DNA from: Alphaproteobacteria bacterium
GTDB lineage: Bacteria > Pseudomonadota > Alphaproteobacteria > MPNO01
Direction of reading: 5' to 3'
NCBI GenBank assembly: GCA_965248835.1
Contig: CBDFLJ010000002.1
Location: 1,568,001-1,632,000, forward strand
DNA length: 64,000 bases
In this document: in pieces, positions 1 through 64,000 of the stretch
Position numbering within the stretch: the stretch's first letter is position 1
How the letters are laid out: the number at the start of each line of letters is the position of its first letter
Made by a program: the position numbers and the translations under genes
The notes under the pieces: generated by a model
The model's database searches: none
Told to the model about the DNA's origin: nothing
Seen by the model: the letters and a program-made list of their open reading frames with translations, nothing else

Positions 1-1
1 G

Positions 2-436
2 ACCGATGACGCCGCCGCCGCGCTGCTGGTGGGCGTGAGCGCCGAGCTCCTGGGCGTGATGGGCAAGGCGCTGGACATCGCGGTCGCCTACAGCAAGGTC
101 CGCCGCCAGTTCGACGCGCCGATCGGCAGCTTCCAGGCCTTGCAGCACAAGGCGGTCAACGACTATGTCGCGGTCGAGGTGACGCGGTCCTTGCTGTTTC
201 AGATCGCCGCGGCGATCGACGAGGCCCGCGCGAGCGAGGCGATGACGGCCGCGCTCAAGGCCAAGGCCTCGGGTGCGGCGCTCGGCGTGACCAAGTCCGC
301 CATCCAGATGCACGGCGCCATCGGCTTCACCGACGAGCATGAGATCGGCCGCTACTTCAAGCGCGCCATGGCGTTATCGGCCCGCCACGGCAACGAGGCC
401 GCCCACCGCGGTCGGTATGCTGCGCTCACCGCCTAG
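2..436 (+). CDS. Acyl-CoA dehydrogenase family protein, C-terminal part (truncated at the window edge)
   Basis: RRQFDAPIGSFQALQH and AIQMHGAIGFTDEH motifs; the frame is open to the window start. Confidence 0.9.
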   Translation, partial: TDDAAAALLVGVSAELLGVMGKALDIAVAYSKVRRQFDAPIGSFQALQHKAVNDYVAVEVTRSLLFQIAAAIDEARASEAMTAALKAKASGAALGVTKSAIQMHGAIGFTDEHEIGRYFKRAMALSARHGNEAAHRGRYAALTA

Positions 437-532
437 GCCGGGCGCATCGGTTGCGCTGCGCCGGGGCGCTCACTAAAACGCAGTTCGGCCCATCGAGAAC
501 GAACGGCGCGCATGCGCCTTAGGAGGCGAGAC

Positions 533-1930
533 GTGCCCGACCAGTCCTACCGGACCTTCCTGAAGAACCTCGAGCAGCAGGGCGAGATGGTCCACTTCAC
601 CAAGCAGGTGGACCCCCTGATCAACATGGCCGCGGTCGAGTGGAAAACCTACAACGAGCTCGGCAAGTCGAGCCTGTTCACCAACATCAAGGGGCACGCG
701 CACTGGCAGGCCTGCAGCCAGATCCTCGCCGACCGCAAGAAGTGGTCGATCGGCCTCGGCATCGAGGAAGACGCGATGCTGGAGACCATGTCGACACGCC
801 TGCGCCAGCCGATCGCCTGCGTCGCGGTGGCCGAAGACGCGGCCCCGGTCAAGGAGGTCAAGCTGCTGGGGGCCGATGCCGACCTGAACGACATCCCGGC
901 GATGATGACCTCCGAGAAGGACGGCGGGCGGTTCCTCGCCTCCGGCATGGCGATCATCAAGGACCCGGAGACCGGCATCCGCAACATGTCGATCCACCGC
1001 CAGCAGATCATGGACCGCGACAAGACCGGATTCTTGATGCTGCACCGCCAGGCGCGGCGGATCTACGACATGTACTGCGCCCGGGGCGAAGCGATGCCGG
1101 TTGCGATGGTCTACGGCGTCCACCCGGCAATCTTCTTCGGCTCGGCCTACACCACGAGCTTTGGGGTCGACGAGCTGGAGCTGTCCGGCGGACTGCTCGG
1201 CGAGGGCGTCCGCATGGTCAAGTGCGAGACCGTCGACATCGAGGTCCCGGCGGAGGCCGAGCTGGTGATCGAGGGCGAGGTGCTGCCCAACCACGTCGAG
1301 CCCGAAGGGCCGTTCGGCGAGGTCCCCGGCACCTATGCCCAGCAGGGCCATGCCGAGATCCTCAAGGTAAAGGCGATCACCCGCAGGCGCGATCCGATCT
1401 TCTATGCCATCCACTGCGGCTTCCCGGTCACCGACACCCAGCAGACCACGGCGCTGGGCATCGAGATCGCGACCCAGGAGCACTTGCGCAACGTCGAAGG
1501 CGGGCTCGACCTGCGCGATGTCCGCTGCGTGACCGCGGCCGGGCTGATGATGCTTGTCCTGAAGATCCGCCCGCGCGTCGAGGGCCAGGCCAAGACCGCG
1601 CTTATGGCGGCACTGTCCGGCCCCTACCTGCACCCCAAGATCGCGATCGCGGTCGATGAGGACATCGACGCCGCCGATTTGCGCCAGGTGATGTGGTCGA
1701 TGACCACCCGCGTCCACGCCGAGAAGGACGTCACGCTGTTGCCCAACACCCGCGTCTTCCCGCTCGACAACATCTCGCCGATCGTCGAGGGCATGGACAG
1801 CCTGCACCGGATCGGCACCAAGTGGCTGATCGATGCGACCATGCCGACCCAGGCCGAGGCGCGCGCCCGGTTCGAGCGCGCGATCCCCAAGAACTTCGAC
1901 TCCGTCGACCTCGACGAGTTCCTGCCATAG
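533..1930 (+). CDS. UbiD family prFMN-dependent (de)carboxylase #1
   Basis: [35 protein letters not shown] and KWLIDAT motifs; AGGAGG RBS at 521 before GTG 533. Confidence 0.92.
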   Translation: MPDQSYRTFLKNLEQQGEMVHFTKQVDPLINMAAVEWKTYNELGKSSLFTNIKGHAHWQACSQILADRKKWSIGLGIEEDAMLETMSTRLRQPIACVAVAEDAAPVKEVKLLGADADLNDIPAMMTSEKDGGRFLASGMAIIKDPETGIRNMSIHRQQIMDRDKTGFLMLHRQARRIYDMYCARGEAMPVAMVYGVHPAIFFGSAYTTSFGVDELELSGGLLGEGVRMVKCETVDIEVPAEAELVIEGEVLPNHVEPEGPFGEVPGTYAQQGHAEILKVKAITRRRDPIFYAIHCGFPVTDTQQTTALGIEIATQEHLRNVEGGLDLRDVRCVTAAGLMMLVLKIRPRVEGQAKTALMAALSGPYLHPKIAIAVDEDIDAADLRQVMWSMTTRVHAEKDVTLLPNTRVFPLDNISPIVEGMDSLHRIGTKWLIDATMPTQAEARARFERAIPKNFDSVDLDEFLP

Positions 1931-1941
1931 GAGAGGCGGCG

Positions 1942-2721
1942 GTGGACCTCGGGATCGCCGGCAAGGTCGCGCTGGTTACCGGCGGCAGCAGCGGCATCGG
2001 CTACGCCTCAGCCGAGGCGCTGGCGGCCGAGGGGGCCCGGGTGGCGATCTGCGCGCGCGGCAGCGAGCGCCTCGCGCAGGCCGCGCGCGACATCGCGGCG
2101 GCAACCGGCGGCGAGGTCGCAGCCTTCATCGCCGACACGGCCAGGGCCGAAGATATCGACCGCCTGCTCGCCGAGGTCGCCGGCCGGCTCGGCCCGGTCG
2201 AGATCCTGCTCGCCAACAACGGCGGGCCGCCGCGCGGCGGGTTCGACGCGCTCTCCGACGAAGACTGGCAGGAAGGCTTCGACGTCTCGATGATGTCGAT
2301 CGTGCGCCTGGTCCGCGGCGTGCTGCCGGGAATGAAGGCGGCCGGCTGGGGCCGTGTGCTGAGCATCGTGTCGTCCTCGGTCCGCCAGCCGGTCGACCAG
2401 CTCGAGCTCTCCAATGCGCTGCGGCCCGGCGTGGTCGGACTGTTCAAGTCGCTCGCGGTGACCATGGGACGGCACAACGTGCTGTTCAACTGCATCGCGC
2501 CCGGCCGCATCATGACCAGCCGCTTCCTCGCCGGCTCCAAATACGCCGGCCTCACCGAGGAGCAGTACGCCGCCAAGCACGCCGCGACCATCCCGCTCGG
2601 CCGCATCGGCCGGCCCGAGGAGTTCGCCGCGGTGGTCGCTTTCCTGGCGTCGGAGCGCGCATCGTTCATCAACGGCGCCACCATAATCGTCGATGGCGGC
2701 ATGATCCGATCGCTCCACTGA
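1942..2721 (+). CDS. SDR family oxidoreductase (atypical, SNALR in place of YxxxK)
   Basis: TGGSSGIG, NNGGP, IPLGRIGRPEE; GGAGAGG RBS just after the ubiD stop. Confidence 0.9.
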   Translation: MDLGIAGKVALVTGGSSGIGYASAEALAAEGARVAICARGSERLAQAARDIAAATGGEVAAFIADTARAEDIDRLLAEVAGRLGPVEILLANNGGPPRGGFDALSDEDWQEGFDVSMMSIVRLVRGVLPGMKAAGWGRVLSIVSSSVRQPVDQLELSNALRPGVVGLFKSLAVTMGRHNVLFNCIAPGRIMTSRFLAGSKYAGLTEEQYAAKHAATIPLGRIGRPEEFAAVVAFLASERASFINGATIIVDGGMIRSLH

Positions 2722-2862
2722 GCCTGCCAACCGGCCCGGCGCATGTCCCGACCGGATCGAGACGGTCCGCCGGTTGCAGTCGTCTTGGCCGGAATGGCTT
2801 AATGTTGTAATCGCGCGGTGCGTACACGGACGCACGATGCGCATATCGGAACGGAGGCGGAC

Positions 2863-3288
2863 TTGGCGACGATCAAGAACGAATGGCACGAGGCGATCAA
2901 CAATTCCCTGGAGGACGGTGCCCCCTGCCTAGTGGGAACGGTCTCCGCGGACGGTCAGCCGCAGATCAGCCCCAAGGGCAGCGTGCTGGTCCACAACGAA
3001 ACCACGCTAGCCTATTGGGAGCGCTCCAAGCGCACCGCGCTCGACAACGTGACCAGCAATCCGCGCGTCGTGGTCTATTTCCGCAACCCCGACCGGGCCG
3101 CGGAGCTGCCCCAGGGAGCGGCGCTGCGGTTCTACGGCACCGCGCGGGTGCTCGACAGCGGGCCGGAGCGCGAGGCGGTGATGGGCAAGGTCGTCGAGCG
3201 CGAGTTGAAGGCCGATCCCGGACGCACCGGCGCGGCCGTGCTGATCGATATCGACCGCATCACCGATCTCAGGGGGAACGCGCTTTAA
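2863..3288 (+). CDS. Pyridoxamine 5'-phosphate oxidase-like (split-barrel flavin-binding) protein
   Basis: LVGTVSADGQPQISPKGS ... TALDNVTSNPRV ... RFYGTA; GGAGG RBS before TTG 2863. Confidence 0.8.
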   Translation: MATIKNEWHEAINNSLEDGAPCLVGTVSADGQPQISPKGSVLVHNETTLAYWERSKRTALDNVTSNPRVVVYFRNPDRAAELPQGAALRFYGTARVLDSGPEREAVMGKVVERELKADPGRTGAAVLIDIDRITDLRGNAL

Positions 3289-3373
3289 CCGTGTTCCGGA
3301 CGAGCTGAACCGGCCCTGCGCGGTTGTCTCCGGTGTGAGCACCGTGCTATCGAGCGAGCCGGGGAGAAGGCCC

Positions 3374-4012
3374 ATGGATGATGCGATTACCGGGCCGCGC
3401 GATGCGGCCAACGGCACCCGTTCGCCCCTGCTGCGCAAGGATTGGGACTATCTGGGCGTCATCGCCCTGGAGGATTTCGGACCGAGCGAGTTCGCGCTGC
3501 TCGATGCCCAGCGGGTGAACTTCTATGCCGAGCGTCAGGCCCTGGAGGCGCTGCGCATGCTCAAGGCCTCGGCAGAGGACCCGTCCTTCGGCTATCGGAT
3601 CAACAACTACCGCCACTGCCTTCAGTCGGCGACGATGGCCTACCGCGCCGGCAAGGACGAGGAATACGTGGCGATCGCGGTGCTGCACGACATCGGCTTC
3701 GTCGCCGCACCGACCAACCACGGCAGCTTCGCTGCGGCCCTGATGGGTCCCTACATCTCGCCCGAGAACGAATGGATGCTGGTCCATCACCAGGTCTTCC
3801 AGGATTTCCATTGCCACGGCCATCCGAGCATCGACCGGCATCAGCGCGAGCGGTGGCGCGGCCATCCTGCCTTCGCCCGGACCGCGGAGTTCGTCGCCCG
3901 ATTCGATCAGGACGCGATGGACCCCGACTACGACAACATGCCGATCGAGGCGTTCGAGCCGATGGTCCACCGCATGTTCGCAAAGCCGCCGCGGACAATT
4001 CCCTTGGAATGA
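3374..4012 (+). CDS. HD-domain metalloprotein (PhnZ/TmpB-like HD oxygenase or phosphohydrolase)
   Basis: HCLQSAT, VLHDIG, NHG, VHH and FDQ..DP provide the H/HD/H/H/D di-metal ligand pattern. Confidence 0.8.
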   Translation: MDDAITGPRDAANGTRSPLLRKDWDYLGVIALEDFGPSEFALLDAQRVNFYAERQALEALRMLKASAEDPSFGYRINNYRHCLQSATMAYRAGKDEEYVAIAVLHDIGFVAAPTNHGSFAAALMGPYISPENEWMLVHHQVFQDFHCHGHPSIDRHQRERWRGHPAFARTAEFVARFDQDAMDPDYDNMPIEAFEPMVHRMFAKPPRTIPLE

Positions 4013-4614
4013 GCTGGATCCGGCGCATCGACTATGACGACTCGCGGGGGACGCTTCGCACGCTCTACGACCGGGTGAAGGGCCCGGCCGGCAACATCGA
4101 CAACGTCATGAAGGCGCACAGCCTGCGCCCGCACACCATGGAGGGCCATTCGGCGCTCTACAAATCCGTGCTGCACCATAGCGGCAACACCCTGCCCGGC
4201 TGGTTTCTGGAAACCGTCGGCATCTACACCAGCCTGATCAACGGCTGCGCCTATTCGGTCGCCCACCACTATGCCGGGCTGTGCCGCCTGCTCGAGGAAA
4301 GCGACCGGGCCGGTGCAGTCCTCGCCGCGCTCGAGGCCGGAACCCCGGAGGAGGTCTTTTCCGGCAAGGAGCTGGCGCTGCTCGCCTATGCCGCCAAGCT
4401 CACACGCACCCCGGCCGAGATGACCGAGGCCGATGTCGCAGCCGCGCGGCGGGCCGGGGCCAGCGACGAAGAGATCTTCGAGACCAACCAGGTCTCGGCC
4501 TATTTCGCCTACGCCAACCGACTGCTGAACGGACTCGGCATCACCACCGACGGCGACGTCCTGGGCGAATCTCCGCCGACCAGCGATGACGTCGAAAGCT
4601 GGGCACACCGATGA
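4009..4614 (+). CDS. AhpD/carboxymuconolactone decarboxylase-like peroxidase-related protein
   Basis: SLINGCAYSVAHH, YAAKLT.TP, YFAYANR.LNGLG; ATGA overlap with the upstream gene. Confidence 0.85.
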   Translation: MSWIRRIDYDDSRGTLRTLYDRVKGPAGNIDNVMKAHSLRPHTMEGHSALYKSVLHHSGNTLPGWFLETVGIYTSLINGCAYSVAHHYAGLCRLLEESDRAGAVLAALEAGTPEEVFSGKELALLAYAAKLTRTPAEMTEADVAAARRAGASDEEIFETNQVSAYFAYANRLLNGLGITTDGDVLGESPPTSDDVESWAHR

Positions 4615-5567
4615 CGGCGCTCAGATCCTTCGACCATATCCCGGTTATCGACCTGGCGCCGATAGCCGCCGGCGGGCTCGGCCGCATCGCCAAGGCGATG
4701 CGCTCGGCATCGGAGACCGCGGGCTTCTTCTACGTTGCCAACCACGGCGTGCCGGAGGAAACCGCCGAAGCGGCGCTGGCCGCCTCGCGGGCATTCTTCG
4801 CCTGGCCCGATTCCTGGAAGCGGCGCGTCGCGGTCAACGCGCTGCACCGCGGCTTCCTCGGCATGGGCGAGGCGAGGCTGCGGGACGACGCGGAAGCCGA
4901 CCGCAAGGAAAGCTTCGTATGGGGGCTCGAGCTCGCCGATGACGACCCCGACGTGCGCGCCGGCAAGCCGCTGATGGGCTCCAACCGGTGGCCCGAAGAC
5001 ATGCCGGAGATGCGCACCGCGCTCTATGGCTGGTACGACGCCGTCGGGGCCTGTGCCCGCACCGTCCTGGGGGCGCTGGCGGTGGGGCTGGAGATGCCCG
5101 AGACCTTCTTCGCGGAGCGTTTCGCCAAGCCGCTGGCGCGCGGCGCGCTGGTCCACTATCCGCCCCATCCGGCCGATGCCGGTGCGCGCACCTTCGGCAC
5201 CGCCGCGCACACCGATTACGGCGGCATCACGCTGGTCCATCAGGACGATACCGGCGGGCTCGAGGTCGAGAACCGCGCCGGCAGCTGGGTGCCGGCCCAC
5301 CCGATCCCCGGCACTCTTGTGGTCAATATCGGCGACCTGATGGCGCGCTGGACCAATGACGTCTTCGCCTCGAACCCCCACCGGGTCATCAACCGTTCGG
5401 GGACGGAGCGGTATTCGATGGCGGTCTTCTACGATCCGGACTTCGACACCGTCATAGAGACCCTGCCAAGCTGCCTCGGCCCGGGCGAGACGCCGCGCTA
5501 CGCGGCCACGACCTGCGGCGCCTACATCCAGGAACGGTTCGACACCGTCTTCCGCTACCGCAAGTAG
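4611..5567 (+). CDS. 2OG-Fe(II) oxygenase, isopenicillin N synthase/DIOX family
   Basis: IPVIDL, GFFYVANHGV, HTDYG, VVNIGD, HRV, RYS; ATGA overlap with the upstream gene. Confidence 0.93.
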   Translation: MTALRSFDHIPVIDLAPIAAGGLGRIAKAMRSASETAGFFYVANHGVPEETAEAALAASRAFFAWPDSWKRRVAVNALHRGFLGMGEARLRDDAEADRKESFVWGLELADDDPDVRAGKPLMGSNRWPEDMPEMRTALYGWYDAVGACARTVLGALAVGLEMPETFFAERFAKPLARGALVHYPPHPADAGARTFGTAAHTDYGGITLVHQDDTGGLEVENRAGSWVPAHPIPGTLVVNIGDLMARWTNDVFASNPHRVINRSGTERYSMAVFYDPDFDTVIETLPSCLGPGETPRYAATTCGAYIQERFDTVFRYRK

Positions 5568-5618
5568 CGGCAAGGCAGCCAACGGCCGCGCGGCTGATGG
5601 CCCGGGGGCCGAGCCGGC

Positions 5619-6074
5619 TCAGAACATCGTCGGCTCCGCCTCGATGTCCTTGCGCTCTTCGATATCAAACCGGTCGGCGTAGATCGGCCGCTCACCGGTG
5701 TTGGGGCCGGTGTATTGGCAGAAGACGATCGTCACCCCGTGCTCGGTGTGAAGCGAGCGCTCGACATGGGGGTCGGGATGGAACACGAACGTGCCCGCGA
5801 CCAGCGTTTCGCCGTCGATCGTGCATTCGCCCTCGGTGATGTACCAGACCTGCGCGAACGCGTGGGCGTGGTCCGGGAAATGACCGCCGGGCTCGAACCG
5901 GGTGATGCCGAACAACGGCTCGGTGGGATCTTCTTCCCGCGGGTGGAAGGCGATCTTGCCCCATTCGCCCGGCCAGCGGATGCGCTTCCATTCCAGATCG
6001 TCGATATGGACCGCCCTGTGCGGCGCACGCTGCTTGGTGAATGCGTCCACCTCCGCCTTCTGGTCGTTGGGCAT
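5619..6074 (-). CDS. Cupin domain protein
   Basis: FPDHAHAFAQVWYITEG ... HPDPHVE cupin motifs; GGGGAGAGG RBS. Confidence 0.8.
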   Translation of the reverse strand: MPNDQKAEVDAFTKQRAPHRAVHIDDLEWKRIRWPGEWGKIAFHPREEDPTEPLFGITRFEPGGHFPDHAHAFAQVWYITEGECTIDGETLVAGTFVFHPDPHVERSLHTEHGVTIVFCQYTGPNTGERPIYADRFDIEERKDIEAEPTMF

Positions 6075-6148
6075 TTTCGTCCTCTCCCCGGTCCATGTAG
6101 CATTCGATGTAGCATTTGATCACACCATTGGAGCGATCGGGACTCAAC

Positions 6149-6931
6149 ATGGATCTGCAACTGGCGGGCAAACGCGCCCTGGTCACCGGCGCTTCGCGGG
6201 GCATCGGCGCGGCGATCGCGCGGCATCTGGCGGCCGAGGGCTGCGCCCTGGTAATCGCCGCCCGATCGGCGGACAGGCTGGCGGCGCTGAAGGCCGAGAT
6301 CGAAGCCTCGTCCGCGGTCGCGGTCCTCGATGTCGCGCTCGACCTCGCCGCCCCGGGCGCGATCGAAGCGCTGGCCGAACGGGCGGAGCCGATCGACATT
6401 CTGATCAACAACGCCGGGGCGGTCCCGGCCGGGCGGCTGCACGAGATCGACGAGGTACAATGGCGCGCGGCGTGGGAGCTCAAGCTGTTCGGCTACATCA
6501 ACCTGATCCGGGCGGTCTACCCGAAGATGGCCGCTTCGGGCGGCGGCGTGATCATCAACATCTGCGGCGCCTCGGGGCAGCGCCCGAAGGCCGAATACAT
6601 CTGCGGGGCGACGGCCAATACCGCGCTGATGTCCTTCAGCCAGGCGCTCGGCGGCGGCAGCTTGAACGACGGAATTCGGGTGGTCGCCCTGAACCCCGGA
6701 CCGGTCGAGACCGACCATCTCGTCGGGCTGACGCGGGCCTCCGCCGCCGCGCGGCTGGGCGATGCCGAGCGCTGGCGGGAATTGTGGCGGCCCTTGTCCG
6801 AAGGCCGCGCCGCGAGCGTCGATGAGGTCGCCGATACGGCCGCCTTCCTCGCCTCGCCGCGCTCGTCCTACATCTCGGGGACCGTGGTCACGGTCGATGG
6901 CGGCTATTGCAACCGCGGCCCGCTCATGTGA
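6149..6931 (+). CDS. SDR family oxidoreductase (atypical, lacks YxxxK)
   Basis: TGASRGIG, LINNAG, NPGPVET, YISGTVVTVDGG. Confidence 0.9.
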   Translation: MDLQLAGKRALVTGASRGIGAAIARHLAAEGCALVIAARSADRLAALKAEIEASSAVAVLDVALDLAAPGAIEALAERAEPIDILINNAGAVPAGRLHEIDEVQWRAAWELKLFGYINLIRAVYPKMAASGGGVIINICGASGQRPKAEYICGATANTALMSFSQALGGGSLNDGIRVVALNPGPVETDHLVGLTRASAAARLGDAERWRELWRPLSEGRAASVDEVADTAAFLASPRSSYISGTVVTVDGGYCNRGPLM

Positions 6932-7045
6932 GCGATTGCACATCGCGGAACCGGCCCGGTGGGCGGGCAGCCGGTCTATGGTGTGGTCGTGGTCGCTTGC
7001 GGCATCCTATAGCGGCGCCGGTGGAGATTGGAGCGGAGAGACGAC

Positions 7046-7858
7046 ATGAGCCCGGACAGAGGCGGACCTTCGAGCGAGAGCGAAGAGATCGTCGTCGAGC
7101 GCACGCCGCCGACGGCGAGGATCACGATTGAGCGTCCCGCAGAGCAGAACCGGCTGAACCGCGCCAATCTCGAGCGCCTGGACGAAATCGTCGAGGCGCT
7201 CACCGCCGACGGCGACGTCCATGCCGTCGTGCTCACCGGCGCCGGCGATGACTTCTTCTCGGCCGGGCTGCTCAATCCGGCGATACGGGCCAGCCTCACC
7301 AAGGACGAGGTGATCGACACGGTCCGCCTCGCCAACCGCGTCTTCGATGCGTTGGAGGCCCTGCCCCAGATCGTCATCGCCGCCATCAACGGCGCGGTCC
7401 AGGCCGGGGCAGTCGAGCTTGCGCTGGCCTGCGATATCCGCCTTGCCGGCGCCCATTCGACGCTGAGCCTGCCGGAGGCGAAATGGGGCGGGTTCCCGGG
7501 CGCCGGGGGGCCGGTCCGGTTGCCCGCCGCCATCGGCCACGGCCGCGCGTTGATGCTGATCGCCACCGGCCGGACGATCGAGGCGATCGAGATGGAACGC
7601 ATCGGGCTGGTCGAGGAAATCCATCCGCGCGGCGCAGTCCTCGGGGCCGCATCGGCGATGGCCGATGAGATCGGCCGGAACGGCCCGCTCGCCACCCGCG
7701 GGGCCAAGCGGATCATGCGGCTGAGGCGCGAGCCGGGCTTCGCCGCCGCCCGCTCGCTGTCGGATGCGCTGAGATACGCGCTCGAATGGAGCCAGGACGT
7801 CGATGAGGGCATCGCCGCCCACCGCGACGGCCGCGCGCCGCGGTTCATCGGCAGGTAG
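7046..7858 (+). CDS. Enoyl-CoA hydratase/isomerase family protein
   Basis: FFSAG, IAAINGAVQAGAVELALACDIR, LPEAKWGGFPGAGG. Confidence 0.9.
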   Translation: MSPDRGGPSSESEEIVVERTPPTARITIERPAEQNRLNRANLERLDEIVEALTADGDVHAVVLTGAGDDFFSAGLLNPAIRASLTKDEVIDTVRLANRVFDALEALPQIVIAAINGAVQAGAVELALACDIRLAGAHSTLSLPEAKWGGFPGAGGPVRLPAAIGHGRALMLIATGRTIEAIEMERIGLVEEIHPRGAVLGAASAMADEIGRNGPLATRGAKRIMRLRREPGFAAARSLSDALRYALEWSQDVDEGIAAHRDGRAPRFIGR

Positions 7859-8011
7859 GCCGCACGGTTGAACAGCGCCGCGCGGCGGATCACTGCGCTC
7901 AATTCAACAGAATCTGGCTGAGGAACAGCTTGGTCCGGTCGCTCTCGGGCCCGGTGAAGCCAGAAAGCATAACGACCACGGCAACACTTACACAGATAAT
8001 CGGACACACCT

Positions 8012-8110
8012 CTCCGCCACGACCAGAGCGATGCGCCCTGGGTGCTTGACGGCGCGCTCGACGGCGCCGCCTTCCTCACCTATATCGAGCGGGTCCTTGT
8101 CCCGACACCA
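8012..8110 (+). mobile_element. IS630-family transposase fragment
   Basis: Translates as LRHDQSDAPWVLDGALDGAAFLTYIERVLVPT, matching the APxVxDGxxxGxxFxxYxExVLxPxL segment of IS630 transposases; no intact ORF. Confidence 0.7.
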
Positions 8111-8124
8111 CCGCCGACACCGTC

Positions 8125-8176
8125 GCCGTCACCATCGCAGCCATCGTCGTTTGCCGGCTATGAGGTTGGAGCCTAG
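8125..8176 (+). mobile_element. Probable IS5-family transposase C-terminus and right end remnant
   Basis: AVTIAAIVVCRL* followed by TGAGGTTGGAGCCTAG, resembling IS5 (IS427-group) termini that end at CTAG. Confidence 0.4.
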
Positions 8177-9486
8177 TCGATAAGCCTTGGCAGCCATACC
8201 GCCATCGCCGGGAAGACTAACAGCAGAACCAGTACGAACAGCTCGATCAGAACGAACGGGGCGGCAGCCGCGTAGATCTGGGTAAGCGAAGTCTTGAACG
8301 GCGCCACCCCCTTCATCACGAACAACAACAGGCCGAAGGGCGGTGTGAGCAGCGAGATCTCCATTACGATCAGCATCAGCACCATCAGCCAGAGGATGTC
8401 GATGCCCTGGGCCATGGCCAGTGGCAGGAAGAACGGCAAGGTGAGAAGCAGCATCGAGACCTGGTCCATGAATGCGCCCAAGAGCAACAGCACAAGCATC
8501 ATCAGAACCACCGCAAACAAAGAGGTCAGCTCGTACGCGGTGATCTGGGCCAGCAGCCCGTCGACGGCGCCCGAAACGGCGAGGATCTGCGAGAACGTCA
8601 GAGAGCCGGCGATGATGATCAGGATCATGGTGTTGATCTTGGCGGTCTCGAGCAGCGCCTTCTTGAGACTCCGCCACGTCAGCGAGCGGTAACACATGCA
8701 GGTGATCACGGAAGCGACGCAACCCAGGGCGGCGGCTTCGGTCGGCGCGGCCAACTTGAAGAAGATGCTGCCGACGACGACGACGAAGATAGAGAACAGC
8801 GGCAGCACATATTTCAGGAACGGCAGCCAGCGTTCGCGCCCGGTCAACGCCTCGGTCTCGTATGACGGCGCCAGCGCCGGGTTCAGCGTGCAGCGTCCCA
8901 CGACATATGTGAAGAAAAGGAACGCCATCAGCAAGCCCGGCACGATGCCGGCGATCAGCAGCTTGGCGATCGAGAATTCTGCAAGGCTCGCCAGCAGCAC
9001 CGCCAGGGCGGAGGGCGGTATCAGCATCGCAATGCCGCCCACCGCCATGATGGGCCCCATCGCCATAGCCGGATGGTAACCGCGCTTGACCATGTCGGGC
9101 AGCAACACGCTGCCCAGGATTGCGGTGTTGGCGATGGTCGAGCCCGATAGCGAAGAGAAGATCGTGCCGCCGACGATGGAGACCACCGATAGGCGCCCAG
9201 GGATCCGAGAGATCAGTCGATCGATTGCATTGATTGCCTGGAAGGCGACTCCGGTGTGGAACAATAGCTCGCCCATCAGCAGGAACAGCGCGATCGGTGT
9301 CAGCGAGAATTTGGCGATGGCACGCTGGAACTCCATTGGCATCGAGGCCAGACCCGGATCGCCGCCGAGAAAGACCAGGGTGCCGATGATATTGGCAGCG
9401 AAAAACGCAATCACCACCGGCAGACCGAGGAACATTCCGCCACAGACGATCCCCAGCATCATCACCAGCGCGATCTGCCACTCCAC
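8173..9486 (-). CDS. dctM: TRAP transporter large permease #1
   Basis: IALFLLMGE, SSLSGSTIA, LIPPS, PTEAAA, LTPPFG. Confidence 0.93.
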   Translation of the reverse strand: MEWQIALVMMLGIVCGGMFLGLPVVIAFFAANIIGTLVFLGGDPGLASMPMEFQRAIAKFSLTPIALFLLMGELLFHTGVAFQAINAIDRLISRIPGRLSVVSIVGGTIFSSLSGSTIANTAILGSVLLPDMVKRGYHPAMAMGPIMAVGGIAMLIPPSALAVLLASLAEFSIAKLLIAGIVPGLLMAFLFFTYVVGRCTLNPALAPSYETEALTGRERWLPFLKYVLPLFSIFVVVVGSIFFKLAAPTEAAALGCVASVITCMCYRSLTWRSLKKALLETAKINTMILIIIAGSLTFSQILAVSGAVDGLLAQITAYELTSLFAVVLMMLVLLLLGAFMDQVSMLLLTLPFFLPLAMAQGIDILWLMVLMLIVMEISLLTPPFGLLLFVMKGVAPFKTSLTQIYAAAAPFVLIELFVLVLLLVFPAMAVWLPRLID

Positions 9487-9489
9487 GGC

Positions 9490-10011
9490 TTATAACCCGG
9501 TCTTGGCGACGGCGGCGTCCTCGGCTTCCAGCACCTCGTGCGCACGCCGCAGACGGAGCAGGAATTCGGCGCATAGCAGCACCGCCGAGACCGTGAAAAT
9601 CGCCATCAGCCACCAATCGAAGATGATCAATGTTTTGAACTGCCGCGAGTCGCCGGCAAACGACTCGATCGTTGCCCGCCAGCCGTAGTAGACCAGCGTC
9701 ATTGAGACCGCAGCACCGGCGGCATCGAGGAACTGCTCGAGCCGAACCGCTATCGGCCGCGGAAGCGCCGACACCACGATGTCGACCCGGATATGGCCGC
9801 CTTCGCGCAACAGCCACGGCGTGCCCAGGAAGACGCCGGCATAGAGCACGTATTCGATCACCTCGTAGAGCCACGGCATGTTGCCGAGCCCGGTTCTGCG
9901 CATCAGCAGATCCAGCGGTATGGCGATCGCGAACAGGCCGAGCGATAGTGCCACAAGCCAACCGATTGCCGCGTTCAGGCGCCCCAAGCGCCGATCGATT
10001 GCAGCGATCAA
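9490..10011 (-). CDS. dctQ: TRAP transporter small permease #1
   Basis: Four hydrophobic segments, GGHIRVD motif, located between dctP and dctM. Confidence 0.88.
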   Translation of the reverse strand: MIAAIDRRLGRLNAAIGWLVALSLGLFAIAIPLDLLMRRTGLGNMPWLYEVIEYVLYAGVFLGTPWLLREGGHIRVDIVVSALPRPIAVRLEQFLDAAGAAVSMTLVYYGWRATIESFAGDSRQFKTLIIFDWWLMAIFTVSAVLLCAEFLLRLRRAHEVLEAEDAAVAKTGL

Positions 10012-10083
10012 GATCCGGTGTCCATCTCGGTTCCTGATCCGGCCCGGCGCTTCTCGCCGGGCCGGGCAGCAGGTTGCGGCAAT

Positions 10084-11055
10084 TTACTTGGCGAACAGCG
10101 CGCGCAGCTTCGGTCCATGTTCGGGACTGCGCTTGATAATGTTGGCCCAGCCCGCCTCGCGTGCCGCGGCGAGCCACTTGGTGCGATCAGCGCCGGTGAA
10201 CTCGATCGTCTGGATGCCGTTCTTGGCCTGGACGACGACCGCCTTTTCGACGTCCTTTGCGAACCCGGTCGCGGCTTTTTCGTGCTCGATCACCACCTTG
10301 GTCATCAGGTCCTGCTGGGAGCGGCCGAGAGTCTGCCATTTCTTCAGATTGACCATGATCTCCAGATCGGCGTTGTAAAAGCCGGGATCGACCCGATACT
10401 TGGTCACCTTGTGCCAATCCGGCAGGATGCCCGTGATCGGCCAGCCGAAACCATGCACGGTGCCGTTCTCCATGTAGGTATAGACTTGGGCGATGTTGGA
10501 GCGTTGGGTGGTCGCGCCAAGCGCCTGGAAAAAGGCGGTGTAGATTGGCGCCACGCGCAGATGCAGCCCCTTAAGGTCGGGTTTGCTGATCGGTTTGTTG
10601 AGATACAGGTGGAATGGCGTATAGCTCATGATCCGACCGATATAGTGCAGCCCCTTGGCCTCGTGCAGCCGGTTCATGTAGGCCACCGCACCATTGGCGC
10701 GAACCTCCTCGAGGCTGCGTTCGAGCATCTTGAACGCATCCACCTCGGGCAGGACGTTCTGATAGTAGGACCCTGTGCAGCTCGCGCTGTCGAAGACGCC
10801 CTTGGAGGTCTTCTGGACCAAGGTGAACGGGCTGCCGATGGCCGGCGCTCCGCCGCGGTAATTCAGTGTCAGATCGCCCTTGGACTGCTTGTTGATATCG
10901 GCAATCAGGTCTTCGAACGGCCGCGCGAAATAGGTGCCCTTGGGAAAGCAGTTCGCCGCACTCAGGGTGCTTCCCGACACCGCCGGCCCGGCTCCGGCCA
11001 CCATCGCAAGCGCGATCGCGCCCGACAGGGATCCGATGATTTTGCGCATGTGCAT
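10084..11055 (-). CDS. dctP: TRAP substrate-binding protein #1
   Basis: Signal peptide, DLKGLHLRV, VYTYMENGTVHG; AGGAGG RBS. Confidence 0.88.
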   Translation of the reverse strand: MHMRKIIGSLSGAIALAMVAGAGPAVSGSTLSAANCFPKGTYFARPFEDLIADINKQSKGDLTLNYRGGAPAIGSPFTLVQKTSKGVFDSASCTGSYYQNVLPEVDAFKMLERSLEEVRANGAVAYMNRLHEAKGLHYIGRIMSYTPFHLYLNKPISKPDLKGLHLRVAPIYTAFFQALGATTQRSNIAQVYTYMENGTVHGFGWPITGILPDWHKVTKYRVDPGFYNADLEIMVNLKKWQTLGRSQQDLMTKVVIEHEKAATGFAKDVEKAVVVQAKNGIQTIEFTGADRTKWLAAAREAGWANIIKRSPEHGPKLRALFAK

Positions 11056-11111
11056 TTTCGCCTCCTGTGCTGACCGAAATTCTCAGGCCGTTACTACGCA
11101 GCCGACCGAGC

Positions 11112-11131
11112 GTGACGTGAAATCGCGTCAC
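11112..11131. promoter_or_regulatory. Imperfect palindrome upstream of dctP1, candidate operator
   Basis: GTGACGTGAAATCGCGTCAC, about 55 bp upstream of the dctP start. Confidence 0.35.
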
Positions 11132-11359
11132 AGGCAACATGCCCGCCGGAACGTTTTTGACGACCTGTCTCGGCCCCAGTCACTGACCCGGTCACTGGCG
11201 CGCTATTCGATCTGGGATCAAGACGGGATCCAGCGTTCTGTTTGGCCCGCGGTTCGGGTGTGAGAGACCCTCCCCAGGGCATCCTCATCCCCATATTCGA
11301 GAACAACACTCGGCGTGAACGAGATCGCTCCATAAATCGGCCATCGGCTCGCGCGGGCA

Positions 11360-11707
11360 ATTCCGCGCGCGCATCGGGGGGCGCATCGGGGCAAGCGCCA
11401 GGTTCTCCAGCGCCGTCAGGTGGAGGAACAGGTTGAACTGCTGGAAGACCATGCCGACTTCGCGGCGGATGGCGGTGAAGTTCTCGGTGTGGTCGTTAAG
11501 CTCGATCCGGTCGATGACGATCCGCCCCTTTCGGTGCGCTTCGGGCCGATTGATACAGAGGATATTGATACAGCGGATCATGGTCGACTTGCCCGAGCCC
11601 GAGGGGCCGCACACCACGACCTCCTGTCCGGCGGCGACCGGGAGGTCGACGTCGCGCAGGGCCTGGAAATCGCCGAACTACTTCGAGACCGATACGATCT
11701 CGATCAT
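11360..11707 (-). pseudogene. Polar amino acid ABC transporter ATPase (GlnQ/AapP-like) pseudogene
   Basis: MIEIVSVSK*FGDFQALRDVDL ... GPSGSGKSTMIRCIN ... VGMVFQQFNLF.HLTALENLALAP; in-frame TAG at 11678-11680, two tandem duplications, C-terminal half missing. Confidence 0.88.
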
Positions 11708-11724
11708 CTGTCGCAGCGCCCCGG

Positions 11725-12792
11725 TCATTGCGCGGCCTTGGCCCGCTCGTGGTCGATCTGGAGCCGAGTGAGGAACGGGACCATCGGATGAACCCCGAGC
11801 GCGCGCATCCGCTCCATGTCGAGGCTGGCCAGCGCCGCGGTCTCATCGGCGGCCAGACCGGCCGCGGCGGCATAGGCCTGCGGGTCGGCGACGAATTTCG
11901 CCCGCTCCGCCGGGTCGTTCGACAGAAGGTGCAGGGTCCTGGTCAGGTCCACCCGGTCGGCGCGGACGGCCGGATAATGCGGCGCGTGCGCGGCCGCGCC
12001 TTGCGGCGTGAACCAGCCGAGCGAGCCGTAGATGTGATGCCAGCTCGGGTCGAGCTGGACGACGTCGGGTACCCGCTCGCCCAGCGCGCCCGCACCGATC
12101 GCCCAACAACGCAGCTCGACATTGCCGGTATCGTCCAGCCGTTTCTCATCGAGCGACAGCAGGGTCTTGAGCCGGCCGAGGCGAAGCGGCTCCAACAGCT
12201 CCTCGTCGAAGGCGAGGTCCGGGTTGGCGTAGCGCTCGGTGCCTGGAAAATGGGACATCCCGCCGCTTGCGATGACCACCGCGCGCAGGTCGATCGCGGC
12301 GAGCCCGCGGGCAAGCGCCTGGCCGAAGGCGTAGCAGCGCTCCATCGTCGGCTGGGGCGGGACGTAGGCGTTGGCGTAGATCGGGATGATCGGCGCATCG
12401 ACGCCGAGATGGGCAAGCGGGATGCCGAAGGCGTAATCGATCTCCGCAGACGACGTGAAGGCCGGATCGAACCCCTCGGACTGGAGGTGGCGGATCAGGG
12501 CGAGCGAGCGATCGCTGGCGACCGCATGGGAGAAGTCGCGCCCGGCGAACGAGCCCTGCACCCGTCCGCCCATATGCAGCGTGAAGGCCGGCGTGCAGTG
12601 CAGGAAGAACTGGTTGACGTGGTCGTTGGCAATGATGATCCAGACCTCGGGCTGGAGCGCCGCCAGGGCCTCGCCGATACGCGAAGCGGCCGCGCGCACC
12701 CGCTCGACCGTGGCGGCATCCTCGGTCTCGGGCATCGTGAAGAATTGCGGCGCATGCGGCAAAAAGGCGCCGCCCAGCACATGCGTGTTCAT
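11725..12792 (-). CDS. Class III extradiol dioxygenase, LigB-like domain fused to a C-terminal LigA-like domain
   Basis: PHAP, NDHVNQFF, ASGGMSHFPG, GNVELRCW; tail DPAERAKFVADPQAY ... LGVHP. Confidence 0.85.
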   Translation of the reverse strand: MNTHVLGGAFLPHAPQFFTMPETEDAATVERVRAAASRIGEALAALQPEVWIIIANDHVNQFFLHCTPAFTLHMGGRVQGSFAGRDFSHAVASDRSLALIRHLQSEGFDPAFTSSAEIDYAFGIPLAHLGVDAPIIPIYANAYVPPQPTMERCYAFGQALARGLAAIDLRAVVIASGGMSHFPGTERYANPDLAFDEELLEPLRLGRLKTLLSLDEKRLDDTGNVELRCWAIGAGALGERVPDVVQLDPSWHHIYGSLGWFTPQGAAAHAPHYPAVRADRVDLTRTLHLLSNDPAERAKFVADPQAYAAAAGLAADETAALASLDMERMRALGVHPMVPFLTRLQIDHERAKAAQ

Positions 12793-12825
12793 CGCCGAGC
12801 CTCCCCGGATCCGCGTGGTGTGGCG

Positions 12826-13629
12826 CTATCTTAGAGCAGATTTGCGGCCCGCGGAAATCGTCGCGCCGAGTGCAAACAGGATCGCGGCCGCGACCACGAT
12901 CGCAGGGCCCGACGGCAGGTCGAGCCACGCCGATCCGGCGATGCCGCCGAGGACGGAAACACAGCCGATCAGGCTCGCCAGCACCGCCATCGCCTCGGGC
13001 GTTCGCGCGAAGGGACGCGCGGCGGCCGCGGGAATGACCAGCATCGAAGCGACCAGCAGCAGGCCAACCACCTTCATCGCGACGGCGATCACCAGCGCGA
13101 TCAGAACCAGAAATCCGAGCTCGACGCCGCGGACGTCCACACCTTCGACGCGGGCGGTATCCTCATCGACGGTGATCGCGATCAGCCGGCGCCACAGGAC
13201 GGCAAGGACCGCAAGCGCCGCCGCGCCGCCGCCATAGATCCAGGCGAGATCGGACGGCGCGATCGCCAGGATGTCGCCGAACAGATAGCCGATCAGATCG
13301 ACCCTGAACGCGGGCAACAGCGCGATCACCACGAGCCCCAGCGCCAATGCCGTGTGGGCGATGATGCCGAGCAACGTATCCTCGGCCAGCCCGGTGCGGC
13401 CGCGCAACACATACAGCAACAGGGCGCTCGCGATGCATACGCCGACCAGCCCGATCATCGGCTCGGTGCCGATCAGAAAGCTCAGCGCGATGCCGAGAAG
13501 CGCCGAATGGGCGACCGAGGCGCCGAAGAAGGCCATCCGCCGCCAGACGATCAGCGCCCCGAACGGCCCCATCGCGAACGCGACGCCGAGACCGGCGGCA
13601 AGCGCATAAAGCAGAAACCCGTCGATCAC
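12826..13629 (-). CDS. znuB: Zinc ABC transporter permease
   Basis: VWRRMAFFG.S.AHSALLG, YLFGDILA, VGLLLV.SMLVIPAAAA, PSGPAIV. Confidence 0.93.
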   Translation of the reverse strand: MIDGFLLYALAAGLGVAFAMGPFGALIVWRRMAFFGASVAHSALLGIALSFLIGTEPMIGLVGVCIASALLLYVLRGRTGLAEDTLLGIIAHTALALGLVVIALLPAFRVDLIGYLFGDILAIAPSDLAWIYGGGAAALAVLAVLWRRLIAITVDEDTARVEGVDVRGVELGFLVLIALVIAVAMKVVGLLLVASMLVIPAAAARPFARTPEAMAVLASLIGCVSVLGGIAGSAWLDLPSGPAIVVAAAILFALGATISAGRKSALR

Positions 13630-14366
13630 CGTCGGTCGGCCTCGTCATGGGTGTGATCGTGCATGTGTGGATAGACGCCGAAGGCTTCCGCGCCGTGCTC
13701 GCCGAACAGGGCGCGGAACTCCGGGTGGCGTCCGACCGTCTCGGGATGCCCGCTGCAGCAGACATGGCCGTTAAGGCAGAACACACGGTCGGTCGCAGCC
13801 ATCACCAGGTGCAGGTCGTGGGAGACCAGCACCACCGCGCAGCCGCGCCGCTCGCGGATCCGCTGAATCAGGCGGTAGACCTCTTCCTGGCCCTGAAGGT
13901 CGAGATTGGTGCCGGGCTCATCGAGCACCAGGAGATCCGGATCGCGCAGCAGAGCACGGGCGAGCGCCGCGCGCCTGGCCTCGCCGCCCGAGATGTCCTG
14001 GATCGCATCCTCGAGTATCCGGGTGATGCCAGTCTCGGCCGCGACCTGTTCGATGCGCCCGTTGCCGCCGGGTGCAGCCATGGCGAGGAACCGCCGGACG
14101 CTCAACGGCAGCGTCCGGTCGATGCCGAACTGCTGGGGCATGTAGGCGAGCCGCGCGCCGGCGCGGCGGCGGACCGTGCCGCGCGTCGGCTCGATCAGCC
14201 CGAGCAGCGCCCGAAGCAGGGTCGTCTTGCCCGCCCCGTTGGGGCCGAGGACGGTCACGATCTCGCCGTCGGCGACAGCGATGTCGACGTCGTAGAGAAT
14301 CCGCCGGCCGGACCGGCGGACCTCGAGGCCGGTGGCTTCGACCAGATACGCCGCGGCATCCATCAT
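13626..14366 (-). CDS. znuC: Zinc ABC transporter ATP-binding protein
   Basis: GPNGAGKT, ISGGE, LVLDEP, SHDLHLVM, CLNGHVCCSGHP, His-rich tail. Confidence 0.93.
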   Translation of the reverse strand: MMDAAAYLVEATGLEVRRSGRRILYDVDIAVADGEIVTVLGPNGAGKTTLLRALLGLIEPTRGTVRRRAGARLAYMPQQFGIDRTLPLSVRRFLAMAAPGGNGRIEQVAAETGITRILEDAIQDISGGEARRAALARALLRDPDLLVLDEPGTNLDLQGQEEVYRLIQRIRERRGCAVVLVSHDLHLVMAATDRVFCLNGHVCCSGHPETVGRHPEFRALFGEHGAEAFGVYPHMHDHTHDEADRR

Positions 14367-14863
14367 TGCTGCCCGGCTCCCGGATTGCAGGACGGGCACA
14401 GCCCCATCACCTCGATGGTCTGGCGGTCGGCGGCAAAACCCATGTCATCGGCGCGGCGGATCACCAGATCGGCGATCTCCGGATCGTCGAGCTCGCCGAC
14501 CGCGTTGCAGTTTCGGCAGATCAGGAACTGTGCCGAATGGGCCGGCCCGGGGTCGGGGCAGCCGACATAGGCATTCAGCGACTCGATCCGGTGGACCAGC
14601 CCGGTGCCCAGCAGGAACGCCAGCGCGCGATAGACCGTCGGCGGCGCGGCGGCGCGGCGGTCCTCGCGCAGCCGGTCGAGCAGGTCATAGGCGCGGACCG
14701 GTTGGTGGTGCTGCCATACCAGCTCGAGGACCCGCCGGCGCAGGGCGGTCAGCCGCAGCCCCTGGCGCGCGCACACGGCTTCGGCGGCGGCCATGGCATC
14801 GTCGATGCAAAGCGCATGGTTGTGACTGCCGGGTTTGAAGGTCGGCCTTGCCTGATCTTTCAT
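14363..14863 (-). CDS. zur: Zinc uptake regulator (Fur family)
   Basis: RLTALRRRVL, PPTVYRAL.FL, HRIESLNAYVGC, two CxxC motifs. Confidence 0.93.
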   Translation of the reverse strand: MKDQARPTFKPGSHNHALCIDDAMAAAEAVCARQGLRLTALRRRVLELVWQHHQPVRAYDLLDRLREDRRAAAPPTVYRALAFLLGTGLVHRIESLNAYVGCPDPGPAHSAQFLICRNCNAVGELDDPEIADLVIRRADDMGFAADRQTIEVMGLCPSCNPGAGQQ

Positions 14864-14886
14864 CGCGCCTGCCGTTGACGTGTTTT

Positions 14887-14905
14887 GTTATGTAATATAA
14901 TAACC
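14887..14905. promoter_or_regulatory. Zur box in the divergent zur/znuA spacer
   Basis: GTTATGTAATATAATAACC, an AT-rich inverted repeat similar to TGTTATAnTATAACA. Confidence 0.8.
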
Positions 14906-14935
14906 CTTCCAGAGCCCAACCACAATACGGGTGTG

Positions 14936-15829
14936 ATGGCCCCTCTTGGGCGAGCCAGCGGACACGGGGCGTTCGTCACGGCGCTGTGCATGGCTGTCGT
15001 TCTCGGCGGCGGGCCGGCGCAGGCGTCCGATCCGCCTGTCGTCGTCGCCTCGATAAAGCCGGTGCATGATCTCGCCGCGGGCGTGATGGCGGGCATCGCG
15101 CGGCCGCACCTGCTGCTTCCGCCGGGGACCTCGCCGCACGCCCATTCCCTGCGGCCTTCGGCGGCGCGCATCCTGGCAAAGGCGGATCTGATCCTGTGGA
15201 TCGGACCGGGCCTCGAAAGCTTTCTCGCCAAACCCATCCGAACGCTCGGCCGCAAGGCGCTGAGCCTCGCCCTGGTAGAGGCCGAGGGCATGGCCTTGCT
15301 CCCCTCGCAGGAGCGCGGCGCGCGCGGCATCGATCCGCATCTGTGGCTCGATCCGCGCAACGCACGGCAGATCTCGCGCCTCGTCGCGGCCACGCTGGCC
15401 CGGCTCGATCCCGGGCGGGCCGGCCTTTATCACGCGAACCTGGCCACCGAGCTTGCGGTGATCGACAGGGCCGAGGCGGAGACGCGGATGATCCTCGCCC
15501 CGGTCAGGCACCTGCCCTATGTCGTCTTCCATGACGCCTTTGGGTATTTCGAGAAACGGTTCGGGACCGGGGCGATCGGCGCGGTAACGCTGTCGCCCGA
15601 ACGCAAGCCCGGCGCGCGGCGGGTCGCGGAGATTCGCGCGCGGATCAACGCCACCGGCGCGCGCTGCGTCTTCTCCGAACCCCAGTTCGAGCCGGCGTTG
15701 CTGCGTACCATCCTGCGCGGCAGCGCCGCGCGCGCCGCCGTGCTTGATCCGATGGGCGGCAGCGTGCGCAGTTATGGCGCAATGCTGCGCGCGATCGCGC
15801 GCGGGATTCGGGACTGCCTGGCCCCCTAG
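14936..15829 (+). CDS. znuA: Zinc ABC transporter substrate-binding protein
   Basis: VVASIKPV, SPHAHSLRPS, DPHLWLDP, VFHDAFGYFE, CVFSEPQF; start codon uncertain. Confidence 0.9.
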   Translation: MAPLGRASGHGAFVTALCMAVVLGGGPAQASDPPVVVASIKPVHDLAAGVMAGIARPHLLLPPGTSPHAHSLRPSAARILAKADLILWIGPGLESFLAKPIRTLGRKALSLALVEAEGMALLPSQERGARGIDPHLWLDPRNARQISRLVAATLARLDPGRAGLYHANLATELAVIDRAEAETRMILAPVRHLPYVVFHDAFGYFEKRFGTGAIGAVTLSPERKPGARRVAEIRARINATGARCVFSEPQFEPALLRTILRGSAARAAVLDPMGGSVRSYGAMLRAIARGIRDCLAP

Positions 15830-15905
15830 CGAATACCCCGAACACGCTGGACGAGATGGTCCACAAGGCGGACAACTCGGCTGGACCATCCGAGCGGAGA
15901 TACCG

Positions 15906-16848
15906 ATGCACCAACATGCGCCGATCGACATTCATGCCCACTACTACCCGGAGGGGTATCTGCGGCTGATCGAAAAGCACGGCTCGCGCTTCGATGCGGG
16001 CTGCGATGCCGCCGCGCTTCACCGATGTCGATCTGCGCGTTGCGGAGATGGACGAGATCGGCGTGGAGGTCCACGCGCTGTCGCTGACCATGCCGATGGT
16101 CGATTTCGCCGACGGCCCGTTCGCGCGCGATCTGTCGGCGGCCTTCAACGACGGCTGCGCGGAGGCCCATGGAAAGTATCCCGACCGCCTGGTGGGGTTT
16201 GCGATGCTGCCTTGGCACGCCCCCGATCTGGCGGTCGAGGAGCTCGCACGCGCAGCCACCCTGCCCGGCATCAAGGGCGTCTACGCGCCGACCCACGTGC
16301 TGGAGCACGAGCTCGGCGATGATCTGTTCCATCCGATCTACGAGATGATGGAGGATCTGGGCCTGGCGCTGTTCCTCCATCCGATCCATGTCGTCGCGCC
16401 CGAGCGGCTCAGCCGCTATTACCTCAACAACCTGATCGGCAACCCGACGGAATCGGGGATAGCCGCAGCCCATTTCATCTTCTCAGGGACCCTCGACAGG
16501 TTCCGAAGGCTCGCCGTCTGCCTGCCCCATGCCGGCGGCATCTTTCCCTATGTTGTGGGCCGCTTCGAGCACGGCCACAACGTCCGGCCGGAAATGGCCC
16601 ATCGCGACAACGGGCCGCTCGAATATCTCCGCAGGTTCTACTACGACACGGTGAGCCATTCGCCGGCGGCGCTGTCCTACCTGATCGACCTGGTCGGCGC
16701 CGACCGGGTGATGCTGGGCAGCGACTACTGCTTCGATATGGGCTACGAGCGCCCGGTCGAAATCGTCACCGCCCACCCCGGGATCGACGACCAGGCGGCC
16801 GCGCGGATCCTCGGCGGCAACGCCCGCGCCCTGCTGGGCTTGGCGTAG
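15906..16848 (+). pseudogene. Amidohydrolase-2 (ACMSD-like) protein with a frameshift near 16000
   Basis: IDIHAHYYP lies in one frame; FLHP, HAGG, FYYDT and LGSDYCFDMG lie in another frame. Confidence 0.78.
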
Positions 16849-16907
16849 GGACGAACATCCGCCTATCATGAGTCCCGATAAGACAGGGGCGGCTGAAGAG
16901 GTCGGGC

Positions 16908-18227
16908 GTGGAGTGGTGGATCCTCCTGCTCTTTATTTTCGGCGGCGCGATGCTGCTGCTGGCCAAAGGCATGCCGGTGGCCTTCGCCTTCGTCCTGGTC
17001 AACATCCTGGGCGTGCTCTATCTGCAGGGCGGCGGGTCGGCGTTCAACGCGCTGGCGCGCAACATGTTCCAATCGGTCCACAGCTTCACCCTGCTGCCGA
17101 TCCCGCTGTTCGTGCTGATGGGCGAGATCCTGTGGCACTCCAAGGTCGCATTCAACGCGATCGACGCGATCGATAAGCTGCTCGGCCGGCTGCCCGGCCG
17201 GCTCAGCATCCTGACCGTCGTCTCGGGCACCGTCTTTTCCAGCCTGAGCGGGTCCACGGTCGCCAACACCGCGGTGCTCGGCACCATTCTGCTGCCGGAC
17301 ATGGAACGGCGCGGCTACCAGCGGCCGATGTCGATCGGCCCCATCCTGGCGAGCGGCGGTCTGGCAATGATCGTCCCGCCGAGCGGGCTTGCGGTGATCC
17401 TTGCCGCGATCGGCCACCTGTCGATCGGCCGTATCCTGATCGGCGCCTTGATCCCCGGGCTGATCATGGCCGCGCTCTACCTCGCCTATATCCTGATCCG
17501 CTGCCGGATCCAGCCTGGGTTGACCCCGTCCTACGAGGTGGACCCGGTGCCGCTGCGCGAGAGGATCTGGGGGATCATCAAATACATCCTGCCGCTGGGC
17601 ATCATCGTCTTCCTGGTGACCGGCGTGATCGTCGTCGGCGTCGCCACGCCGACCGAGGCCGCCGCACTCGGCTGCCTGGGCGCGTTCATCGTCGCCGCGC
17701 TCTACAAGAGCCTCGACTGGGGGGTGATCAAACGGGCGATGACCGGCACCGTCCAGGTCTCCGTCATTACCCTCACCATCCTGATGGGCGCGGTCGGATT
17801 TTCGCAGATCCTCGCCTTTTCCGGCGCCTCGCGCGGGCTGGTCGAGGCGGTGACCGACCTGCCGGTCCATCCGATCGTCCTGGTGCTCATCATGCAGCTC
17901 ATGGTGCTGCTGCTCGGGATGTTCATGGAGCAGATCTCGATCATGATGATCACGCTGCCGCTCTACATCCCGATCATCAAGGTGCTGGAATACGATCCGA
18001 TCTGGTTCGGCGTTCTGATGCTGATCAACCTTCAGATGGCACTGACCACCCCGCCCTTCGGCATCCTGCTGTTCGTCATGAAGGGAGTCGCCCCGGCCGA
18101 TACCAAGATGCGCGAGATCTACATGGCGGGGCTGCCGTTCCTGGTGTGCGATTTCATTGCGCTGATGATCGTCTTGTTCGTCCCCGACACGGTCGGTTGG
18201 CTGCAGAATCTGGCGTATGGCCGATGA
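16908..18227 (+). CDS. dctM: TRAP transporter large permease #2
   Basis: IPLFVLMGE, SSLSGSTVA, IVPPS, PTEAAA, TTPPFG; clear paralog of dctM #1. Confidence 0.93.
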   Translation: MEWWILLLFIFGGAMLLLAKGMPVAFAFVLVNILGVLYLQGGGSAFNALARNMFQSVHSFTLLPIPLFVLMGEILWHSKVAFNAIDAIDKLLGRLPGRLSILTVVSGTVFSSLSGSTVANTAVLGTILLPDMERRGYQRPMSIGPILASGGLAMIVPPSGLAVILAAIGHLSIGRILIGALIPGLIMAALYLAYILIRCRIQPGLTPSYEVDPVPLRERIWGIIKYILPLGIIVFLVTGVIVVGVATPTEAAALGCLGAFIVAALYKSLDWGVIKRAMTGTVQVSVITLTILMGAVGFSQILAFSGASRGLVEAVTDLPVHPIVLVLIMQLMVLLLGMFMEQISIMMITLPLYIPIIKVLEYDPIWFGVLMLINLQMALTTPPFGILLFVMKGVAPADTKMREIYMAGLPFLVCDFIALMIVLFVPDTVGWLQNLAYGR

Positions 18228-18718
18228 AGCGGATCGTGAAAGCCTATGACGAATTCGTCGTCGCCCTGGGCGTGCTGTCGGGCGTGGCCATCCTGCTGGC
18301 GATGACGCTGGTGGTGGTCGACGTCCTGGGCCGATATTTCCTGAGCCTGCCGTTGGCCTGGGTGAACGAATGGACCGAGCACCTGATCGTGTTCATCCCG
18401 TTCTTCGGCATGGCCTGGCTGGTTCGCCGGCTGGGTGGCCATGTCCGCATCGACTTGGTGGTCAACGCGCTCAGCCCGCGCGCGCAAAACATCCTGGGCG
18501 TCTGGATTGCCGTCCTGTGCGCAGGAACCTGCGCGTTCGCAGCCTACTATGCCGGCATCGAGGCCTGGAAGAACTATGTCCGCGGCATCCAGACAATCGG
18601 CAACTTTCCCGTGCCCAAATACCCGCTGATCGCCGCGGTCTGCCTGGGCATGGGTCTGTGTGCCATCGAGTTCGCGAGGCTTGGAAGGGAGTACTATCAA
18701 AGACTGCGCGGCGGCTAA
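18224..18718 (+). CDS. dctQ: TRAP transporter small permease #2
   Basis: GGHVRIDL, four TM segments, ATGA overlap with dctM. Confidence 0.88.
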   Translation: MKRIVKAYDEFVVALGVLSGVAILLAMTLVVVDVLGRYFLSLPLAWVNEWTEHLIVFIPFFGMAWLVRRLGGHVRIDLVVNALSPRAQNILGVWIAVLCAGTCAFAAYYAGIEAWKNYVRGIQTIGNFPVPKYPLIAAVCLGMGLCAIEFARLGREYYQRLRGG

Positions 18719-18801
18719 CTCGGTTGGCCGACCCCGCCGCAGCGAACAACGTGAACACTGCCGGCGCGCCTTGCCGGTCGACATCAGAACGGGAGGTCAA
18801 G

Positions 18802-19806
18802 ATGCTGCGTAAAGATCTGATAAGAAGCGGCTTTATGGGTGTTGCTCTGGGCGTTGCGCTGGCCGCGGCACCGGGTGTGAACCCGGCAACGGCGGAGACC
18901 GAGCTGAAGGGGCTCGTGCCGTGGCCGCTGCCGTTCCTGCTGAGCGAGCCCTTCATCTGGTTCAAGGACGAGGTGAACAAGGAGCTCAAGGGCGAGATCA
19001 GGGTCAAGTTCCTCGGCGCCAGCGAGGTCGTGCCGGCGTTCGAGCAGTTCGGCGCGCTGCAGGACGGCGTGATCGATACGCTGCTCACCGCGACCGCCTA
19101 TTACAAGGGAACGCTTCCGGTCGGCCGCGCCGGACTGTTCTCCAACATTCCCGTCGGTGAGCGGCGCAAGACCGGCTTCTATCAGTTGATGCGGAAGATC
19201 CACGCGGAGAAGACCGACACGATCTATCTCTCCCAGTCAGGCGGGCCGCCCGGCGGCTTCCGCATCTATACCAGGGAGCGGCCGCGCGCCAAGCCCGACT
19301 TCAAGGGTATGAAGTTCCGTGGCGGCGGCGCCTATTCCCATCTGATCGGCGCGCTTGGTGGAACGACCGTGCTGATGAAGCCGTCGGAGGCCTATACCGC
19401 GCTGGAGCGCGGCATCGTCGACGGGCTCGGCTGGGCGCGGATCGGCGTCGTCGACCGGGCGCTGCACGAGGTGACCAAGTTCGTCGTCGACCACCCCTTC
19501 GAGATGGTCGACGATCCGATCCTCATCCGCGGCGAAGCCTGGCGCAAGATGTCCGCCAAGACCCGTGCCAAGCTCGAGGAGATCGGCGTCAGGATCGAAG
19601 CCAAGACGGACCGGGTGTTCGCCCAGGCCTACAAGGACGAGGACACCGCACTCGGGAAGCGCGGAATGACGTTCTTCAAATACGCCCCCGAAGACGCCAA
19701 GCGATACCTCCAATACGCCCACGAGGAAGGCTGGAAGATGATCATCAAGGCCGATCCGGTCAACGGCCCGAAACTGAAAGAGACCGGATATCGCCCGGTG
19801 ATGTAG
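18802..19806 (+). CDS. dctP: TRAP substrate-binding protein #2
   Basis: Signal peptide, FKGMKFR, EAYTALERGIVDG; GGAGG RBS. Confidence 0.9.
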   Translation: MLRKDLIRSGFMGVALGVALAAAPGVNPATAETELKGLVPWPLPFLLSEPFIWFKDEVNKELKGEIRVKFLGASEVVPAFEQFGALQDGVIDTLLTATAYYKGTLPVGRAGLFSNIPVGERRKTGFYQLMRKIHAEKTDTIYLSQSGGPPGGFRIYTRERPRAKPDFKGMKFRGGGAYSHLIGALGGTTVLMKPSEAYTALERGIVDGLGWARIGVVDRALHEVTKFVVDHPFEMVDDPILIRGEAWRKMSAKTRAKLEEIGVRIEAKTDRVFAQAYKDEDTALGKRGMTFFKYAPEDAKRYLQYAHEEGWKMIIKADPVNGPKLKETGYRPVM

Positions 19807-19829
19807 ACCGGCCTCGCCGGCAACGGTTT

Positions 19830-19857
19830 TCGGGCCTCCCCGGCGCGGGAGGCCCGA
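19830..19857. terminator. GC-rich hairpin between convergent dctP2 and hnr
   Basis: TCGGGCCTCCC-cggcgc-GGGAGGCCCGA; no strong poly-U tail. Confidence 0.5.
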
Positions 19858-19991
19858 TCCCGTTCGCGATCACGCTGCCCTATTTTCTGCCGGTGCTGAC
19901 GGCCGCCTGTCCGGCATGCGGCGCGCTTGATTTCGCGCGCAACCGGCTGTTCTCCCGGAACCGGGGCTTTCGCGAATAACCCGGCACCGGC

Positions 19992-21458
19992 TCAGATGTC
20001 GTCGATCGTCTCGCGCTCGTCCATCGGCCAGGGGTTGGCCGGGCGTTGCGGCTCCGAGCGCACCGGGCCGCGGGCCATGGCGTCCTCTAGCGAGACGATC
20101 GCATCCCCGTAACCGCCGAAATCAAGGAACTCCTCACGCGGCATGGTGAATTCGATCGGCGCCACCAGCGCCGGGGTCGGCACATAGCCGAAGGCGTTGT
20201 CCGGCATGGTGGTGACGTCGAGCATGACCGTGATCCCGCCGCCCGGCCAGACATAAACCGGCGCACCGCCGCAGGTCACCCGCGTGGCGTGGCGCTTGAT
20301 CGAGCGGGTCAGACGGACCGGGTTGACGGTCACGCCGGCGCGCAGGCTGCCGCCCGCCCCGCCCATGAACAGGACGCTGGACAGCGCCGGTTCGCAGTTC
20401 TCGCCGATCCGGTCGACCACGACCTGGAGGTCGGCGGGCATCGGCCCTTCGGCGGGCTTCAACGTCTCGTCAAGCTCGAAATAGGCCGCGTCCTGGCCGG
20501 TGGTCGAGACCATCAGCAGCTTGAGCCCGGGCCAGGCGGTCTTGTCGTCGATCTTCTCGATGATGCTCAGCGGGTCGGTAACGTCGGTGCCGCCCCAGCC
20601 GCCGCCGTGCTCGGCGACTTGGAAATAGCGCCCCGGGGTCGACCTGCGGCCGCGCACCCGGATGCCGGCGGGCGGCATGTCGAGGAATTTCCCCGATTGG
20701 TGCTCGGTCAGGACGCCGGTGATGTGGTCGTCGACCACGATGACCTCATCGACATGGCCGTGCCATTGCGGCGCGAAGATGCCGATGGTGGCCGAGCCGC
20801 AGCCGACCCGCATGCGCTCTTCCCGGTCACCGTCGATGACCGGCGGCTTGCCGGCCTGGACGCTCAGCGTGGCGCCGCCGTCGACGCTCATCTCGACCGG
20901 CTCCTTGTTGCACAGCGCGAGCATCGCCGCGCAGGTGACGTTGCCTTCCTTCTTGGTGCCGCCGGTCAGGTGGCGCACGCCGCCGATCGCCAGCATCTGC
21001 GAGCCGTATTCCGCGGTGGTCACGTGGCCGATCTGCTCGCCCTCGACCCGGATCGGGGCGGGCTCGGGCCCGATATAGCGGTCCGTGTCGATCTTGATCT
21101 TCACGCCGCAATAGGAGAACACGCCCTCGCTGACGACGGTGACCATGTCGATCCCCTCGTGCTCGGAGGAGACGATGAACGGTGCCGGCTTGTAGTCGGG
21201 ATAGGTCGTCGTCGCCCCGATGCCGGTCACGAATACCGGCTTGCCGGAGCGCACCAGCGAACCGTCCCAGACCTCGGCCGCGGTCAGGAACGGCACCAGC
21301 TCGCCGTCGTCGGCGGCGGCCTTCTGGGTGACCAGCAGCGGGTCCACACGGGTCAAGACGCCTTCGATATTGCCGTAGCGGTCGCACGCTCCGGTCTTTC
21401 CCGGGCGGATGCGACACAGCACCGGACAGGCGTCGCAGGTGATGATCTGATCGGTCAT
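19992..21458 (-). CDS. hnr: 6-hydroxynicotinate reductase-like Fe-S flavoprotein
   Basis: CDACPVLCRI.PG.TGACDRY, TTYPDYKPAPFIVS, MRVGCGSATIG, VVDDHITG, RRSTPGRYF; directly downstream of a Mo hydroxylase. Confidence 0.85.
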   Translation of the reverse strand: MTDQIITCDACPVLCRIRPGKTGACDRYGNIEGVLTRVDPLLVTQKAAADDGELVPFLTAAEVWDGSLVRSGKPVFVTGIGATTTYPDYKPAPFIVSSEHEGIDMVTVVSEGVFSYCGVKIKIDTDRYIGPEPAPIRVEGEQIGHVTTAEYGSQMLAIGGVRHLTGGTKKEGNVTCAAMLALCNKEPVEMSVDGGATLSVQAGKPPVIDGDREERMRVGCGSATIGIFAPQWHGHVDEVIVVDDHITGVLTEHQSGKFLDMPPAGIRVRGRRSTPGRYFQVAEHGGGWGGTDVTDPLSIIEKIDDKTAWPGLKLLMVSTTGQDAAYFELDETLKPAEGPMPADLQVVVDRIGENCEPALSSVLFMGGAGGSLRAGVTVNPVRLTRSIKRHATRVTCGGAPVYVWPGGGITVMLDVTTMPDNAFGYVPTPALVAPIEFTMPREEFLDFGGYGDAIVSLEDAMARGPVRSEPQRPANPWPMDERETIDDI

Positions 21459-21462
21459 CGTC

Positions 21463-24225
21463 TCACCCCTTCCCGCCCCTGTCATGGGCAAGGATGGCCG
21501 CTCGCACCCGGCCGGGCGTCGCCGGCGCCTGGGTGATGCGGACGCCGGTCGCATGGTAGATAGCCCCGAAAATCGCCGGCGGCGTGGCGATCAGGGTCGG
21601 CTCACCGATCCCCTTGGCGCCCCATGGGCCGGTCGGCTCGGGGTCCTCGACGACGACGTATTCGATTTCCGGCATGTCGCCGATCGTCGGGATCAGGTAG
21701 TCGTGCAGGTTCTCGGTCCGGCCGGGGACGAACTCCTCCATCAGCGCAAGGCCCAGGCCCTGGGCCACGCCGCCGTCGATCTGGCCTTCGACCTGCTGCG
21801 GGTTGAGCGAGCGGCCGACATCGTGGGCGGCGACCATCCGGCGGACCTTGACGGTGCCGAGCGCCACGTCGACCTCGACCGCGGCCAGGTGGGCGGCGAA
21901 GGCGTAGGTCGCGTAAGGCGTGCCTTGGCCGTTCTCGTCGGAGGGCCCGGTGGGCGGGTCGAACGTCCCCTCGCCCACCAGCACGTCCTCGCCGCGGGCA
22001 AGCGCGAGGCCCGTGAGATCGATCTCTCGGGTCGCATCGCCGTCGCGCAGCTTCAGGCCGCCGTCGCCGAATTCGATGCGCGCATCCTCGCCGACATTTG
22101 CAAGCCGCAGAATCTGGCGCCTCAAATCCTCACCGGCGCGCTTGGCCGCATTACCCGAGATGTAAGCCTGGCGGGACGCCGAGGTCTTGCCGGCATCGGC
22201 CGTCAGATCGGTATCGCCCCAGACCAGGACGATCCGCTTCATGTCGATCCCCAGCCCGTCGGCGGCGCACTGGACCATGGTCGTGTTGGTGCCCTGGCCG
22301 ATGTCCTGGGCGCCGGAATAGAGCGTCACGGTGCCGTCGCGCGTGATGCCCATATGCATGGTCGACGGGTTGGCCATCGAGGTGTTGCCGCAGCCGTACC
22401 ACATGCAGCCCAGCCCGACGCCGCGGCGCAGCACGCCGGAGGATGCGGCGTTGAACGCCTCGGCCTCCTGCTTGTATTGCCGCCAGTAGGGCCGCAGCCC
22501 GTCGAGACATGCCGCAAGTCCGCAGCTCGCCTTCAACACCTGGCCCGTCGCGGTCTCGTCGCCGACCCCGAGCGCGTTCATGCGGCGGAACTCGAGCGCA
22601 TCGATGCCGCACTTCTCGGCCATCATGTCCATCAGCATGTCGTGCAGCAGCGCCGCCTGGGGCACGCCGAAGCCGCGGAAGGCGCCGGCCGGTGTCTCGT
22701 TGGTGTAGACGCCGCACGATGTCGCGGTCACGCAAGGCACACGATAGGGCCCGGTCGCGTGCACCGGCACGCGGTCCTTCACCGTCAGCCCGAAGGAGAT
22801 ATAGGCCCCGGTGTTGAAGTCGCCGTGGAACCTGTAGCCGGTCAGCTTGCCGTCGGCGGTGCAGCCATAAGTGCCGCGGGTGCGCGAAGGGTGGCGCTTG
22901 GTCGAGGACGCCATCGACTCGATGCGGTTGTAGACCGCGCGCACCGGCCGGTCGATGTTCCAGGCTGCGACCGCGAGCAGCGGCTGGACCGACAGGTCGA
23001 TCTTGCCGCCGAACCCGCCGCCGCAGGCCGTCGGCAGCACCCGGACCGACTCGATGGGAATCCCGAGGATGTTGGCGAGCTCGTCGCGGTCCATGTGCGG
23101 CGCCTGGGTGGTGGCGGCGATCTCGAGCCGGTCGCCGACCCGCCGCGCCCATCCGGCCTCCGGCTCGATATAGGCGTGCTCGACGAAAGCGGTCTCGAAG
23201 CCGCCCTCGACGACGATGTCCGACGACGCCAGCGCGGCACCGGCATCGCCTTTCTTGACGAAGCCTCGGGCCATGACGTTGTCGTCCTGGCCGGCATGGA
23301 CGATCGGCGCACCCGCGGCCAGCGCCTGGTCGAGCCCATGGACGTGCGGGCGCACATGGTAGTCGATCGGCACCTCATCGTCGCGGATGCCGTGGACGGA
23401 CGCCTGATCGCCGACCAGGGCAAGCACCGCCTCGCCGCGGTAGCGCACCTCGCCGTCGGCCAGGATCGGCTGGTCCTTGACCGTCGGGTAGGCGCCGAAT
23501 CCGTTCACGGAAGGCACGTCGGCAGCGGTGATCACCCGCACCAGGCCCGGGTGGCTGTCGAACAACGGGGCAAGATCGCCGATCGTGAAGGCGGCGCTCC
23601 AGTGGGGCGAGCGAACGGCGCGCAGCCACAGCGAATCGGCAGGCGCCTGATCGGCACCGAACAGCTCGGTGCCGTCGACTTTCCGCCATCCGTCGGTCTT
23701 GGGCACCCGTGCGCCGACCGCCTCGCCGACCCCCGGGTTGTCGAGCTCGATCCCGTTGGGCTCGATCACGTGCCGCACGGCCTCGACAATCTTCTTGTAC
23801 CCGGTGCAGCGGCAAAGCACGCCGCCCAGCGCGTCGTTGATCGCCGCCTCGTCGGGCGCGTCGGCATGGCTCAACAGGTCGGCCGCGGCCATCAGCATGC
23901 CGGGAGTGCAGATCCCGCACTGCGCCGCGCCGTGCAGGTAGAAGGATTCCTGCAACGCCGCCATGCGGCCGCCGGCATCGGCCAGGCCTTCGACCGTCAA
24001 CACCGCGCGGCCGGCGACCTGACCCACCGGCGTCATGCAGGCGCAGACCTGCCTTCCGTCGAGCAGCACCGTACAGGCGCCGCAATCCCCTGCATCGCAG
24101 CCCACCTTGGTGCCGGTCAGCGCCAGATCCTCGCGCAGCACCTGGGCCAGTCTCCGGATCGGATCGACGCCGACCTCGGCCGGCTTGCCATTGAGGGTAA
24201 AGGCGATCTTCTCAGGCGTGGTCAT
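21463..24225 (-). CDS. Molybdenum hydroxylase with fused N-terminal 2x[2Fe-2S] domain (nicotinate dehydrogenase-like)
   Basis: GTKVGCDAGDCGACTV, QCGICTPG, CRCTGY, GGGFGGK, AFRGFG, DIGQG, AKGIGE. Confidence 0.88.
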   Translation of the reverse strand: MTTPEKIAFTLNGKPAEVGVDPIRRLAQVLREDLALTGTKVGCDAGDCGACTVLLDGRQVCACMTPVGQVAGRAVLTVEGLADAGGRMAALQESFYLHGAAQCGICTPGMLMAAADLLSHADAPDEAAINDALGGVLCRCTGYKKIVEAVRHVIEPNGIELDNPGVGEAVGARVPKTDGWRKVDGTELFGADQAPADSLWLRAVRSPHWSAAFTIGDLAPLFDSHPGLVRVITAADVPSVNGFGAYPTVKDQPILADGEVRYRGEAVLALVGDQASVHGIRDDEVPIDYHVRPHVHGLDQALAAGAPIVHAGQDDNVMARGFVKKGDAGAALASSDIVVEGGFETAFVEHAYIEPEAGWARRVGDRLEIAATTQAPHMDRDELANILGIPIESVRVLPTACGGGFGGKIDLSVQPLLAVAAWNIDRPVRAVYNRIESMASSTKRHPSRTRGTYGCTADGKLTGYRFHGDFNTGAYISFGLTVKDRVPVHATGPYRVPCVTATSCGVYTNETPAGAFRGFGVPQAALLHDMLMDMMAEKCGIDALEFRRMNALGVGDETATGQVLKASCGLAACLDGLRPYWRQYKQEAEAFNAASSGVLRRGVGLGCMWYGCGNTSMANPSTMHMGITRDGTVTLYSGAQDIGQGTNTTMVQCAADGLGIDMKRIVLVWGDTDLTADAGKTSASRQAYISGNAAKRAGEDLRRQILRLANVGEDARIEFGDGGLKLRDGDATREIDLTGLALARGEDVLVGEGTFDPPTGPSDENGQGTPYATYAFAAHLAAVEVDVALGTVKVRRMVAAHDVGRSLNPQQVEGQIDGGVAQGLGLALMEEFVPGRTENLHDYLIPTIGDMPEIEYVVVEDPEPTGPWGAKGIGEPTLIATPPAIFGAIYHATGVRITQAPATPGRVRAAILAHDRGGKG

Positions 24226-25064
24226 TCCTGGTTCTCCAGCTCGGCCAGCATGCGCCGGACCAGCGTCAAGGCGGCATCCATTCGGTAGGCGGCGGTCCCG
24301 CGCACATCGTCTATCGGCGAAAGCACACCCAGGTGCTCGGCGGCGGCGACTGCGGCCATGCCGCCGTCGATCGGCCGGCCGATCAGCGCCTGCTCGAGTT
24401 CGGGCAGCCTCCGGGCGACCGCCGAGCACGACCCGATCGCAAGCCGCGCGCCGGCGACCGTGCCGTCCGGGGCGGGCTCGACGACACCGGCCACCATGAC
24501 GATCGAGATCACCAGATACTTGCGCGCGCCGAGCTTCAGGAAGCTGCTCCGCGCGCCGTCGGCCGGCTTGGGGATCGTGATCGCGGTAACCATCTCGCCC
24601 GGCGCGCGGACCGTCTGGCGGTTGCCGGTGACGAATTCGGCCAGCGGCACCGAGCGCGCGCCGGCCGCCGAGGCGAGTTCGACGACCGCATCGAGGCTGA
24701 GCAGGCCGGGCACGCCGTCGGCGGCAGGCGAGGCGTTGCAGACATTGCCGACGATCGTGCCGGCGTTTTGCACCTGGATGCCGCCGACCTCTCGTGCGGC
24801 CCGCTTCAAACCGTCGAAGCAGGGCGGCAAGGCGGCGGCGATCAGCTCCGACCAGGTCACCAGCGCACCGATCCGGAAGTGGTCCGCGTGCTCGGTGATC
24901 CCCCGCAGCGCCGCGATCCCGGTGACGTCGAGCACGTCGTCATCGAGCGGCTTGCCGACCCGGGCCGGGTAGTAGTCGGTGCCGCCGGCGACGATCGCGC
25001 GCGGCGTCTCGTTCAGCGCCGCCAGAGCCGTGTCCAGTTCGCTGGGGCGTAGATAGCTTGCCAT
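24222..25064 (-). CDS. FAD-binding subunit of the molybdenum hydroxylase (NdhF/CoxM-like)
   Basis: AGGTD, QVQNAGTIVGNVCNASPAAD, PIDDVRGTAAYR; ATGA-coupled to the Mo subunit. Confidence 0.9.
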   Translation of the reverse strand: MASYLRPSELDTALAALNETPRAIVAGGTDYYPARVGKPLDDDVLDVTGIAALRGITEHADHFRIGALVTWSELIAAALPPCFDGLKRAAREVGGIQVQNAGTIVGNVCNASPAADGVPGLLSLDAVVELASAAGARSVPLAEFVTGNRQTVRAPGEMVTAITIPKPADGARSSFLKLGARKYLVISIVMVAGVVEPAPDGTVAGARLAIGSCSAVARRLPELEQALIGRPIDGGMAAVAAAEHLGVLSPIDDVRGTAAYRMDAALTLVRRMLAELENQE

Positions 25065-25125
25065 TTCCTGCGGGTCCCGATCAGCCTGTCGGACAAAGCT
25101 TCGCACGGCACGGTTGCCGCCGCAA

Positions 25126-25175
25126 AATTGTTCGTGTACATACAAATTAGAAGTCAACCCGACCCGACCTGTCAA
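25126..25175 (-). promoter_or_regulatory. Candidate promoter and MarR operator of the hydroxylase-hnr operon
   Basis: Minus strand TTGACA-N18-TCTAAT followed by the near-palindrome at 25130-25143 (GTTCGTGTACATAC); a matching copy lies at 30119. Confidence 0.65.
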
Positions 25176-25360
25176 GCATTAGTCGGTGCGGTCTCATTTC
25201 GGATGAGTCGTGCGTGGACCGGATCGAATCGGTGCCACGGCCCAATGCGGCGTGCTATAGTCCGGCCGCGCCGGCCCCGCGTGGGTGCCGGTTGACTTTT
25301 GCGGATCGGGGGCCATGACTCCGTTCGGCGGGCAAGAATTCCACGCGGATGGGTGGGACG

Positions 25361-27238
25361 ATGGCGACCAAGCTTGCGAGTTCCGAATCGGCCGGGAAGG
25401 CTCCCCGCAAGTCGCTCGATTCGGTGGTGATCCGGTTTGCCGGCGATTCGGGCGACGGGATGCAGTTGACCGGGACCCAGTTCACCCAGTCGACCGCTCT
25501 GATGGGCAACGACCTGGCCACCTTCCCGGATTTCCCGGCCGAGATCCGCGCGCCGATCGGCACGACCTATGGCGTCTCGGCCTTCCAGATCAACTTCGCC
25601 TCCTATGACATCATGACGCCGGGCGATGCGCCGGACGTTCTGGTCGCCATGAACCCGGCCGCGCTCAAGGTCCACCTGCGCGACGTGCCCAAGGGCGGAA
25701 CCATCGTCGTCAACACCGACACGTTCAACAACCGCAACATCGCCAAGGCGGGGTATGCCGCCGACCCGTTGGAAGACGGCACGCTCGACAACTATGTCGT
25801 CATCTCGATCGAAATCCAGAAGATGACGTTGGCGGCGGTCAACGGGCTGGGGCTGTCCAACAAGGAAGCGGTGCGCTGCAAGAACATGTGGGCGCTGGGG
25901 CTGATGTGCTGGATGTACGACCGCGACCGGCAGCCGACGGTCGACTGGCTCAACCAGCGGTTCGGCGAACGCGCGCCGGCGCTTGCCGCAGCCAACATTG
26001 CCGCGCTCAACGCCGGCCACGCCTACGGCGAGACCGCCGAGCTGCCGAGCGGCGCCCAGGCCTATGTCGTACCCAAGGCCGACGTGCAGCCGGGCATCTA
26101 CCGCGCGGTCACCGGCACCGAGGCGATTGCCTGGGGGCTGGTCACCGGCGCCCACAAGGCGGGGTTGCCGCTGTTCCTGGGCTCCTACCCGATCACTCCA
26201 GCCTCGGCATTGCTGCACACGCTGTCGAACCTCAAGCAGTACGGCGTAACGACGTTCCAGGCCGAGGACGAGATCGCAGCGGTGTGCTCGGCGATCGGCG
26301 CCTCGTTCTCCGGCGCGATCGGCGTGACTTCGAGCTCCGGGCCCGGCATCGCGCTCAAGACCGAGGCGATCGGACTTGCGTTCGCTGCAGAGCTGCCTCT
26401 GGTGGTGGTCAACAGCCAGCGCGGCGGGCCTTCGACCGGGCTTCCGACCAAGACCGAGCAGTCGGATCTGTTCCAGGCGGTCTATGGCCGAAACGCCGAT
26501 TCGCCGTTGCCCGTCCTCGCCTCGCGGACCGCGGGGGACTGCTTCTTCACCGCGATCGAGGCGGTCCGGCTGGCGGTAAAATACATGACCCCTGTGATCC
26601 TGTTGACCGACGGCTATCTCGCCAACGCGGCCGAACCCTGGGAGATCCCGGATGTCGACGACATCCCCGACTTCAAGGTCGCGCTGCGGACCGACCCGGA
26701 GGGATTCCATCCCTTCCTGCGCGATGACAAGACGCTGGCGCGCAACTGGGCGGTGCCCGGCACGCCGGGTCTGATGCACCGGATCGGCGGCATCGAGAAG
26801 AGCTACGAGACCGGGCACATTTCCTATGACCCGGACAACCATCACCGGATGACCAAGGTCCGCGCGGCCAAGGTCGACGGCATAGCCAACGACATCCCCG
26901 AGCAGGAGGTCGCCATAGGCCCGTCCTCCGGCAAACTCGCGGTCGTCGGCTGGGGCTCGACGTTCGGTGCGATCAACCAGGCGGTCGGCCGGGTCAACGC
27001 TGCGGGCCTGGATGTCGCCCATGTTCACATCCGCCATATCTGGCCGCTGCCCAGGAACCTCGGCGACCTGTTGCGCGGCTACAAAAAGATCCTGGTGCCG
27101 GAGATGAACGACGGCCAGTTGGTGACGGTCCTGCGCGCGCAGTACCTGGTGCCGGCCGAAGGGCTCAACCAGATTTCCGGCCTGCCCTTCAAGGTCTCCG
27201 ATCTCGAGGCGGCGATCCGCGAGCGCGTGGAGAACTAG
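25361..27238 (+). CDS. korA: 2-oxoacid:ferredoxin oxidoreductase alpha subunit
   Basis: IRFAGDSGDGMQLTG, YPITPAS, QAEDEIAA, SSGPG, QRGGPSTGLPTKTEQSDL. Confidence 0.92.
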   Translation: MATKLASSESAGKAPRKSLDSVVIRFAGDSGDGMQLTGTQFTQSTALMGNDLATFPDFPAEIRAPIGTTYGVSAFQINFASYDIMTPGDAPDVLVAMNPAALKVHLRDVPKGGTIVVNTDTFNNRNIAKAGYAADPLEDGTLDNYVVISIEIQKMTLAAVNGLGLSNKEAVRCKNMWALGLMCWMYDRDRQPTVDWLNQRFGERAPALAAANIAALNAGHAYGETAELPSGAQAYVVPKADVQPGIYRAVTGTEAIAWGLVTGAHKAGLPLFLGSYPITPASALLHTLSNLKQYGVTTFQAEDEIAAVCSAIGASFSGAIGVTSSSGPGIALKTEAIGLAFAAELPLVVVNSQRGGPSTGLPTKTEQSDLFQAVYGRNADSPLPVLASRTAGDCFFTAIEAVRLAVKYMTPVILLTDGYLANAAEPWEIPDVDDIPDFKVALRTDPEGFHPFLRDDKTLARNWAVPGTPGLMHRIGGIEKSYETGHISYDPDNHHRMTKVRAAKVDGIANDIPEQEVAIGPSSGKLAVVGWGSTFGAINQAVGRVNAAGLDVAHVHIRHIWPLPRNLGDLLRGYKKILVPEMNDGQLVTVLRAQYLVPAEGLNQISGLPFKVSDLEAAIRERVEN

Positions 27239-27239
27239 C

Positions 27240-28271
27240 ATGAACGTCCAGACCCCCCTCGAGCAGCTCAAGCCGGCCGATTACGCTTCCGACCAGGAGG
27301 TCCGCTGGTGCCCGGGCTGCGGCGACTACGCGATCGTGAAGTCGGTGCAGCGGACGATGGCCGACCTCCAGCTTCGGCCGGAAAAGGTGGTGTTCATCTC
27401 CGGCATCGGTTGCGCCGCGCGGTTCCCCTACTACATGGCGACCTACGGGTTCCACACGATCCACGGCCGCGCGCCGGCGCTGGCGACCGGCACCAAGCTC
27501 GCCAACCCCGACCTCGACATCTGGGTGGTCATGGGCGACGGCGACTGCCTGTCGATCGGCGGCAACCACACGCTGCATGCGCTGCGCCGCAACGTCGACA
27601 TGCAGATGCTGCTGTTCAACAACGAGATCTACGGGCTGACCAAGGGCCAGTATTCGCCGACCTCGCGGCTCGGCACCCGCTCGCCCTCGACCCCGCAGGG
27701 CTCGGTCGATTCGCCGGTCAATGCCACCGTGTTCGCGCTTGGCGCCGGCGCCAGGTTCGTCGCCCGGTCGGTCGACACCAACCAGAAGCACCTGCCCGAG
27801 ATGCTCAAGCGGGCGCATGCCCACAAGGGCGCCTCGTTCCTCGAGATCATCCAGAACTGCATCGTCTACAACGACGGCGCGTTCGCGGAGTGGACCGATA
27901 GGGCCGCAGCGGCCGATTCGCAGGTGGTGGTCGAAGACGGCAAGCCGCTGATCTTCGGCAAGGATGGCGAAAAGGGCTTGCGCATCGTACCGGGCGCGCT
28001 GGCTCTGGAGGTCGTCACCATCGGCGAGGACGGCGTGACCGAAGACGACATCCTGGTCCATGACGAGACCGACCGGGCCTTGGCAGGGCTGCTCGGGGCG
28101 ATGGAGCACCCCGACTTCCCGGTGGCGGTCGGCGTGCTGTATTGCGATCCCGCCAAGCCCTACGAAGCCGCCGTCCACGAGCAGATCGAGCAGATCAGGC
28201 AGAAGACACCGGCCGGCGATCTCAATGCGATGCTGCGGCGCGGCCGTACCTGGACCGTCGCACCCGGCTGA
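27240..28271 (+). CDS. korB: 2-oxoacid:ferredoxin oxidoreductase beta subunit
   Basis: WCPGCGD, SGIGC, HGRA, GDGD TPP motif, YGLTKGQYSPT. Confidence 0.92.
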   Translation: MNVQTPLEQLKPADYASDQEVRWCPGCGDYAIVKSVQRTMADLQLRPEKVVFISGIGCAARFPYYMATYGFHTIHGRAPALATGTKLANPDLDIWVVMGDGDCLSIGGNHTLHALRRNVDMQMLLFNNEIYGLTKGQYSPTSRLGTRSPSTPQGSVDSPVNATVFALGAGARFVARSVDTNQKHLPEMLKRAHAHKGASFLEIIQNCIVYNDGAFAEWTDRAAAADSQVVVEDGKPLIFGKDGEKGLRIVPGALALEVVTIGEDGVTEDDILVHDETDRALAGLLGAMEHPDFPVAVGVLYCDPAKPYEAAVHEQIEQIRQKTPAGDLNAMLRRGRTWTVAPG

Positions 28272-28341
28272 GGCCCCCGCGGGGCTTTACCGCCACAAGC
28301 CCTCGGCTATCATGGCGCCGATCGAGCCTCAGGAGCCATGA

Positions 28342-29658
28342 ATGTCCCGTAGCGTCGCCGTCGTGGGGTCGGGTCCCGGCGGCATGTATGTTGCCCAAGG
28401 GCTGATCGACAAGTTGCCCGGCTGTCGGGTCGACGTGTTCGACCGACTGCCCTCGCCTTTCGGGCTGATCCGCGGCGGCGTAGCGCCGGATCATCAGAAA
28501 ACCAAGCGCGTCAGCCGTGCCTTCGAGAAGACCATGCTTGCCGAGGGCGCGCGCTTCATCGGCAATGTCGAGGTCGGCCGCGACATCGAGATCGGCGCGC
28601 TGGAGGAGGCCTACGACGCGGTCGTGCTCGCCTATGGCGCGCCTTTCGACAACCGGCTCGGGATCCCCGGCGAGGACAAGATCAACGTCTTCGGCTCCAA
28701 CGCCTTCGTAGGCTGGTACAACTGCCACCCGGACTTCATCGACCTGAACCCGGACCTCAACGTGTCTGCGGTCGCGGTGATCGGCGTGGGCAATGTCGCC
28801 GTCGATGTCGCCCGGGTGCTCGCCAAGACGCCGAAGGAGATGTCGGTCACCGATCTGGCGCCCTATGCCGGGCCGGCGATTGACGCGGCCCCGATCCGCG
28901 ACATCTACATGTTCGGCAGGCGCGGGCCGGTCGAGGCGGCGTTCACCAACGTCGAGCTCCGCGAGATGGGCGAGCTCGAGAACGCGCAGCCCATCGTCAA
29001 TCTCGGCCACCTGCCCGAGGAGGTCGTTGCCCCCTACATGTCCGATCGCGACCTGCGCCTGAGTGCCAGGAACGTCGCCACCATGCGCGGCTTCGATGCC
29101 GTCGGCAGCGAGGGCAAGGCCAAGCGCGTCCATTTCAGCTTTTTCGCAAGCCCGTTGGAAATCCTGGGCGGTGACCGGGTCGAGGGTGTGCGCCTGGAAC
29201 GCACCCGGGTCGAGGACGGCCGCTGCATCCCGATCGGCGAGACCTTCGAGGTCGCGTGCGGGCTGGTGATTACCTGCATCGGCAGCCGCGCCGACCCGCT
29301 CGACAGCGTGCCGTTCGACGACCGCAAGGGGATTGTGATCCACGAGAACGGCCGGGTGCGGCCCGGCCTGTACGCCGCCGGCTGGGTCAAGCGCGGCGCG
29401 ACGGGAACCATCGGCACCAACAAGAACGATTCGCTGGCCGTGGTCGACCTCCTGATCGGCGACCTCGCCGGCCCCGAGAAAAACGGACCGGCCGCATTCG
29501 ATGCCATCGCACAGGAGCGGAGCTTGCGGGTCGTCAGCTACCCCGACTGGCAGATCATCGACCGCCTGGAGACCGAAGCCGCCCCGCCGGGCGCCCCACG
29601 CAGGAAATTCGTCACGCCGGAAGAAATGCTTGCGGCGCTAGGCCAGCCGCCGCAATAG
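28342..29658 (+). CDS. Ferredoxin-NADP(+) reductase, FprA/adrenodoxin reductase type
   Basis: VGSGPGG, PFGLIRGGVAPDH, FVGWYN.HPD, IGVGNVAVDVAR, GWVKRG.TG.IGTN. Confidence 0.9.
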   Translation: MSRSVAVVGSGPGGMYVAQGLIDKLPGCRVDVFDRLPSPFGLIRGGVAPDHQKTKRVSRAFEKTMLAEGARFIGNVEVGRDIEIGALEEAYDAVVLAYGAPFDNRLGIPGEDKINVFGSNAFVGWYNCHPDFIDLNPDLNVSAVAVIGVGNVAVDVARVLAKTPKEMSVTDLAPYAGPAIDAAPIRDIYMFGRRGPVEAAFTNVELREMGELENAQPIVNLGHLPEEVVAPYMSDRDLRLSARNVATMRGFDAVGSEGKAKRVHFSFFASPLEILGGDRVEGVRLERTRVEDGRCIPIGETFEVACGLVITCIGSRADPLDSVPFDDRKGIVIHENGRVRPGLYAAGWVKRGATGTIGTNKNDSLAVVDLLIGDLAGPEKNGPAAFDAIAQERSLRVVSYPDWQIIDRLETEAAPPGAPRRKFVTPEEMLAALGQPPQ

Positions 29659-30096
29659 CGCCAGGAAGGTCCGCCGCTCCACCTCGCTCAAAGGTGCGAG
29701 CGTCGCATCGGTAATCGCGCGGCCGTTCCGCGTGATCGCTGCAACGAGATCGCGGCCTGACGCGGTCAGGCTGAGGACGAGGCGGCGGCGGTCGGACGCA
29801 TCGGGGCGGCGGTCGATCAGCCTGCGGGCCAACAAGCGCTTGATCACGCCGTGCATGGTGGCCGCGTCCATTGCGGTCCGGCGGCCGAGCTCGTTCTGGG
29901 AGACCTCGCCAAGGTCGCCGAGCTTGACCAGGGCTGCGAACTGCAGCGGCGTGGCCTGGTCGTCGCCGACCATCGACTGGAAGATCACCGCATGCCGCTG
30001 GTGCGCTCGGCGCAGCAGGTGGCCGACCTGGTCCTCCAGGACATAGTCCGCGGCAGGAACAAGTTCGGCTTCTGCGGAATCAGCGGCCGGTTTCAT
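29638..30096 (-). CDS. nicR: MarR family regulator, NicR-like
   Basis: YVLEDQVGHLLRRAHQRHAVIF, D.ATM.GVIKRL, DRRR; context next to nicotinate genes; alternative start at 30114. Confidence 0.75.
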   Translation of the reverse strand: MKPAADSAEAELVPAADYVLEDQVGHLLRRAHQRHAVIFQSMVGDDQATPLQFAALVKLGDLGEVSQNELGRRTAMDAATMHGVIKRLLARRLIDRRPDASDRRRLVLSLTASGRDLVAAITRNGRAITDATLAPLSEVERRTFLALLRRLA

Positions 30097-30114
30097 CGAA
30101 CGGCCGATCCTCAT

Positions 30115-30159
30115 AATTGTTCGTATACAAACGATGGCCGAGCCCTGGAGTCGTGTCAA
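30115..30159 (-). promoter_or_regulatory. Candidate autoregulated promoter and operator of the MarR gene
   Basis: Minus strand TTGACA-N17-CATCGT overlapping the near-palindrome GTTCGTATACAAAC (30119-30132). Confidence 0.65.
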
Positions 30160-30228
30160 GCCGACGGCTCGATCAGACCATGTATGCGCGGCGGCATGGA
30201 CCCCGGCGCGGGGCCGGGATGGACGGGT

Positions 30229-31452
30229 TCAGATCACCTCGGCCTCGCGTAGTGCGGCGATGGCGCTTGCGTCGAGGCCCAGCACGTCGGCAAGCACCGT
30301 CTCGGTGTGCTCTCCCAGCACCGGGGCGGCACCGGGGTAGTCGTGCGGGTGACCGACATAGCGGATCGGGTTGGCGACGCCCGGGACCGTGCCGGCTTCG
30401 GCATGGGAAAGCGCGATCCGCGTGCCGCGGTGTCGGGTCTGGGGGTCGGAAAAGATCTGGGCGAGGTCGTTGATCGGGCCGCACGGCACGCCGACGGCTT
30501 CGAGGTCGGCAAGCCACGCCGCGCGGGTCCTGGTCGCCATCATGTCGGCGATCTCGGCGACCAGCTCCTCACGGTGTGCGACACGGCCGGCATTGGTGGC
30601 ATAACGCGCATCCCCGGCCAGATCCGGCCGGCCGCCGGCATGGCAGAACCGATCGAACTGGGCATCGTTGCCGACCGCGACGATCACATGATCGTCTGCG
30701 GTCTTGAACGACTGGTATGGCACGATGTTGGGATGCGCGTTGCCCATCCGACCGGGCGCCGTGCCGGTCGCCAGAAAATTCATCGCCTGATTGGCGGTCG
30801 CGGCCACGGTGACGTCGAACAGGGCCATGTCGACGTGGCGGCCCTGGCCGGTCCGATCGCGCTCGCGCACCGCAGCCAGGGCAGCGATCGTGGTGTAGAG
30901 CCCGGTCAAGACGTCGGACAGCGCCACACCGATTTTCTGTGGACCGCCGCCCGGCACCCCGTCGCGTTCGCCGGTGATCGACATGAAGCCGCCCATCGCC
31001 TGGATCATGAAGTCATAGCCCGCGCGCTTGGCGTAGGGTCCGGTCTGGCCGAACCCGGTGATCGAGCAGTAGATCAGCCCGGGATTGACTTCCTTGAGGT
31101 CGTCATAGGCCAGCCCGTAGCGGGCCAGCCCGCCGACCTTGTAGTTCTCCAGCAGGATGTCGGATTTGCCGGCCAGTTCGCGGGCGATGCGCTGGCCGTC
31201 GGGCTTGGCCAGATCGAGCGTGACCGACTTCTTGCCGCGGTTGGCACAGTGGAAATAGGCCGCGTCCGCGGTCTCGTTGCCCTCGCGGTCGCGGATGAAA
31301 GGCGGGCCCCAGACACGGGTGTCGTCGCCGGTGCCGGGACGCTCGATCTTGATCACCTCGGCGCCGAGGTCGGCCATCGTCTGCCCGGCCCAGGGTCCGG
31401 CCAGAATTCGGCTGAAATCGAGGACCCGGAGCCCCGATAGCGGTCCGGACAT
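30229..31452 (-). CDS. CaiB/BaiF family III CoA-transferase (likely glutarate CoA-transferase)
   Basis: LSGLRVLDFSRILAGP, DLGAEVIKIERPG.GDDTR, NRGKKS, SITGFGQTGP, GYD; 3 bp downstream of gcdH. Confidence 0.9.
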   Translation of the reverse strand: MSGPLSGLRVLDFSRILAGPWAGQTMADLGAEVIKIERPGTGDDTRVWGPPFIRDREGNETADAAYFHCANRGKKSVTLDLAKPDGQRIARELAGKSDILLENYKVGGLARYGLAYDDLKEVNPGLIYCSITGFGQTGPYAKRAGYDFMIQAMGGFMSITGERDGVPGGGPQKIGVALSDVLTGLYTTIAALAAVRERDRTGQGRHVDMALFDVTVAATANQAMNFLATGTAPGRMGNAHPNIVPYQSFKTADDHVIVAVGNDAQFDRFCHAGGRPDLAGDARYATNAGRVAHREELVAEIADMMATRTRAAWLADLEAVGVPCGPINDLAQIFSDPQTRHRGTRIALSHAEAGTVPGVANPIRYVGHPHDYPGAAPVLGEHTETVLADVLGLDASAIAALREAEVI

Positions 31453-31455
31453 CGT

Positions 31456-32670
31456 CTACGTGAACGCCTGGATGCCGGTCTGCGCGCGCCCCAGGATCAG
31501 CGCGTGGATGTCATGGGTGCCCTCGTAGGTGACGATGGTTTCCATGTTCATCAAGTGGCGCATAACGTGATACTCGTCGACGATCCCGTTGCCGCCGTGC
31601 ATGTCGCGCGCCTCGCGAATCATGTCGCGTGCCTTGCCGGTCGAGTTGCGCTTGAGCATCGAGATCGATTCGGGCGAACAGGTGCCATCGTCCATCATCC
31701 GGCCGAGCTGGAGACAGGCATGCAGACCGATTGAGATTTCGGTCTGCATGTCGGCGAGCTTTTTCTGGATGAGCTGGTTTGCCGCCAGGGGCCGGCCGAA
31801 CTGGCTGCGCTCCAGCGTGTACTGGCGCGCGGCGTGCCAGCAGAACTCCGCCGCACCCAGCGCGCCCCATGCGATGCCGTAGCGCGCGTTGTTGAGGCAG
31901 CCGAACGGCCCGCCGAGCCCCTTTGCGTGCGGCAGACGGTTCTCCGCCGGGACGAAGACATCCTCCATCACGATCTCGCCGGTGACCGAGGCGCGCAGCG
32001 ACAGCTTTCCGGTGAGCTTGGGCGCACTCAGCCCCTTCATCCCGCGCTCCAGAATGAAGCCGCTGATCACGTCATCGTCGTCCTTCGCCCAGACGACGAA
32101 CACGTCGGCGATCGGCGCGTTGGAGATCCACATCTTGGTGCCCTTGAGCACGTACCCGCCGTCGACCGACCGGGCGCGGGTCCTCATTCCGCCCGGATCG
32201 GAGCCGTGGTCGGGCTCGGTCAGCCCGAAAGCGCCGACCCATTCGCCGGTCGCGAGCCTGGGCAGATATTTCTGGCGCTGCTCCTCGGTGCCGTAGTTGT
32301 AGATCGGCCACATCACCAGCGAGGACTGCACCGACAGCGTCGAACGGTAGGAGGAATCGACGGCCTCGATTTCGCGCGCGATCAGCCCGTAGCAGACATA
32401 GTTGGCACCGGCGCAGCCATAGCCATGGATGGTCGAGCCGAGGAAGCCGAGCGCGCCCAGTTCGTTGATGATCTCGCGGTCGAAGGACTCCTCGTTATAG
32501 GCCTCGATGATCCGCGGCAGCAGCTTCTCCCGGGCATACTGGCGGGCGGTGTCGCGCGCGAGCCGCTCGTCCTCGCGGAGCTGGGTTTCGAACAGAAGCG
32601 GGTCCTGCCAGTCGAACTTGGCCCATTTGCGTGGGGTATGCCCGCTCCCGGCCTCGACCTTCGTCGCCAT
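31456..32670 (-). CDS. gcdH: Glutaryl-CoA dehydrogenase
   Basis: [67 protein letters not shown]. Confidence 0.95.
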
Positions 32671-32801
32671 GGCTCTTGATCCTTCATTGTCCCAGCCCGG
32701 TTTCTCGGCCGGACTATAGGCGAAAATACCGGGCGTGTGTATTGACGGCACCGGCGGAATTTGGCCAAACCTTGACCAGCGAACAATTGCCGGAGGCGGG
32801 T

Positions 32802-34208
32802 ATGCCGCACACGCTGAGGTCTTTCCTCGAATCGATCGACAACCGAATGCTGCATATCCACGATCCCATCAGCCCGGAAAGCCAGGTCGGCTATCTGTGC
32901 TCGGAGAGCCGGGGACCGCTGATGTTCCACAACCTGACCGGCTATCCCGGCTGGCGGCTGACCGACATCCTGATCAAGGACCGCGCCGGCCAGGCTGCAG
33001 CCTTCGGCCTCGACGACACCAACGAGGTCTGCCCCTACCTCGCCGGGCGAATGGCAAGCCGGCGCGGAAACTCGGTGATGGTGGACGACGGCCCGGTCAA
33101 GGATATCAAGATGCTGGGGGCGGACGTCAACCTCCACAAGCTGCCCATCCCGCAGCATTCCGTGGGCGACGGCGGGCGCTACCTGGGATCGGGCATCACT
33201 ATCACGAAAGACCCCGAAACCGGCATCCGCAACGAATCCATCATCCGGATGATGCTCACCGAAGACCCCCAGAAGGCGACCTTCTGGATGGCCGCACGAC
33301 ACAACTACGCCCATTATCTCAAATACATCGCCAAGGACGAGCCGATGCCGATGGCCTTCGCCATCGGGCTCCACCCGGTCTACGAGATCATGGCCAACTG
33401 GTCGGGCCGGCACGAGGACTTCGACGAGCTCGAATACGGCGCCGGCATCCTCGGCGAGGACATCGAGATGGTCCGCTGCGAGACCATCGATCTCGAGGTC
33501 CCGGCCCATGCCGAGCTGGTGATCGAGGGCATGGTCCACCCCCATGACCGCATCCCGGAAGGCCCGTTCGGCGAGTTCACCACCTTCGGCTCGGGCGCCG
33601 AGGGGCCGGCGCCGGTCTTCCAGATCACCGGGGTGACACACCGCAAGGACCCGATCTTCCGCCACATGCAGGCCACCTGGTTCACCGATCACCAGCCGCT
33701 GATCACCCTGCCGATGGAGGCGACCTACTACAACCGGCTGCGCGACACCCACGGCAACACCAACATCAAGGACGTCTTCGTGCCGCCCTGGGCGTCCCAG
33801 TTCATGATGATCATCCAGATGGAGGCGAAGTGGGACGGCCAGGCGCGCGATGTCCTGATGTCGGCGCTCACCGGACCCAACCTCCACGTCAAGGTCGCGG
33901 TCGCGGTCGATGAGGACGTCGACATCTACAACGCCGAGGACGTGCTGTGGGCGATCGCGTGCCGCACCAACCCGGCCGACCAGGTCCACATCATGCCGGG
34001 CTCCCGGCTGCACCCGCTCGACATCTCGATCCCCGAGATCGGCGACGACTACACCGTGATGCGGATCGGCGGGAAGATGGCCATCGACGCCACCAAGCCG
34101 CCGACCTGGCGGGCGGACGAACGCCGCAAGTTCGCCCGCGTCGACCCGATGGGCAAGAACGACCCGGCAATCGCCGACATCCTCCAACAGGTCCGCGCGG
34201 CGCGTTAG
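32802..34208 (+). CDS. UbiD family (de)carboxylase #2
   Basis: [49 protein letters not shown]; GGAGG RBS. Confidence 0.92.
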
Positions 34209-34242
34209 AACCGGTTGCGGCACGGCGTCGGAGCGACAGCGG

Positions 34243-35457
34243 ATGACCAGCGTCTTCGCCATGCCGCGCAACGAGATCGCATCGATCGGACTGATCGCCT
34301 CGGGGCACGGCTTCAGCCATTTCTACATGCTGGCTCTGCCGCCCCTGTTTCCGCTGATGCGCACCGATCTGGACGTCAACTGGACGGCGCTGGGCCTGAT
34401 CCTGACCGTCTACGCGGTCGCCACTGGTGTCGCCCAGCTTCCTGCCGGGATCCTGGTCGACCGGATCGGCGCCCGCCCGGTGCTGCTTGCCGGGCTCACG
34501 GTACAGGCCGCCGCCTTCACCCTGGTGGCGCTGTTTCCGGGCTATTGGGCGCTGCTGGTGCTGATGTTCGTCGCCGGATTGGGCAATGCGGTCTTCCATC
34601 CGGCCGATTACGCGATCCTTGCGGCCCGGGTCGAGTCGGACCGCCAAGGCCGCGCTTTCGGCATCCACATCTTCTCCGGCTATGCCGGTTGGGTCGTGGC
34701 GCCACCGGCGATGCTGTTCCTGACCTCGTTCTGGGACTGGCCGACGGCGTGCTCGATCGCCGGCGTGATCGGCCTGCTGTTCGTGGCCGTGGCCGCCCTG
34801 TTCCGCGATGCGCTGAGCGATACGGCGGTGCGGGGCATGGGCGGGGCCGAAGAGCGCGGGCCGAAGCCGTCGGCCGCAAGGACCACGCTTTCGGTGATCA
34901 CCGCGCCTGCAGTGCTGCTGTTCTTCCTGTTCTTTCTGGCGCTGGCGACCGGTACCGTGGGCATCATGAGCTTCGCGGTGGTTGCCCTGGTCGAGCTCTA
35001 CGGCGCCTCGCTGCAGATGGCCAATGCCCAGCTCACCGGCTATTTCACGGCAGCGGCAGTGGGCGTCCTGATCGGCGGGGTGATAGCCGACAAGGTGAAG
35101 GACCACGAAAAGCTCGCCGCGCTTTGCTTCGTCGCCTCGGCCCTGTTCCTCGGCGTGATCGCGCTCAAGATCATGCCGATCGCCTATGTCGCGATCCCGA
35201 TGGCGGCAAGCGCCTTCACGGTCGCGCTGGTCAGCCCCTCGCGCGACCTGATGGTGCGTAATATCTGCCCGCCGGGAACGATCGGCACGGTCTTCGGCTT
35301 CGTTACCACCGGGTTCTCGGTCGGGACGGCGGTCGGCCCGCCGGTCTTCGGCCTGTTCGCCGACATCGGCATGCCCGAGATGGTCTTCTGGCTATCGGGC
35401 CTGATCACCATGTTCTGTATCGTCTCGATCTACGCCGCCAAGGCGGCAGCGCGCTAG
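34243..35457 (+). CDS. MFS transporter (Fsr-like)
   Basis: About 12 TM segments, GILVDRIGAR motif A, GLGNAVFHP. Confidence 0.88.
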   Translation: MTSVFAMPRNEIASIGLIASGHGFSHFYMLALPPLFPLMRTDLDVNWTALGLILTVYAVATGVAQLPAGILVDRIGARPVLLAGLTVQAAAFTLVALFPGYWALLVLMFVAGLGNAVFHPADYAILAARVESDRQGRAFGIHIFSGYAGWVVAPPAMLFLTSFWDWPTACSIAGVIGLLFVAVAALFRDALSDTAVRGMGGAEERGPKPSAARTTLSVITAPAVLLFFLFFLALATGTVGIMSFAVVALVELYGASLQMANAQLTGYFTAAAVGVLIGGVIADKVKDHEKLAALCFVASALFLGVIALKIMPIAYVAIPMAASAFTVALVSPSRDLMVRNICPPGTIGTVFGFVTTGFSVGTAVGPPVFGLFADIGMPEMVFWLSGLITMFCIVSIYAAKAAAR

Positions 35458-35467
35458 GGGCGGCACC

Positions 35468-36421
35468 ATGAGAGGCCTCTGGCTGTGCGAGGGAAGACTG
35501 GCCTATCGCGAGGACATCCCCGCGCCCCGGCGCGCGCCCGGCGAGTGCATTGTCCGGGTCCGCCACGCCGGCATCTGCTCGACCGACATTGCGATGCTGG
35601 GCGGGCTCTACCCGTTCGAAGGCGTCCTGGGCCACGAGTTCGTCGGTATCGTCGAGGACGGACCCGATGCGCTCGCCGGCCGGCGGGTGGTGGGTGAGAT
35701 CAACGCGTGCTGCGGCGTCTGCGATTACTGCCGCGGCGCGCTGCGCAAGCATTGCCCCAACCGGACGGTGATCGGCATCCTCGGCCGCAACGGCGCGTTC
35801 GCAGAGCGGATCGTCCTGCCGGAGGAGAACCTGCACGTCGTTCCGGACTCGGTGCCCGACCGCGCGGCGGTGTTCACCGAGCCCTTGGCGGCCGCCCTCG
35901 ACATCCTCGAACGCGTCGAGATCGGCCCCGACGACCGGGTTCTGCTGGTCGGTGCCGGCAAGCTCGGCCAGCTCCTCGCCCGCGTCCTGGCGACCACCGG
36001 GTGTACCCTGGACATCATCGTGCGCAGCCCGTCCAAGGCCGCGCGGCTCGACGGCGTGGACGCGCGGCTGATCGCCGCCGAGGACATGACCGCGCAAGCC
36101 TACGACATCGCCGTCGAATGCACCGGCAACCAGGACGGGCTCCTGGCGGCCCTTGCCGGCCTGCGGCCGCAAGGCGCGCTGGTGATGAAAAGCACCTTTC
36201 CCGGCCTGATCGCCGTCGACGTCACCAAGATCGTGGTCGACGAGATCCGCCTGATCGGCTCGCGCTGCGGCCCCTACGACAAGGCGCTTGCCCTGCTCGA
36301 GGGGGGCAAGGTCGATCCGCAGGCCCTGGTCGATGCCACCTACCGGCTCGCGGACGGACTTGCGGGCATCGCCAGGACGCGGGAGCCGGGAACGCTCAAG
36401 GTGCTGCCGGATCTGGACTGA
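35468..36421 (+). CDS. Zinc-dependent alcohol dehydrogenase (MDR family)
   Basis: GICSTD, GHEFVG, CGVCDYC..C, GAGKLG. Confidence 0.9.
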   Translation: MRGLWLCEGRLAYREDIPAPRRAPGECIVRVRHAGICSTDIAMLGGLYPFEGVLGHEFVGIVEDGPDALAGRRVVGEINACCGVCDYCRGALRKHCPNRTVIGILGRNGAFAERIVLPEENLHVVPDSVPDRAAVFTEPLAAALDILERVEIGPDDRVLLVGAGKLGQLLARVLATTGCTLDIIVRSPSKAARLDGVDARLIAAEDMTAQAYDIAVECTGNQDGLLAALAGLRPQGALVMKSTFPGLIAVDVTKIVVDEIRLIGSRCGPYDKALALLEGGKVDPQALVDATYRLADGLAGIARTREPGTLKVLPDLD

Positions 36422-36576
36422 CGGCCCGATCGACACTTGCCTGTTGCGAGAGCCGCGAGATCCTGGCCGCGGCGGCCGTCGAGGTCGTTGCTTTACGGTT
36501 GCTTTACGGTTGCGGGCGGTTTGTGTACCAGGAACATGTTCCAAACACGCTGGACCGGAAAGCGGCGAGACGACCG

Positions 36577-37458
36577 ATGACAGCACGACCGGAGAACCTC
36601 GACATGCGGGCGTTGCTGCCGCCGGCCGAGGAGCGCCAGCGCCTGATCGCCCAATGGCTCGCCGAGGACATCGGGCGCGGCGACATCACGACCGATTTCC
36701 TGATCCCGGCCGATGCCACGGCGCGTTTCGTGATGAACACCCGTGACGATGTGGTGGTCTGCGGCATCGATCTGGCACTGGAGATCTTTCGCCACCATGT
36801 GCCGGACTGTGAGGCCGGAGTGTTGACGCCGGACGGGACGCGAGCCGCGCCGGGCACGGCGCTCGCCCGCGTCAAAGGGCCGGCGCGCGGGCTTCTGACG
36901 GCCGAACGCACGGCGCTGAACCTCCTCCAGCTCCTGACCGGCATCGCCACTCGGACGGCGGCGTACGCGCGGCTGGTCGAGGGGACGGGGGCGACCCTGA
37001 TCGACACACGCAAGACCATCCCGGGTTTCCGGGTGCTGTCGAAATACGCTTCCTGCGTGGGCGGTGCGCGCAACCACCGGATCCGGCTCGACGACGGGCT
37101 GCTGCTCAAGGACAACCACATCGCGGTGTGCGGCTCGATCTCTGCCGCCGTAGCGCAGGCCAAGGCGCTGACCCCGTCATTGACCAAGATCGAGATCGAG
37201 TGCGACACGCTCGAGCAGGTCGCGGAATCGGCGGCGGCGGGCGCCGATGTGATCCTGCTCGACAACATGGACGCGGCCATGATGCGCGAGGCCGTCAGGA
37301 TCATCGCCGGCCGCGCCGAGTGCGAGGCCTCGGGCGGGATAACGCTCGAGACCATCCGCGAGAAGGCGCAAAGCGGAGTCGACTTCATTTCCGTCGGACG
37401 CATGACCCAGTCTGCGCCGGCGGCCGATATCGGCCTCGACGTCTCGATCGATAGCTGA
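36577..37458 (+). CDS. nadC: Quinolinate phosphoribosyltransferase (nicotinate-nucleotide diphosphorylase)
   Basis: EDIGRGDITT, AERTALN, DTRKT.PG, NHR, LKDNH, ILLDNM, EASGGI. Confidence 0.93.
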   Translation: MTARPENLDMRALLPPAEERQRLIAQWLAEDIGRGDITTDFLIPADATARFVMNTRDDVVVCGIDLALEIFRHHVPDCEAGVLTPDGTRAAPGTALARVKGPARGLLTAERTALNLLQLLTGIATRTAAYARLVEGTGATLIDTRKTIPGFRVLSKYASCVGGARNHRIRLDDGLLLKDNHIAVCGSISAAVAQAKALTPSLTKIEIECDTLEQVAESAAAGADVILLDNMDAAMMREAVRIIAGRAECEASGGITLETIREKAQSGVDFISVGRMTQSAPAADIGLDVSIDS

Positions 37459-37614
37459 GCGACAAAAGACACGCCCGGGGACGCTCTTTCCGGCGGTCGG
37501 GCATCGGGTGCCGGAGACCCTCGCCCGCCCGCGCCGGCGCGGGTTTCGAGATTGTGGAAGGCCGGGCCGCGGCCTATAAAAACTTCGATATCGCAACAAA
37601 TCGGGAGTACCGCG

Positions 37615-39138
37615 ATGGCCAAGACCCTGCGCGAGGAAGTGGACGCCGTGGAAGCGGCAGCCAGGCCCGGCAGCAACATCCGCGCCGTCCTGCCCTATGG
37701 CGATTTGCGCGAATGGCTGGCCGAGGCCGAGCGGCTGGGCGAGGTCACCGTCGTCAAGGGTCTGGAAAAGGAAGAAGAGATCGGCATGGCGGCCGAACTC
37801 GTGATGCATTCCGATGACGCCGACTGCATCGTCTTCGACGACATCAAGGGCCACGAGCCGGGCTATCGCGTGCTGGTCAACTTCTTCGGCGGCAAGCGCA
37901 AGAACATGACGCTCGGCTTCCCCACCGACCTCAGCAAGGTCGAGCTGTCGGAGGCCTATTACACCGCCCAGCTCAAGGACATGAAGCCGATCCCCCATCG
38001 CGTCGTCGAGCAGGGACCGGTCACCGAAAACGTCCTGGAAGGCGATGACATCGACGTGACGAAGTTCCCGGCGCCGCTCTGGCACCCCGATGACGGCGGG
38101 CACTATATCGGCACCGGCTCCTACGACGTCACCGTCGATCCCGACACCGGCTGGATGAATCTGGGCACCTACCGGGTGATGGTCCAGGACGCCAGGACGG
38201 TCGGCTATTACATCTCTCCCGGCAAGCACGGCCGGGTCCACCGCGACAAATACATCGCGCGCGGCGAGAAGATGCCGACGGTGATCGTGGTCGGCGGCGA
38301 TCCCATGACGTTCCTGACCGCCTGCACCGAGATGCCGCCGGGCGTGTGCGAATACGACATCGTCGGTGCCATGCGCGGCGAGCCGCTGAAGGTCATCAGG
38401 GGCCGCCACACCGGCATCCCCTTCCCGGCCGATGCCGAGATCGTGCTCGAAGGCTTCGTCGATCCCGAGGAGCGCCGCCCCGAAGGCCCGTTCGGCGAAT
38501 GGACCGGCTATTACGGCTCGGACATGCGCGACGAGCCGGTGATGCATCTCAGCGCGATCTATCACCGTGACAACCCGATCCTGCTCGGCTGCCCGCCCCA
38601 GCGGCCGCCGGACGAGATGTGCCGCTACCGCGCGGTCACCCGCTCGGCGATGCTGCGCGATGCGATCGAGAAGGCGGGTGTGCCCGATGTCGTCTCGGCC
38701 TGGGCGCACGAGGTCGGCAACTCGCGCATGCTGCTGGCGGTCTCGATCAAGCAGCGCTATCCGGGCCATGCCAAACAGGCCGGCCATTGCGCGGCGATGT
38801 GCCACGTCGGCGCTTACGCCGGAAAGTACGTGATCGTCACCGACGAAGACATCGACATTTCCAACCTCGAGGAGCTGACCTGGGCGATGATCACCCGGTC
38901 CGATCCGGCGACCTCGATCGACATCATCAAGGACGCCTGGTCGACCCCGCTCGACCCGCGCATCCCGCCTTGGGAGAAATCGGCGGGCAACATGACCAAT
39001 AGCCGCGCCATCATCGATGCCTGCCGTCCGTTCCACTGGAAGGACGACTTCCCGATGGTCAACGCTCCCTCCCAGGAGGTCGCGCGCAAGGCCAGGGAGA
39101 AGTTCGGCTACCTGTTGGACGGCAAGGACGCACCGTAA
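37615..39138 (+). CDS. UbiD family (de)carboxylase #3
   Basis: DLREWL, DGGHYIGT, NLGTYR, AEIVLEG, EGPFGEWTGYY, DEDID, AIIDAC. Confidence 0.92.
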   Translation: MAKTLREEVDAVEAAARPGSNIRAVLPYGDLREWLAEAERLGEVTVVKGLEKEEEIGMAAELVMHSDDADCIVFDDIKGHEPGYRVLVNFFGGKRKNMTLGFPTDLSKVELSEAYYTAQLKDMKPIPHRVVEQGPVTENVLEGDDIDVTKFPAPLWHPDDGGHYIGTGSYDVTVDPDTGWMNLGTYRVMVQDARTVGYYISPGKHGRVHRDKYIARGEKMPTVIVVGGDPMTFLTACTEMPPGVCEYDIVGAMRGEPLKVIRGRHTGIPFPADAEIVLEGFVDPEERRPEGPFGEWTGYYGSDMRDEPVMHLSAIYHRDNPILLGCPPQRPPDEMCRYRAVTRSAMLRDAIEKAGVPDVVSAWAHEVGNSRMLLAVSIKQRYPGHAKQAGHCAAMCHVGAYAGKYVIVTDEDIDISNLEELTWAMITRSDPATSIDIIKDAWSTPLDPRIPPWEKSAGNMTNSRAIIDACRPFHWKDDFPMVNAPSQEVARKAREKFGYLLDGKDAP

Positions 39139-39149
39139 CCGGATGCGCC

Positions 39150-39602
39150 CTAGCCGGTGAACAGCGCCGCGCCTTCGTCCTCGAGCATCGGGCCGGTGAC
39201 CGCGACATCCCTCTCGCCGCAGGCGAAGACGTCGCGGCAGTGGAGCTTGAGCATCGGCGGGCCGGCCTCGCGCACGGTGACCAGGCGCGCGTGCGACAGG
39301 CCGTAGACAAGCCGCGAGATGCCCGACCAGAACACGGCCGCGGCGCACATCGCACAGGGCTCGCAGCTCGTCACCAGGGTATAGCCGTCCAGCACCCCGA
39401 CGCCGTACTTGCGGCTCGCCTCGCGCACCAGGTTGGACTCGGCATGGCCGGTGCAATCACTGTCGGTGACGACCGTGTTCTCGCCTTCCATGACGATGTT
39501 GCCGTCGGGGTCGACCAGCACCGAGCCGAAAGGCGGATTGCCATTTCCCGCCGCCCGTTTCGCAGCCGCATACGCACGCCGCATCAGTTCTTCGTCGTTC
39601 AT
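39150..39602 (-). CDS. Zn-dependent nucleoside/nucleobase deaminase (CDA fold)
   Basis: PFGSVLV, HAE, EPCAMC; GGGAGG RBS. Confidence 0.9.
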   Translation of the reverse strand: MNDEELMRRAYAAAKRAAGNGNPPFGSVLVDPDGNIVMEGENTVVTDSDCTGHAESNLVREASRKYGVGVLDGYTLVTSCEPCAMCAAAVFWSGISRLVYGLSHARLVTVREAGPPMLKLHCRDVFACGERDVAVTGPMLEDEGAALFTG

Positions 39603-39692
39603 CCTGCCCTCCCGGTTCGGCCACGGCTTGCGCGCGGACCGCCCACAATCCGATACTGCCCTGCCAGCAACGCGTTTGCCATGGACCTCTGA

Positions 39693-40751
39693 ATGAAATT
39701 CGGCCTGTTCTACCTGCCCACCTACATGCCGGCGATCCGCGACGCCGGCACCCATTACGACAACATCATCGAGCAGATCCTCTATGCCGAGAAGATCGGC
39801 ATCGATTATGCCTGGCTGGTGGAGCACCATTTCGTCCGGCACGGCGGGCTGATGGCCGCGAACTACGCCTTCCTGTCCTACCTCGCCGGCAGGACCGAGC
39901 GAATCCGGCTCGGCACCGGCGCGACGGTCCTGCCGCTCAACGATCCGGTCCGGGTCGCCGAACAGGCAGCGACCCTGGACCACCTGTCGCGTGGCCGGTT
40001 CGACCTCGGGCTCGGGCGGGGGTTCATCCGGGACGAGTTCGACTCCTTCGGCGTGCCCATGTCGGAGAGCCGCGAGCGGCTGGAGGAAGGCGTTGCGCTG
40101 ATCAAGCAGGCCTGGGCAGCGCCGACGCTGGAATTTCCCGGCGGGTTCCGCCCGCCGATGACCGATTTGTCGATCCTGCCGCCGCCCTTCCAGAAACCCC
40201 ACCCGCCGATCTGGGTCGCGTGCCTGCTGTCGCCGGAGAGCTTCGCCTGGACGGCGCGGGAGGGCTACAACCTGCTCTATGTCGCCTATCACGTCGATCA
40301 TCCGGTCGCGGTCGAACGCATCGGCTGGTACCGCAACGCGCTGACCGCCGCCGGACGCCTCATCGAGGACCACGAGATCTGCTGCGTCTACCACGCCCAT
40401 TTCCTGGAAGCGGACGACGATGTGCGGCTGGAATCGATCGTCGACCAGCCGATGCAGGAATACGCCGCCGCCGGCCTGGAGGCCACGCGCAAGCCGGCCG
40501 ATGCCAAGGGCTACGAGGGCTATGAGCAGCGCGATGCAGGCCAGCGCCGCTTCGGCTTCGAGATGTATTTCCCCGGCCGCGTGCTGATGGGCGGCCCCGG
40601 CCAGGCGATCGCACGCATCAAGGAGCTCGAATCGGTCGGCATCACCCAGATCGGCCTGCTGATCGATTTCGGCTCACTGCCGCAGGCCGAGATCATGCGT
40701 TCGCTGGAAATCTTCGGCCGTGAGGTGCTGCCGGCGGTGCGCGACCTGTAG
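39693..40751 (+). CDS. LLM class flavin-dependent oxidoreductase
   Basis: MKFGLF, EHHF, TERIRLGT, PVRVAEQAATLD.LS.GRFDLGLGRG, QKPHPPIWVA. Confidence 0.92.
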   Translation: MKFGLFYLPTYMPAIRDAGTHYDNIIEQILYAEKIGIDYAWLVEHHFVRHGGLMAANYAFLSYLAGRTERIRLGTGATVLPLNDPVRVAEQAATLDHLSRGRFDLGLGRGFIRDEFDSFGVPMSESRERLEEGVALIKQAWAAPTLEFPGGFRPPMTDLSILPPPFQKPHPPIWVACLLSPESFAWTAREGYNLLYVAYHVDHPVAVERIGWYRNALTAAGRLIEDHEICCVYHAHFLEADDDVRLESIVDQPMQEYAAAGLEATRKPADAKGYEGYEQRDAGQRRFGFEMYFPGRVLMGGPGQAIARIKELESVGITQIGLLIDFGSLPQAEIMRSLEIFGREVLPAVRDL

Positions 40752-40787
40752 AGCCGACCGAGGTCAAGCTTGCGGCCGGCTACGGTC

Positions 40788-41168
40788 TCAGGACTTGGCC
40801 GGCCGGCTGGAAAACGTCGCGTCGTCGATGACGAAACGCCACAGGCCGTCGGCTTCCCTGGTCAGCACCTCGGCCGAGGAGCCCGACATGGCGACCGAGC
40901 CGTCCGGCGCGGTAAGCACCCAATCGGTGCGGACCAGCGCGGTATCGCCGTTCTCGTAGCTCGCCCCGCATGTCGTGGTGATGCTCACCGACCCGTCCAG
41001 CATCGGCGCCATCATCTCGCCGATCGCCGCCTTACCGACGGCCGAGGCCTCACCGTCGATCGTCAGCATCCCGCCGTCGGCATAAAGCGCCAGCAAACCG
41101 TCGAGATCCTGCGCATTGAAGAGCCTGCCGAACGTCTCCGGCATCTCCGCCGGTGCTTTCACACCCAT
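40788..41168 (-). CDS. NTF2-like/SnoaL-like (YybH/DUF4440) protein
   Basis: FNAQDLDGLLALYA ... EVL.READG.WRFVID. Confidence 0.82.
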   Translation of the reverse strand: MGVKAPAEMPETFGRLFNAQDLDGLLALYADGGMLTIDGEASAVGKAAIGEMMAPMLDGSVSITTTCGASYENGDTALVRTDWVLTAPDGSVAMSGSSAEVLTREADGLWRFVIDDATFSSRPAKS

Positions 41169-41249
41169 GATGGCCTCCTCCTGGTCTGATCTCTTGAACT
41201 ATCGATCGCTCGGACTACGCGCCAGGATAGCCCGACATCGCGGTCATGG

Positions 41250-41702
41250 TCAGCCCGGCGCCATGCCCTTTTTCTCGAGCTGCTCGACGGCGTTGGGCGT
41301 CTTTTCCAGACTATCCAGCCCCATGGCTTTCAGCACGTGGCCGGCCTTGGTGAACTGGATGTCGTCGTAGGGCACGACCTCGACGCGGTTGCCCCACGGA
41401 TCGCGGAAGTTGAGGCGGTCTCCGATCAGGGGCACGCCAAGCTTCTCGAGCGCCGAGCGGATCGGGCCGCGGTCGTCGACGACGAAGCCGAAATGACGCT
41501 TCTGGTCGGGCGCCCGGTCCGCGTTCTCGGTCAGTTGCAGGAACTGATCACCCATGTCGATGAAGACGTTGGTCTTGCCCTTGCCGCGCAGCTCGAAGTC
41601 GAAGATTGCGCCGTAGAACGCCAGTGCCTCCTCGATGTCGCCGACCTCCAACACGACGTGGTTGATGCCCAAGGCGCGGGCCTTGCCGGGTGTCCTGGCC
41701 AT
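41250..41702 (-). CDS. VOC/glyoxalase family protein
   Basis: GINHVVLEVGDIEEALAFY, HFGFVV, FRDPWGNRVEVV. Confidence 0.88.
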   Translation of the reverse strand: MARTPGKARALGINHVVLEVGDIEEALAFYGAIFDFELRGKGKTNVFIDMGDQFLQLTENADRAPDQKRHFGFVVDDRGPIRSALEKLGVPLIGDRLNFRDPWGNRVEVVPYDDIQFTKAGHVLKAMGLDSLEKTPNAVEQLEKKGMAPG

Positions 41703-41724
41703 ATCTCTACCCTCCCGATGCCGG

Positions 41725-42487
41725 CTAACGCGGCGGCAGACGGACGGCGCCGTCGAGCCGGATGGTCTCGCCGTTCAGCAGCGTGTTCTCGACGATATGC
41801 TGGACGAGCTGGGCGAACTCGTCGGGCTCGCCCAAGCGCGGCGGAAACTGGGTGATCGCAAGCAGGCCCTCGCGCACGGCATCCGGGACGCCATCGAACA
41901 TCGGCGTCTCCAGGATGCCGGGCGCGATGGCGCACACCCGGATGCCGGCGCGCGCGAACTCGCGCGCCGCTGGCAAGGTCAGCGAGGCGACCCCGCCCTT
42001 CGACGCCGAATAGGCAGCCTGGCCGATCTGGCCTTCGAATGCCGGCGACCGAGGATGTGTTGACGATTACCCCGCGTTCGCCGGACTCCTGCGGTTCGGC
42101 CTCCGCCATCCCCGCCGCGGCGAGGCGCATCACGTTGAAGGTACCGATCAGGTTGACTTCGATCACCCGGGCGAAGTCCTCCAACGCCATCGGGCCGCCG
42201 CGGCCGACGATACGCGCTGCCGGTCCGATCCCGGCGCAGTTGACGGCGATCTGCGGCGTACCCACCGCATCGCCGATCTCGGCGAGCGCGGCCTCGACGG
42301 CCTCGGGCGAGGTGACGTCGCAGCAAACGCCGATCCCGCCCAGCGCATCGCCAGCCGCCTTGGCGCCCTCGGCGTTCAGATCCATCACGGCGACCTTCGC
42401 GCCCGCGCCGGCCAGCCGTCTGGCCGTGGCCTCGCCCAGCCCCGATGCGCCGCCGGTCACCAGCGCCGCCACACCCTCGATCCTCAT
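41725..42487 (-). pseudogene. Type II 3-hydroxyacyl-CoA dehydrogenase-like SDR with a +1 frameshift near 42044
   Basis: TGGASGLG ... NTSSVA in one frame and [17 protein letters not shown] ... [10 protein letters not shown] in another; one extra base. Confidence 0.82.
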
Positions 42488-42572
42488 GCTCGTCCTTCCC
42501 CCGGTATTCGCCGTACCGGCCAGTTTACACCAACCTCCCCCGTCCTTATAGCTTGGGCCCGGCGGCGCAAGC

Positions 42573-43367
42573 GTGGAGAAGACCGTGGCGGTGTTCGAAT
42601 CCGAGTTCCTGGCCCTCGAAATGCGCGGCCGCATCGCGGTGCTGACGCTGAACCGGCCGGAAAAGCGCAACGCGGTTCACATGGCGATGATCGAGGACGT
42701 CAACCGGTTCTTCGTCACCCCGCCCGACGATGCCCGCGCCGTCGTCCTGGCCGGCGCGGGAGACCATTTCTGCGCCGGGCTCGATCTCTCCGAGCACAAG
42801 GAACGCGACGTGCCTGAGGCGCTCGCCGCCTCGCGCTATTGGCACCGCACGCTGGAGATGATCCAGTTCGGCGGCCTGCCGGTGATCACCGCCATGCACG
42901 GCGCTGTGATGGGCGGCGGGCTGGAGATCGCGGTCGCCACCCACGTCCGGGTCGCCGAGCCGTCGGCGATCTACCAGTTGCCCGAGGGCCAGCGCGGCAT
43001 CTTCGTCGGCGGCGGCGCATCGGTCCGGGTTTCGCGCATCATCGGCGCCGGACGGACGACCGAGATGATGCTCACTGGCCGCCGACTCGACGCCGCCGAG
43101 GGTCAGGCGCTTGGGCTGTCGCACTACCTGGTCGGCACCGGCGAGGCGCTGGACAAGGCACGCGAGCTGGCGGAGACGGTGGCCAGCAACGCGCCGCTGG
43201 TCAACGACGTGATCATGCTGGGCATCGAGCGCATCGCCGACATGTCGATGACCGGCGGCTTCTACACCGAAGCCATCGCCTCGGCGCTGACCCAGACCAG
43301 CGAAGATGCCAGGGCTGGGATGGAGGCGTTCCTGCAAAAACGCAAGGCGAAGTTCCGCGCGGATTAA
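42573..43367 (+). CDS. Crotonase/enoyl-CoA hydratase family protein
   Basis: LNRPEKRNA, FCAGLDL, GAVMGGGLEIA, LPEGQRGIFVGGG; start may be a few codons later. Confidence 0.9.
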   Translation: MEKTVAVFESEFLALEMRGRIAVLTLNRPEKRNAVHMAMIEDVNRFFVTPPDDARAVVLAGAGDHFCAGLDLSEHKERDVPEALAASRYWHRTLEMIQFGGLPVITAMHGAVMGGGLEIAVATHVRVAEPSAIYQLPEGQRGIFVGGGASVRVSRIIGAGRTTEMMLTGRRLDAAEGQALGLSHYLVGTGEALDKARELAETVASNAPLVNDVIMLGIERIADMSMTGGFYTEAIASALTQTSEDARAGMEAFLQKRKAKFRAD

Positions 43368-44293
43368 CAGGCTTTCCGATCGGATCCAGTCGGCCCGGAT
43401 CGGCCGGCGGGCTTTCTCAGGCGCACCGTGAAGACTGCGGCGATCACCAAGGCGGCGCCGATGAGCTGCAGGCGGGTCAGCGTCTGACCGAGGATCACGA
43501 ACCCGGCGGCGATGGTGAAGACCGGCTCGAGGTTCATCACCAGCGTGGCGCGGATCGAGCCGATCAGCGAGATCGCGGCGAAGAAGCAGACTGTGGAGAG
43601 CGCGTAGAGAACCGGCAGCGCGCCATAGCCGAGCCAGCCCTTGGCGGTCTCCGGCAACGCCACGTCGCCATCGATCAGGCAGATGACGATGAAGATCGTC
43701 CCGGCGGCAACCTGCATGTGCAGGGTCAGCGGCCTCGGGTCCTGCGCGCGCATGAGCTGGGCGCTGACCACCGCGACCAACGACCAGGCCCCGGCCGCAC
43801 CCAGCGCCAGGCCGGCGCCGAACAGATCCATCCCCGCACCGGAGAGGTTGAACACCAGCAGCAGCCCGGCGAAGGCGGTCACCAAGGCCGCGGCGATCGC
43901 CGGCGTCATCCGGTCCTGGCCGATTGCGATCGCGATCACGGTCACCAGCATCGGATAGATGTAGAAGATCGAAAACGTCAGGCCGACCGGAATGAGTGCG
44001 AAGGAGTTGTAGAGGCAGTAGGACTGGACCGACAGCAGACAGCCGAGCGCAAGCGAGAACAGGCGTTGGCGCGGCGGCAGCATGAAGGGTATGCCCAGCA
44101 GGCGCATCACGCCGACCAGCACGATGATCGCGCCGGCGAAACGGATGGTGATCGCCGCCAGCGGCTCGCCGCCGCCTTCATAGGACCAGACTGTCGCCAC
44201 GGTGGAGCCGGTGAACGCGGCCGAAGACAGCACCGCGAGACCGATGCCGAACATCCCGCGCCGCCGGGCGGGCTCGGTCGGGATCAGGGGCAT
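43364..44293 (-). CDS. DMT/EamA family transporter
   Basis: About 10 TM segments, FYIYP, MNLEPV, QLIGAALVI. Confidence 0.85.
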   Translation of the reverse strand: MPLIPTEPARRRGMFGIGLAVLSSAAFTGSTVATVWSYEGGGEPLAAITIRFAGAIIVLVGVMRLLGIPFMLPPRQRLFSLALGCLLSVQSYCLYNSFALIPVGLTFSIFYIYPMLVTVIAIAIGQDRMTPAIAAALVTAFAGLLLVFNLSGAGMDLFGAGLALGAAGAWSLVAVVSAQLMRAQDPRPLTLHMQVAAGTIFIVICLIDGDVALPETAKGWLGYGALPVLYALSTVCFFAAISLIGSIRATLVMNLEPVFTIAAGFVILGQTLTRLQLIGAALVIAAVFTVRLRKPAGRSGPTGSDRKAC

Positions 44294-44328
44294 CGACCGG
44301 CCGGGTCGGCGACGGTGGCGGGCGCGGC

Positions 44329-45333
44329 TCAGTCGAGGTTCAACAGGGTCCGGGCGTTGTTCTCGTAAAGTGCGGCGCGCTCGGTCTTGCTGACCTCGAG
44401 CTCGTCGAGGATCTTGATGGTCTCGCGGATATACATCGGCCCGCCCTCGGGATCGAACGGGCAGTCGGAAGCGAACATGCACTTCTCGATGCCGAAGAAG
44501 GCGAGTCCGCAATCGGTTGCCGCGCTCGACCCGAAGGTCGCAGTATCGGCATAGAACATCTTGAAATAGTCGATCGGCCGCTTTTTCATCGACGCCAGCA
44601 GCGCCTCGTAGTCCTCATCGGCGGTGCGGGTTCCGAGCTGGTCCCAGCCGGGCCCGACCCGCCCTTCGAAATAGGGGATCATCGCGCCCAGGTGGTGGGA
44701 GATGATCTTGATGTCCGGCAGCTTGTCGAAGATGCCGGAAAAGACGATCCGGGCCATCGCCACCGAAGTCTCGTAGGGCCAGCCGAAGGTCCACCAGATC
44801 TCGTACTTGGACTTGTCCTCGGTGAGATAGTCCGGGTGATTGGCGCCGCGCGCGGGGTGCAGCCAGATCGGCTTGTCGAGCTGGGCCATGCGCTCGAACA
44901 GCGGGTAGAACTCCGGCTCGTCCAGCGGCCGGCCGTTGACATGGGAGAAGATCTGGACCCCGCACGCGTTGAGCTCGCGGATCGACCGGTCGATCTCCTC
45001 CATCGTCGCGTCCATGTTGTTCATCGGCAGCGAGGCGATGAAGCCTGGGAACCGGTCGGGGTGCCGGCGGCACAGATCGGCCATGCCGTCATTGACCAGC
45101 CGGGCGAGCTCGGGCGTGACGTCCGGGCCGGCGATGAACTCGATCGGCGGCATCGAGTTCGACAGGATCTGCTGGTACTCGCCGAACGTCTCCATCATGC
45201 GCAGCCGCGCGTCGACGTCGTAAAGGACCGGGATGTTGAGCCAGCGCTTGATCGGGTCCTTGTTGGGGATCACTTCCTGCATCCGCTCGAAATAGGCTTT
45301 GGGAAAGACGTGGTTGTAGATATCAAGCTTCAT
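44329..45333 (-). CDS. Amidohydrolase-2 family protein (possible PicC-like hydroxypyridine-carboxylate decarboxylase)
   Basis: DIYNHVFP, WLHP, YEIWWTFGWPYETS, SHH, FASDCPFDPE; family is secure, subfamily is from memory. Confidence 0.85.
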   Translation of the reverse strand: MKLDIYNHVFPKAYFERMQEVIPNKDPIKRWLNIPVLYDVDARLRMMETFGEYQQILSNSMPPIEFIAGPDVTPELARLVNDGMADLCRRHPDRFPGFIASLPMNNMDATMEEIDRSIRELNACGVQIFSHVNGRPLDEPEFYPLFERMAQLDKPIWLHPARGANHPDYLTEDKSKYEIWWTFGWPYETSVAMARIVFSGIFDKLPDIKIISHHLGAMIPYFEGRVGPGWDQLGTRTADEDYEALLASMKKRPIDYFKMFYADTATFGSSAATDCGLAFFGIEKCMFASDCPFDPEGGPMYIRETIKILDELEVSKTERAALYENNARTLLNLD

Positions 45334-45532
45334 GGCTGGTCCCCTGATCCCCCGAATGCCTCGATGACCGGCGGCGGCGGCGGCGTTGCGGCATTATGTC
45401 GGGACCGGCCGGGGCTGCCAAGCGCGCGCCCGTGGGCGGAGTCGACCCCGCATCCAGGCGCATGATAGGGTCGCGGCGATCACCGGGCCGCGCGGCCCGG
45501 ATGCCGTCGATAATCGAACCGGGAGTATCACG

Positions 45533-46492
45533 ATGAGGAAGATAACGACGAGTCTCGGGCTCGCTGCGATCATTGCCGTGGGCAGCGTTGCCGCCCAGGC
45601 GCAGACCATCGCCATCGGCACCACCAAGGGCGGCGCGACCGCGCAGATCGCCGCGGCGATCGCCAAGGTGGTCTCGACCAAGGGCGGCGGGCTGCAGATG
45701 CGCACCCAGCCGTTCGGCGGCACGCAGCAATACATTCCGGTGGTCAATGCCGGCGACGTCGAGATCGGCATGTCGAACCTGCCGCAATATTCGATGGCCA
45801 TAACCGGCACCGGGCTTTCCAAGCGCAAGCATGACAATTTGCGCCTGCTCGCCAACATGATGGTCTTCCAGGTCGGCATCCTGGTGCCCGACCGCTCCGA
45901 CGTCAAAAAGCTCTCGGACCTGCGCGGCAAGCGGGTACCGGCAGGCTTCAAGGCCGCGCCTCTGTTCGTCTTCCTGATGAACGGATTCCTCGCCAATGGC
46001 GGGCTCAGCTACGATGACGTCGCCCGGGTGCCCGTGGTCGCCCTGCGCCAGCACTGGAACATTTTCGCCCAGGGCAAGACCGACATGGCGCTGGCGGCGC
46101 TCGGCACCGGGCGGGTAAAGGAGCTCAACACCAAGATCTCCGGCGGGATCCGCTTCGTCAGCCTCGACCCCGACCCCAAGATGACCAAGGCGATGGTCGC
46201 GGCATATCCGAAGTCCTTTCTCAGGCTGGTCCAGCCCTCGCCCAGGCTCACCGGCGTCAAGTCCCCGGTCTACACGATGAACTACGACTACACGCTGTGG
46301 GCCAACAAGAACATCTCGGACAAGATCGTGCGCACCATCGTCAAGACGATGTACGACAACGAGGCCGATCTGAAGGCGGCAAGCCCGCTGTGGCGCAGCC
46401 ATTCCTCGGCGACGATGGCCAAGGATCTGGGCTTCGCCTTTCACCCGGCGGCGGTGAAATTCTACCGGGAGGCCGGCGTCTGGAAGCGCTAG
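45533..46492 (+). CDS. TAXI family TRAP solute-binding protein
   Basis: Signal peptide, IAIGT..GG, LSDLRGKRV, FHPAAVKFYREAG. Confidence 0.88.
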   Translation: MRKITTSLGLAAIIAVGSVAAQAQTIAIGTTKGGATAQIAAAIAKVVSTKGGGLQMRTQPFGGTQQYIPVVNAGDVEIGMSNLPQYSMAITGTGLSKRKHDNLRLLANMMVFQVGILVPDRSDVKKLSDLRGKRVPAGFKAAPLFVFLMNGFLANGGLSYDDVARVPVVALRQHWNIFAQGKTDMALAALGTGRVKELNTKISGGIRFVSLDPDPKMTKAMVAAYPKSFLRLVQPSPRLTGVKSPVYTMNYDYTLWANKNISDKIVRTIVKTMYDNEADLKAASPLWRSHSSATMAKDLGFAFHPAAVKFYREAGVWKR

Positions 46493-46600
46493 CAGGGCCG
46501 TTCGCGGGGCAGCGCAGGTTTGTCGCCGCCCCGCGGCCGGGGTATAGTCGGCCAGCGTGAAGAACAGGACGAAAACGGGGACCTCGACGGGTAGATTCAG

Positions 46601-48574
46601 GTGGCGGAGGATCACCTAGAGCGGGATAGCGACGCCGCCGGGCTCGACACCCCGATCCCTGACAGGCCATCCGTTCGCGTGATCACGATCGCGATCGGCT
46701 GTGCCATCACGGCCATCCCGCTCGCCTGGGCGATCGATCTGACGCTGCTGCTAGGTTTCGAGTTCTTCCGCGAGCAGGCGCTCGCCGTCGTGCTCGGGCT
46801 CGCGTTTGGGGGGATCTTCCTCCGGTTCCCGGCCTCGGGCGGCTCGTCGCGGACCGGGCCGGTGCCGTGGTACGACCTGATCCTGGCAATCCTCGGAATC
46901 GGTGCCTCGTTCTACCTCGCCTACCGCTACCAGGAGCTGGTCAACGACTTCTACTATCTGCGCCAGGAGGCGTTCGCGATCAGCATCATCATCATCCCGC
47001 TGATCGTCGAAGGTCTGCGCCGCACCGCCGGCTGGAGCCTGGTGGGCGTGCTTTCGATCTTCCTGCTCTACAGCTTCATCGGCCATTGGGTGCCCGGAAA
47101 GCTGCAGGGCAAGCAGCAGGCTCCGGACTCCTTGATCGCCTATCTTGGCGTGGACAACGTCGCCCTGATGGGCCTGCCGATGGTCATCGTGTGCATGGTC
47201 GTCGTGCTGTTCATCTTCATGGGCCGGCTGCTGGTGGTCTCGGGCGCATCGAACTGGTTCACCGACCTCGCCGCCGCCCTGATGGGCCGCTCGCGCGGCG
47301 GTGCAGCCAAGATCGCGATCGTCGCCTCGGGCCTGTTCGGCTCGATCTCGGGCAGCGCGGTCTCCAACGTCGCCTCGACCGGAGTGATCACGATCCCGCT
47401 GATGCGCCGGGCCGGCTACGGCGCGGCCAGCGCCGGCGCGATCGAGGCGGTGGCCTCGACCGGCGGCCAAATCATGCCGCCGATCATGGGCGCGGCCGCC
47501 TTCCTGATGGCCGAACTGCTCGAGGTGGCCTATGTCGAGGTCATCCTCGCCGCCCTGATCCCGGCGATCCTCTATTACATCGCGGTCTTCATTCAGGCCG
47601 ACCTCGAGGCCGCGCGGCTTGGGATCGACCCGGTCCCGGAGGACCGGATCCCGCCTTTGTTGCGCGTGCTCAAGGAAGGCTGGTTCTTCACGATCCCGTT
47701 CATCGTGCTGATCCTGGCGCTGTTCTCGTTCAACATGCCGCCGGAGGGCGCGGCCTTCTATGCCGCGATTTCGATCCCGATCGTCAGCGTGATCTTCGGC
47801 TACAAGGGCCAGCGCATGACCGTGCGGGAGCTTGCCACGGCCATTGCCGAGGCGGGCCGGTCCTCAGTCGACATCATCATGATCGGCGCGATGGCGGGGC
47901 TGATCATCGGCGTCCTCGAGGTCACCGGGCTCGGCTTCGCGCTGACCCTGGTGCTGACCGAGATCGGCAAGGACAGCCTGCTGCTCCTGCTGCTGATCAC
48001 CGCCGGCGTGTCGATCCTGCTCGGCATGGGCATGCCGACATCGGCGATCTACTTCCTGCTCGCCGTCATGGTCGCCCCGCCGCTGATCAAGCTTGGGCTC
48101 GATCCGATGGCCGCCCACCTGTTCGTGCTCTATTACGGGCTGATGTCGATGATCACCCCGCCGGTGGCGATCGCAGCGTTCACCGGCGCCAAGATCGCCG
48201 GCGCGCCGCCGATGCTGACCGCGATGACCGCGGTCAGGCTCGGCTGGGTCGCCTATGTGATGCCGTTCGTGTTCGTCATGTCGCCGGCCCTGATCATGCG
48301 CGGCTCATTCCTGGAGGTGGCGATCGCTTTCATCGCGGCATTCTTCGGCATCTGGCTCGGATCGGCCGGCTTGCTGGGCTATTTCACCAAGCGGCTCAAT
48401 CCGGCGGTTCGCGCGCTGTTCTTCGCCTGCGGGATCGCCTTGTTGTTCCCGATCGATATCGTAGACGGCGGCATCGTCATCCGGCTCGCCGGCGCGGCCC
48501 TGGGCGCGGTCCTGATCGGCCGCGAAATAATCGACAAGCGGCGCGCGGCGGCCTCAACGAGCGCCGCCGAATAG
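46601..48574 (+). CDS. TAXI-TRAP fused 4TM/12TM permease
   Basis: GGAAKIA, GSISGSAVSNV, EAVASTGGQIMPPIMGAAAF, GMGMPT, ITPPVA. Confidence 0.93.
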   Translation: MAEDHLERDSDAAGLDTPIPDRPSVRVITIAIGCAITAIPLAWAIDLTLLLGFEFFREQALAVVLGLAFGGIFLRFPASGGSSRTGPVPWYDLILAILGIGASFYLAYRYQELVNDFYYLRQEAFAISIIIIPLIVEGLRRTAGWSLVGVLSIFLLYSFIGHWVPGKLQGKQQAPDSLIAYLGVDNVALMGLPMVIVCMVVVLFIFMGRLLVVSGASNWFTDLAAALMGRSRGGAAKIAIVASGLFGSISGSAVSNVASTGVITIPLMRRAGYGAASAGAIEAVASTGGQIMPPIMGAAAFLMAELLEVAYVEVILAALIPAILYYIAVFIQADLEAARLGIDPVPEDRIPPLLRVLKEGWFFTIPFIVLILALFSFNMPPEGAAFYAAISIPIVSVIFGYKGQRMTVRELATAIAEAGRSSVDIIMIGAMAGLIIGVLEVTGLGFALTLVLTEIGKDSLLLLLLITAGVSILLGMGMPTSAIYFLLAVMVAPPLIKLGLDPMAAHLFVLYYGLMSMITPPVAIAAFTGAKIAGAPPMLTAMTAVRLGWVAYVMPFVFVMSPALIMRGSFLEVAIAFIAAFFGIWLGSAGLLGYFTKRLNPAVRALFFACGIALLFPIDIVDGGIVIRLAGAALGAVLIGREIIDKRRAAASTSAAE

Positions 48575-48599
48575 CCGCCCGCCGGCAACCCGGCCCGGC

Positions 48600-49451
48600 T
48601 CAGCCGCGGACCAGGATATAGGTCTGGCTCGCCGCGGGAAGCGCTGCCAGAGCCGCAGCCAGGTCCTCGGGCGCCTCGCCGTTGCCAAAGGGCTGCAAAT
48701 AGCGCCCGGAGCAGGTCACCTCGAGCCTATCACCGGCGAACGGAAACGGAGCGAGCGCATAAACCCCATCGCCCTCCGGCGTGAGCGTGAGCGTCGCATC
48801 GCGGTCGATCGACATCGGAATGTTGACGAAGTCCTCCCGGGCGCGGTCGGTCTCGTGCCGGAGGTGGAAGTACAGCGCCAGCGTGTCGAAGAACTGGAGC
48901 TGCTTGTAGTTCTGCACCACATGGGGCTCATCGACCCAATCACCCCTGCCGGCTTGCTTGCCGACCTCGTCCTTCAGCCGCTCCTGCCGTGCGATCTCGC
49001 CGTCCAGCATGCTGTCGACAACCTGGCGCACGGGACCCGATTGCGGGACCGGGATCGAGGTCGACCCGCCGGGGCGGACGCGGAACTCCGAATAGCCGTA
49101 GCGTGCGTTGTAGAGTCCCCAGGAGTGCATGCTGGCGAGCAGCCCGCAATAGGGGTCGTGGTCCTCGTTGACCTCGGCCGAGCGCCGGCCGGTCACGCCG
49201 CTGCCCGATGCCGGCGCCGAGGCGCCGATGCCGCATGGCAGGCCGGTCTTGGGATCCAGCACCGGGGCCGCGTCAAAGTCATCCCAGCCATTATCGTGGT
49301 GGCTTACGACATAGACCATCTCCTCGAACGGCTCGCAGCGTTCGAACTGCTCGTTGCCGAAGGCGCGCACGAGCTGCCCGCACAGCGCGTTGTGCTCGCG
49401 CATCGAACACAGGAAATGTGCCTCACCCTTGGGTGCGCTCTGGACCATCAT
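48600..49451 (-). CDS. DUF3891-like protein
   Basis: EHNALCGQL..FGN, HHDNGW, PYCGLLASMH, LQFFDTLALY, PFPF. Confidence 0.7.
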   Translation of the reverse strand: MMVQSAPKGEAHFLCSMREHNALCGQLVRAFGNEQFERCEPFEEMVYVVSHHDNGWDDFDAAPVLDPKTGLPCGIGASAPASGSGVTGRRSAEVNEDHDPYCGLLASMHSWGLYNARYGYSEFRVRPGGSTSIPVPQSGPVRQVVDSMLDGEIARQERLKDEVGKQAGRGDWVDEPHVVQNYKQLQFFDTLALYFHLRHETDRAREDFVNIPMSIDRDATLTLTPEGDGVYALAPFPFAGDRLEVTCSGRYLQPFGNGEAPEDLAAALAALPAASQTYILVRG

Positions 49452-49583
49452 CGGCTGTCTCCCCCGGTCAATTCGTCATCCGATCGCAATCGGCAGGCAG
49501 CCGGGCACCGCCTGCCGGAGGCCCCATTAAAGCGCACTTTGGCGCCGATTGTCACATTCGCCCGGACCGCGAGCGCCGGGACC

Positions 49584-50216
49584 TCACGGCAGCGGGATCT
49601 CGTTGACCTTGTTAGGCACGTCGTAGCCGCGTTGCACGGCGGGCCGGCCGGCGATCTCGACATACCAACGCTTGAGATTGGGGTAGTCGTTGAAATCCAT
49701 GGTCTGCCATTCGTAGCGGGAGATCCAAGGCCAGGTCGCGATGTCGGCGATGGTGTACCCGTCGCCGGCGAGATAGGCGGATCCGCCCAGACGCTTGTCG
49801 AGCACGCCGTAGATGCGCTTGTTCTCGTTGAGATAACGCTCCTCGGCATAGGGCGCCTTGTCTTTGGCACCGCGCAGGAAATGGTGGGTCTGGCCGAGCA
49901 TCGGACCGACGCTGCCCATCTGCATCATCAGCCATTCCATCACCTTCCAGCGCGCGGCGGGCGCGTCCGGCATGAGCTGGCCGGTCTTCTCGGCGAGGTA
50001 CAGCAGGATCGCGCCCGACTCCATCATCGAGACTCCGGTGTCGCGATCGACGATCGCCGGGATCTTGTTGTTGGGGCTGATCGCGAGGAACGCGGGATCG
50101 AACTGCTCGTCCTTGGTGATGTTGACCGCATGCGCCCCGTAGTCGAGCCCCGCTTCCTCAAGCATGATCGAGACCTTGCGGCCGTTGGGTGTTTGCCAAG
50201 TGTAGAGGTCGATCAT
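49584..50216 (-). CDS. Glutathione S-transferase (YfcG-like nu class)
   Basis: MIDLYTW.TPNG.KV, ISPNNKIPAIVD, ESGAIL.YLAEKTG, TIADIA.WPW. Confidence 0.92.
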   Translation of the reverse strand: MIDLYTWQTPNGRKVSIMLEEAGLDYGAHAVNITKDEQFDPAFLAISPNNKIPAIVDRDTGVSMMESGAILLYLAEKTGQLMPDAPAARWKVMEWLMMQMGSVGPMLGQTHHFLRGAKDKAPYAEERYLNENKRIYGVLDKRLGGSAYLAGDGYTIADIATWPWISRYEWQTMDFNDYPNLKRWYVEIAGRPAVQRGYDVPNKVNEIPLP

Positions 50217-50250
50217 CGTGTGCGCTCCTTGGGCGGTTCGGGTGAACGGG

Positions 50251-50709
50251 TCACCGGTCGAGCTCGCTGGCCATGACCTCGGCCTTGAGGCCTCGGGCCT
50301 CGGCTGCGGCGAAGTTGAGCTCGACCTTCACCCCGTTGGGGTCCATGAGAAAAAGCTGGAAGAGCCCCTGGTCATCGACTTGGCGCTCCGTGAAGGCCAC
50401 GCCCGTGGCGCGCAGGTGATCCATCATCTCCGCAAGGCCGGTGCACCGGAAACCGACGTGATCGATCACACCGGAGCCCTCGGTCGCCTCGGACTGCTGG
50501 CCGAGATAGGCCTTGCGGTTCTCGCTCACCCCGGCGCCGCCCTCGGTGAGGTGCAGGACATCGCGCTCGCCGAGATAAAGCCAGCAGACCGGGAACTTGA
50601 AGTCGGGCGAGGGGCCGACCCGCATGCCCAGCACGTCGACATACCAGTCGCGGGTGCCCTCGAGATCCGCGGTCTGGATCAGGAAATGCTCGAGATGGCT
50701 GAGCGGCAT
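50251..50709 (-). CDS. VOC/glyoxalase family protein
   Basis: LEHFLIQTADLE.TRDWY, IDHVGF, QLFLMDPNGVKVELNF; AGGAGG RBS. Confidence 0.88.
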   Translation of the reverse strand: MPLSHLEHFLIQTADLEGTRDWYVDVLGMRVGPSPDFKFPVCWLYLGERDVLHLTEGGAGVSENRKAYLGQQSEATEGSGVIDHVGFRCTGLAEMMDHLRATGVAFTERQVDDQGLFQLFLMDPNGVKVELNFAAAEARGLKAEVMASELDR

Positions 50710-50801
50710 CGCCTCCTCCTGGTTCCTTCGGTGCTCAAGCGCTACCATAAGCCGCCGGTTTCGCAAGATCGAGCCCGGTTCGAGACAGCGTGGAGTGATG
50801 G

Positions 50802-51113
50802 ATGATGGTCGCCTATTGGGTGGCGCGAGCGAAGATCAACGACCCCGTCGAATACAAGAAATACACCGACCGTGTACCGGACATTCTGGCCAGATTCGAC
50901 GGCAAGGTGCTCGCCCGCGGCGGCGGCTATGAAACTCTTGAGGGACCCGCGACCTTCGAGCGCTTCGTGGTCATCGCGTTTCCGTCGATGGACGCGGCTC
51001 GAGCGTGCTTCAACTCGCCCGAATACCGGGAAGCGGCAGCCTTCCGGCGCGCGGGCGGCGTGGGCCAGAACGAATTGACCATCGTGGAAGCTGGCGAGGC
51101 GACGCCGGCCTGA
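50802..51113 (+). CDS. DUF1330 family protein
   Basis: AYWVA, GKVLARGG, LEG, RFVVIAFPS, FNSPEY. Confidence 0.85.
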   Translation: MMVAYWVARAKINDPVEYKKYTDRVPDILARFDGKVLARGGGYETLEGPATFERFVVIAFPSMDAARACFNSPEYREAAAFRRAGGVGQNELTIVEAGEATPA

Positions 51114-51138
51114 CAGGCAGGCAAACAGGGAGGTAGAC

Positions 51139-51981
51139 ATGGCCGATCGGGTCCTCGAGGGCAAGGTGGTGATGATGACCGGCGCCGCGCGCGGCATGGG
51201 CCGGATGATGTCGCTCGCTCTGGCGGAGGCCGGTGCGAAGGTCGCGATGATAGACATCGACGAAGACGTGCTCGCGGCCGCCCGGGCCGATGTCGAGGCC
51301 GCCGGCGGCCAGGGCTGTGCGGTCGATCTGCCGTGCGACGTCACCATTGCGGAGGCCGCCCGGGCCGCGCTCGACTCGGTGCTGTCGCGCTTCGGCCGGC
51401 TCGACGTGCTGGTCAACGACGCGGTTGTCGGACCGGAGCGGATCGGCGATCACTTCTTCACCGACCCGCCCAAATTCTGGGAGCTCGACGACGCCCTGTG
51501 GCGCAAGATGCTCGACGTCAACGTCTTCGGGCCGCAGCTGATGGCCCGCACCGTCGTGCCGACGATGCTGGAGGCCGGCCACGGCCGGATCGTCAACGTG
51601 ACCACCAGCCTGAACACCATGTACCGGGCCGGTGCCGGCGCCTACGGCCCCTCGAAGGCGGCGCTGGAGGCCCACACAAGGATCATGGCCCACGACCTGG
51701 AAGGCACCGGCGTGAGCGTCAACATCCTGATCCCCGGCGGGCCGGTGAACACCCGGATGATCCCCGAGGCGAGCGGCGTCGACCGGACCGCCCTGATTCA
51801 GCCGGAGGTCATGCGCGAGCCGATCGTCTGGCTGTGCTCCGACGATGCCGAGGGCATCAGCGGGTTGAGGTTCATCGCGCTGCGCTGGGATCCGGACCTG
51901 GACCGCGAGGCGCGGATCGAACAGGCAAGCGCCCCGGTGGCGTGGCCGCAGCTCGGCACCCAGTCGGTTCAGCCGGATTAG
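51139..51981 (+). CDS. SDR family oxidoreductase
   Basis: TGAARGMG, YGPSK, PGG. Confidence 0.9.
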   Translation: MADRVLEGKVVMMTGAARGMGRMMSLALAEAGAKVAMIDIDEDVLAAARADVEAAGGQGCAVDLPCDVTIAEAARAALDSVLSRFGRLDVLVNDAVVGPERIGDHFFTDPPKFWELDDALWRKMLDVNVFGPQLMARTVVPTMLEAGHGRIVNVTTSLNTMYRAGAGAYGPSKAALEAHTRIMAHDLEGTGVSVNILIPGGPVNTRMIPEASGVDRTALIQPEVMREPIVWLCSDDAEGISGLRFIALRWDPDLDREARIEQASAPVAWPQLGTQSVQPD

Positions 51982-52008
51982 CCGCACGCTGCGACGCCGG
52001 CCGAACCA

Positions 52009-53016
52009 TCACCCCGGAACGCGCGCAGCCGCACTTTCGTGGAGGCCGTACTCGCCGGTCTCCATCAGCTTGGCGAGTGCGGTCGCTGCCGGTGTCATGG
52101 TGAGGCTCGCCCGGGTCTCGAGCAGCCACGCCTGATAGGGCTCGGCAACGTCCTCCTCGGCGCCGTGGTGGGCGACGCCCTTGGGCGTCCAGGCGATGGT
52201 GCCGGGCTTGTCCATGCCGCCATAGGCCCCCGGCCCGCCGGCGAAAACGATGACCTCGTCGAAATCGGCGTTGCAGTGGATCGGCGGCCGGTCACTGCGC
52301 CGCGAGCCCAGGTGGTAGAACAGCACCGCACCGGCGGCATCGTCGATCAGCCGGCCCGGCACGATGCCGCCGTTGGTCACGCCCAGCCCGCGCGCGCTTT
52401 CGATATTGAACCGGCGCACCTGCGCTGCCCCGACGACATCCGTGCAGGCCAGCGGATCGAAATCGTAGAAGTACGACGTCACGCCGCCGGCGTGCCGGAC
52501 GACGACCTCGTGCTCGCCGCCGGCATCCCCGAACGGCCTCGGCCCATCGACATCGAGCGCCGCGTTGAGCACCGCGCGGGGCTCGGGTGATACCTCGAGA
52601 GGCCCGGCGCTGGTCACCACGATCGCCGCCAGCGCCTCGCTCACCGCGCCGATGCGGTAGGCGACCGCCTTGGGAATCAGCACGAAATCGCCGGATTGCA
52701 ACGCGAGCGCGCCGAAATCGGTCTCCAGGCGCGCCCGGCCGGCAACGACGTAGTGCACCTCGTCGCCGGTCACGTTGCGCAGCGCGAAGCCCATCGGCCC
52801 GTCGTGATGGGCGACCGCGACACTCACGCCATCGGCCTCCAGCAGGGTGAGCGGCAGGCCGCGCGGGGTGTCGGGGACGCCGTCGATGTCGAATCGCCGC
52901 GGGGCATAGGTGCCCTCGATCCGCGTATAGGCCGGCGCATAGCCGGCGCGCACCGCGTTGGTCCGCGTACCGGCGAACCCGTTGCGGGTGTAGTTGTAGA
53001 TCGGTGTCTCAGACAT
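52009..53016 (-). CDS. Homogentisate 1,2-dioxygenase-like bicupin protein (short, divergent)
   Basis: RNVTGDEVHYV, ETDFG.L, GDFVLIPK...YR, PPIHCNADFDEV, VAHHG. Confidence 0.65.
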   Translation of the reverse strand: MSETPIYNYTRNGFAGTRTNAVRAGYAPAYTRIEGTYAPRRFDIDGVPDTPRGLPLTLLEADGVSVAVAHHDGPMGFALRNVTGDEVHYVVAGRARLETDFGALALQSGDFVLIPKAVAYRIGAVSEALAAIVVTSAGPLEVSPEPRAVLNAALDVDGPRPFGDAGGEHEVVVRHAGGVTSYFYDFDPLACTDVVGAAQVRRFNIESARGLGVTNGGIVPGRLIDDAAGAVLFYHLGSRRSDRPPIHCNADFDEVIVFAGGPGAYGGMDKPGTIAWTPKGVAHHGAEEDVAEPYQAWLLETRASLTMTPAATALAKLMETGEYGLHESAAARVPG

Positions 53017-53130
53017 GCCTGGGTTCCCCGCTGGAGGGCAGATGCCGGTTGCCAGGATGAACATCTCCGGCGCCGTCTCGGGCGGCTCTCATCGTGGCAG
53101 CCCCGGCGCGAGACGACAACCGGGCGGTTC

Positions 53131-53925
53131 CTATTCGACGACCCAGCGTGGCTTGCGGCGTTCCAGGAAGGCGCCGATGCCTTCCTTGGCGGCCTCGGAA
53201 CTGCGGGTGCCGACGTTCCAGGAAAGCGCGGTCTCCAGCAGCGCCTGGTCGGGGGCTGCGCCCATTTCGGCGAGCAGGGCCTTGGTCGCTGCCACCGCTT
53301 CGGGCGAGGCGGCGAGCGCGAGCTTGCAATGCGCCTCCACCCTGGCGTCGAGATCGGCCTGGTCGGCCGCGACCTCGTGGATCAGCCCGGCGCGGACGGC
53401 CTCCTCGGTCTCGAAGACGATCGCCCCGATGGCGAAATAGCGCAGCCAGCCGGGGCCGATCCTGGGCAGCAGAAAGCTCGAGATGATGCCGGGCGCGAGC
53501 CCGATCCGCACCTCGGAAAGGCAGAATTTGGTTGCCGCGGCGGCGACCGCCACGTCGCAGCAGGAAACCAGCCCCAACGCACCGGCCATCGCCGCACCAT
53601 GGACGCAGGCGATGGTCATCTTCGGGCAAGCGGCAAGCGCGGCATACATCGCCTGGAGACGCCGCGAGTCCGCGGCGACCTCCTCAAGGCTCGCCCCCTC
53701 GGTATCGCGCATCCAGTTGAGATCGGCACCGGCGCAGAAGACCGGGCCGTTGCCCCGGAGCACGATCGCGCGCACCGCCTCCTCGGCGCCGAGTTCGGCA
53801 ACCGAGGCGGCGAGCTCGTCCATCATCTGCGGATTCATCGCATTGCGCACCGCCGGTCGATCGAGGGTGATGGTGGCAATCCCGCGCCGATCGCGCGAGA
53901 CGGCGAGCGTCCCGGTCTCCTGCAT
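53131..53925 (-). CDS. Enoyl-CoA hydratase, methylglutaconyl-CoA hydratase-like
   Basis: LDRPAVRNAM, FCAGADL.WM, GAAMAGALGLVSCCD, LSEVRIGL.P, EGIGAFLE.RKP.W. Confidence 0.88.
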   Translation of the reverse strand: MQETGTLAVSRDRRGIATITLDRPAVRNAMNPQMMDELAASVAELGAEEAVRAIVLRGNGPVFCAGADLNWMRDTEGASLEEVAADSRRLQAMYAALAACPKMTIACVHGAAMAGALGLVSCCDVAVAAAATKFCLSEVRIGLAPGIISSFLLPRIGPGWLRYFAIGAIVFETEEAVRAGLIHEVAADQADLDARVEAHCKLALAASPEAVAATKALLAEMGAAPDQALLETALSWNVGTRSSEAAKEGIGAFLERRKPRWVVE

Positions 53926-53927
53926 GC

Positions 53928-55514
53928 TCACCCCTCCTCGGGGATCCGAAGCCGGCCCTTGATCACCTTGCGGGTCGGCGTCAGCGGCAGAGTATCGACC
54001 AGAACCAGGCGTTCCGGCCATTTGAGCTTGGCGATCCCTTCGCGCCCCAGCCAGTCGGTGATGCCGGCCAGGCCCGGCTGGGTGCCGGGCCGCGCGACGG
54101 CGAAGCAGCACGACCGCTCGCCGAGCACGGCATCGGGCATCGGCACGATCGCCGATTGGACGATGTCGGGATGGCGGTCGATCGCCTCCTCGACATCCGC
54201 CGGGTTGATCTTCATCCCGCCGCGGTTGATCAGGTCCTTCTGCCGGCCGGTTACCGTGACCGCCCCGTCGGCGGCGATGATCGCAAGGTCGCCGGTGCGG
54301 AACCAGCCGCCGTCGACGAAGGAATCCGCGTTGACGGCATCGTTGCGGTAATAGCCGTCAAACACCGAGACGCCGCGGATCTGAAGCTCGCCCTCCTCAC
54401 CGGCCGGCAGTACGGTGCCGTCCGGCGCGCAGACCCGCACCTGATTGCCGGGGCTCGGCCGGCCGGCACCGGATGAAGCGGCCTCGACGGTCTCCTCGGG
54501 CCGGGTGAACATGCCGCACTGGGTTTCCGTCATGCCCCAGAGCTGGGCGATCCGCCCGTTGGCGAGCGCCTTCTGGGCGTCGTGGAACAGATCCGGCGCG
54601 GCCACCGCGCCAGAGACCACCATGTACGCGACCGAGGACAAAGGCTCGGGCTCCAGCAGCCCGGCCGCGCGGCAGGCCGCGATATGGGCCGGGGCGAGGA
54701 ACACGTGGCTCGGCGCGAGGCGGGCACAGGCTTCGATGAGGCCCGCCGGCGAGAAGGCGGGCAACAGCGCCGTCGCGCCGCCGCCGTAAAGCGTCAGGTG
54801 GAAGGAATAAAGCCCGAGCAGGTGCGAATACGGCGCGCACGACAGCATGATCGAGTCCGCACGCATCTGTTTCTCGGTATGGTTCAGCCGCGCGTTGGCG
54901 AGGAACCGCCGGTAGTCGGTGCGCACCGCTTTCGGACTCGATGAGGTGCCCGAGGTGAACAGCATGATATAGGGATCGGCGGCCTTCGGCGGTGCGGGAA
55001 GCGGTCGATCACCACCGCCGGCCATGAGATCGGCGAATGCAAGCGCGCCGGGAGGGGCGTCTCCGCCGACGGCGATCACATGCTCGAGGTCGGCAAGCGA
55101 GCCCGCAAGCGCAGCCAGTTCGGCAGCCGGCCGGCGATCGCCCGCCGCCGCCGATGCCAGGACCGCCTTGGCCTTGGCATGGCCGAGGATGTCCGCCGCC
55201 TCGCGCGGTCCATAGGGCATGTGGATGGTGCTGGTGACCGCGCCCAGCCGTGCCGCGGCGAGGACGGCGATGAGGAATTCCGCGACGTTGGGTAGCTGCA
55301 GGCTGATGCCGTCGCCGCGCCCGAGACCCAGGCCGACAAACGCCCCGGCAAGGCGGTCGACCTGCGCGGCGAGATCGGCGTAGTCGATCATCCCCTCGCC
55401 GGTGATGATTGCCGGCGCGCCAGGTGTGCGATCCGCCAGCCCGGCCAGCAGGCTGGAAAGCGTATCCTCGCTCCACAGGTGTGAGCCGTCGCTCCTCGGG
55501 GTCGGGGACATCAT
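53928..55514 (-). CDS. Acyl/aryl-CoA ligase (AliA-like AMP-binding enzyme)
   Basis: FTSGTSSSPK, WGMTE, GWFRTGDL, GRQKDLINRGGMK, PLTPTRKVIK. Confidence 0.88.
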   Translation of the reverse strand: MMSPTPRSDGSHLWSEDTLSSLLAGLADRTPGAPAIITGEGMIDYADLAAQVDRLAGAFVGLGLGRGDGISLQLPNVAEFLIAVLAAARLGAVTSTIHMPYGPREAADILGHAKAKAVLASAAAGDRRPAAELAALAGSLADLEHVIAVGGDAPPGALAFADLMAGGGDRPLPAPPKAADPYIMLFTSGTSSSPKAVRTDYRRFLANARLNHTEKQMRADSIMLSCAPYSHLLGLYSFHLTLYGGGATALLPAFSPAGLIEACARLAPSHVFLAPAHIAACRAAGLLEPEPLSSVAYMVVSGAVAAPDLFHDAQKALANGRIAQLWGMTETQCGMFTRPEETVEAASSGAGRPSPGNQVRVCAPDGTVLPAGEEGELQIRGVSVFDGYYRNDAVNADSFVDGGWFRTGDLAIIAADGAVTVTGRQKDLINRGGMKINPADVEEAIDRHPDIVQSAIVPMPDAVLGERSCCFAVARPGTQPGLAGITDWLGREGIAKLKWPERLVLVDTLPLTPTRKVIKGRLRIPEEG

Positions 55515-55666
55515 CGCCGCGGCACGATCACTGTTCGGATACCGATCGGCGATGATGCGGCAGCGCAGCGTCCCGTTCAAGCAGCGCAGGCCGGACCGAC
55601 TCGATCCGATCGGGACATGGCTTAGAATGACCGGGTTGGTGGGGTGCAATTTCCGGGAGGTGTGCG

Positions 55667-56707
55667 ATGCCGTTCCTGTGCAATGCTTGGTATGTCGCCT
55701 GCTGGGCCGAGGACCTCGGCGCGGCGCCGCTCGCCCGAACGTTGCTCGACCAGAAGGTGGTGCTGTACCGCACGGCCGAGGGGACCGCGGTCGCGCTCGA
55801 GGACCGGTGCTGCCATCGCGCATTGCCGCTGTCGATGGGCCGTATCGAGGGCGACGGGCTGCGCTGCGGCTATCATGGGCTGCTGTTCGATGCCAAGGGG
55901 ACCTGCATCGAGGTGCCGGGGCAGAGCGCGATCCCGCCCGGTGCCGCGGTGCGGGCCTATCCGGTGATCGAGCGCTGGGCGGCCGTCTGGATCTGGATGG
56001 GCGATCCGGCGCTCGCCGACCCGGCTGCGGTCCCCGAGGTTTTCTGGCTCGACGATCCGGGCTGGACGGCCGCGCCCGGCTATCTGCGCGCCGAGGCCAA
56101 TTACCGGCTCCTGGTCGACAACTTGCTCGACCTCACCCATGTCAGCTACCTGCACCTCGGCACGCTTTCGGGCTCCGGAGACGTCGAGGCGGTCGTCCCG
56201 GTGACCACCCGGCGGCAGGGCGACCGGGTCCTGGTCGGGCGCATGCTCGAGGACGTGCTGGTCCCGCCGCTATACTCCGAGGCCAGCGGAATCACCGGCC
56301 AGGTCGACCGCTGGCAGTGGATCACCTGGCAGGCGCCGGCCAACGTCTTTTTCGATGTCGGATGCGCGCCGACCGGCACCGGGGCGCCCGACGGCGATCG
56401 CAGTCAGGGGGTCTCGATGTGGTCAACCCACCTGATCACGCCGGAGACTGAAACAACGACCCATTACCATTTCAGTTGGGCGCGCGATTTCAGGCTCGGT
56501 GATCGAGCGGTTACCGACCGCCTGCACGAGGGTGCGCGCAAGGCGTTCCTGGAGGATTTGGTCGTGCTCGAGGCCCAGCAGCGCGCCATCACCATTTCGG
56601 CCGGCGCGCCGATGATCGACATCAACATCGACAACGGCCCGCTGCAGTTCCGCGGGATCCTGGACCGGAAGATTGCCGCCGAAGCCGCTCGATCTGCGGC
56701 CGAATAG
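55667..56707 (+). CDS. Rieske non-heme iron oxygenase alpha subunit (VanA/TsaM-like)
   Basis: NAWYVA, CCHR ... CGYHG, DNLLDLTHVSYLH, ED..VLEAQQ; GGAGG RBS. Confidence 0.92.
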   Translation: MPFLCNAWYVACWAEDLGAAPLARTLLDQKVVLYRTAEGTAVALEDRCCHRALPLSMGRIEGDGLRCGYHGLLFDAKGTCIEVPGQSAIPPGAAVRAYPVIERWAAVWIWMGDPALADPAAVPEVFWLDDPGWTAAPGYLRAEANYRLLVDNLLDLTHVSYLHLGTLSGSGDVEAVVPVTTRRQGDRVLVGRMLEDVLVPPLYSEASGITGQVDRWQWITWQAPANVFFDVGCAPTGTGAPDGDRSQGVSMWSTHLITPETETTTHYHFSWARDFRLGDRAVTDRLHEGARKAFLEDLVVLEAQQRAITISAGAPMIDINIDNGPLQFRGILDRKIAAEAARSAAE

Positions 56708-56788
56708 GCCCTCCCCCCGTGGCGCAGACCGGAATTTGTTGCTAGCGTCCGGTCCGAACACGACGAGAAATTCCACAGGAGTGCCGCC

Positions 56789-59173
56789 TTGTCGACCACC
56801 GCCCCGGTGACGCCCTTCGATGGACCGAACAGCTATGTCGGGCGCGTGCTCACGCGTCCCGGGGCGCGGCGCGCCGTGGCCGGCCGCGGCCGGTATACCG
56901 ACGACATCCAGCTTCCGAGGACGGCGCATGCGGCCTTCGTGCGCTGTCCATACGGCCGGGCACGGATCGTCTCGATCGAGACCGGCGCGGCACGGGCCGC
57001 ACCGGGCGTGGTCGCGGTGATGACCGGTGCGGAGCTGGCCGAGATCTGCCCGCCCTGGAGCGGGCTGCTGACCAGCTTCGAGGGCATGAAGGCCGCAACC
57101 CAGCATGCGCTTGCGGTCGACCAGGCGGTCTGGCAGGGCGAGCAGGCGGTGATCGTGGTCGCCCAGACCCGCGCCCAGGCCGAGGATGGGGCCGAACGCG
57201 TCGCCATCGAATGGCAGGAGCTGCCGGTCGCGATCGACAAGGAGACCGCGCTGGCGGCCGGAACAGCCCCCGTCCACCCCGATCTCGCCGACAATCTGGC
57301 TTGGCGGCGCGATATCGACAACGGCGATGTCGATGCCGCGATGGAAGCGGCCGATGTGGTCGTTGAGGAAACCTACACGTTCGGCCGGCACACCGCGGTC
57401 AGCCTGGAGCCGCGCGCCATCCTCGCCGACTTCGAACCGGGGACCGGGAAGCTCACGCTCTACACCTCGAGCCAGGTCCCGCATATGATCAAGACCGTGT
57501 TCGCACGCCACCTTCCGGTGGCCGAGCACAACATAAGGGTGGTCGCGCCCGATGTCGGCGGCTCGTTCGGGCTCAAGATCCACACCTACGGCGATGAGGT
57601 CGCGACCTGTGCGCTCGCCATCCGGCTCAAGCGGCCGGTCAAGTTCATCGCCGACCGGCTGGAATCCTTCGTCACCGATATCCACGCGCGCGAGCACCGC
57701 ATCGTACTCAGGATGGGCCTGACCGCCGACGGCAGGATCACCGCGCTGGACATGGACGACCTCTGCGGTGTCGGAGCCTATTCGCAATACCCGCGCACCT
57801 CGGTCTTCGAGGCGAACCAGGTGCTCAACATCACCGCCGGCCCATACGCCCATGAGAACTACCGCGCGGTGGCCCGCATCGTCTATCTAAACGCAGTGCC
57901 GACATCGCAGTACCGGGGGGTCGGGCACCCGATCGGCATCTCCGCGGGCGAGGCACTGCTCGACCTCGCAGCGGCAAGGCTCGGGATCGACCCCATCGAG
58001 ATCCGCCGCCGCAACCTGATGCCCGACGACGGCTATCCGCGCAGGACCGCCTCGGGCGTCCACGTCCAGGACCTGTCGCATCAGGCTTGCCTGGAGCGGC
58101 TGGTCGCGCGCATGGGATATGACGGGCTGCGCGCCGAGCAGGCGGCGCTGCGCGAAGACGGCGTCTACCGCGGCATCGGCATCGCGGCGTTCATCAAGGG
58201 GACCGCGCCCGGGCCGGAAGGCTACTACGGTGCCGGCCGGGCCCCGATCGCTTCGCAGGATGCGTGCACCATGAGCCTCGAGCCCTCCGGCGGCATCCTG
58301 TGCGCGGTCGGCGTGACCGAGCAGGGGCAAGGGGCGGATGCCGTCATGCGCCAGATCGCGGCGACCGCAGTGGGCGTGCCGATCGAGCACGTCCGGGTGA
58401 TCTCCGGCGATACCGACGCGGTGCCCTATGGCGGCGGCACCTATGCCAGCCGGGCGACGGCAATCGGCGGCGAGGCGACTTACCTTGCCGGGCGCGCGTT
58501 GCGGGCGGAGATCCTGCGGCTGGGGGGCGCGCTGCTGCAGTCCGCGCCGGAGACGCTCGATATCGTCTCGGGAAAGGTGGTCGATGCCGGATCGGATGCG
58601 GCCCGGATCCCGCTGGCCGAGATCGGGCGGATCGGCCATTTCCAGGTGGGCGAGCTGCCCAACGATGTCCAGCCGGAGCTCACCCAGACCCGGCACTTCC
58701 GCCTGCGCGAGAAGATCTACATCTTCACCAACGGCATCCACGGCGCCCATGTCGAAGTCGACATGGAGACCGGGTTCGTCACGCTGCTCGACCACTGGGT
58801 GGTCGAGGATTGCGGCCGGGTGATCAACCCCATGCTGGCCGACGAGCAGGTGCGCGGCGGCGTGATCCAGGGCATCGGCGGCGGGCTCTACGAGCACTGC
58901 ATCTACAGCGACAGCGGCCAGCTAATGAACGGCACCATGGTCGACTACCTGACGCCGATGGCCTTCGAGATGCCCGACATAGACGTCACCCACATCGAGA
59001 CGCCCACCGCGGAGTCCGAACTCGGCGCCAAGGGGATCGGCGAGTCCGGCGTCGGCGGTGCACCTTCGGCGGTGATGAACGCCGTCAACGACGCCCTGCT
59101 GCCTTTCCAGGCCCGGATCACCGCACACCCGATCACCCCGGAATCGATCCTCGCCGCGCTTGGCAAGGTCTGA
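56789..59173 (+). CDS. Xanthine dehydrogenase family Mo large subunit (orphan, YRGVGHP loop)
   Basis: DVGGSFGLK, YRGVGHP, EQGQG, GTYASR, AKGIGE; AGGAG RBS before TTG. Confidence 0.9.
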   Translation: MSTTAPVTPFDGPNSYVGRVLTRPGARRAVAGRGRYTDDIQLPRTAHAAFVRCPYGRARIVSIETGAARAAPGVVAVMTGAELAEICPPWSGLLTSFEGMKAATQHALAVDQAVWQGEQAVIVVAQTRAQAEDGAERVAIEWQELPVAIDKETALAAGTAPVHPDLADNLAWRRDIDNGDVDAAMEAADVVVEETYTFGRHTAVSLEPRAILADFEPGTGKLTLYTSSQVPHMIKTVFARHLPVAEHNIRVVAPDVGGSFGLKIHTYGDEVATCALAIRLKRPVKFIADRLESFVTDIHAREHRIVLRMGLTADGRITALDMDDLCGVGAYSQYPRTSVFEANQVLNITAGPYAHENYRAVARIVYLNAVPTSQYRGVGHPIGISAGEALLDLAAARLGIDPIEIRRRNLMPDDGYPRRTASGVHVQDLSHQACLERLVARMGYDGLRAEQAALREDGVYRGIGIAAFIKGTAPGPEGYYGAGRAPIASQDACTMSLEPSGGILCAVGVTEQGQGADAVMRQIAATAVGVPIEHVRVISGDTDAVPYGGGTYASRATAIGGEATYLAGRALRAEILRLGGALLQSAPETLDIVSGKVVDAGSDAARIPLAEIGRIGHFQVGELPNDVQPELTQTRHFRLREKIYIFTNGIHGAHVEVDMETGFVTLLDHWVVEDCGRVINPMLADEQVRGGVIQGIGGGLYEHCIYSDSGQLMNGTMVDYLTPMAFEMPDIDVTHIETPTAESELGAKGIGESGVGGAPSAVMNAVNDALLPFQARITAHPITPESILAALGKV

Positions 59174-59227
59174 CCACGGACGGTCGGTCGGGGTAAGATT
59201 GGGGCCGAAAAAGCGGGAGGGACTGTG

Positions 59228-59863
59228 ATGTCGGTTCGGTTCGAAAAGGTGATGCCGCCCAAGACCGGGCTCGCGGTGGAGGTCGCCCAAGGCCAGAAGC
59301 TGCGGGTCATCGATCTCGAAGGCCAACAGGTCGTCGACATGGCCGTCTTCAACCGCGAGAACCTGCGCGAGAAACTGTCGACGTCCTACTCACGCACCCG
59401 CTATACCCCCGAGCCTGGCCAGGACTATGTGCCGCGCGACAAGCTGCTCCAGGGCGACACGCTGATGTCGACGATCTGCCAGCCGATGATGCGCATCCTC
59501 GAGGAGACGCCCGAGCCCAAGGGCGTTCACGACGTCCACAACCGGATGTGCTGCCGGTTCCTATACGAATCCCACGGCATCGGCCCGATCGACGGCTGCC
59601 ACGAGATCATTGCCAAGGCCGTCGCGCCCTACGGCCTGCTGCCGGAGGACATCCCCGACACGATGGACCTGTTCATGAACTATCACCACGACTGCGCGCA
59701 GGGCCGTTGGGTGATCGGCCTGCCGGTCTCCAAGCCCGGCGACTATATCGAGTTCGAGGCGCTGATGGACTGCCTGGTCGGGCTGTCGAACTGTCCGATG
59801 GACGTGCTCGCCCCGTGCAACGCCTACAACTGCACCCCGGTCAAGGTCGAGATCAGGGGCTGA
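59228..59863 (+). CDS. DUF1989/urea carboxylase-associated family protein
   Basis: LRVIDLEG.QVVD, HD....C, C.E, DLFMN, SKPGDYIEFEA.MDCLVGLSNCP.D...CN. Confidence 0.88.
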   Translation: MSVRFEKVMPPKTGLAVEVAQGQKLRVIDLEGQQVVDMAVFNRENLREKLSTSYSRTRYTPEPGQDYVPRDKLLQGDTLMSTICQPMMRILEETPEPKGVHDVHNRMCCRFLYESHGIGPIDGCHEIIAKAVAPYGLLPEDIPDTMDLFMNYHHDCAQGRWVIGLPVSKPGDYIEFEALMDCLVGLSNCPMDVLAPCNAYNCTPVKVEIRG

Positions 59864-59876
59864 GCGTTCAGCGCGT

Positions 59877-60701
59877 TCAGCGGGGCACCTCGCCCCGGAC
59901 GGCAAACCGCCGCAGGATGCGCGGCTCGGACGGATCGAAGTCGGTCCGTCCGTGGAGCAGGCAGCGGTTGTCCCAGATCAACAGGTCGCCGGTCTGCCAG
60001 GGGTGGGTGTAGATGTAGCGCTCGTCCTCGATGCGCTCGAACAGCTCATCGAGGATCTCGCGCGCCTCGTCCTCGTCGATGTCGACCAGTTCCTGGGTCA
60101 TCAGCCGGTTGACGTAGATCGACCGCTTGCCGGTCTCGGGGTGGTAGCGCACGACCGGGTGGGCATGGTGCGGCGCATCGGGCTTCCAGTCCTCGAACTT
60201 CTTGCAGCTATTCGGCGTGAAATAGTCGTAGTAGTTGACGCCCTTGATACCCTCGGTCCGCTGCTTGGTCGCCTCGGGCAAGTCCTCGTAGGCCGCGATG
60301 CAGTCCGAAAACCTGGTGTGGCCGCCGCTCCCGGGGGTCGCGATGCCGTAGAGGCTGGTGCATTTGCCGGGCGTATCGAAATAGCACTGGTCGGAATGCA
60401 GCCACATGTCGCCATTCGGCAGCACGCCGTCCTCGCGGACGTTGGAGACGTGCATCATGCCGACGATCTCCTTGGACTCCACGTCGACCACCGTGCGCTC
60501 GGCCTGAATCTCGCCATAGACCTGGCAATAGCGCATGTGCTCCAGGTCGGTTAAGCCCTCCTGGCGGACCAGCACGACGTGACAGTCGAGCAGCGCTTGG
60601 CGCAGTGTCGCAGCGTCGTTCTCGACGATCGGCTTGCGCAGGTCGAGCCCGATGATCTCGACACCCATGACTTCGGACAGCGGCTCCAGCGTCAGCGACA
60701 T
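59877..60701 (-). CDS. TauD/TfdA family 2OG-dependent dioxygenase
   Basis: G.EI.GLDL, LHSD, GGHTRF, HPVVRYHPETG, GDLLIWDNRCLLHGR. Confidence 0.92.
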   Translation of the reverse strand: MSLTLEPLSEVMGVEIIGLDLRKPIVENDAATLRQALLDCHVVLVRQEGLTDLEHMRYCQVYGEIQAERTVVDVESKEIVGMMHVSNVREDGVLPNGDMWLHSDQCYFDTPGKCTSLYGIATPGSGGHTRFSDCIAAYEDLPEATKQRTEGIKGVNYYDYFTPNSCKKFEDWKPDAPHHAHPVVRYHPETGKRSIYVNRLMTQELVDIDEDEAREILDELFERIEDERYIYTHPWQTGDLLIWDNRCLLHGRTDFDPSEPRILRRFAVRGEVPR

Positions 60702-60721
60702 AACATGGTCTCCCAAGTTCG

Positions 60722-63061
<2,340 letters not shown>

Positions 63062-63094
63062 GGCGATCCTGTCCTTGCTGGTCCTTGTTGGACG

Positions 63095-63802
63095 CTATTC
63101 GGCGGCATCCTCGTTGCGGCGCGACGAGGCTTCGAGCCGCGCGAGGAGCTCGTCTGTCGACTGGACGTCGCCGAAGAAGAGATAGAAGTTGCCGAGTGTT
63201 GCGGCATGCTCCTCGTCGGTCATGGTCGCGCAGCCGTCCGAGACCATCAGCGAGCGGTAGTTGAGCATCATCGCATCGCGCGCGGTGGATTCGCAGCACA
63301 CGTTGGTGGCGACCCCGGTGACGATGATGGTCTCGATCTCGTTGTCGCGCAGCACGTTCTCGATGTCGGACGAGCCCTGGATGAAGGCGCTGTAGCGCCG
63401 CTTGGTCACCCGGTGATCCTCGGCGCGGACATCGAGCGCGGGCCAGAGCTGGAAGGCGCGGCTGTCGCGCTGCATGCCCTCGAGCCGAACCTTCTGCTTG
63501 TCTTCGGTGAAGCGCTCGTGGGCCACCGACCAGCTCTTGAGCGTCTCGTAGCCGGCGAGGTTCTGGATCCACACCACGATGCCGCCGGCATCGCGAACCG
63601 CCTGGGCAAGACGGTTGACGTTGGGCACGATCTCCTGGGCGATGGGCGCCGCGCCGAGCTGACCTTCCTCCATGAAGTAGATCTGCATGTCGACGACAAC
63701 CAGCGCGGTCCTGGGTCCGTCAAAGGACTCGCAGGTGTGCGGCCGCCCTTGGCGCTCGACCATCCGGTCGGTGTATTCCTGTGGCATCTCGAAGTTGTGC
63801 AT
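63095..63802 (-). CDS. Isochorismatase-like cysteine hydrolase (RutB/NicF family)
   Basis: TALVVVDMQ, KRRYSAF, GVATNVCCESTARDA; GGAGG RBS. Confidence 0.9.
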   Translation of the reverse strand: MHNFEMPQEYTDRMVERQGRPHTCESFDGPRTALVVVDMQIYFMEEGQLGAAPIAQEIVPNVNRLAQAVRDAGGIVVWIQNLAGYETLKSWSVAHERFTEDKQKVRLEGMQRDSRAFQLWPALDVRAEDHRVTKRRYSAFIQGSSDIENVLRDNEIETIIVTGVATNVCCESTARDAMMLNYRSLMVSDGCATMTDEEHAATLGNFYLFFGDVQSTDELLARLEASSRRNEDAAE

Positions 63803-64000
63803 TGCCGCCTCCACGGTTTGGAGGCCGAACTATAAGGCGCGCCCGGTTGGCCGGCAATCGCGCCCGATTTTCGGTCCGCCATGGGCGGTCTTGCAAAAAT
63901 GGTGGTTTCTGCCACGATGATGCTCGATCTCCAACCGGCCGGCGCATCCGCCCCCTGGGCGGTTGGCGACCGGGTTGCAACCGGCTTCAATTGCCGAAAA

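Follow-up and report, generated by a model that had tools for sequence, protein, structure and literature searches.

The locus described here raises the question of why genes for a 2-oxoacid:ferredoxin oxidoreductase (korA-korB) and an NADPH-linked flavoprotein (fpr) lie between a nicotinate-type operon and a MarR regulator gene. It occupies positions 19992-32670 of the 64,000-nucleotide stretch of an alphaproteobacterial genome that was analysed, hereafter the window. The reductive route through 1,4,5,6-tetrahydro-6-oxonicotinate (THON) in aerobes has reportedly been known biochemically since the work on Azorhizobium, and its reductase, Hnr, depends on ferredoxin (EC 1.3.7.1). In the open-access literature, we found no explanation for the reduction of 6-hydroxynicotinate at ferredoxin potential in aerobes. 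The initial annotation had proposed that korAB-fpr powers this reduction of the pyridine ring and that carbon leaves through glutaryl-CoA.

The hydroxylase-hnr operon and the glutarate genes

Nine genes were confirmed on the strands and at the coordinates given below, and GC3 values of 0.80-0.91 indicate that all nine are coding. On the minus strand, as initially annotated, the FAD-binding subunit of a hydroxylase (24222-25064, 280 aa, domains FAD_binding_5 and CO_deh_flav_C) heads an operon continued by a fused [2Fe-2S]/molybdopterin subunit of the xanthine-dehydrogenase family (21463-24225, 920 aa, domains Fer2, Fer2_2, MoCoBD_1 and MoCoBD_2), whose start overlaps the stop of the FAD gene (ATGA), and by hnr (19992-21458), encoding a 488-aa homolog of 6-hydroxynicotinate reductase. 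The hydroxylase, a putative nicotinate hydroxylase, reaches no curated NCBIfam cut-off, and we therefore infer its substrate from context. The survey covered 152 distinct hnr loci, collected as a first set of 80 and a second set of 79 centred on a Rhizobiales Hnr (the Azorhizobium locus is not among the latter). In most loci, hnr is immediately preceded by an ortholog of the Mo subunit gene; at a threshold of at least 40% identity and within the fetched flanks, a match is present in 61 of the 79 second-set loci, and one stands beside Hnr in most of the 80 first-set loci. All three proteins are 54-91% identical to their counterparts in loci with the full canonical cluster.

All 8000 candidates scored are Hnr homologs, and wherever NCBI or JGI gives a name, it is "6-hydroxynicotinate reductase"; annotated hnr products encoded on plasmids are 59-65% identical to the window Hnr. 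The latter has an N-terminal cysteine cluster (C8, C11, C15, C25) and no fused ferredoxin domain. It matches no Pfam or NCBIfam model and no sequence in the PDB, and a Foldseek search of the PDB with its AF2 model (pLDDT 88.9) returned no match at E <= 0.001 (best TM 0.12). The present analysis also provides leads on Hnr itself, a protein with no Pfam family, solved structure or recognisable fold, and on the ApbE-like protein conserved next to it. The identification of the FAD subunit, the fused FeS/Mo subunit and Hnr as the known proteobacterial nicotinate-to-THON module is well supported, and the initial reading of the locus as nicotinate-type holds: an hnr homolog and an adjacent Mo-hydroxylase are both present and match the set known from the THON route.

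The window contains no enamidase gene; the best enamidase-like gene of the genome lies at C2:232272-233423 and is 79% identical to the hnr-linked one of locus L040. UPF0280 follows hnr in 142 of the 159 loci of the two sets, the window, L001 and L009 being without it at this position, and the UPF0280 and AA_synth copies of this genome are found at C2:1869035-1870514. Since ring-opening and accessory genes are encoded elsewhere, the window lacks a complete unit. Both proteins were also considered as redox partners: UPF0280 was rejected, as it resembles a flavin transferase (ApbE-like fold), and AA_synth gave structural matches to two uncharacterised structures only. Convergent with hnr, an Amidohydro_2 gene and TRAP transporter genes (DctM, DctP) occupy 15994-19806 on the plus strand. 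They possibly encode an uptake system or an accessory hydrolase/decarboxylase, and whether they belong to the module is uncertain; on the short contig L030, hnr has an Amidohydro_2 match of 89% identity as its neighbour.

At the other end of the locus, also on the minus strand, gcdH (31456-32670) precedes a family III CoA-transferase gene (30229-31452). Similarity to solved decarboxylating glutaryl-CoA dehydrogenases (3GNC, 3EOM, 1SIQ, 1SIR) extends over the full length of GcdH (E about 1e-177). The CoA-transferase has NF052585 as its best family (511 bits, below the equivalog cut-off of 750) and aligns with human SUGCT (9BR7) at E 1e-99; by these matches it is probably a succinyl-CoA:glutarate CoA-transferase. 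A second gcdH was looked for in the genome, and the next best copy is only 35% identical; as the sole close copy, gcdH probably serves other pathways too. The proposed glutaryl-CoA exit is thus upheld in the identity of both genes, which match the glutarate route of Azorhizobium, and weakened in their linkage: the pair adjoins hnr only in the window and four other loci, and in all five close relatives tested, gcdH is either 63-485 kb away from hnr or on a different contig.

The MarR regulator and its candidate operators

The MarR gene (29638-30096, minus strand) closes the gcdH-CoA-transferase-marR string. The closest solved relatives of its product are 2NNN and BpsR (6PCP/6PCO) at E 3e-28, the next MarR following at 4e-13. 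According to PMC6837509, 6-hydroxynicotinate is contacted in Bordetella BpsR by Tyr15, His23, Arg26 and His32, and in the alignment all four residues are identical in the window protein. Assignment of the regulator to the 6-hydroxynicotinate-sensor type is well supported by this conservation; it is BpsR-like, and not like Pseudomonas putida NicR as initially suggested.

Analysis of the promoter regions revealed two copies of an 18-bp imperfect palindrome (consensus TTGTTCGT-N2-ACGAACAA). Copy 1 (25126-25143) sits between the divergent FAD and korA genes, upstream of the former by 62 bp and of the latter by 206 bp, and copy 2 (30115-30132) precedes the marR start codon by 19 bp. The pattern has three sites in the whole 4.9-Mb genome, two of them in this module. 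The 9-mer AATTGTTCG occurs three times in the window, always in module promoter regions, compared to a mean of 0.24 in shuffled sequences, none of 100 reaching three. Its minus-strand occurrence at 32780-32788, 110 bp upstream of gcdH, is a half-site only and a weak candidate. In 13 other loci (L001, L003-L008, L028, L031, L032, L046, L048, L053), a conserved counterpart of the palindrome precedes the FAD gene by 40-80 bp, and L017 and L019 each have two copies in the korA-hnr intergenic region. The 18-bp elements are operator-like, and we regard them as putative MarR operators at nicotinate-module promoters. Because the single intergenic copy is nearer to the FAD gene than to korA, control of korA remains only putative.

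The electron supply of Hnr

The divergent korA-korB-fpr trio is present on the plus strand (25349-29658) as initially described, and profile and structure-database matches support its identification. KorA (25349-27238) is the alpha subunit, with a fused gamma domain, of a two-subunit 2-oxoacid:ferredoxin oxidoreductase (TIGR03710, 642.7 bits for a cut-off of 482.75). KorB (27240-28271), the TPP/[4Fe-4S] beta subunit, matches the TPP-binding domain PF02775 and scores just under the cut-off of TIGR02177 (258.4 against 261.9 bits). The closest solved relative of KorAB is 6N2N; the family includes broad-specificity enzymes, and 2-oxoglutarate is the putative substrate. Fpr (28342-29658) is an NADPH:ferredoxin reductase of the adrenodoxin-reductase/FprA type, its residues 4-434 matching 1CJC at E 1e-91 and Mycobacterium tuberculosis FprA (1LQT) at E 6e-84.

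We propose that the locus is a variant of the THON-route cluster that acts as one regulon, probably 6-hydroxynicotinate-responsive, in which korAB-fpr feeds Hnr and carbon exits as glutarate; we give this explanation as a whole an even chance of being right. The hydroxylase would convert nicotinate to 6-hydroxynicotinate, which Hnr would reduce to THON. A ferredoxin encoded elsewhere would be reduced by KorAB at the expense of 2-oxoglutarate, by Fpr at the expense of NADPH, or by both, and would in turn feed the N-terminal Fe-S cluster of Hnr. Enzymes with genes at other sites of the genome would carry out ring opening and decarboxylation, and the glutarate formed would be activated by the CoA-transferase and then oxidised by GcdH. 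The BpsR-type MarR would bind the palindromes between the hydroxylase operon and korA and at the marR promoter, and would leave them upon binding 6-hydroxynicotinate. What the genes are, how they are ordered, the operator motif and the retained ligand residues were observed directly; from these we infer every catalytic and regulatory step, above all the electron flow from KorAB/Fpr to Hnr.

A role of korAB-fpr as electron supply of Hnr is plausible from gene context. Across the survey, KorA and hnr are at most 10 kb apart in 14 of the 80 first-set and 3 of the 79 second-set loci, or 17 of the 152 distinct ones. The linked genes occur in three orders: divergent upstream, co-directional upstream (L144, L159) and co-directional downstream (L154). 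Loci L016-L018 repeat the order GcdH-CoA-transferase-MarR-Fpr-KorB-KorA-Hnr, and L019 does so with Fpr missing. On the Hnr tree, korAB linkage appears in three places, and at least five changes are forced by well-supported branches. By eye, a sequence resembling the end of a MarR gene is seen just before korA in L144 and L159.

The same survey also feeds the main rival explanation, in which korA-korB-fpr is a general 2-oxoglutarate/ferredoxin/NADP+ module, for central metabolism or redox balance, that merely adjoins hnr, and Hnr takes its electrons from another source. No KorA was found within the fetched flanks of 135 of the 152 loci, among them L002 and L004, two close relatives with full flanks. 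The linked loci are concentrated in one Hnr clade (15 of 21 rows), which fits inheritance of a single rearrangement. Co-occurrence speaks for a link: among 401 sampled genomes, KorA orthologs are present in 32 of the 64 that bear hnr and in 64 of the 337 that do not, an association that is overstated because relatives are not independent. In the remaining 32 hnr-bearing genomes, Hnr must draw on another source. In this class-level sample, hnr and korA are no more than 11 kb apart in only 4 of the 64 genomes, and in at least 7 genomes more than 200 kb of the same contig separate them. The trio itself is a general conserved alphaproteobacterial unit and not a nicotinate-specific invention: a full-length KorA ortholog is encoded in 92 genomes, in 41 of which KorA and Fpr start within 5 kb of one another, and hnr is missing from 26 of these 41. 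The genome was searched for a second, housekeeping korAB and has none; korA, korB and fpr are each the sole copy and must also serve their general role, whatever that is.

The rival also gains from the absence of a ferredoxin gene in the 64-kb window, where small ORFs were scanned for Fe-S motifs and coding GC3. The "own ferredoxin supply" of the initial annotation was thus overstated, although the ferredoxin-reducing enzymes are indeed encoded. Two candidate ferredoxins in other loci were rejected: in L003 and L006-L008, the small ORFs that separate fpr from korB resemble a PIN-toxin/antitoxin pair by eye, and the 121-aa protein of L016-L019 is a Rieske-type protein (sequence read for L016-L018).

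Against mere adjacency, the linkage recurs outside the main clade in the two co-directional orders. The KorA proteins of L144, L159 and L154 are 57-59% identical to that of the window, compared to up to 70% for unlinked orthologs, which is more in keeping with separate recruitment than with a single inherited block. The palindrome pairs of L017 and L019 are also close to korA. In addition, other hnr clusters and homologs carry different ferredoxin-reducing genes or domains. FNR-type ferredoxin-NADP reductases are encoded in the hnr clusters of Sulfitobacter and Neorhizobium plasmids and of four distinct loci; among distant homologs, P0127 and P0134 have an N-terminal 2x[4Fe-4S] domain, and P0128 and P0133 a fused Fer4_20 + Pyr_redox_2 NAD(P)H-reductase module. 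Both are absent from the window Hnr, and it is plausible, from these fusions and the FNR genes, that this protein needs a separate donor. Weighing both sides, we regard the general-module explanation as somewhat doubtful, though a genuine contender. The initial claim that korAB-fpr powers ring reduction accordingly gains from the repeated linkage in three orders and loses from the generality of the trio, the KorA-free hnr genomes and the window's lack of a ferredoxin; the claimed neighbourhood is recurrent, yet a minority arrangement, with gcdH and the CoA-transferase in few loci.

A second rival makes Fpr the donor, passing electrons from NADPH to ferredoxin or directly to Hnr, with KorAB present as the usual genomic partner of Fpr. 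It would agree with the NAD(P)H-dependent modules fused to some Hnr homologs, with the FNR-type NADPH reductases just mentioned, and with the presence of Fpr beside KorAB in 13 of the 14 linked first-set loci. With Fpr as donor, NADPH would be partly regenerated by the hydroxylase, making the conversion of nicotinate to THON nearly redox-neutral. However, KorAB stands beside hnr without Fpr in L144, L154, L159 and L019, and NADPH alone is a weak donor for reduction at ferredoxin level; we consider this reading improbable. Slightly less probable still is a substrate other than nicotinate (another pyridine or N-heterocyclic carboxylate): it would account for the sub-threshold hydroxylase scores, for the TRAP transporter in place of the ABC type of described clusters, for the non-adjacent enamidase-like gene, UPF0280 and AA_synth, and for the 70 places in the genome that match Mo-hydroxylase large subunits, which make paralogous specificities likely, but it sits badly with the four BpsR contacts kept in the regulator and with the identity of Hnr and both hydroxylase subunits to their canonical-cluster counterparts.

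Returning to korAB-fpr as the supply of Hnr, a broader proposal would be that a low-potential source (KorAB, AdR-type Fpr, FNR-type reductase, or fused ferredoxin or GltD-like domains) has repeatedly and independently been joined to hnr in aerobic Alphaproteobacteria that use ring reduction to degrade nicotinate, and that here a BpsR-type repressor co-switches KorAB and Hnr. We advance it tentatively, as slightly less probable than an even chance. If true, 2-oxoglutarate of the TCA cycle would pay for pyridine dearomatisation in an oxygen-respiring cell. With KorAB/Fpr as donor, the pyridine ring would join benzoyl-CoA as a second case in which 2-oxoglutarate oxidation funds dearomatisation, and a trio that many Alphaproteobacteria carry would be assigned a function. 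Given the conserved operator and the BpsR-type sensor, the donor idea is directly testable. Among open-access texts, we found no paper linking korAB or fpr to hnr.

Relation to known systems

BpsR is a Bordetella MarR-type repressor of nic genes that is released by 6-hydroxynicotinate (PMC6837509). The window MarR shares with it the four ligand-contacting residues and counts it among its closest solved relatives. Unlike BpsR, it stands beside a reductive hnr cluster and not beside the oxidative nicC/nicX, and its operator is proposed from sequence.

In Thauera, the ring-reductase cluster includes a ferredoxin gene, and Azoarcus evansii has a three-subunit KorABC. The precedent invoked by the initial annotation was confirmed in PMC9973337: in Thauera aromatica and some Rhodopseudomonas palustris strains, benzoyl-CoA reductase receives its electrons from KorAB. 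As in Thauera, the genes for a putative two-subunit 2-oxoglutarate:ferredoxin oxidoreductase adjoin that of a ferredoxin-dependent ring reductase. The locus differs from Thauera in the pyridine ring, in a reductase that needs no ATP, in an extra gene for an NADPH-linked flavoprotein, in a window without a ferredoxin gene, and in a trio that is widespread without ring-reduction genes.

The proteobacterial THON-route cluster was reportedly first noted by Alhapel et al. in 2006. Eubacterium barkeri, an anaerobe with plentiful reduced ferredoxin, ferments nicotinate via nicotinate dehydrogenase, Hnr and enamidase; the first two reactions are the same here, and the Hnr proteins are homologous. A Bradyrhizobiaceae homolog is 42% identical to the Eubacterium barkeri enzyme; its cluster is also conserved in Azorhizobium caulinodans, where the nicotinate pathway runs via THON and glutarate (PMC3511419). 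The clusters named are those of Azorhizobium caulinodans ORS571, Bradyrhizobium japonicum, Rhodopseudomonas palustris HaA2 and Bradyrhizobiaceae SG-6C, and the cluster as described there encodes enzymes for the first three steps together with an ABC transporter and two proteins that are conserved but unknown (PMC3511419). Like these clusters as described, the present locus has hnr beside a molybdenum hydroxylase, a MarR gene nearby and carbon expected to leave via glutarate; unlike them, it has its enamidase-like gene and the two unknowns, UPF0280 and AA_synth, elsewhere in the genome, a TRAP transporter as neighbour, and korAB-fpr and gcdH/CoA-transferase adjacent. What appears to be new here is the position of korAB-fpr and gcdH/CoA-transferase beside an otherwise known THON-route cluster.

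Gene organization and a putative shared operator

The region from 19992 to 32670 contains nine genes of coding-type composition (GC3 of 0.80-0.91), and their coordinates, domains and families bear out the gene content proposed in the initial annotation. On the minus strand, a string preceded by a putative operator is headed by the gene for the FAD subunit (24222-25064), followed by that for a fused [2Fe-2S]/molybdopterin (Mo) subunit (21463-24225), whose first bases overlap the FAD stop codon, and by hnr (19992-21458), which begins 5 bp past the end of the Mo gene. Divergent from this string, the plus strand carries korA (25349-27238), korB (27240-28271) and fpr (28342-29658). The nearest solved relative of KorA is the Magnetococcus enzyme 6N2N, and Fpr is of the adrenodoxin-reductase (AdR)/FprA type. 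A second minus-strand string, convergent with fpr, consists of gcdH (31456-32670), a family III CoA-transferase gene (30229-31452) and, last, a MarR gene (29638-30096).

The closest solved relatives of this MarR protein are 2NNN and Bordetella BpsR (6PCP/6PCO), with E-values of ~3e-28, compared to 4e-13 for the next MarR. According to PMC6837509, BpsR contacts 6-hydroxynicotinate through Tyr15, His23, Arg26 and His32, which Pseudomonas putida NicR does not share. Since all four residues are identical in the aligned window protein, the regulator is BpsR-like and not, as initially labeled, NicR-like.

An operator-like imperfect palindrome with the consensus TTGTTCGT-N2-ACGAACAA is found in the FAD/korA intergenic region (25126-25143, 62 bp from the FAD start) and 19 bp upstream of marR (30115-30132), with a half-site 110 bp upstream of gcdH. 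Its 9-mer core has three occurrences in the window, where 0.24 would be expected, and 18 in the whole 4.9-Mb genome; sites matching the full pattern number only three genome-wide. Another 13 hnr loci, six of them lacking korAB, have the palindrome ahead of the FAD gene at a distance of 40-80 bp. In L017 and L019, korA and hnr diverge directly from a short intergenic region that contains two copies, one near each gene. Taken together, this is the strongest evidence obtained from sequence alone for a single regulon comprising both divergent operons and marR; gcdH may also belong to it, on weaker evidence.

The third and last site in the genome (contig C1, position 1485994; L164:9994) immediately precedes a VanA-type Rieske oxygenase gene, which is followed by an AA_synth paralog. 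Genes for a luciferase-like monooxygenase, a 3-HAO-like dioxygenase, an amidohydrolase and a Mo hydroxylase are found nearby. A Rieske oxygenase gene also adjoins that of MarR in a Sulfitobacter hnr cluster.

Possible coupling of korAB-fpr to Hnr

The initial annotation proposed that korAB-fpr powers ring reduction by Hnr. A survey of hnr neighborhoods revealed KorA in the flanks of 14 of the 80 loci of a first set and 3 of the 79 of a second (17 of 152 distinct loci), counts that are lower bounds because flanks extended at most 10 kb and some were ended by the contig. Three gene orders are observed: divergent upstream korA (window, L001, L003, L005-L009, L013-L019), a co-directional MarR-KorA-KorB-FAD-Mo-Hnr series (L144 and L159, with an apparent MarR seen by eye before korA), and co-directional KorA at the distal end of the operon (L154). 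In an Hnr tree (FastTree, 145 sequences), linked loci occupy three separate positions, and the well-supported branches force at least five changes of linkage. KorA of L144, L154 and L159 shows 57-59% identity to the window protein, compared to up to 70% for unlinked orthologs, which fits a separate recruitment of korAB in these loci. Several close relatives have two small ORFs, PIN-domain toxin/antitoxin-like by eye, between fpr and korB (L003:2684-3163, L006:2427-3177, L007:2506-3244); these are absent from the window.

Hnr has no match in Pfam, NCBIfam or the PDB, but belongs to a large family labeled 6-hydroxynicotinate reductase by NCBI and JGI, with 289 cluster representatives matching at E <= 1e-30 in a 50%-identity library. 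Its confident AF2 model (pLDDT 88.9, pTM 0.86) has no counterpart among PDB folds (best TM 0.12). In distant homologs, a fused N-terminal 2x[4Fe-4S] domain (P0127, P0134) or a Fer4_20 + Pyr_redox_2 (GltD-like) NAD(P)H-reductase module (P0128, P0133) is present, whereas proteobacterial Hnr offers only an N-terminus with four cysteines. This difference speaks for coupling, as does the FNR-type reductase present in other hnr clusters.

On the other side, among 401 genomes sampled across the class, hnr is present in 64, a KorA ortholog in 96 and both in 32, so that 32 of the 64 hnr genomes lack KorA; korA and hnr lie within 11 kb in only four. The starts of KorA and AdR-type Fpr are at most 5 kb apart in 41 of 92 KorA-ortholog genomes, 26 of these without hnr, which indicates that the korA-korB-fpr trio is a general unit. 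No description of its function was found in the literature searched, and no ferredoxin gene was found in the 64-kb window. The trio is single-copy in the genome, with no second, housekeeping korAB. We regard coupling to Hnr as plausible, with about even chances.

The glutarate pair

The enzyme identities of the proposed glutarate exit are sound: GcdH matches solved glutaryl-CoA dehydrogenases (E 1e-177) and the CoA-transferase human SUGCT (E 1e-99), although the score of this transferase falls short of the succinate-glutarate CoA-transferase threshold in NCBIfam. L016-L018 again show the order GcdH-CoA-transferase-MarR-Fpr-KorB-KorA-Hnr, and L019 has it minus Fpr, while L015 retains the CoA-transferase. 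However, all five close relatives tested have gcdH either 63-485 kb away from hnr or on a different contig, and the window gene is the only close copy in its genome (next best, 35% identical). In our reading, the two genes are a glutarate pair of shared, general use, which in some lineages lies in the transcription string of the nicotinate regulator.

Comparison with the known nicotinate cluster

PMC3511419 reports a conserved cluster, common to Azorhizobium caulinodans ORS571, B. japonicum, R. palustris HaA2 and strain SG-6C, that includes a homolog with 42% identity to Eubacterium barkeri Hnr, and it states that the Azorhizobium route goes on via glutarate. The core studied here is a member of this proteobacterial cluster for the route via 1,4,5,6-tetrahydro-6-oxonicotinate (THON), the product of Hnr, with two cluster features absent from the window. 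Across the 159 fetched loci (152 distinct), the usual order is FAD, Mo, Hnr, a 291-aa protein and one or two AA_synth (PF06684) genes, usually near an enamidase-like amidohydrolase or a hydantoinase A/B pair and often a Liv-type ABC transporter. In 142 of 159 loci, the gene directly downstream of hnr encodes the 291-aa UPF0280 protein (NF003322); the window is an exception. The genome's copies of UPF0280 (contig C2:1868990-1869898; L160:8990-9898) and AA_synth are 270 kb off, within a TRAP-transporter operon, and C2:232272-233423 holds its best enamidase-like gene; the pathway within the window is thus incomplete.

The confident UPF0280 model (pLDDT 88.5) matches the fold of ApbE/FmnB/Ftp flavin transferases (Foldseek probability 1.00, E 7e-5 to 1e-3) and of DVU1097. 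Hnr of E. barkeri contains covalent flavin, and the modeled fold suggests that UPF0280 may attach flavin to Hnr.

In the second set, 41 of 79 loci (within L087-L157) have a linked hydantoinase/oxoprolinase A/B pair, as does a Neorhizobium plasmid locus (L162), compared to only 6 of 79 with a linked enamidase-like gene; the pair may perform an ATP-dependent opening of the THON lactam. In the marine relatives L011, L013, L015, L016 and L018, an isochorismatase-family gene adjoins the enamidase-like gene. It possibly encodes a nicotinamidase, in which case the pathway would reach back to nicotinamide.

Catabolic families are greatly expanded in this genome, with seventy places matching the Mo-hydroxylase large subunit, and UbiD-family decarboxylases, hydantoinase A/B pairs and Amidohydro_2 genes present by the dozen; two members lie in the window (about 57002-59161 and 60740-63022).

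The combination of korAB-fpr and gcdH/CoA-transferase with a BpsR-type sensor is undescribed in the open-access literature searched. Compared to the known THON-route cluster, the new elements would be these two attached modules, placed under that sensor.
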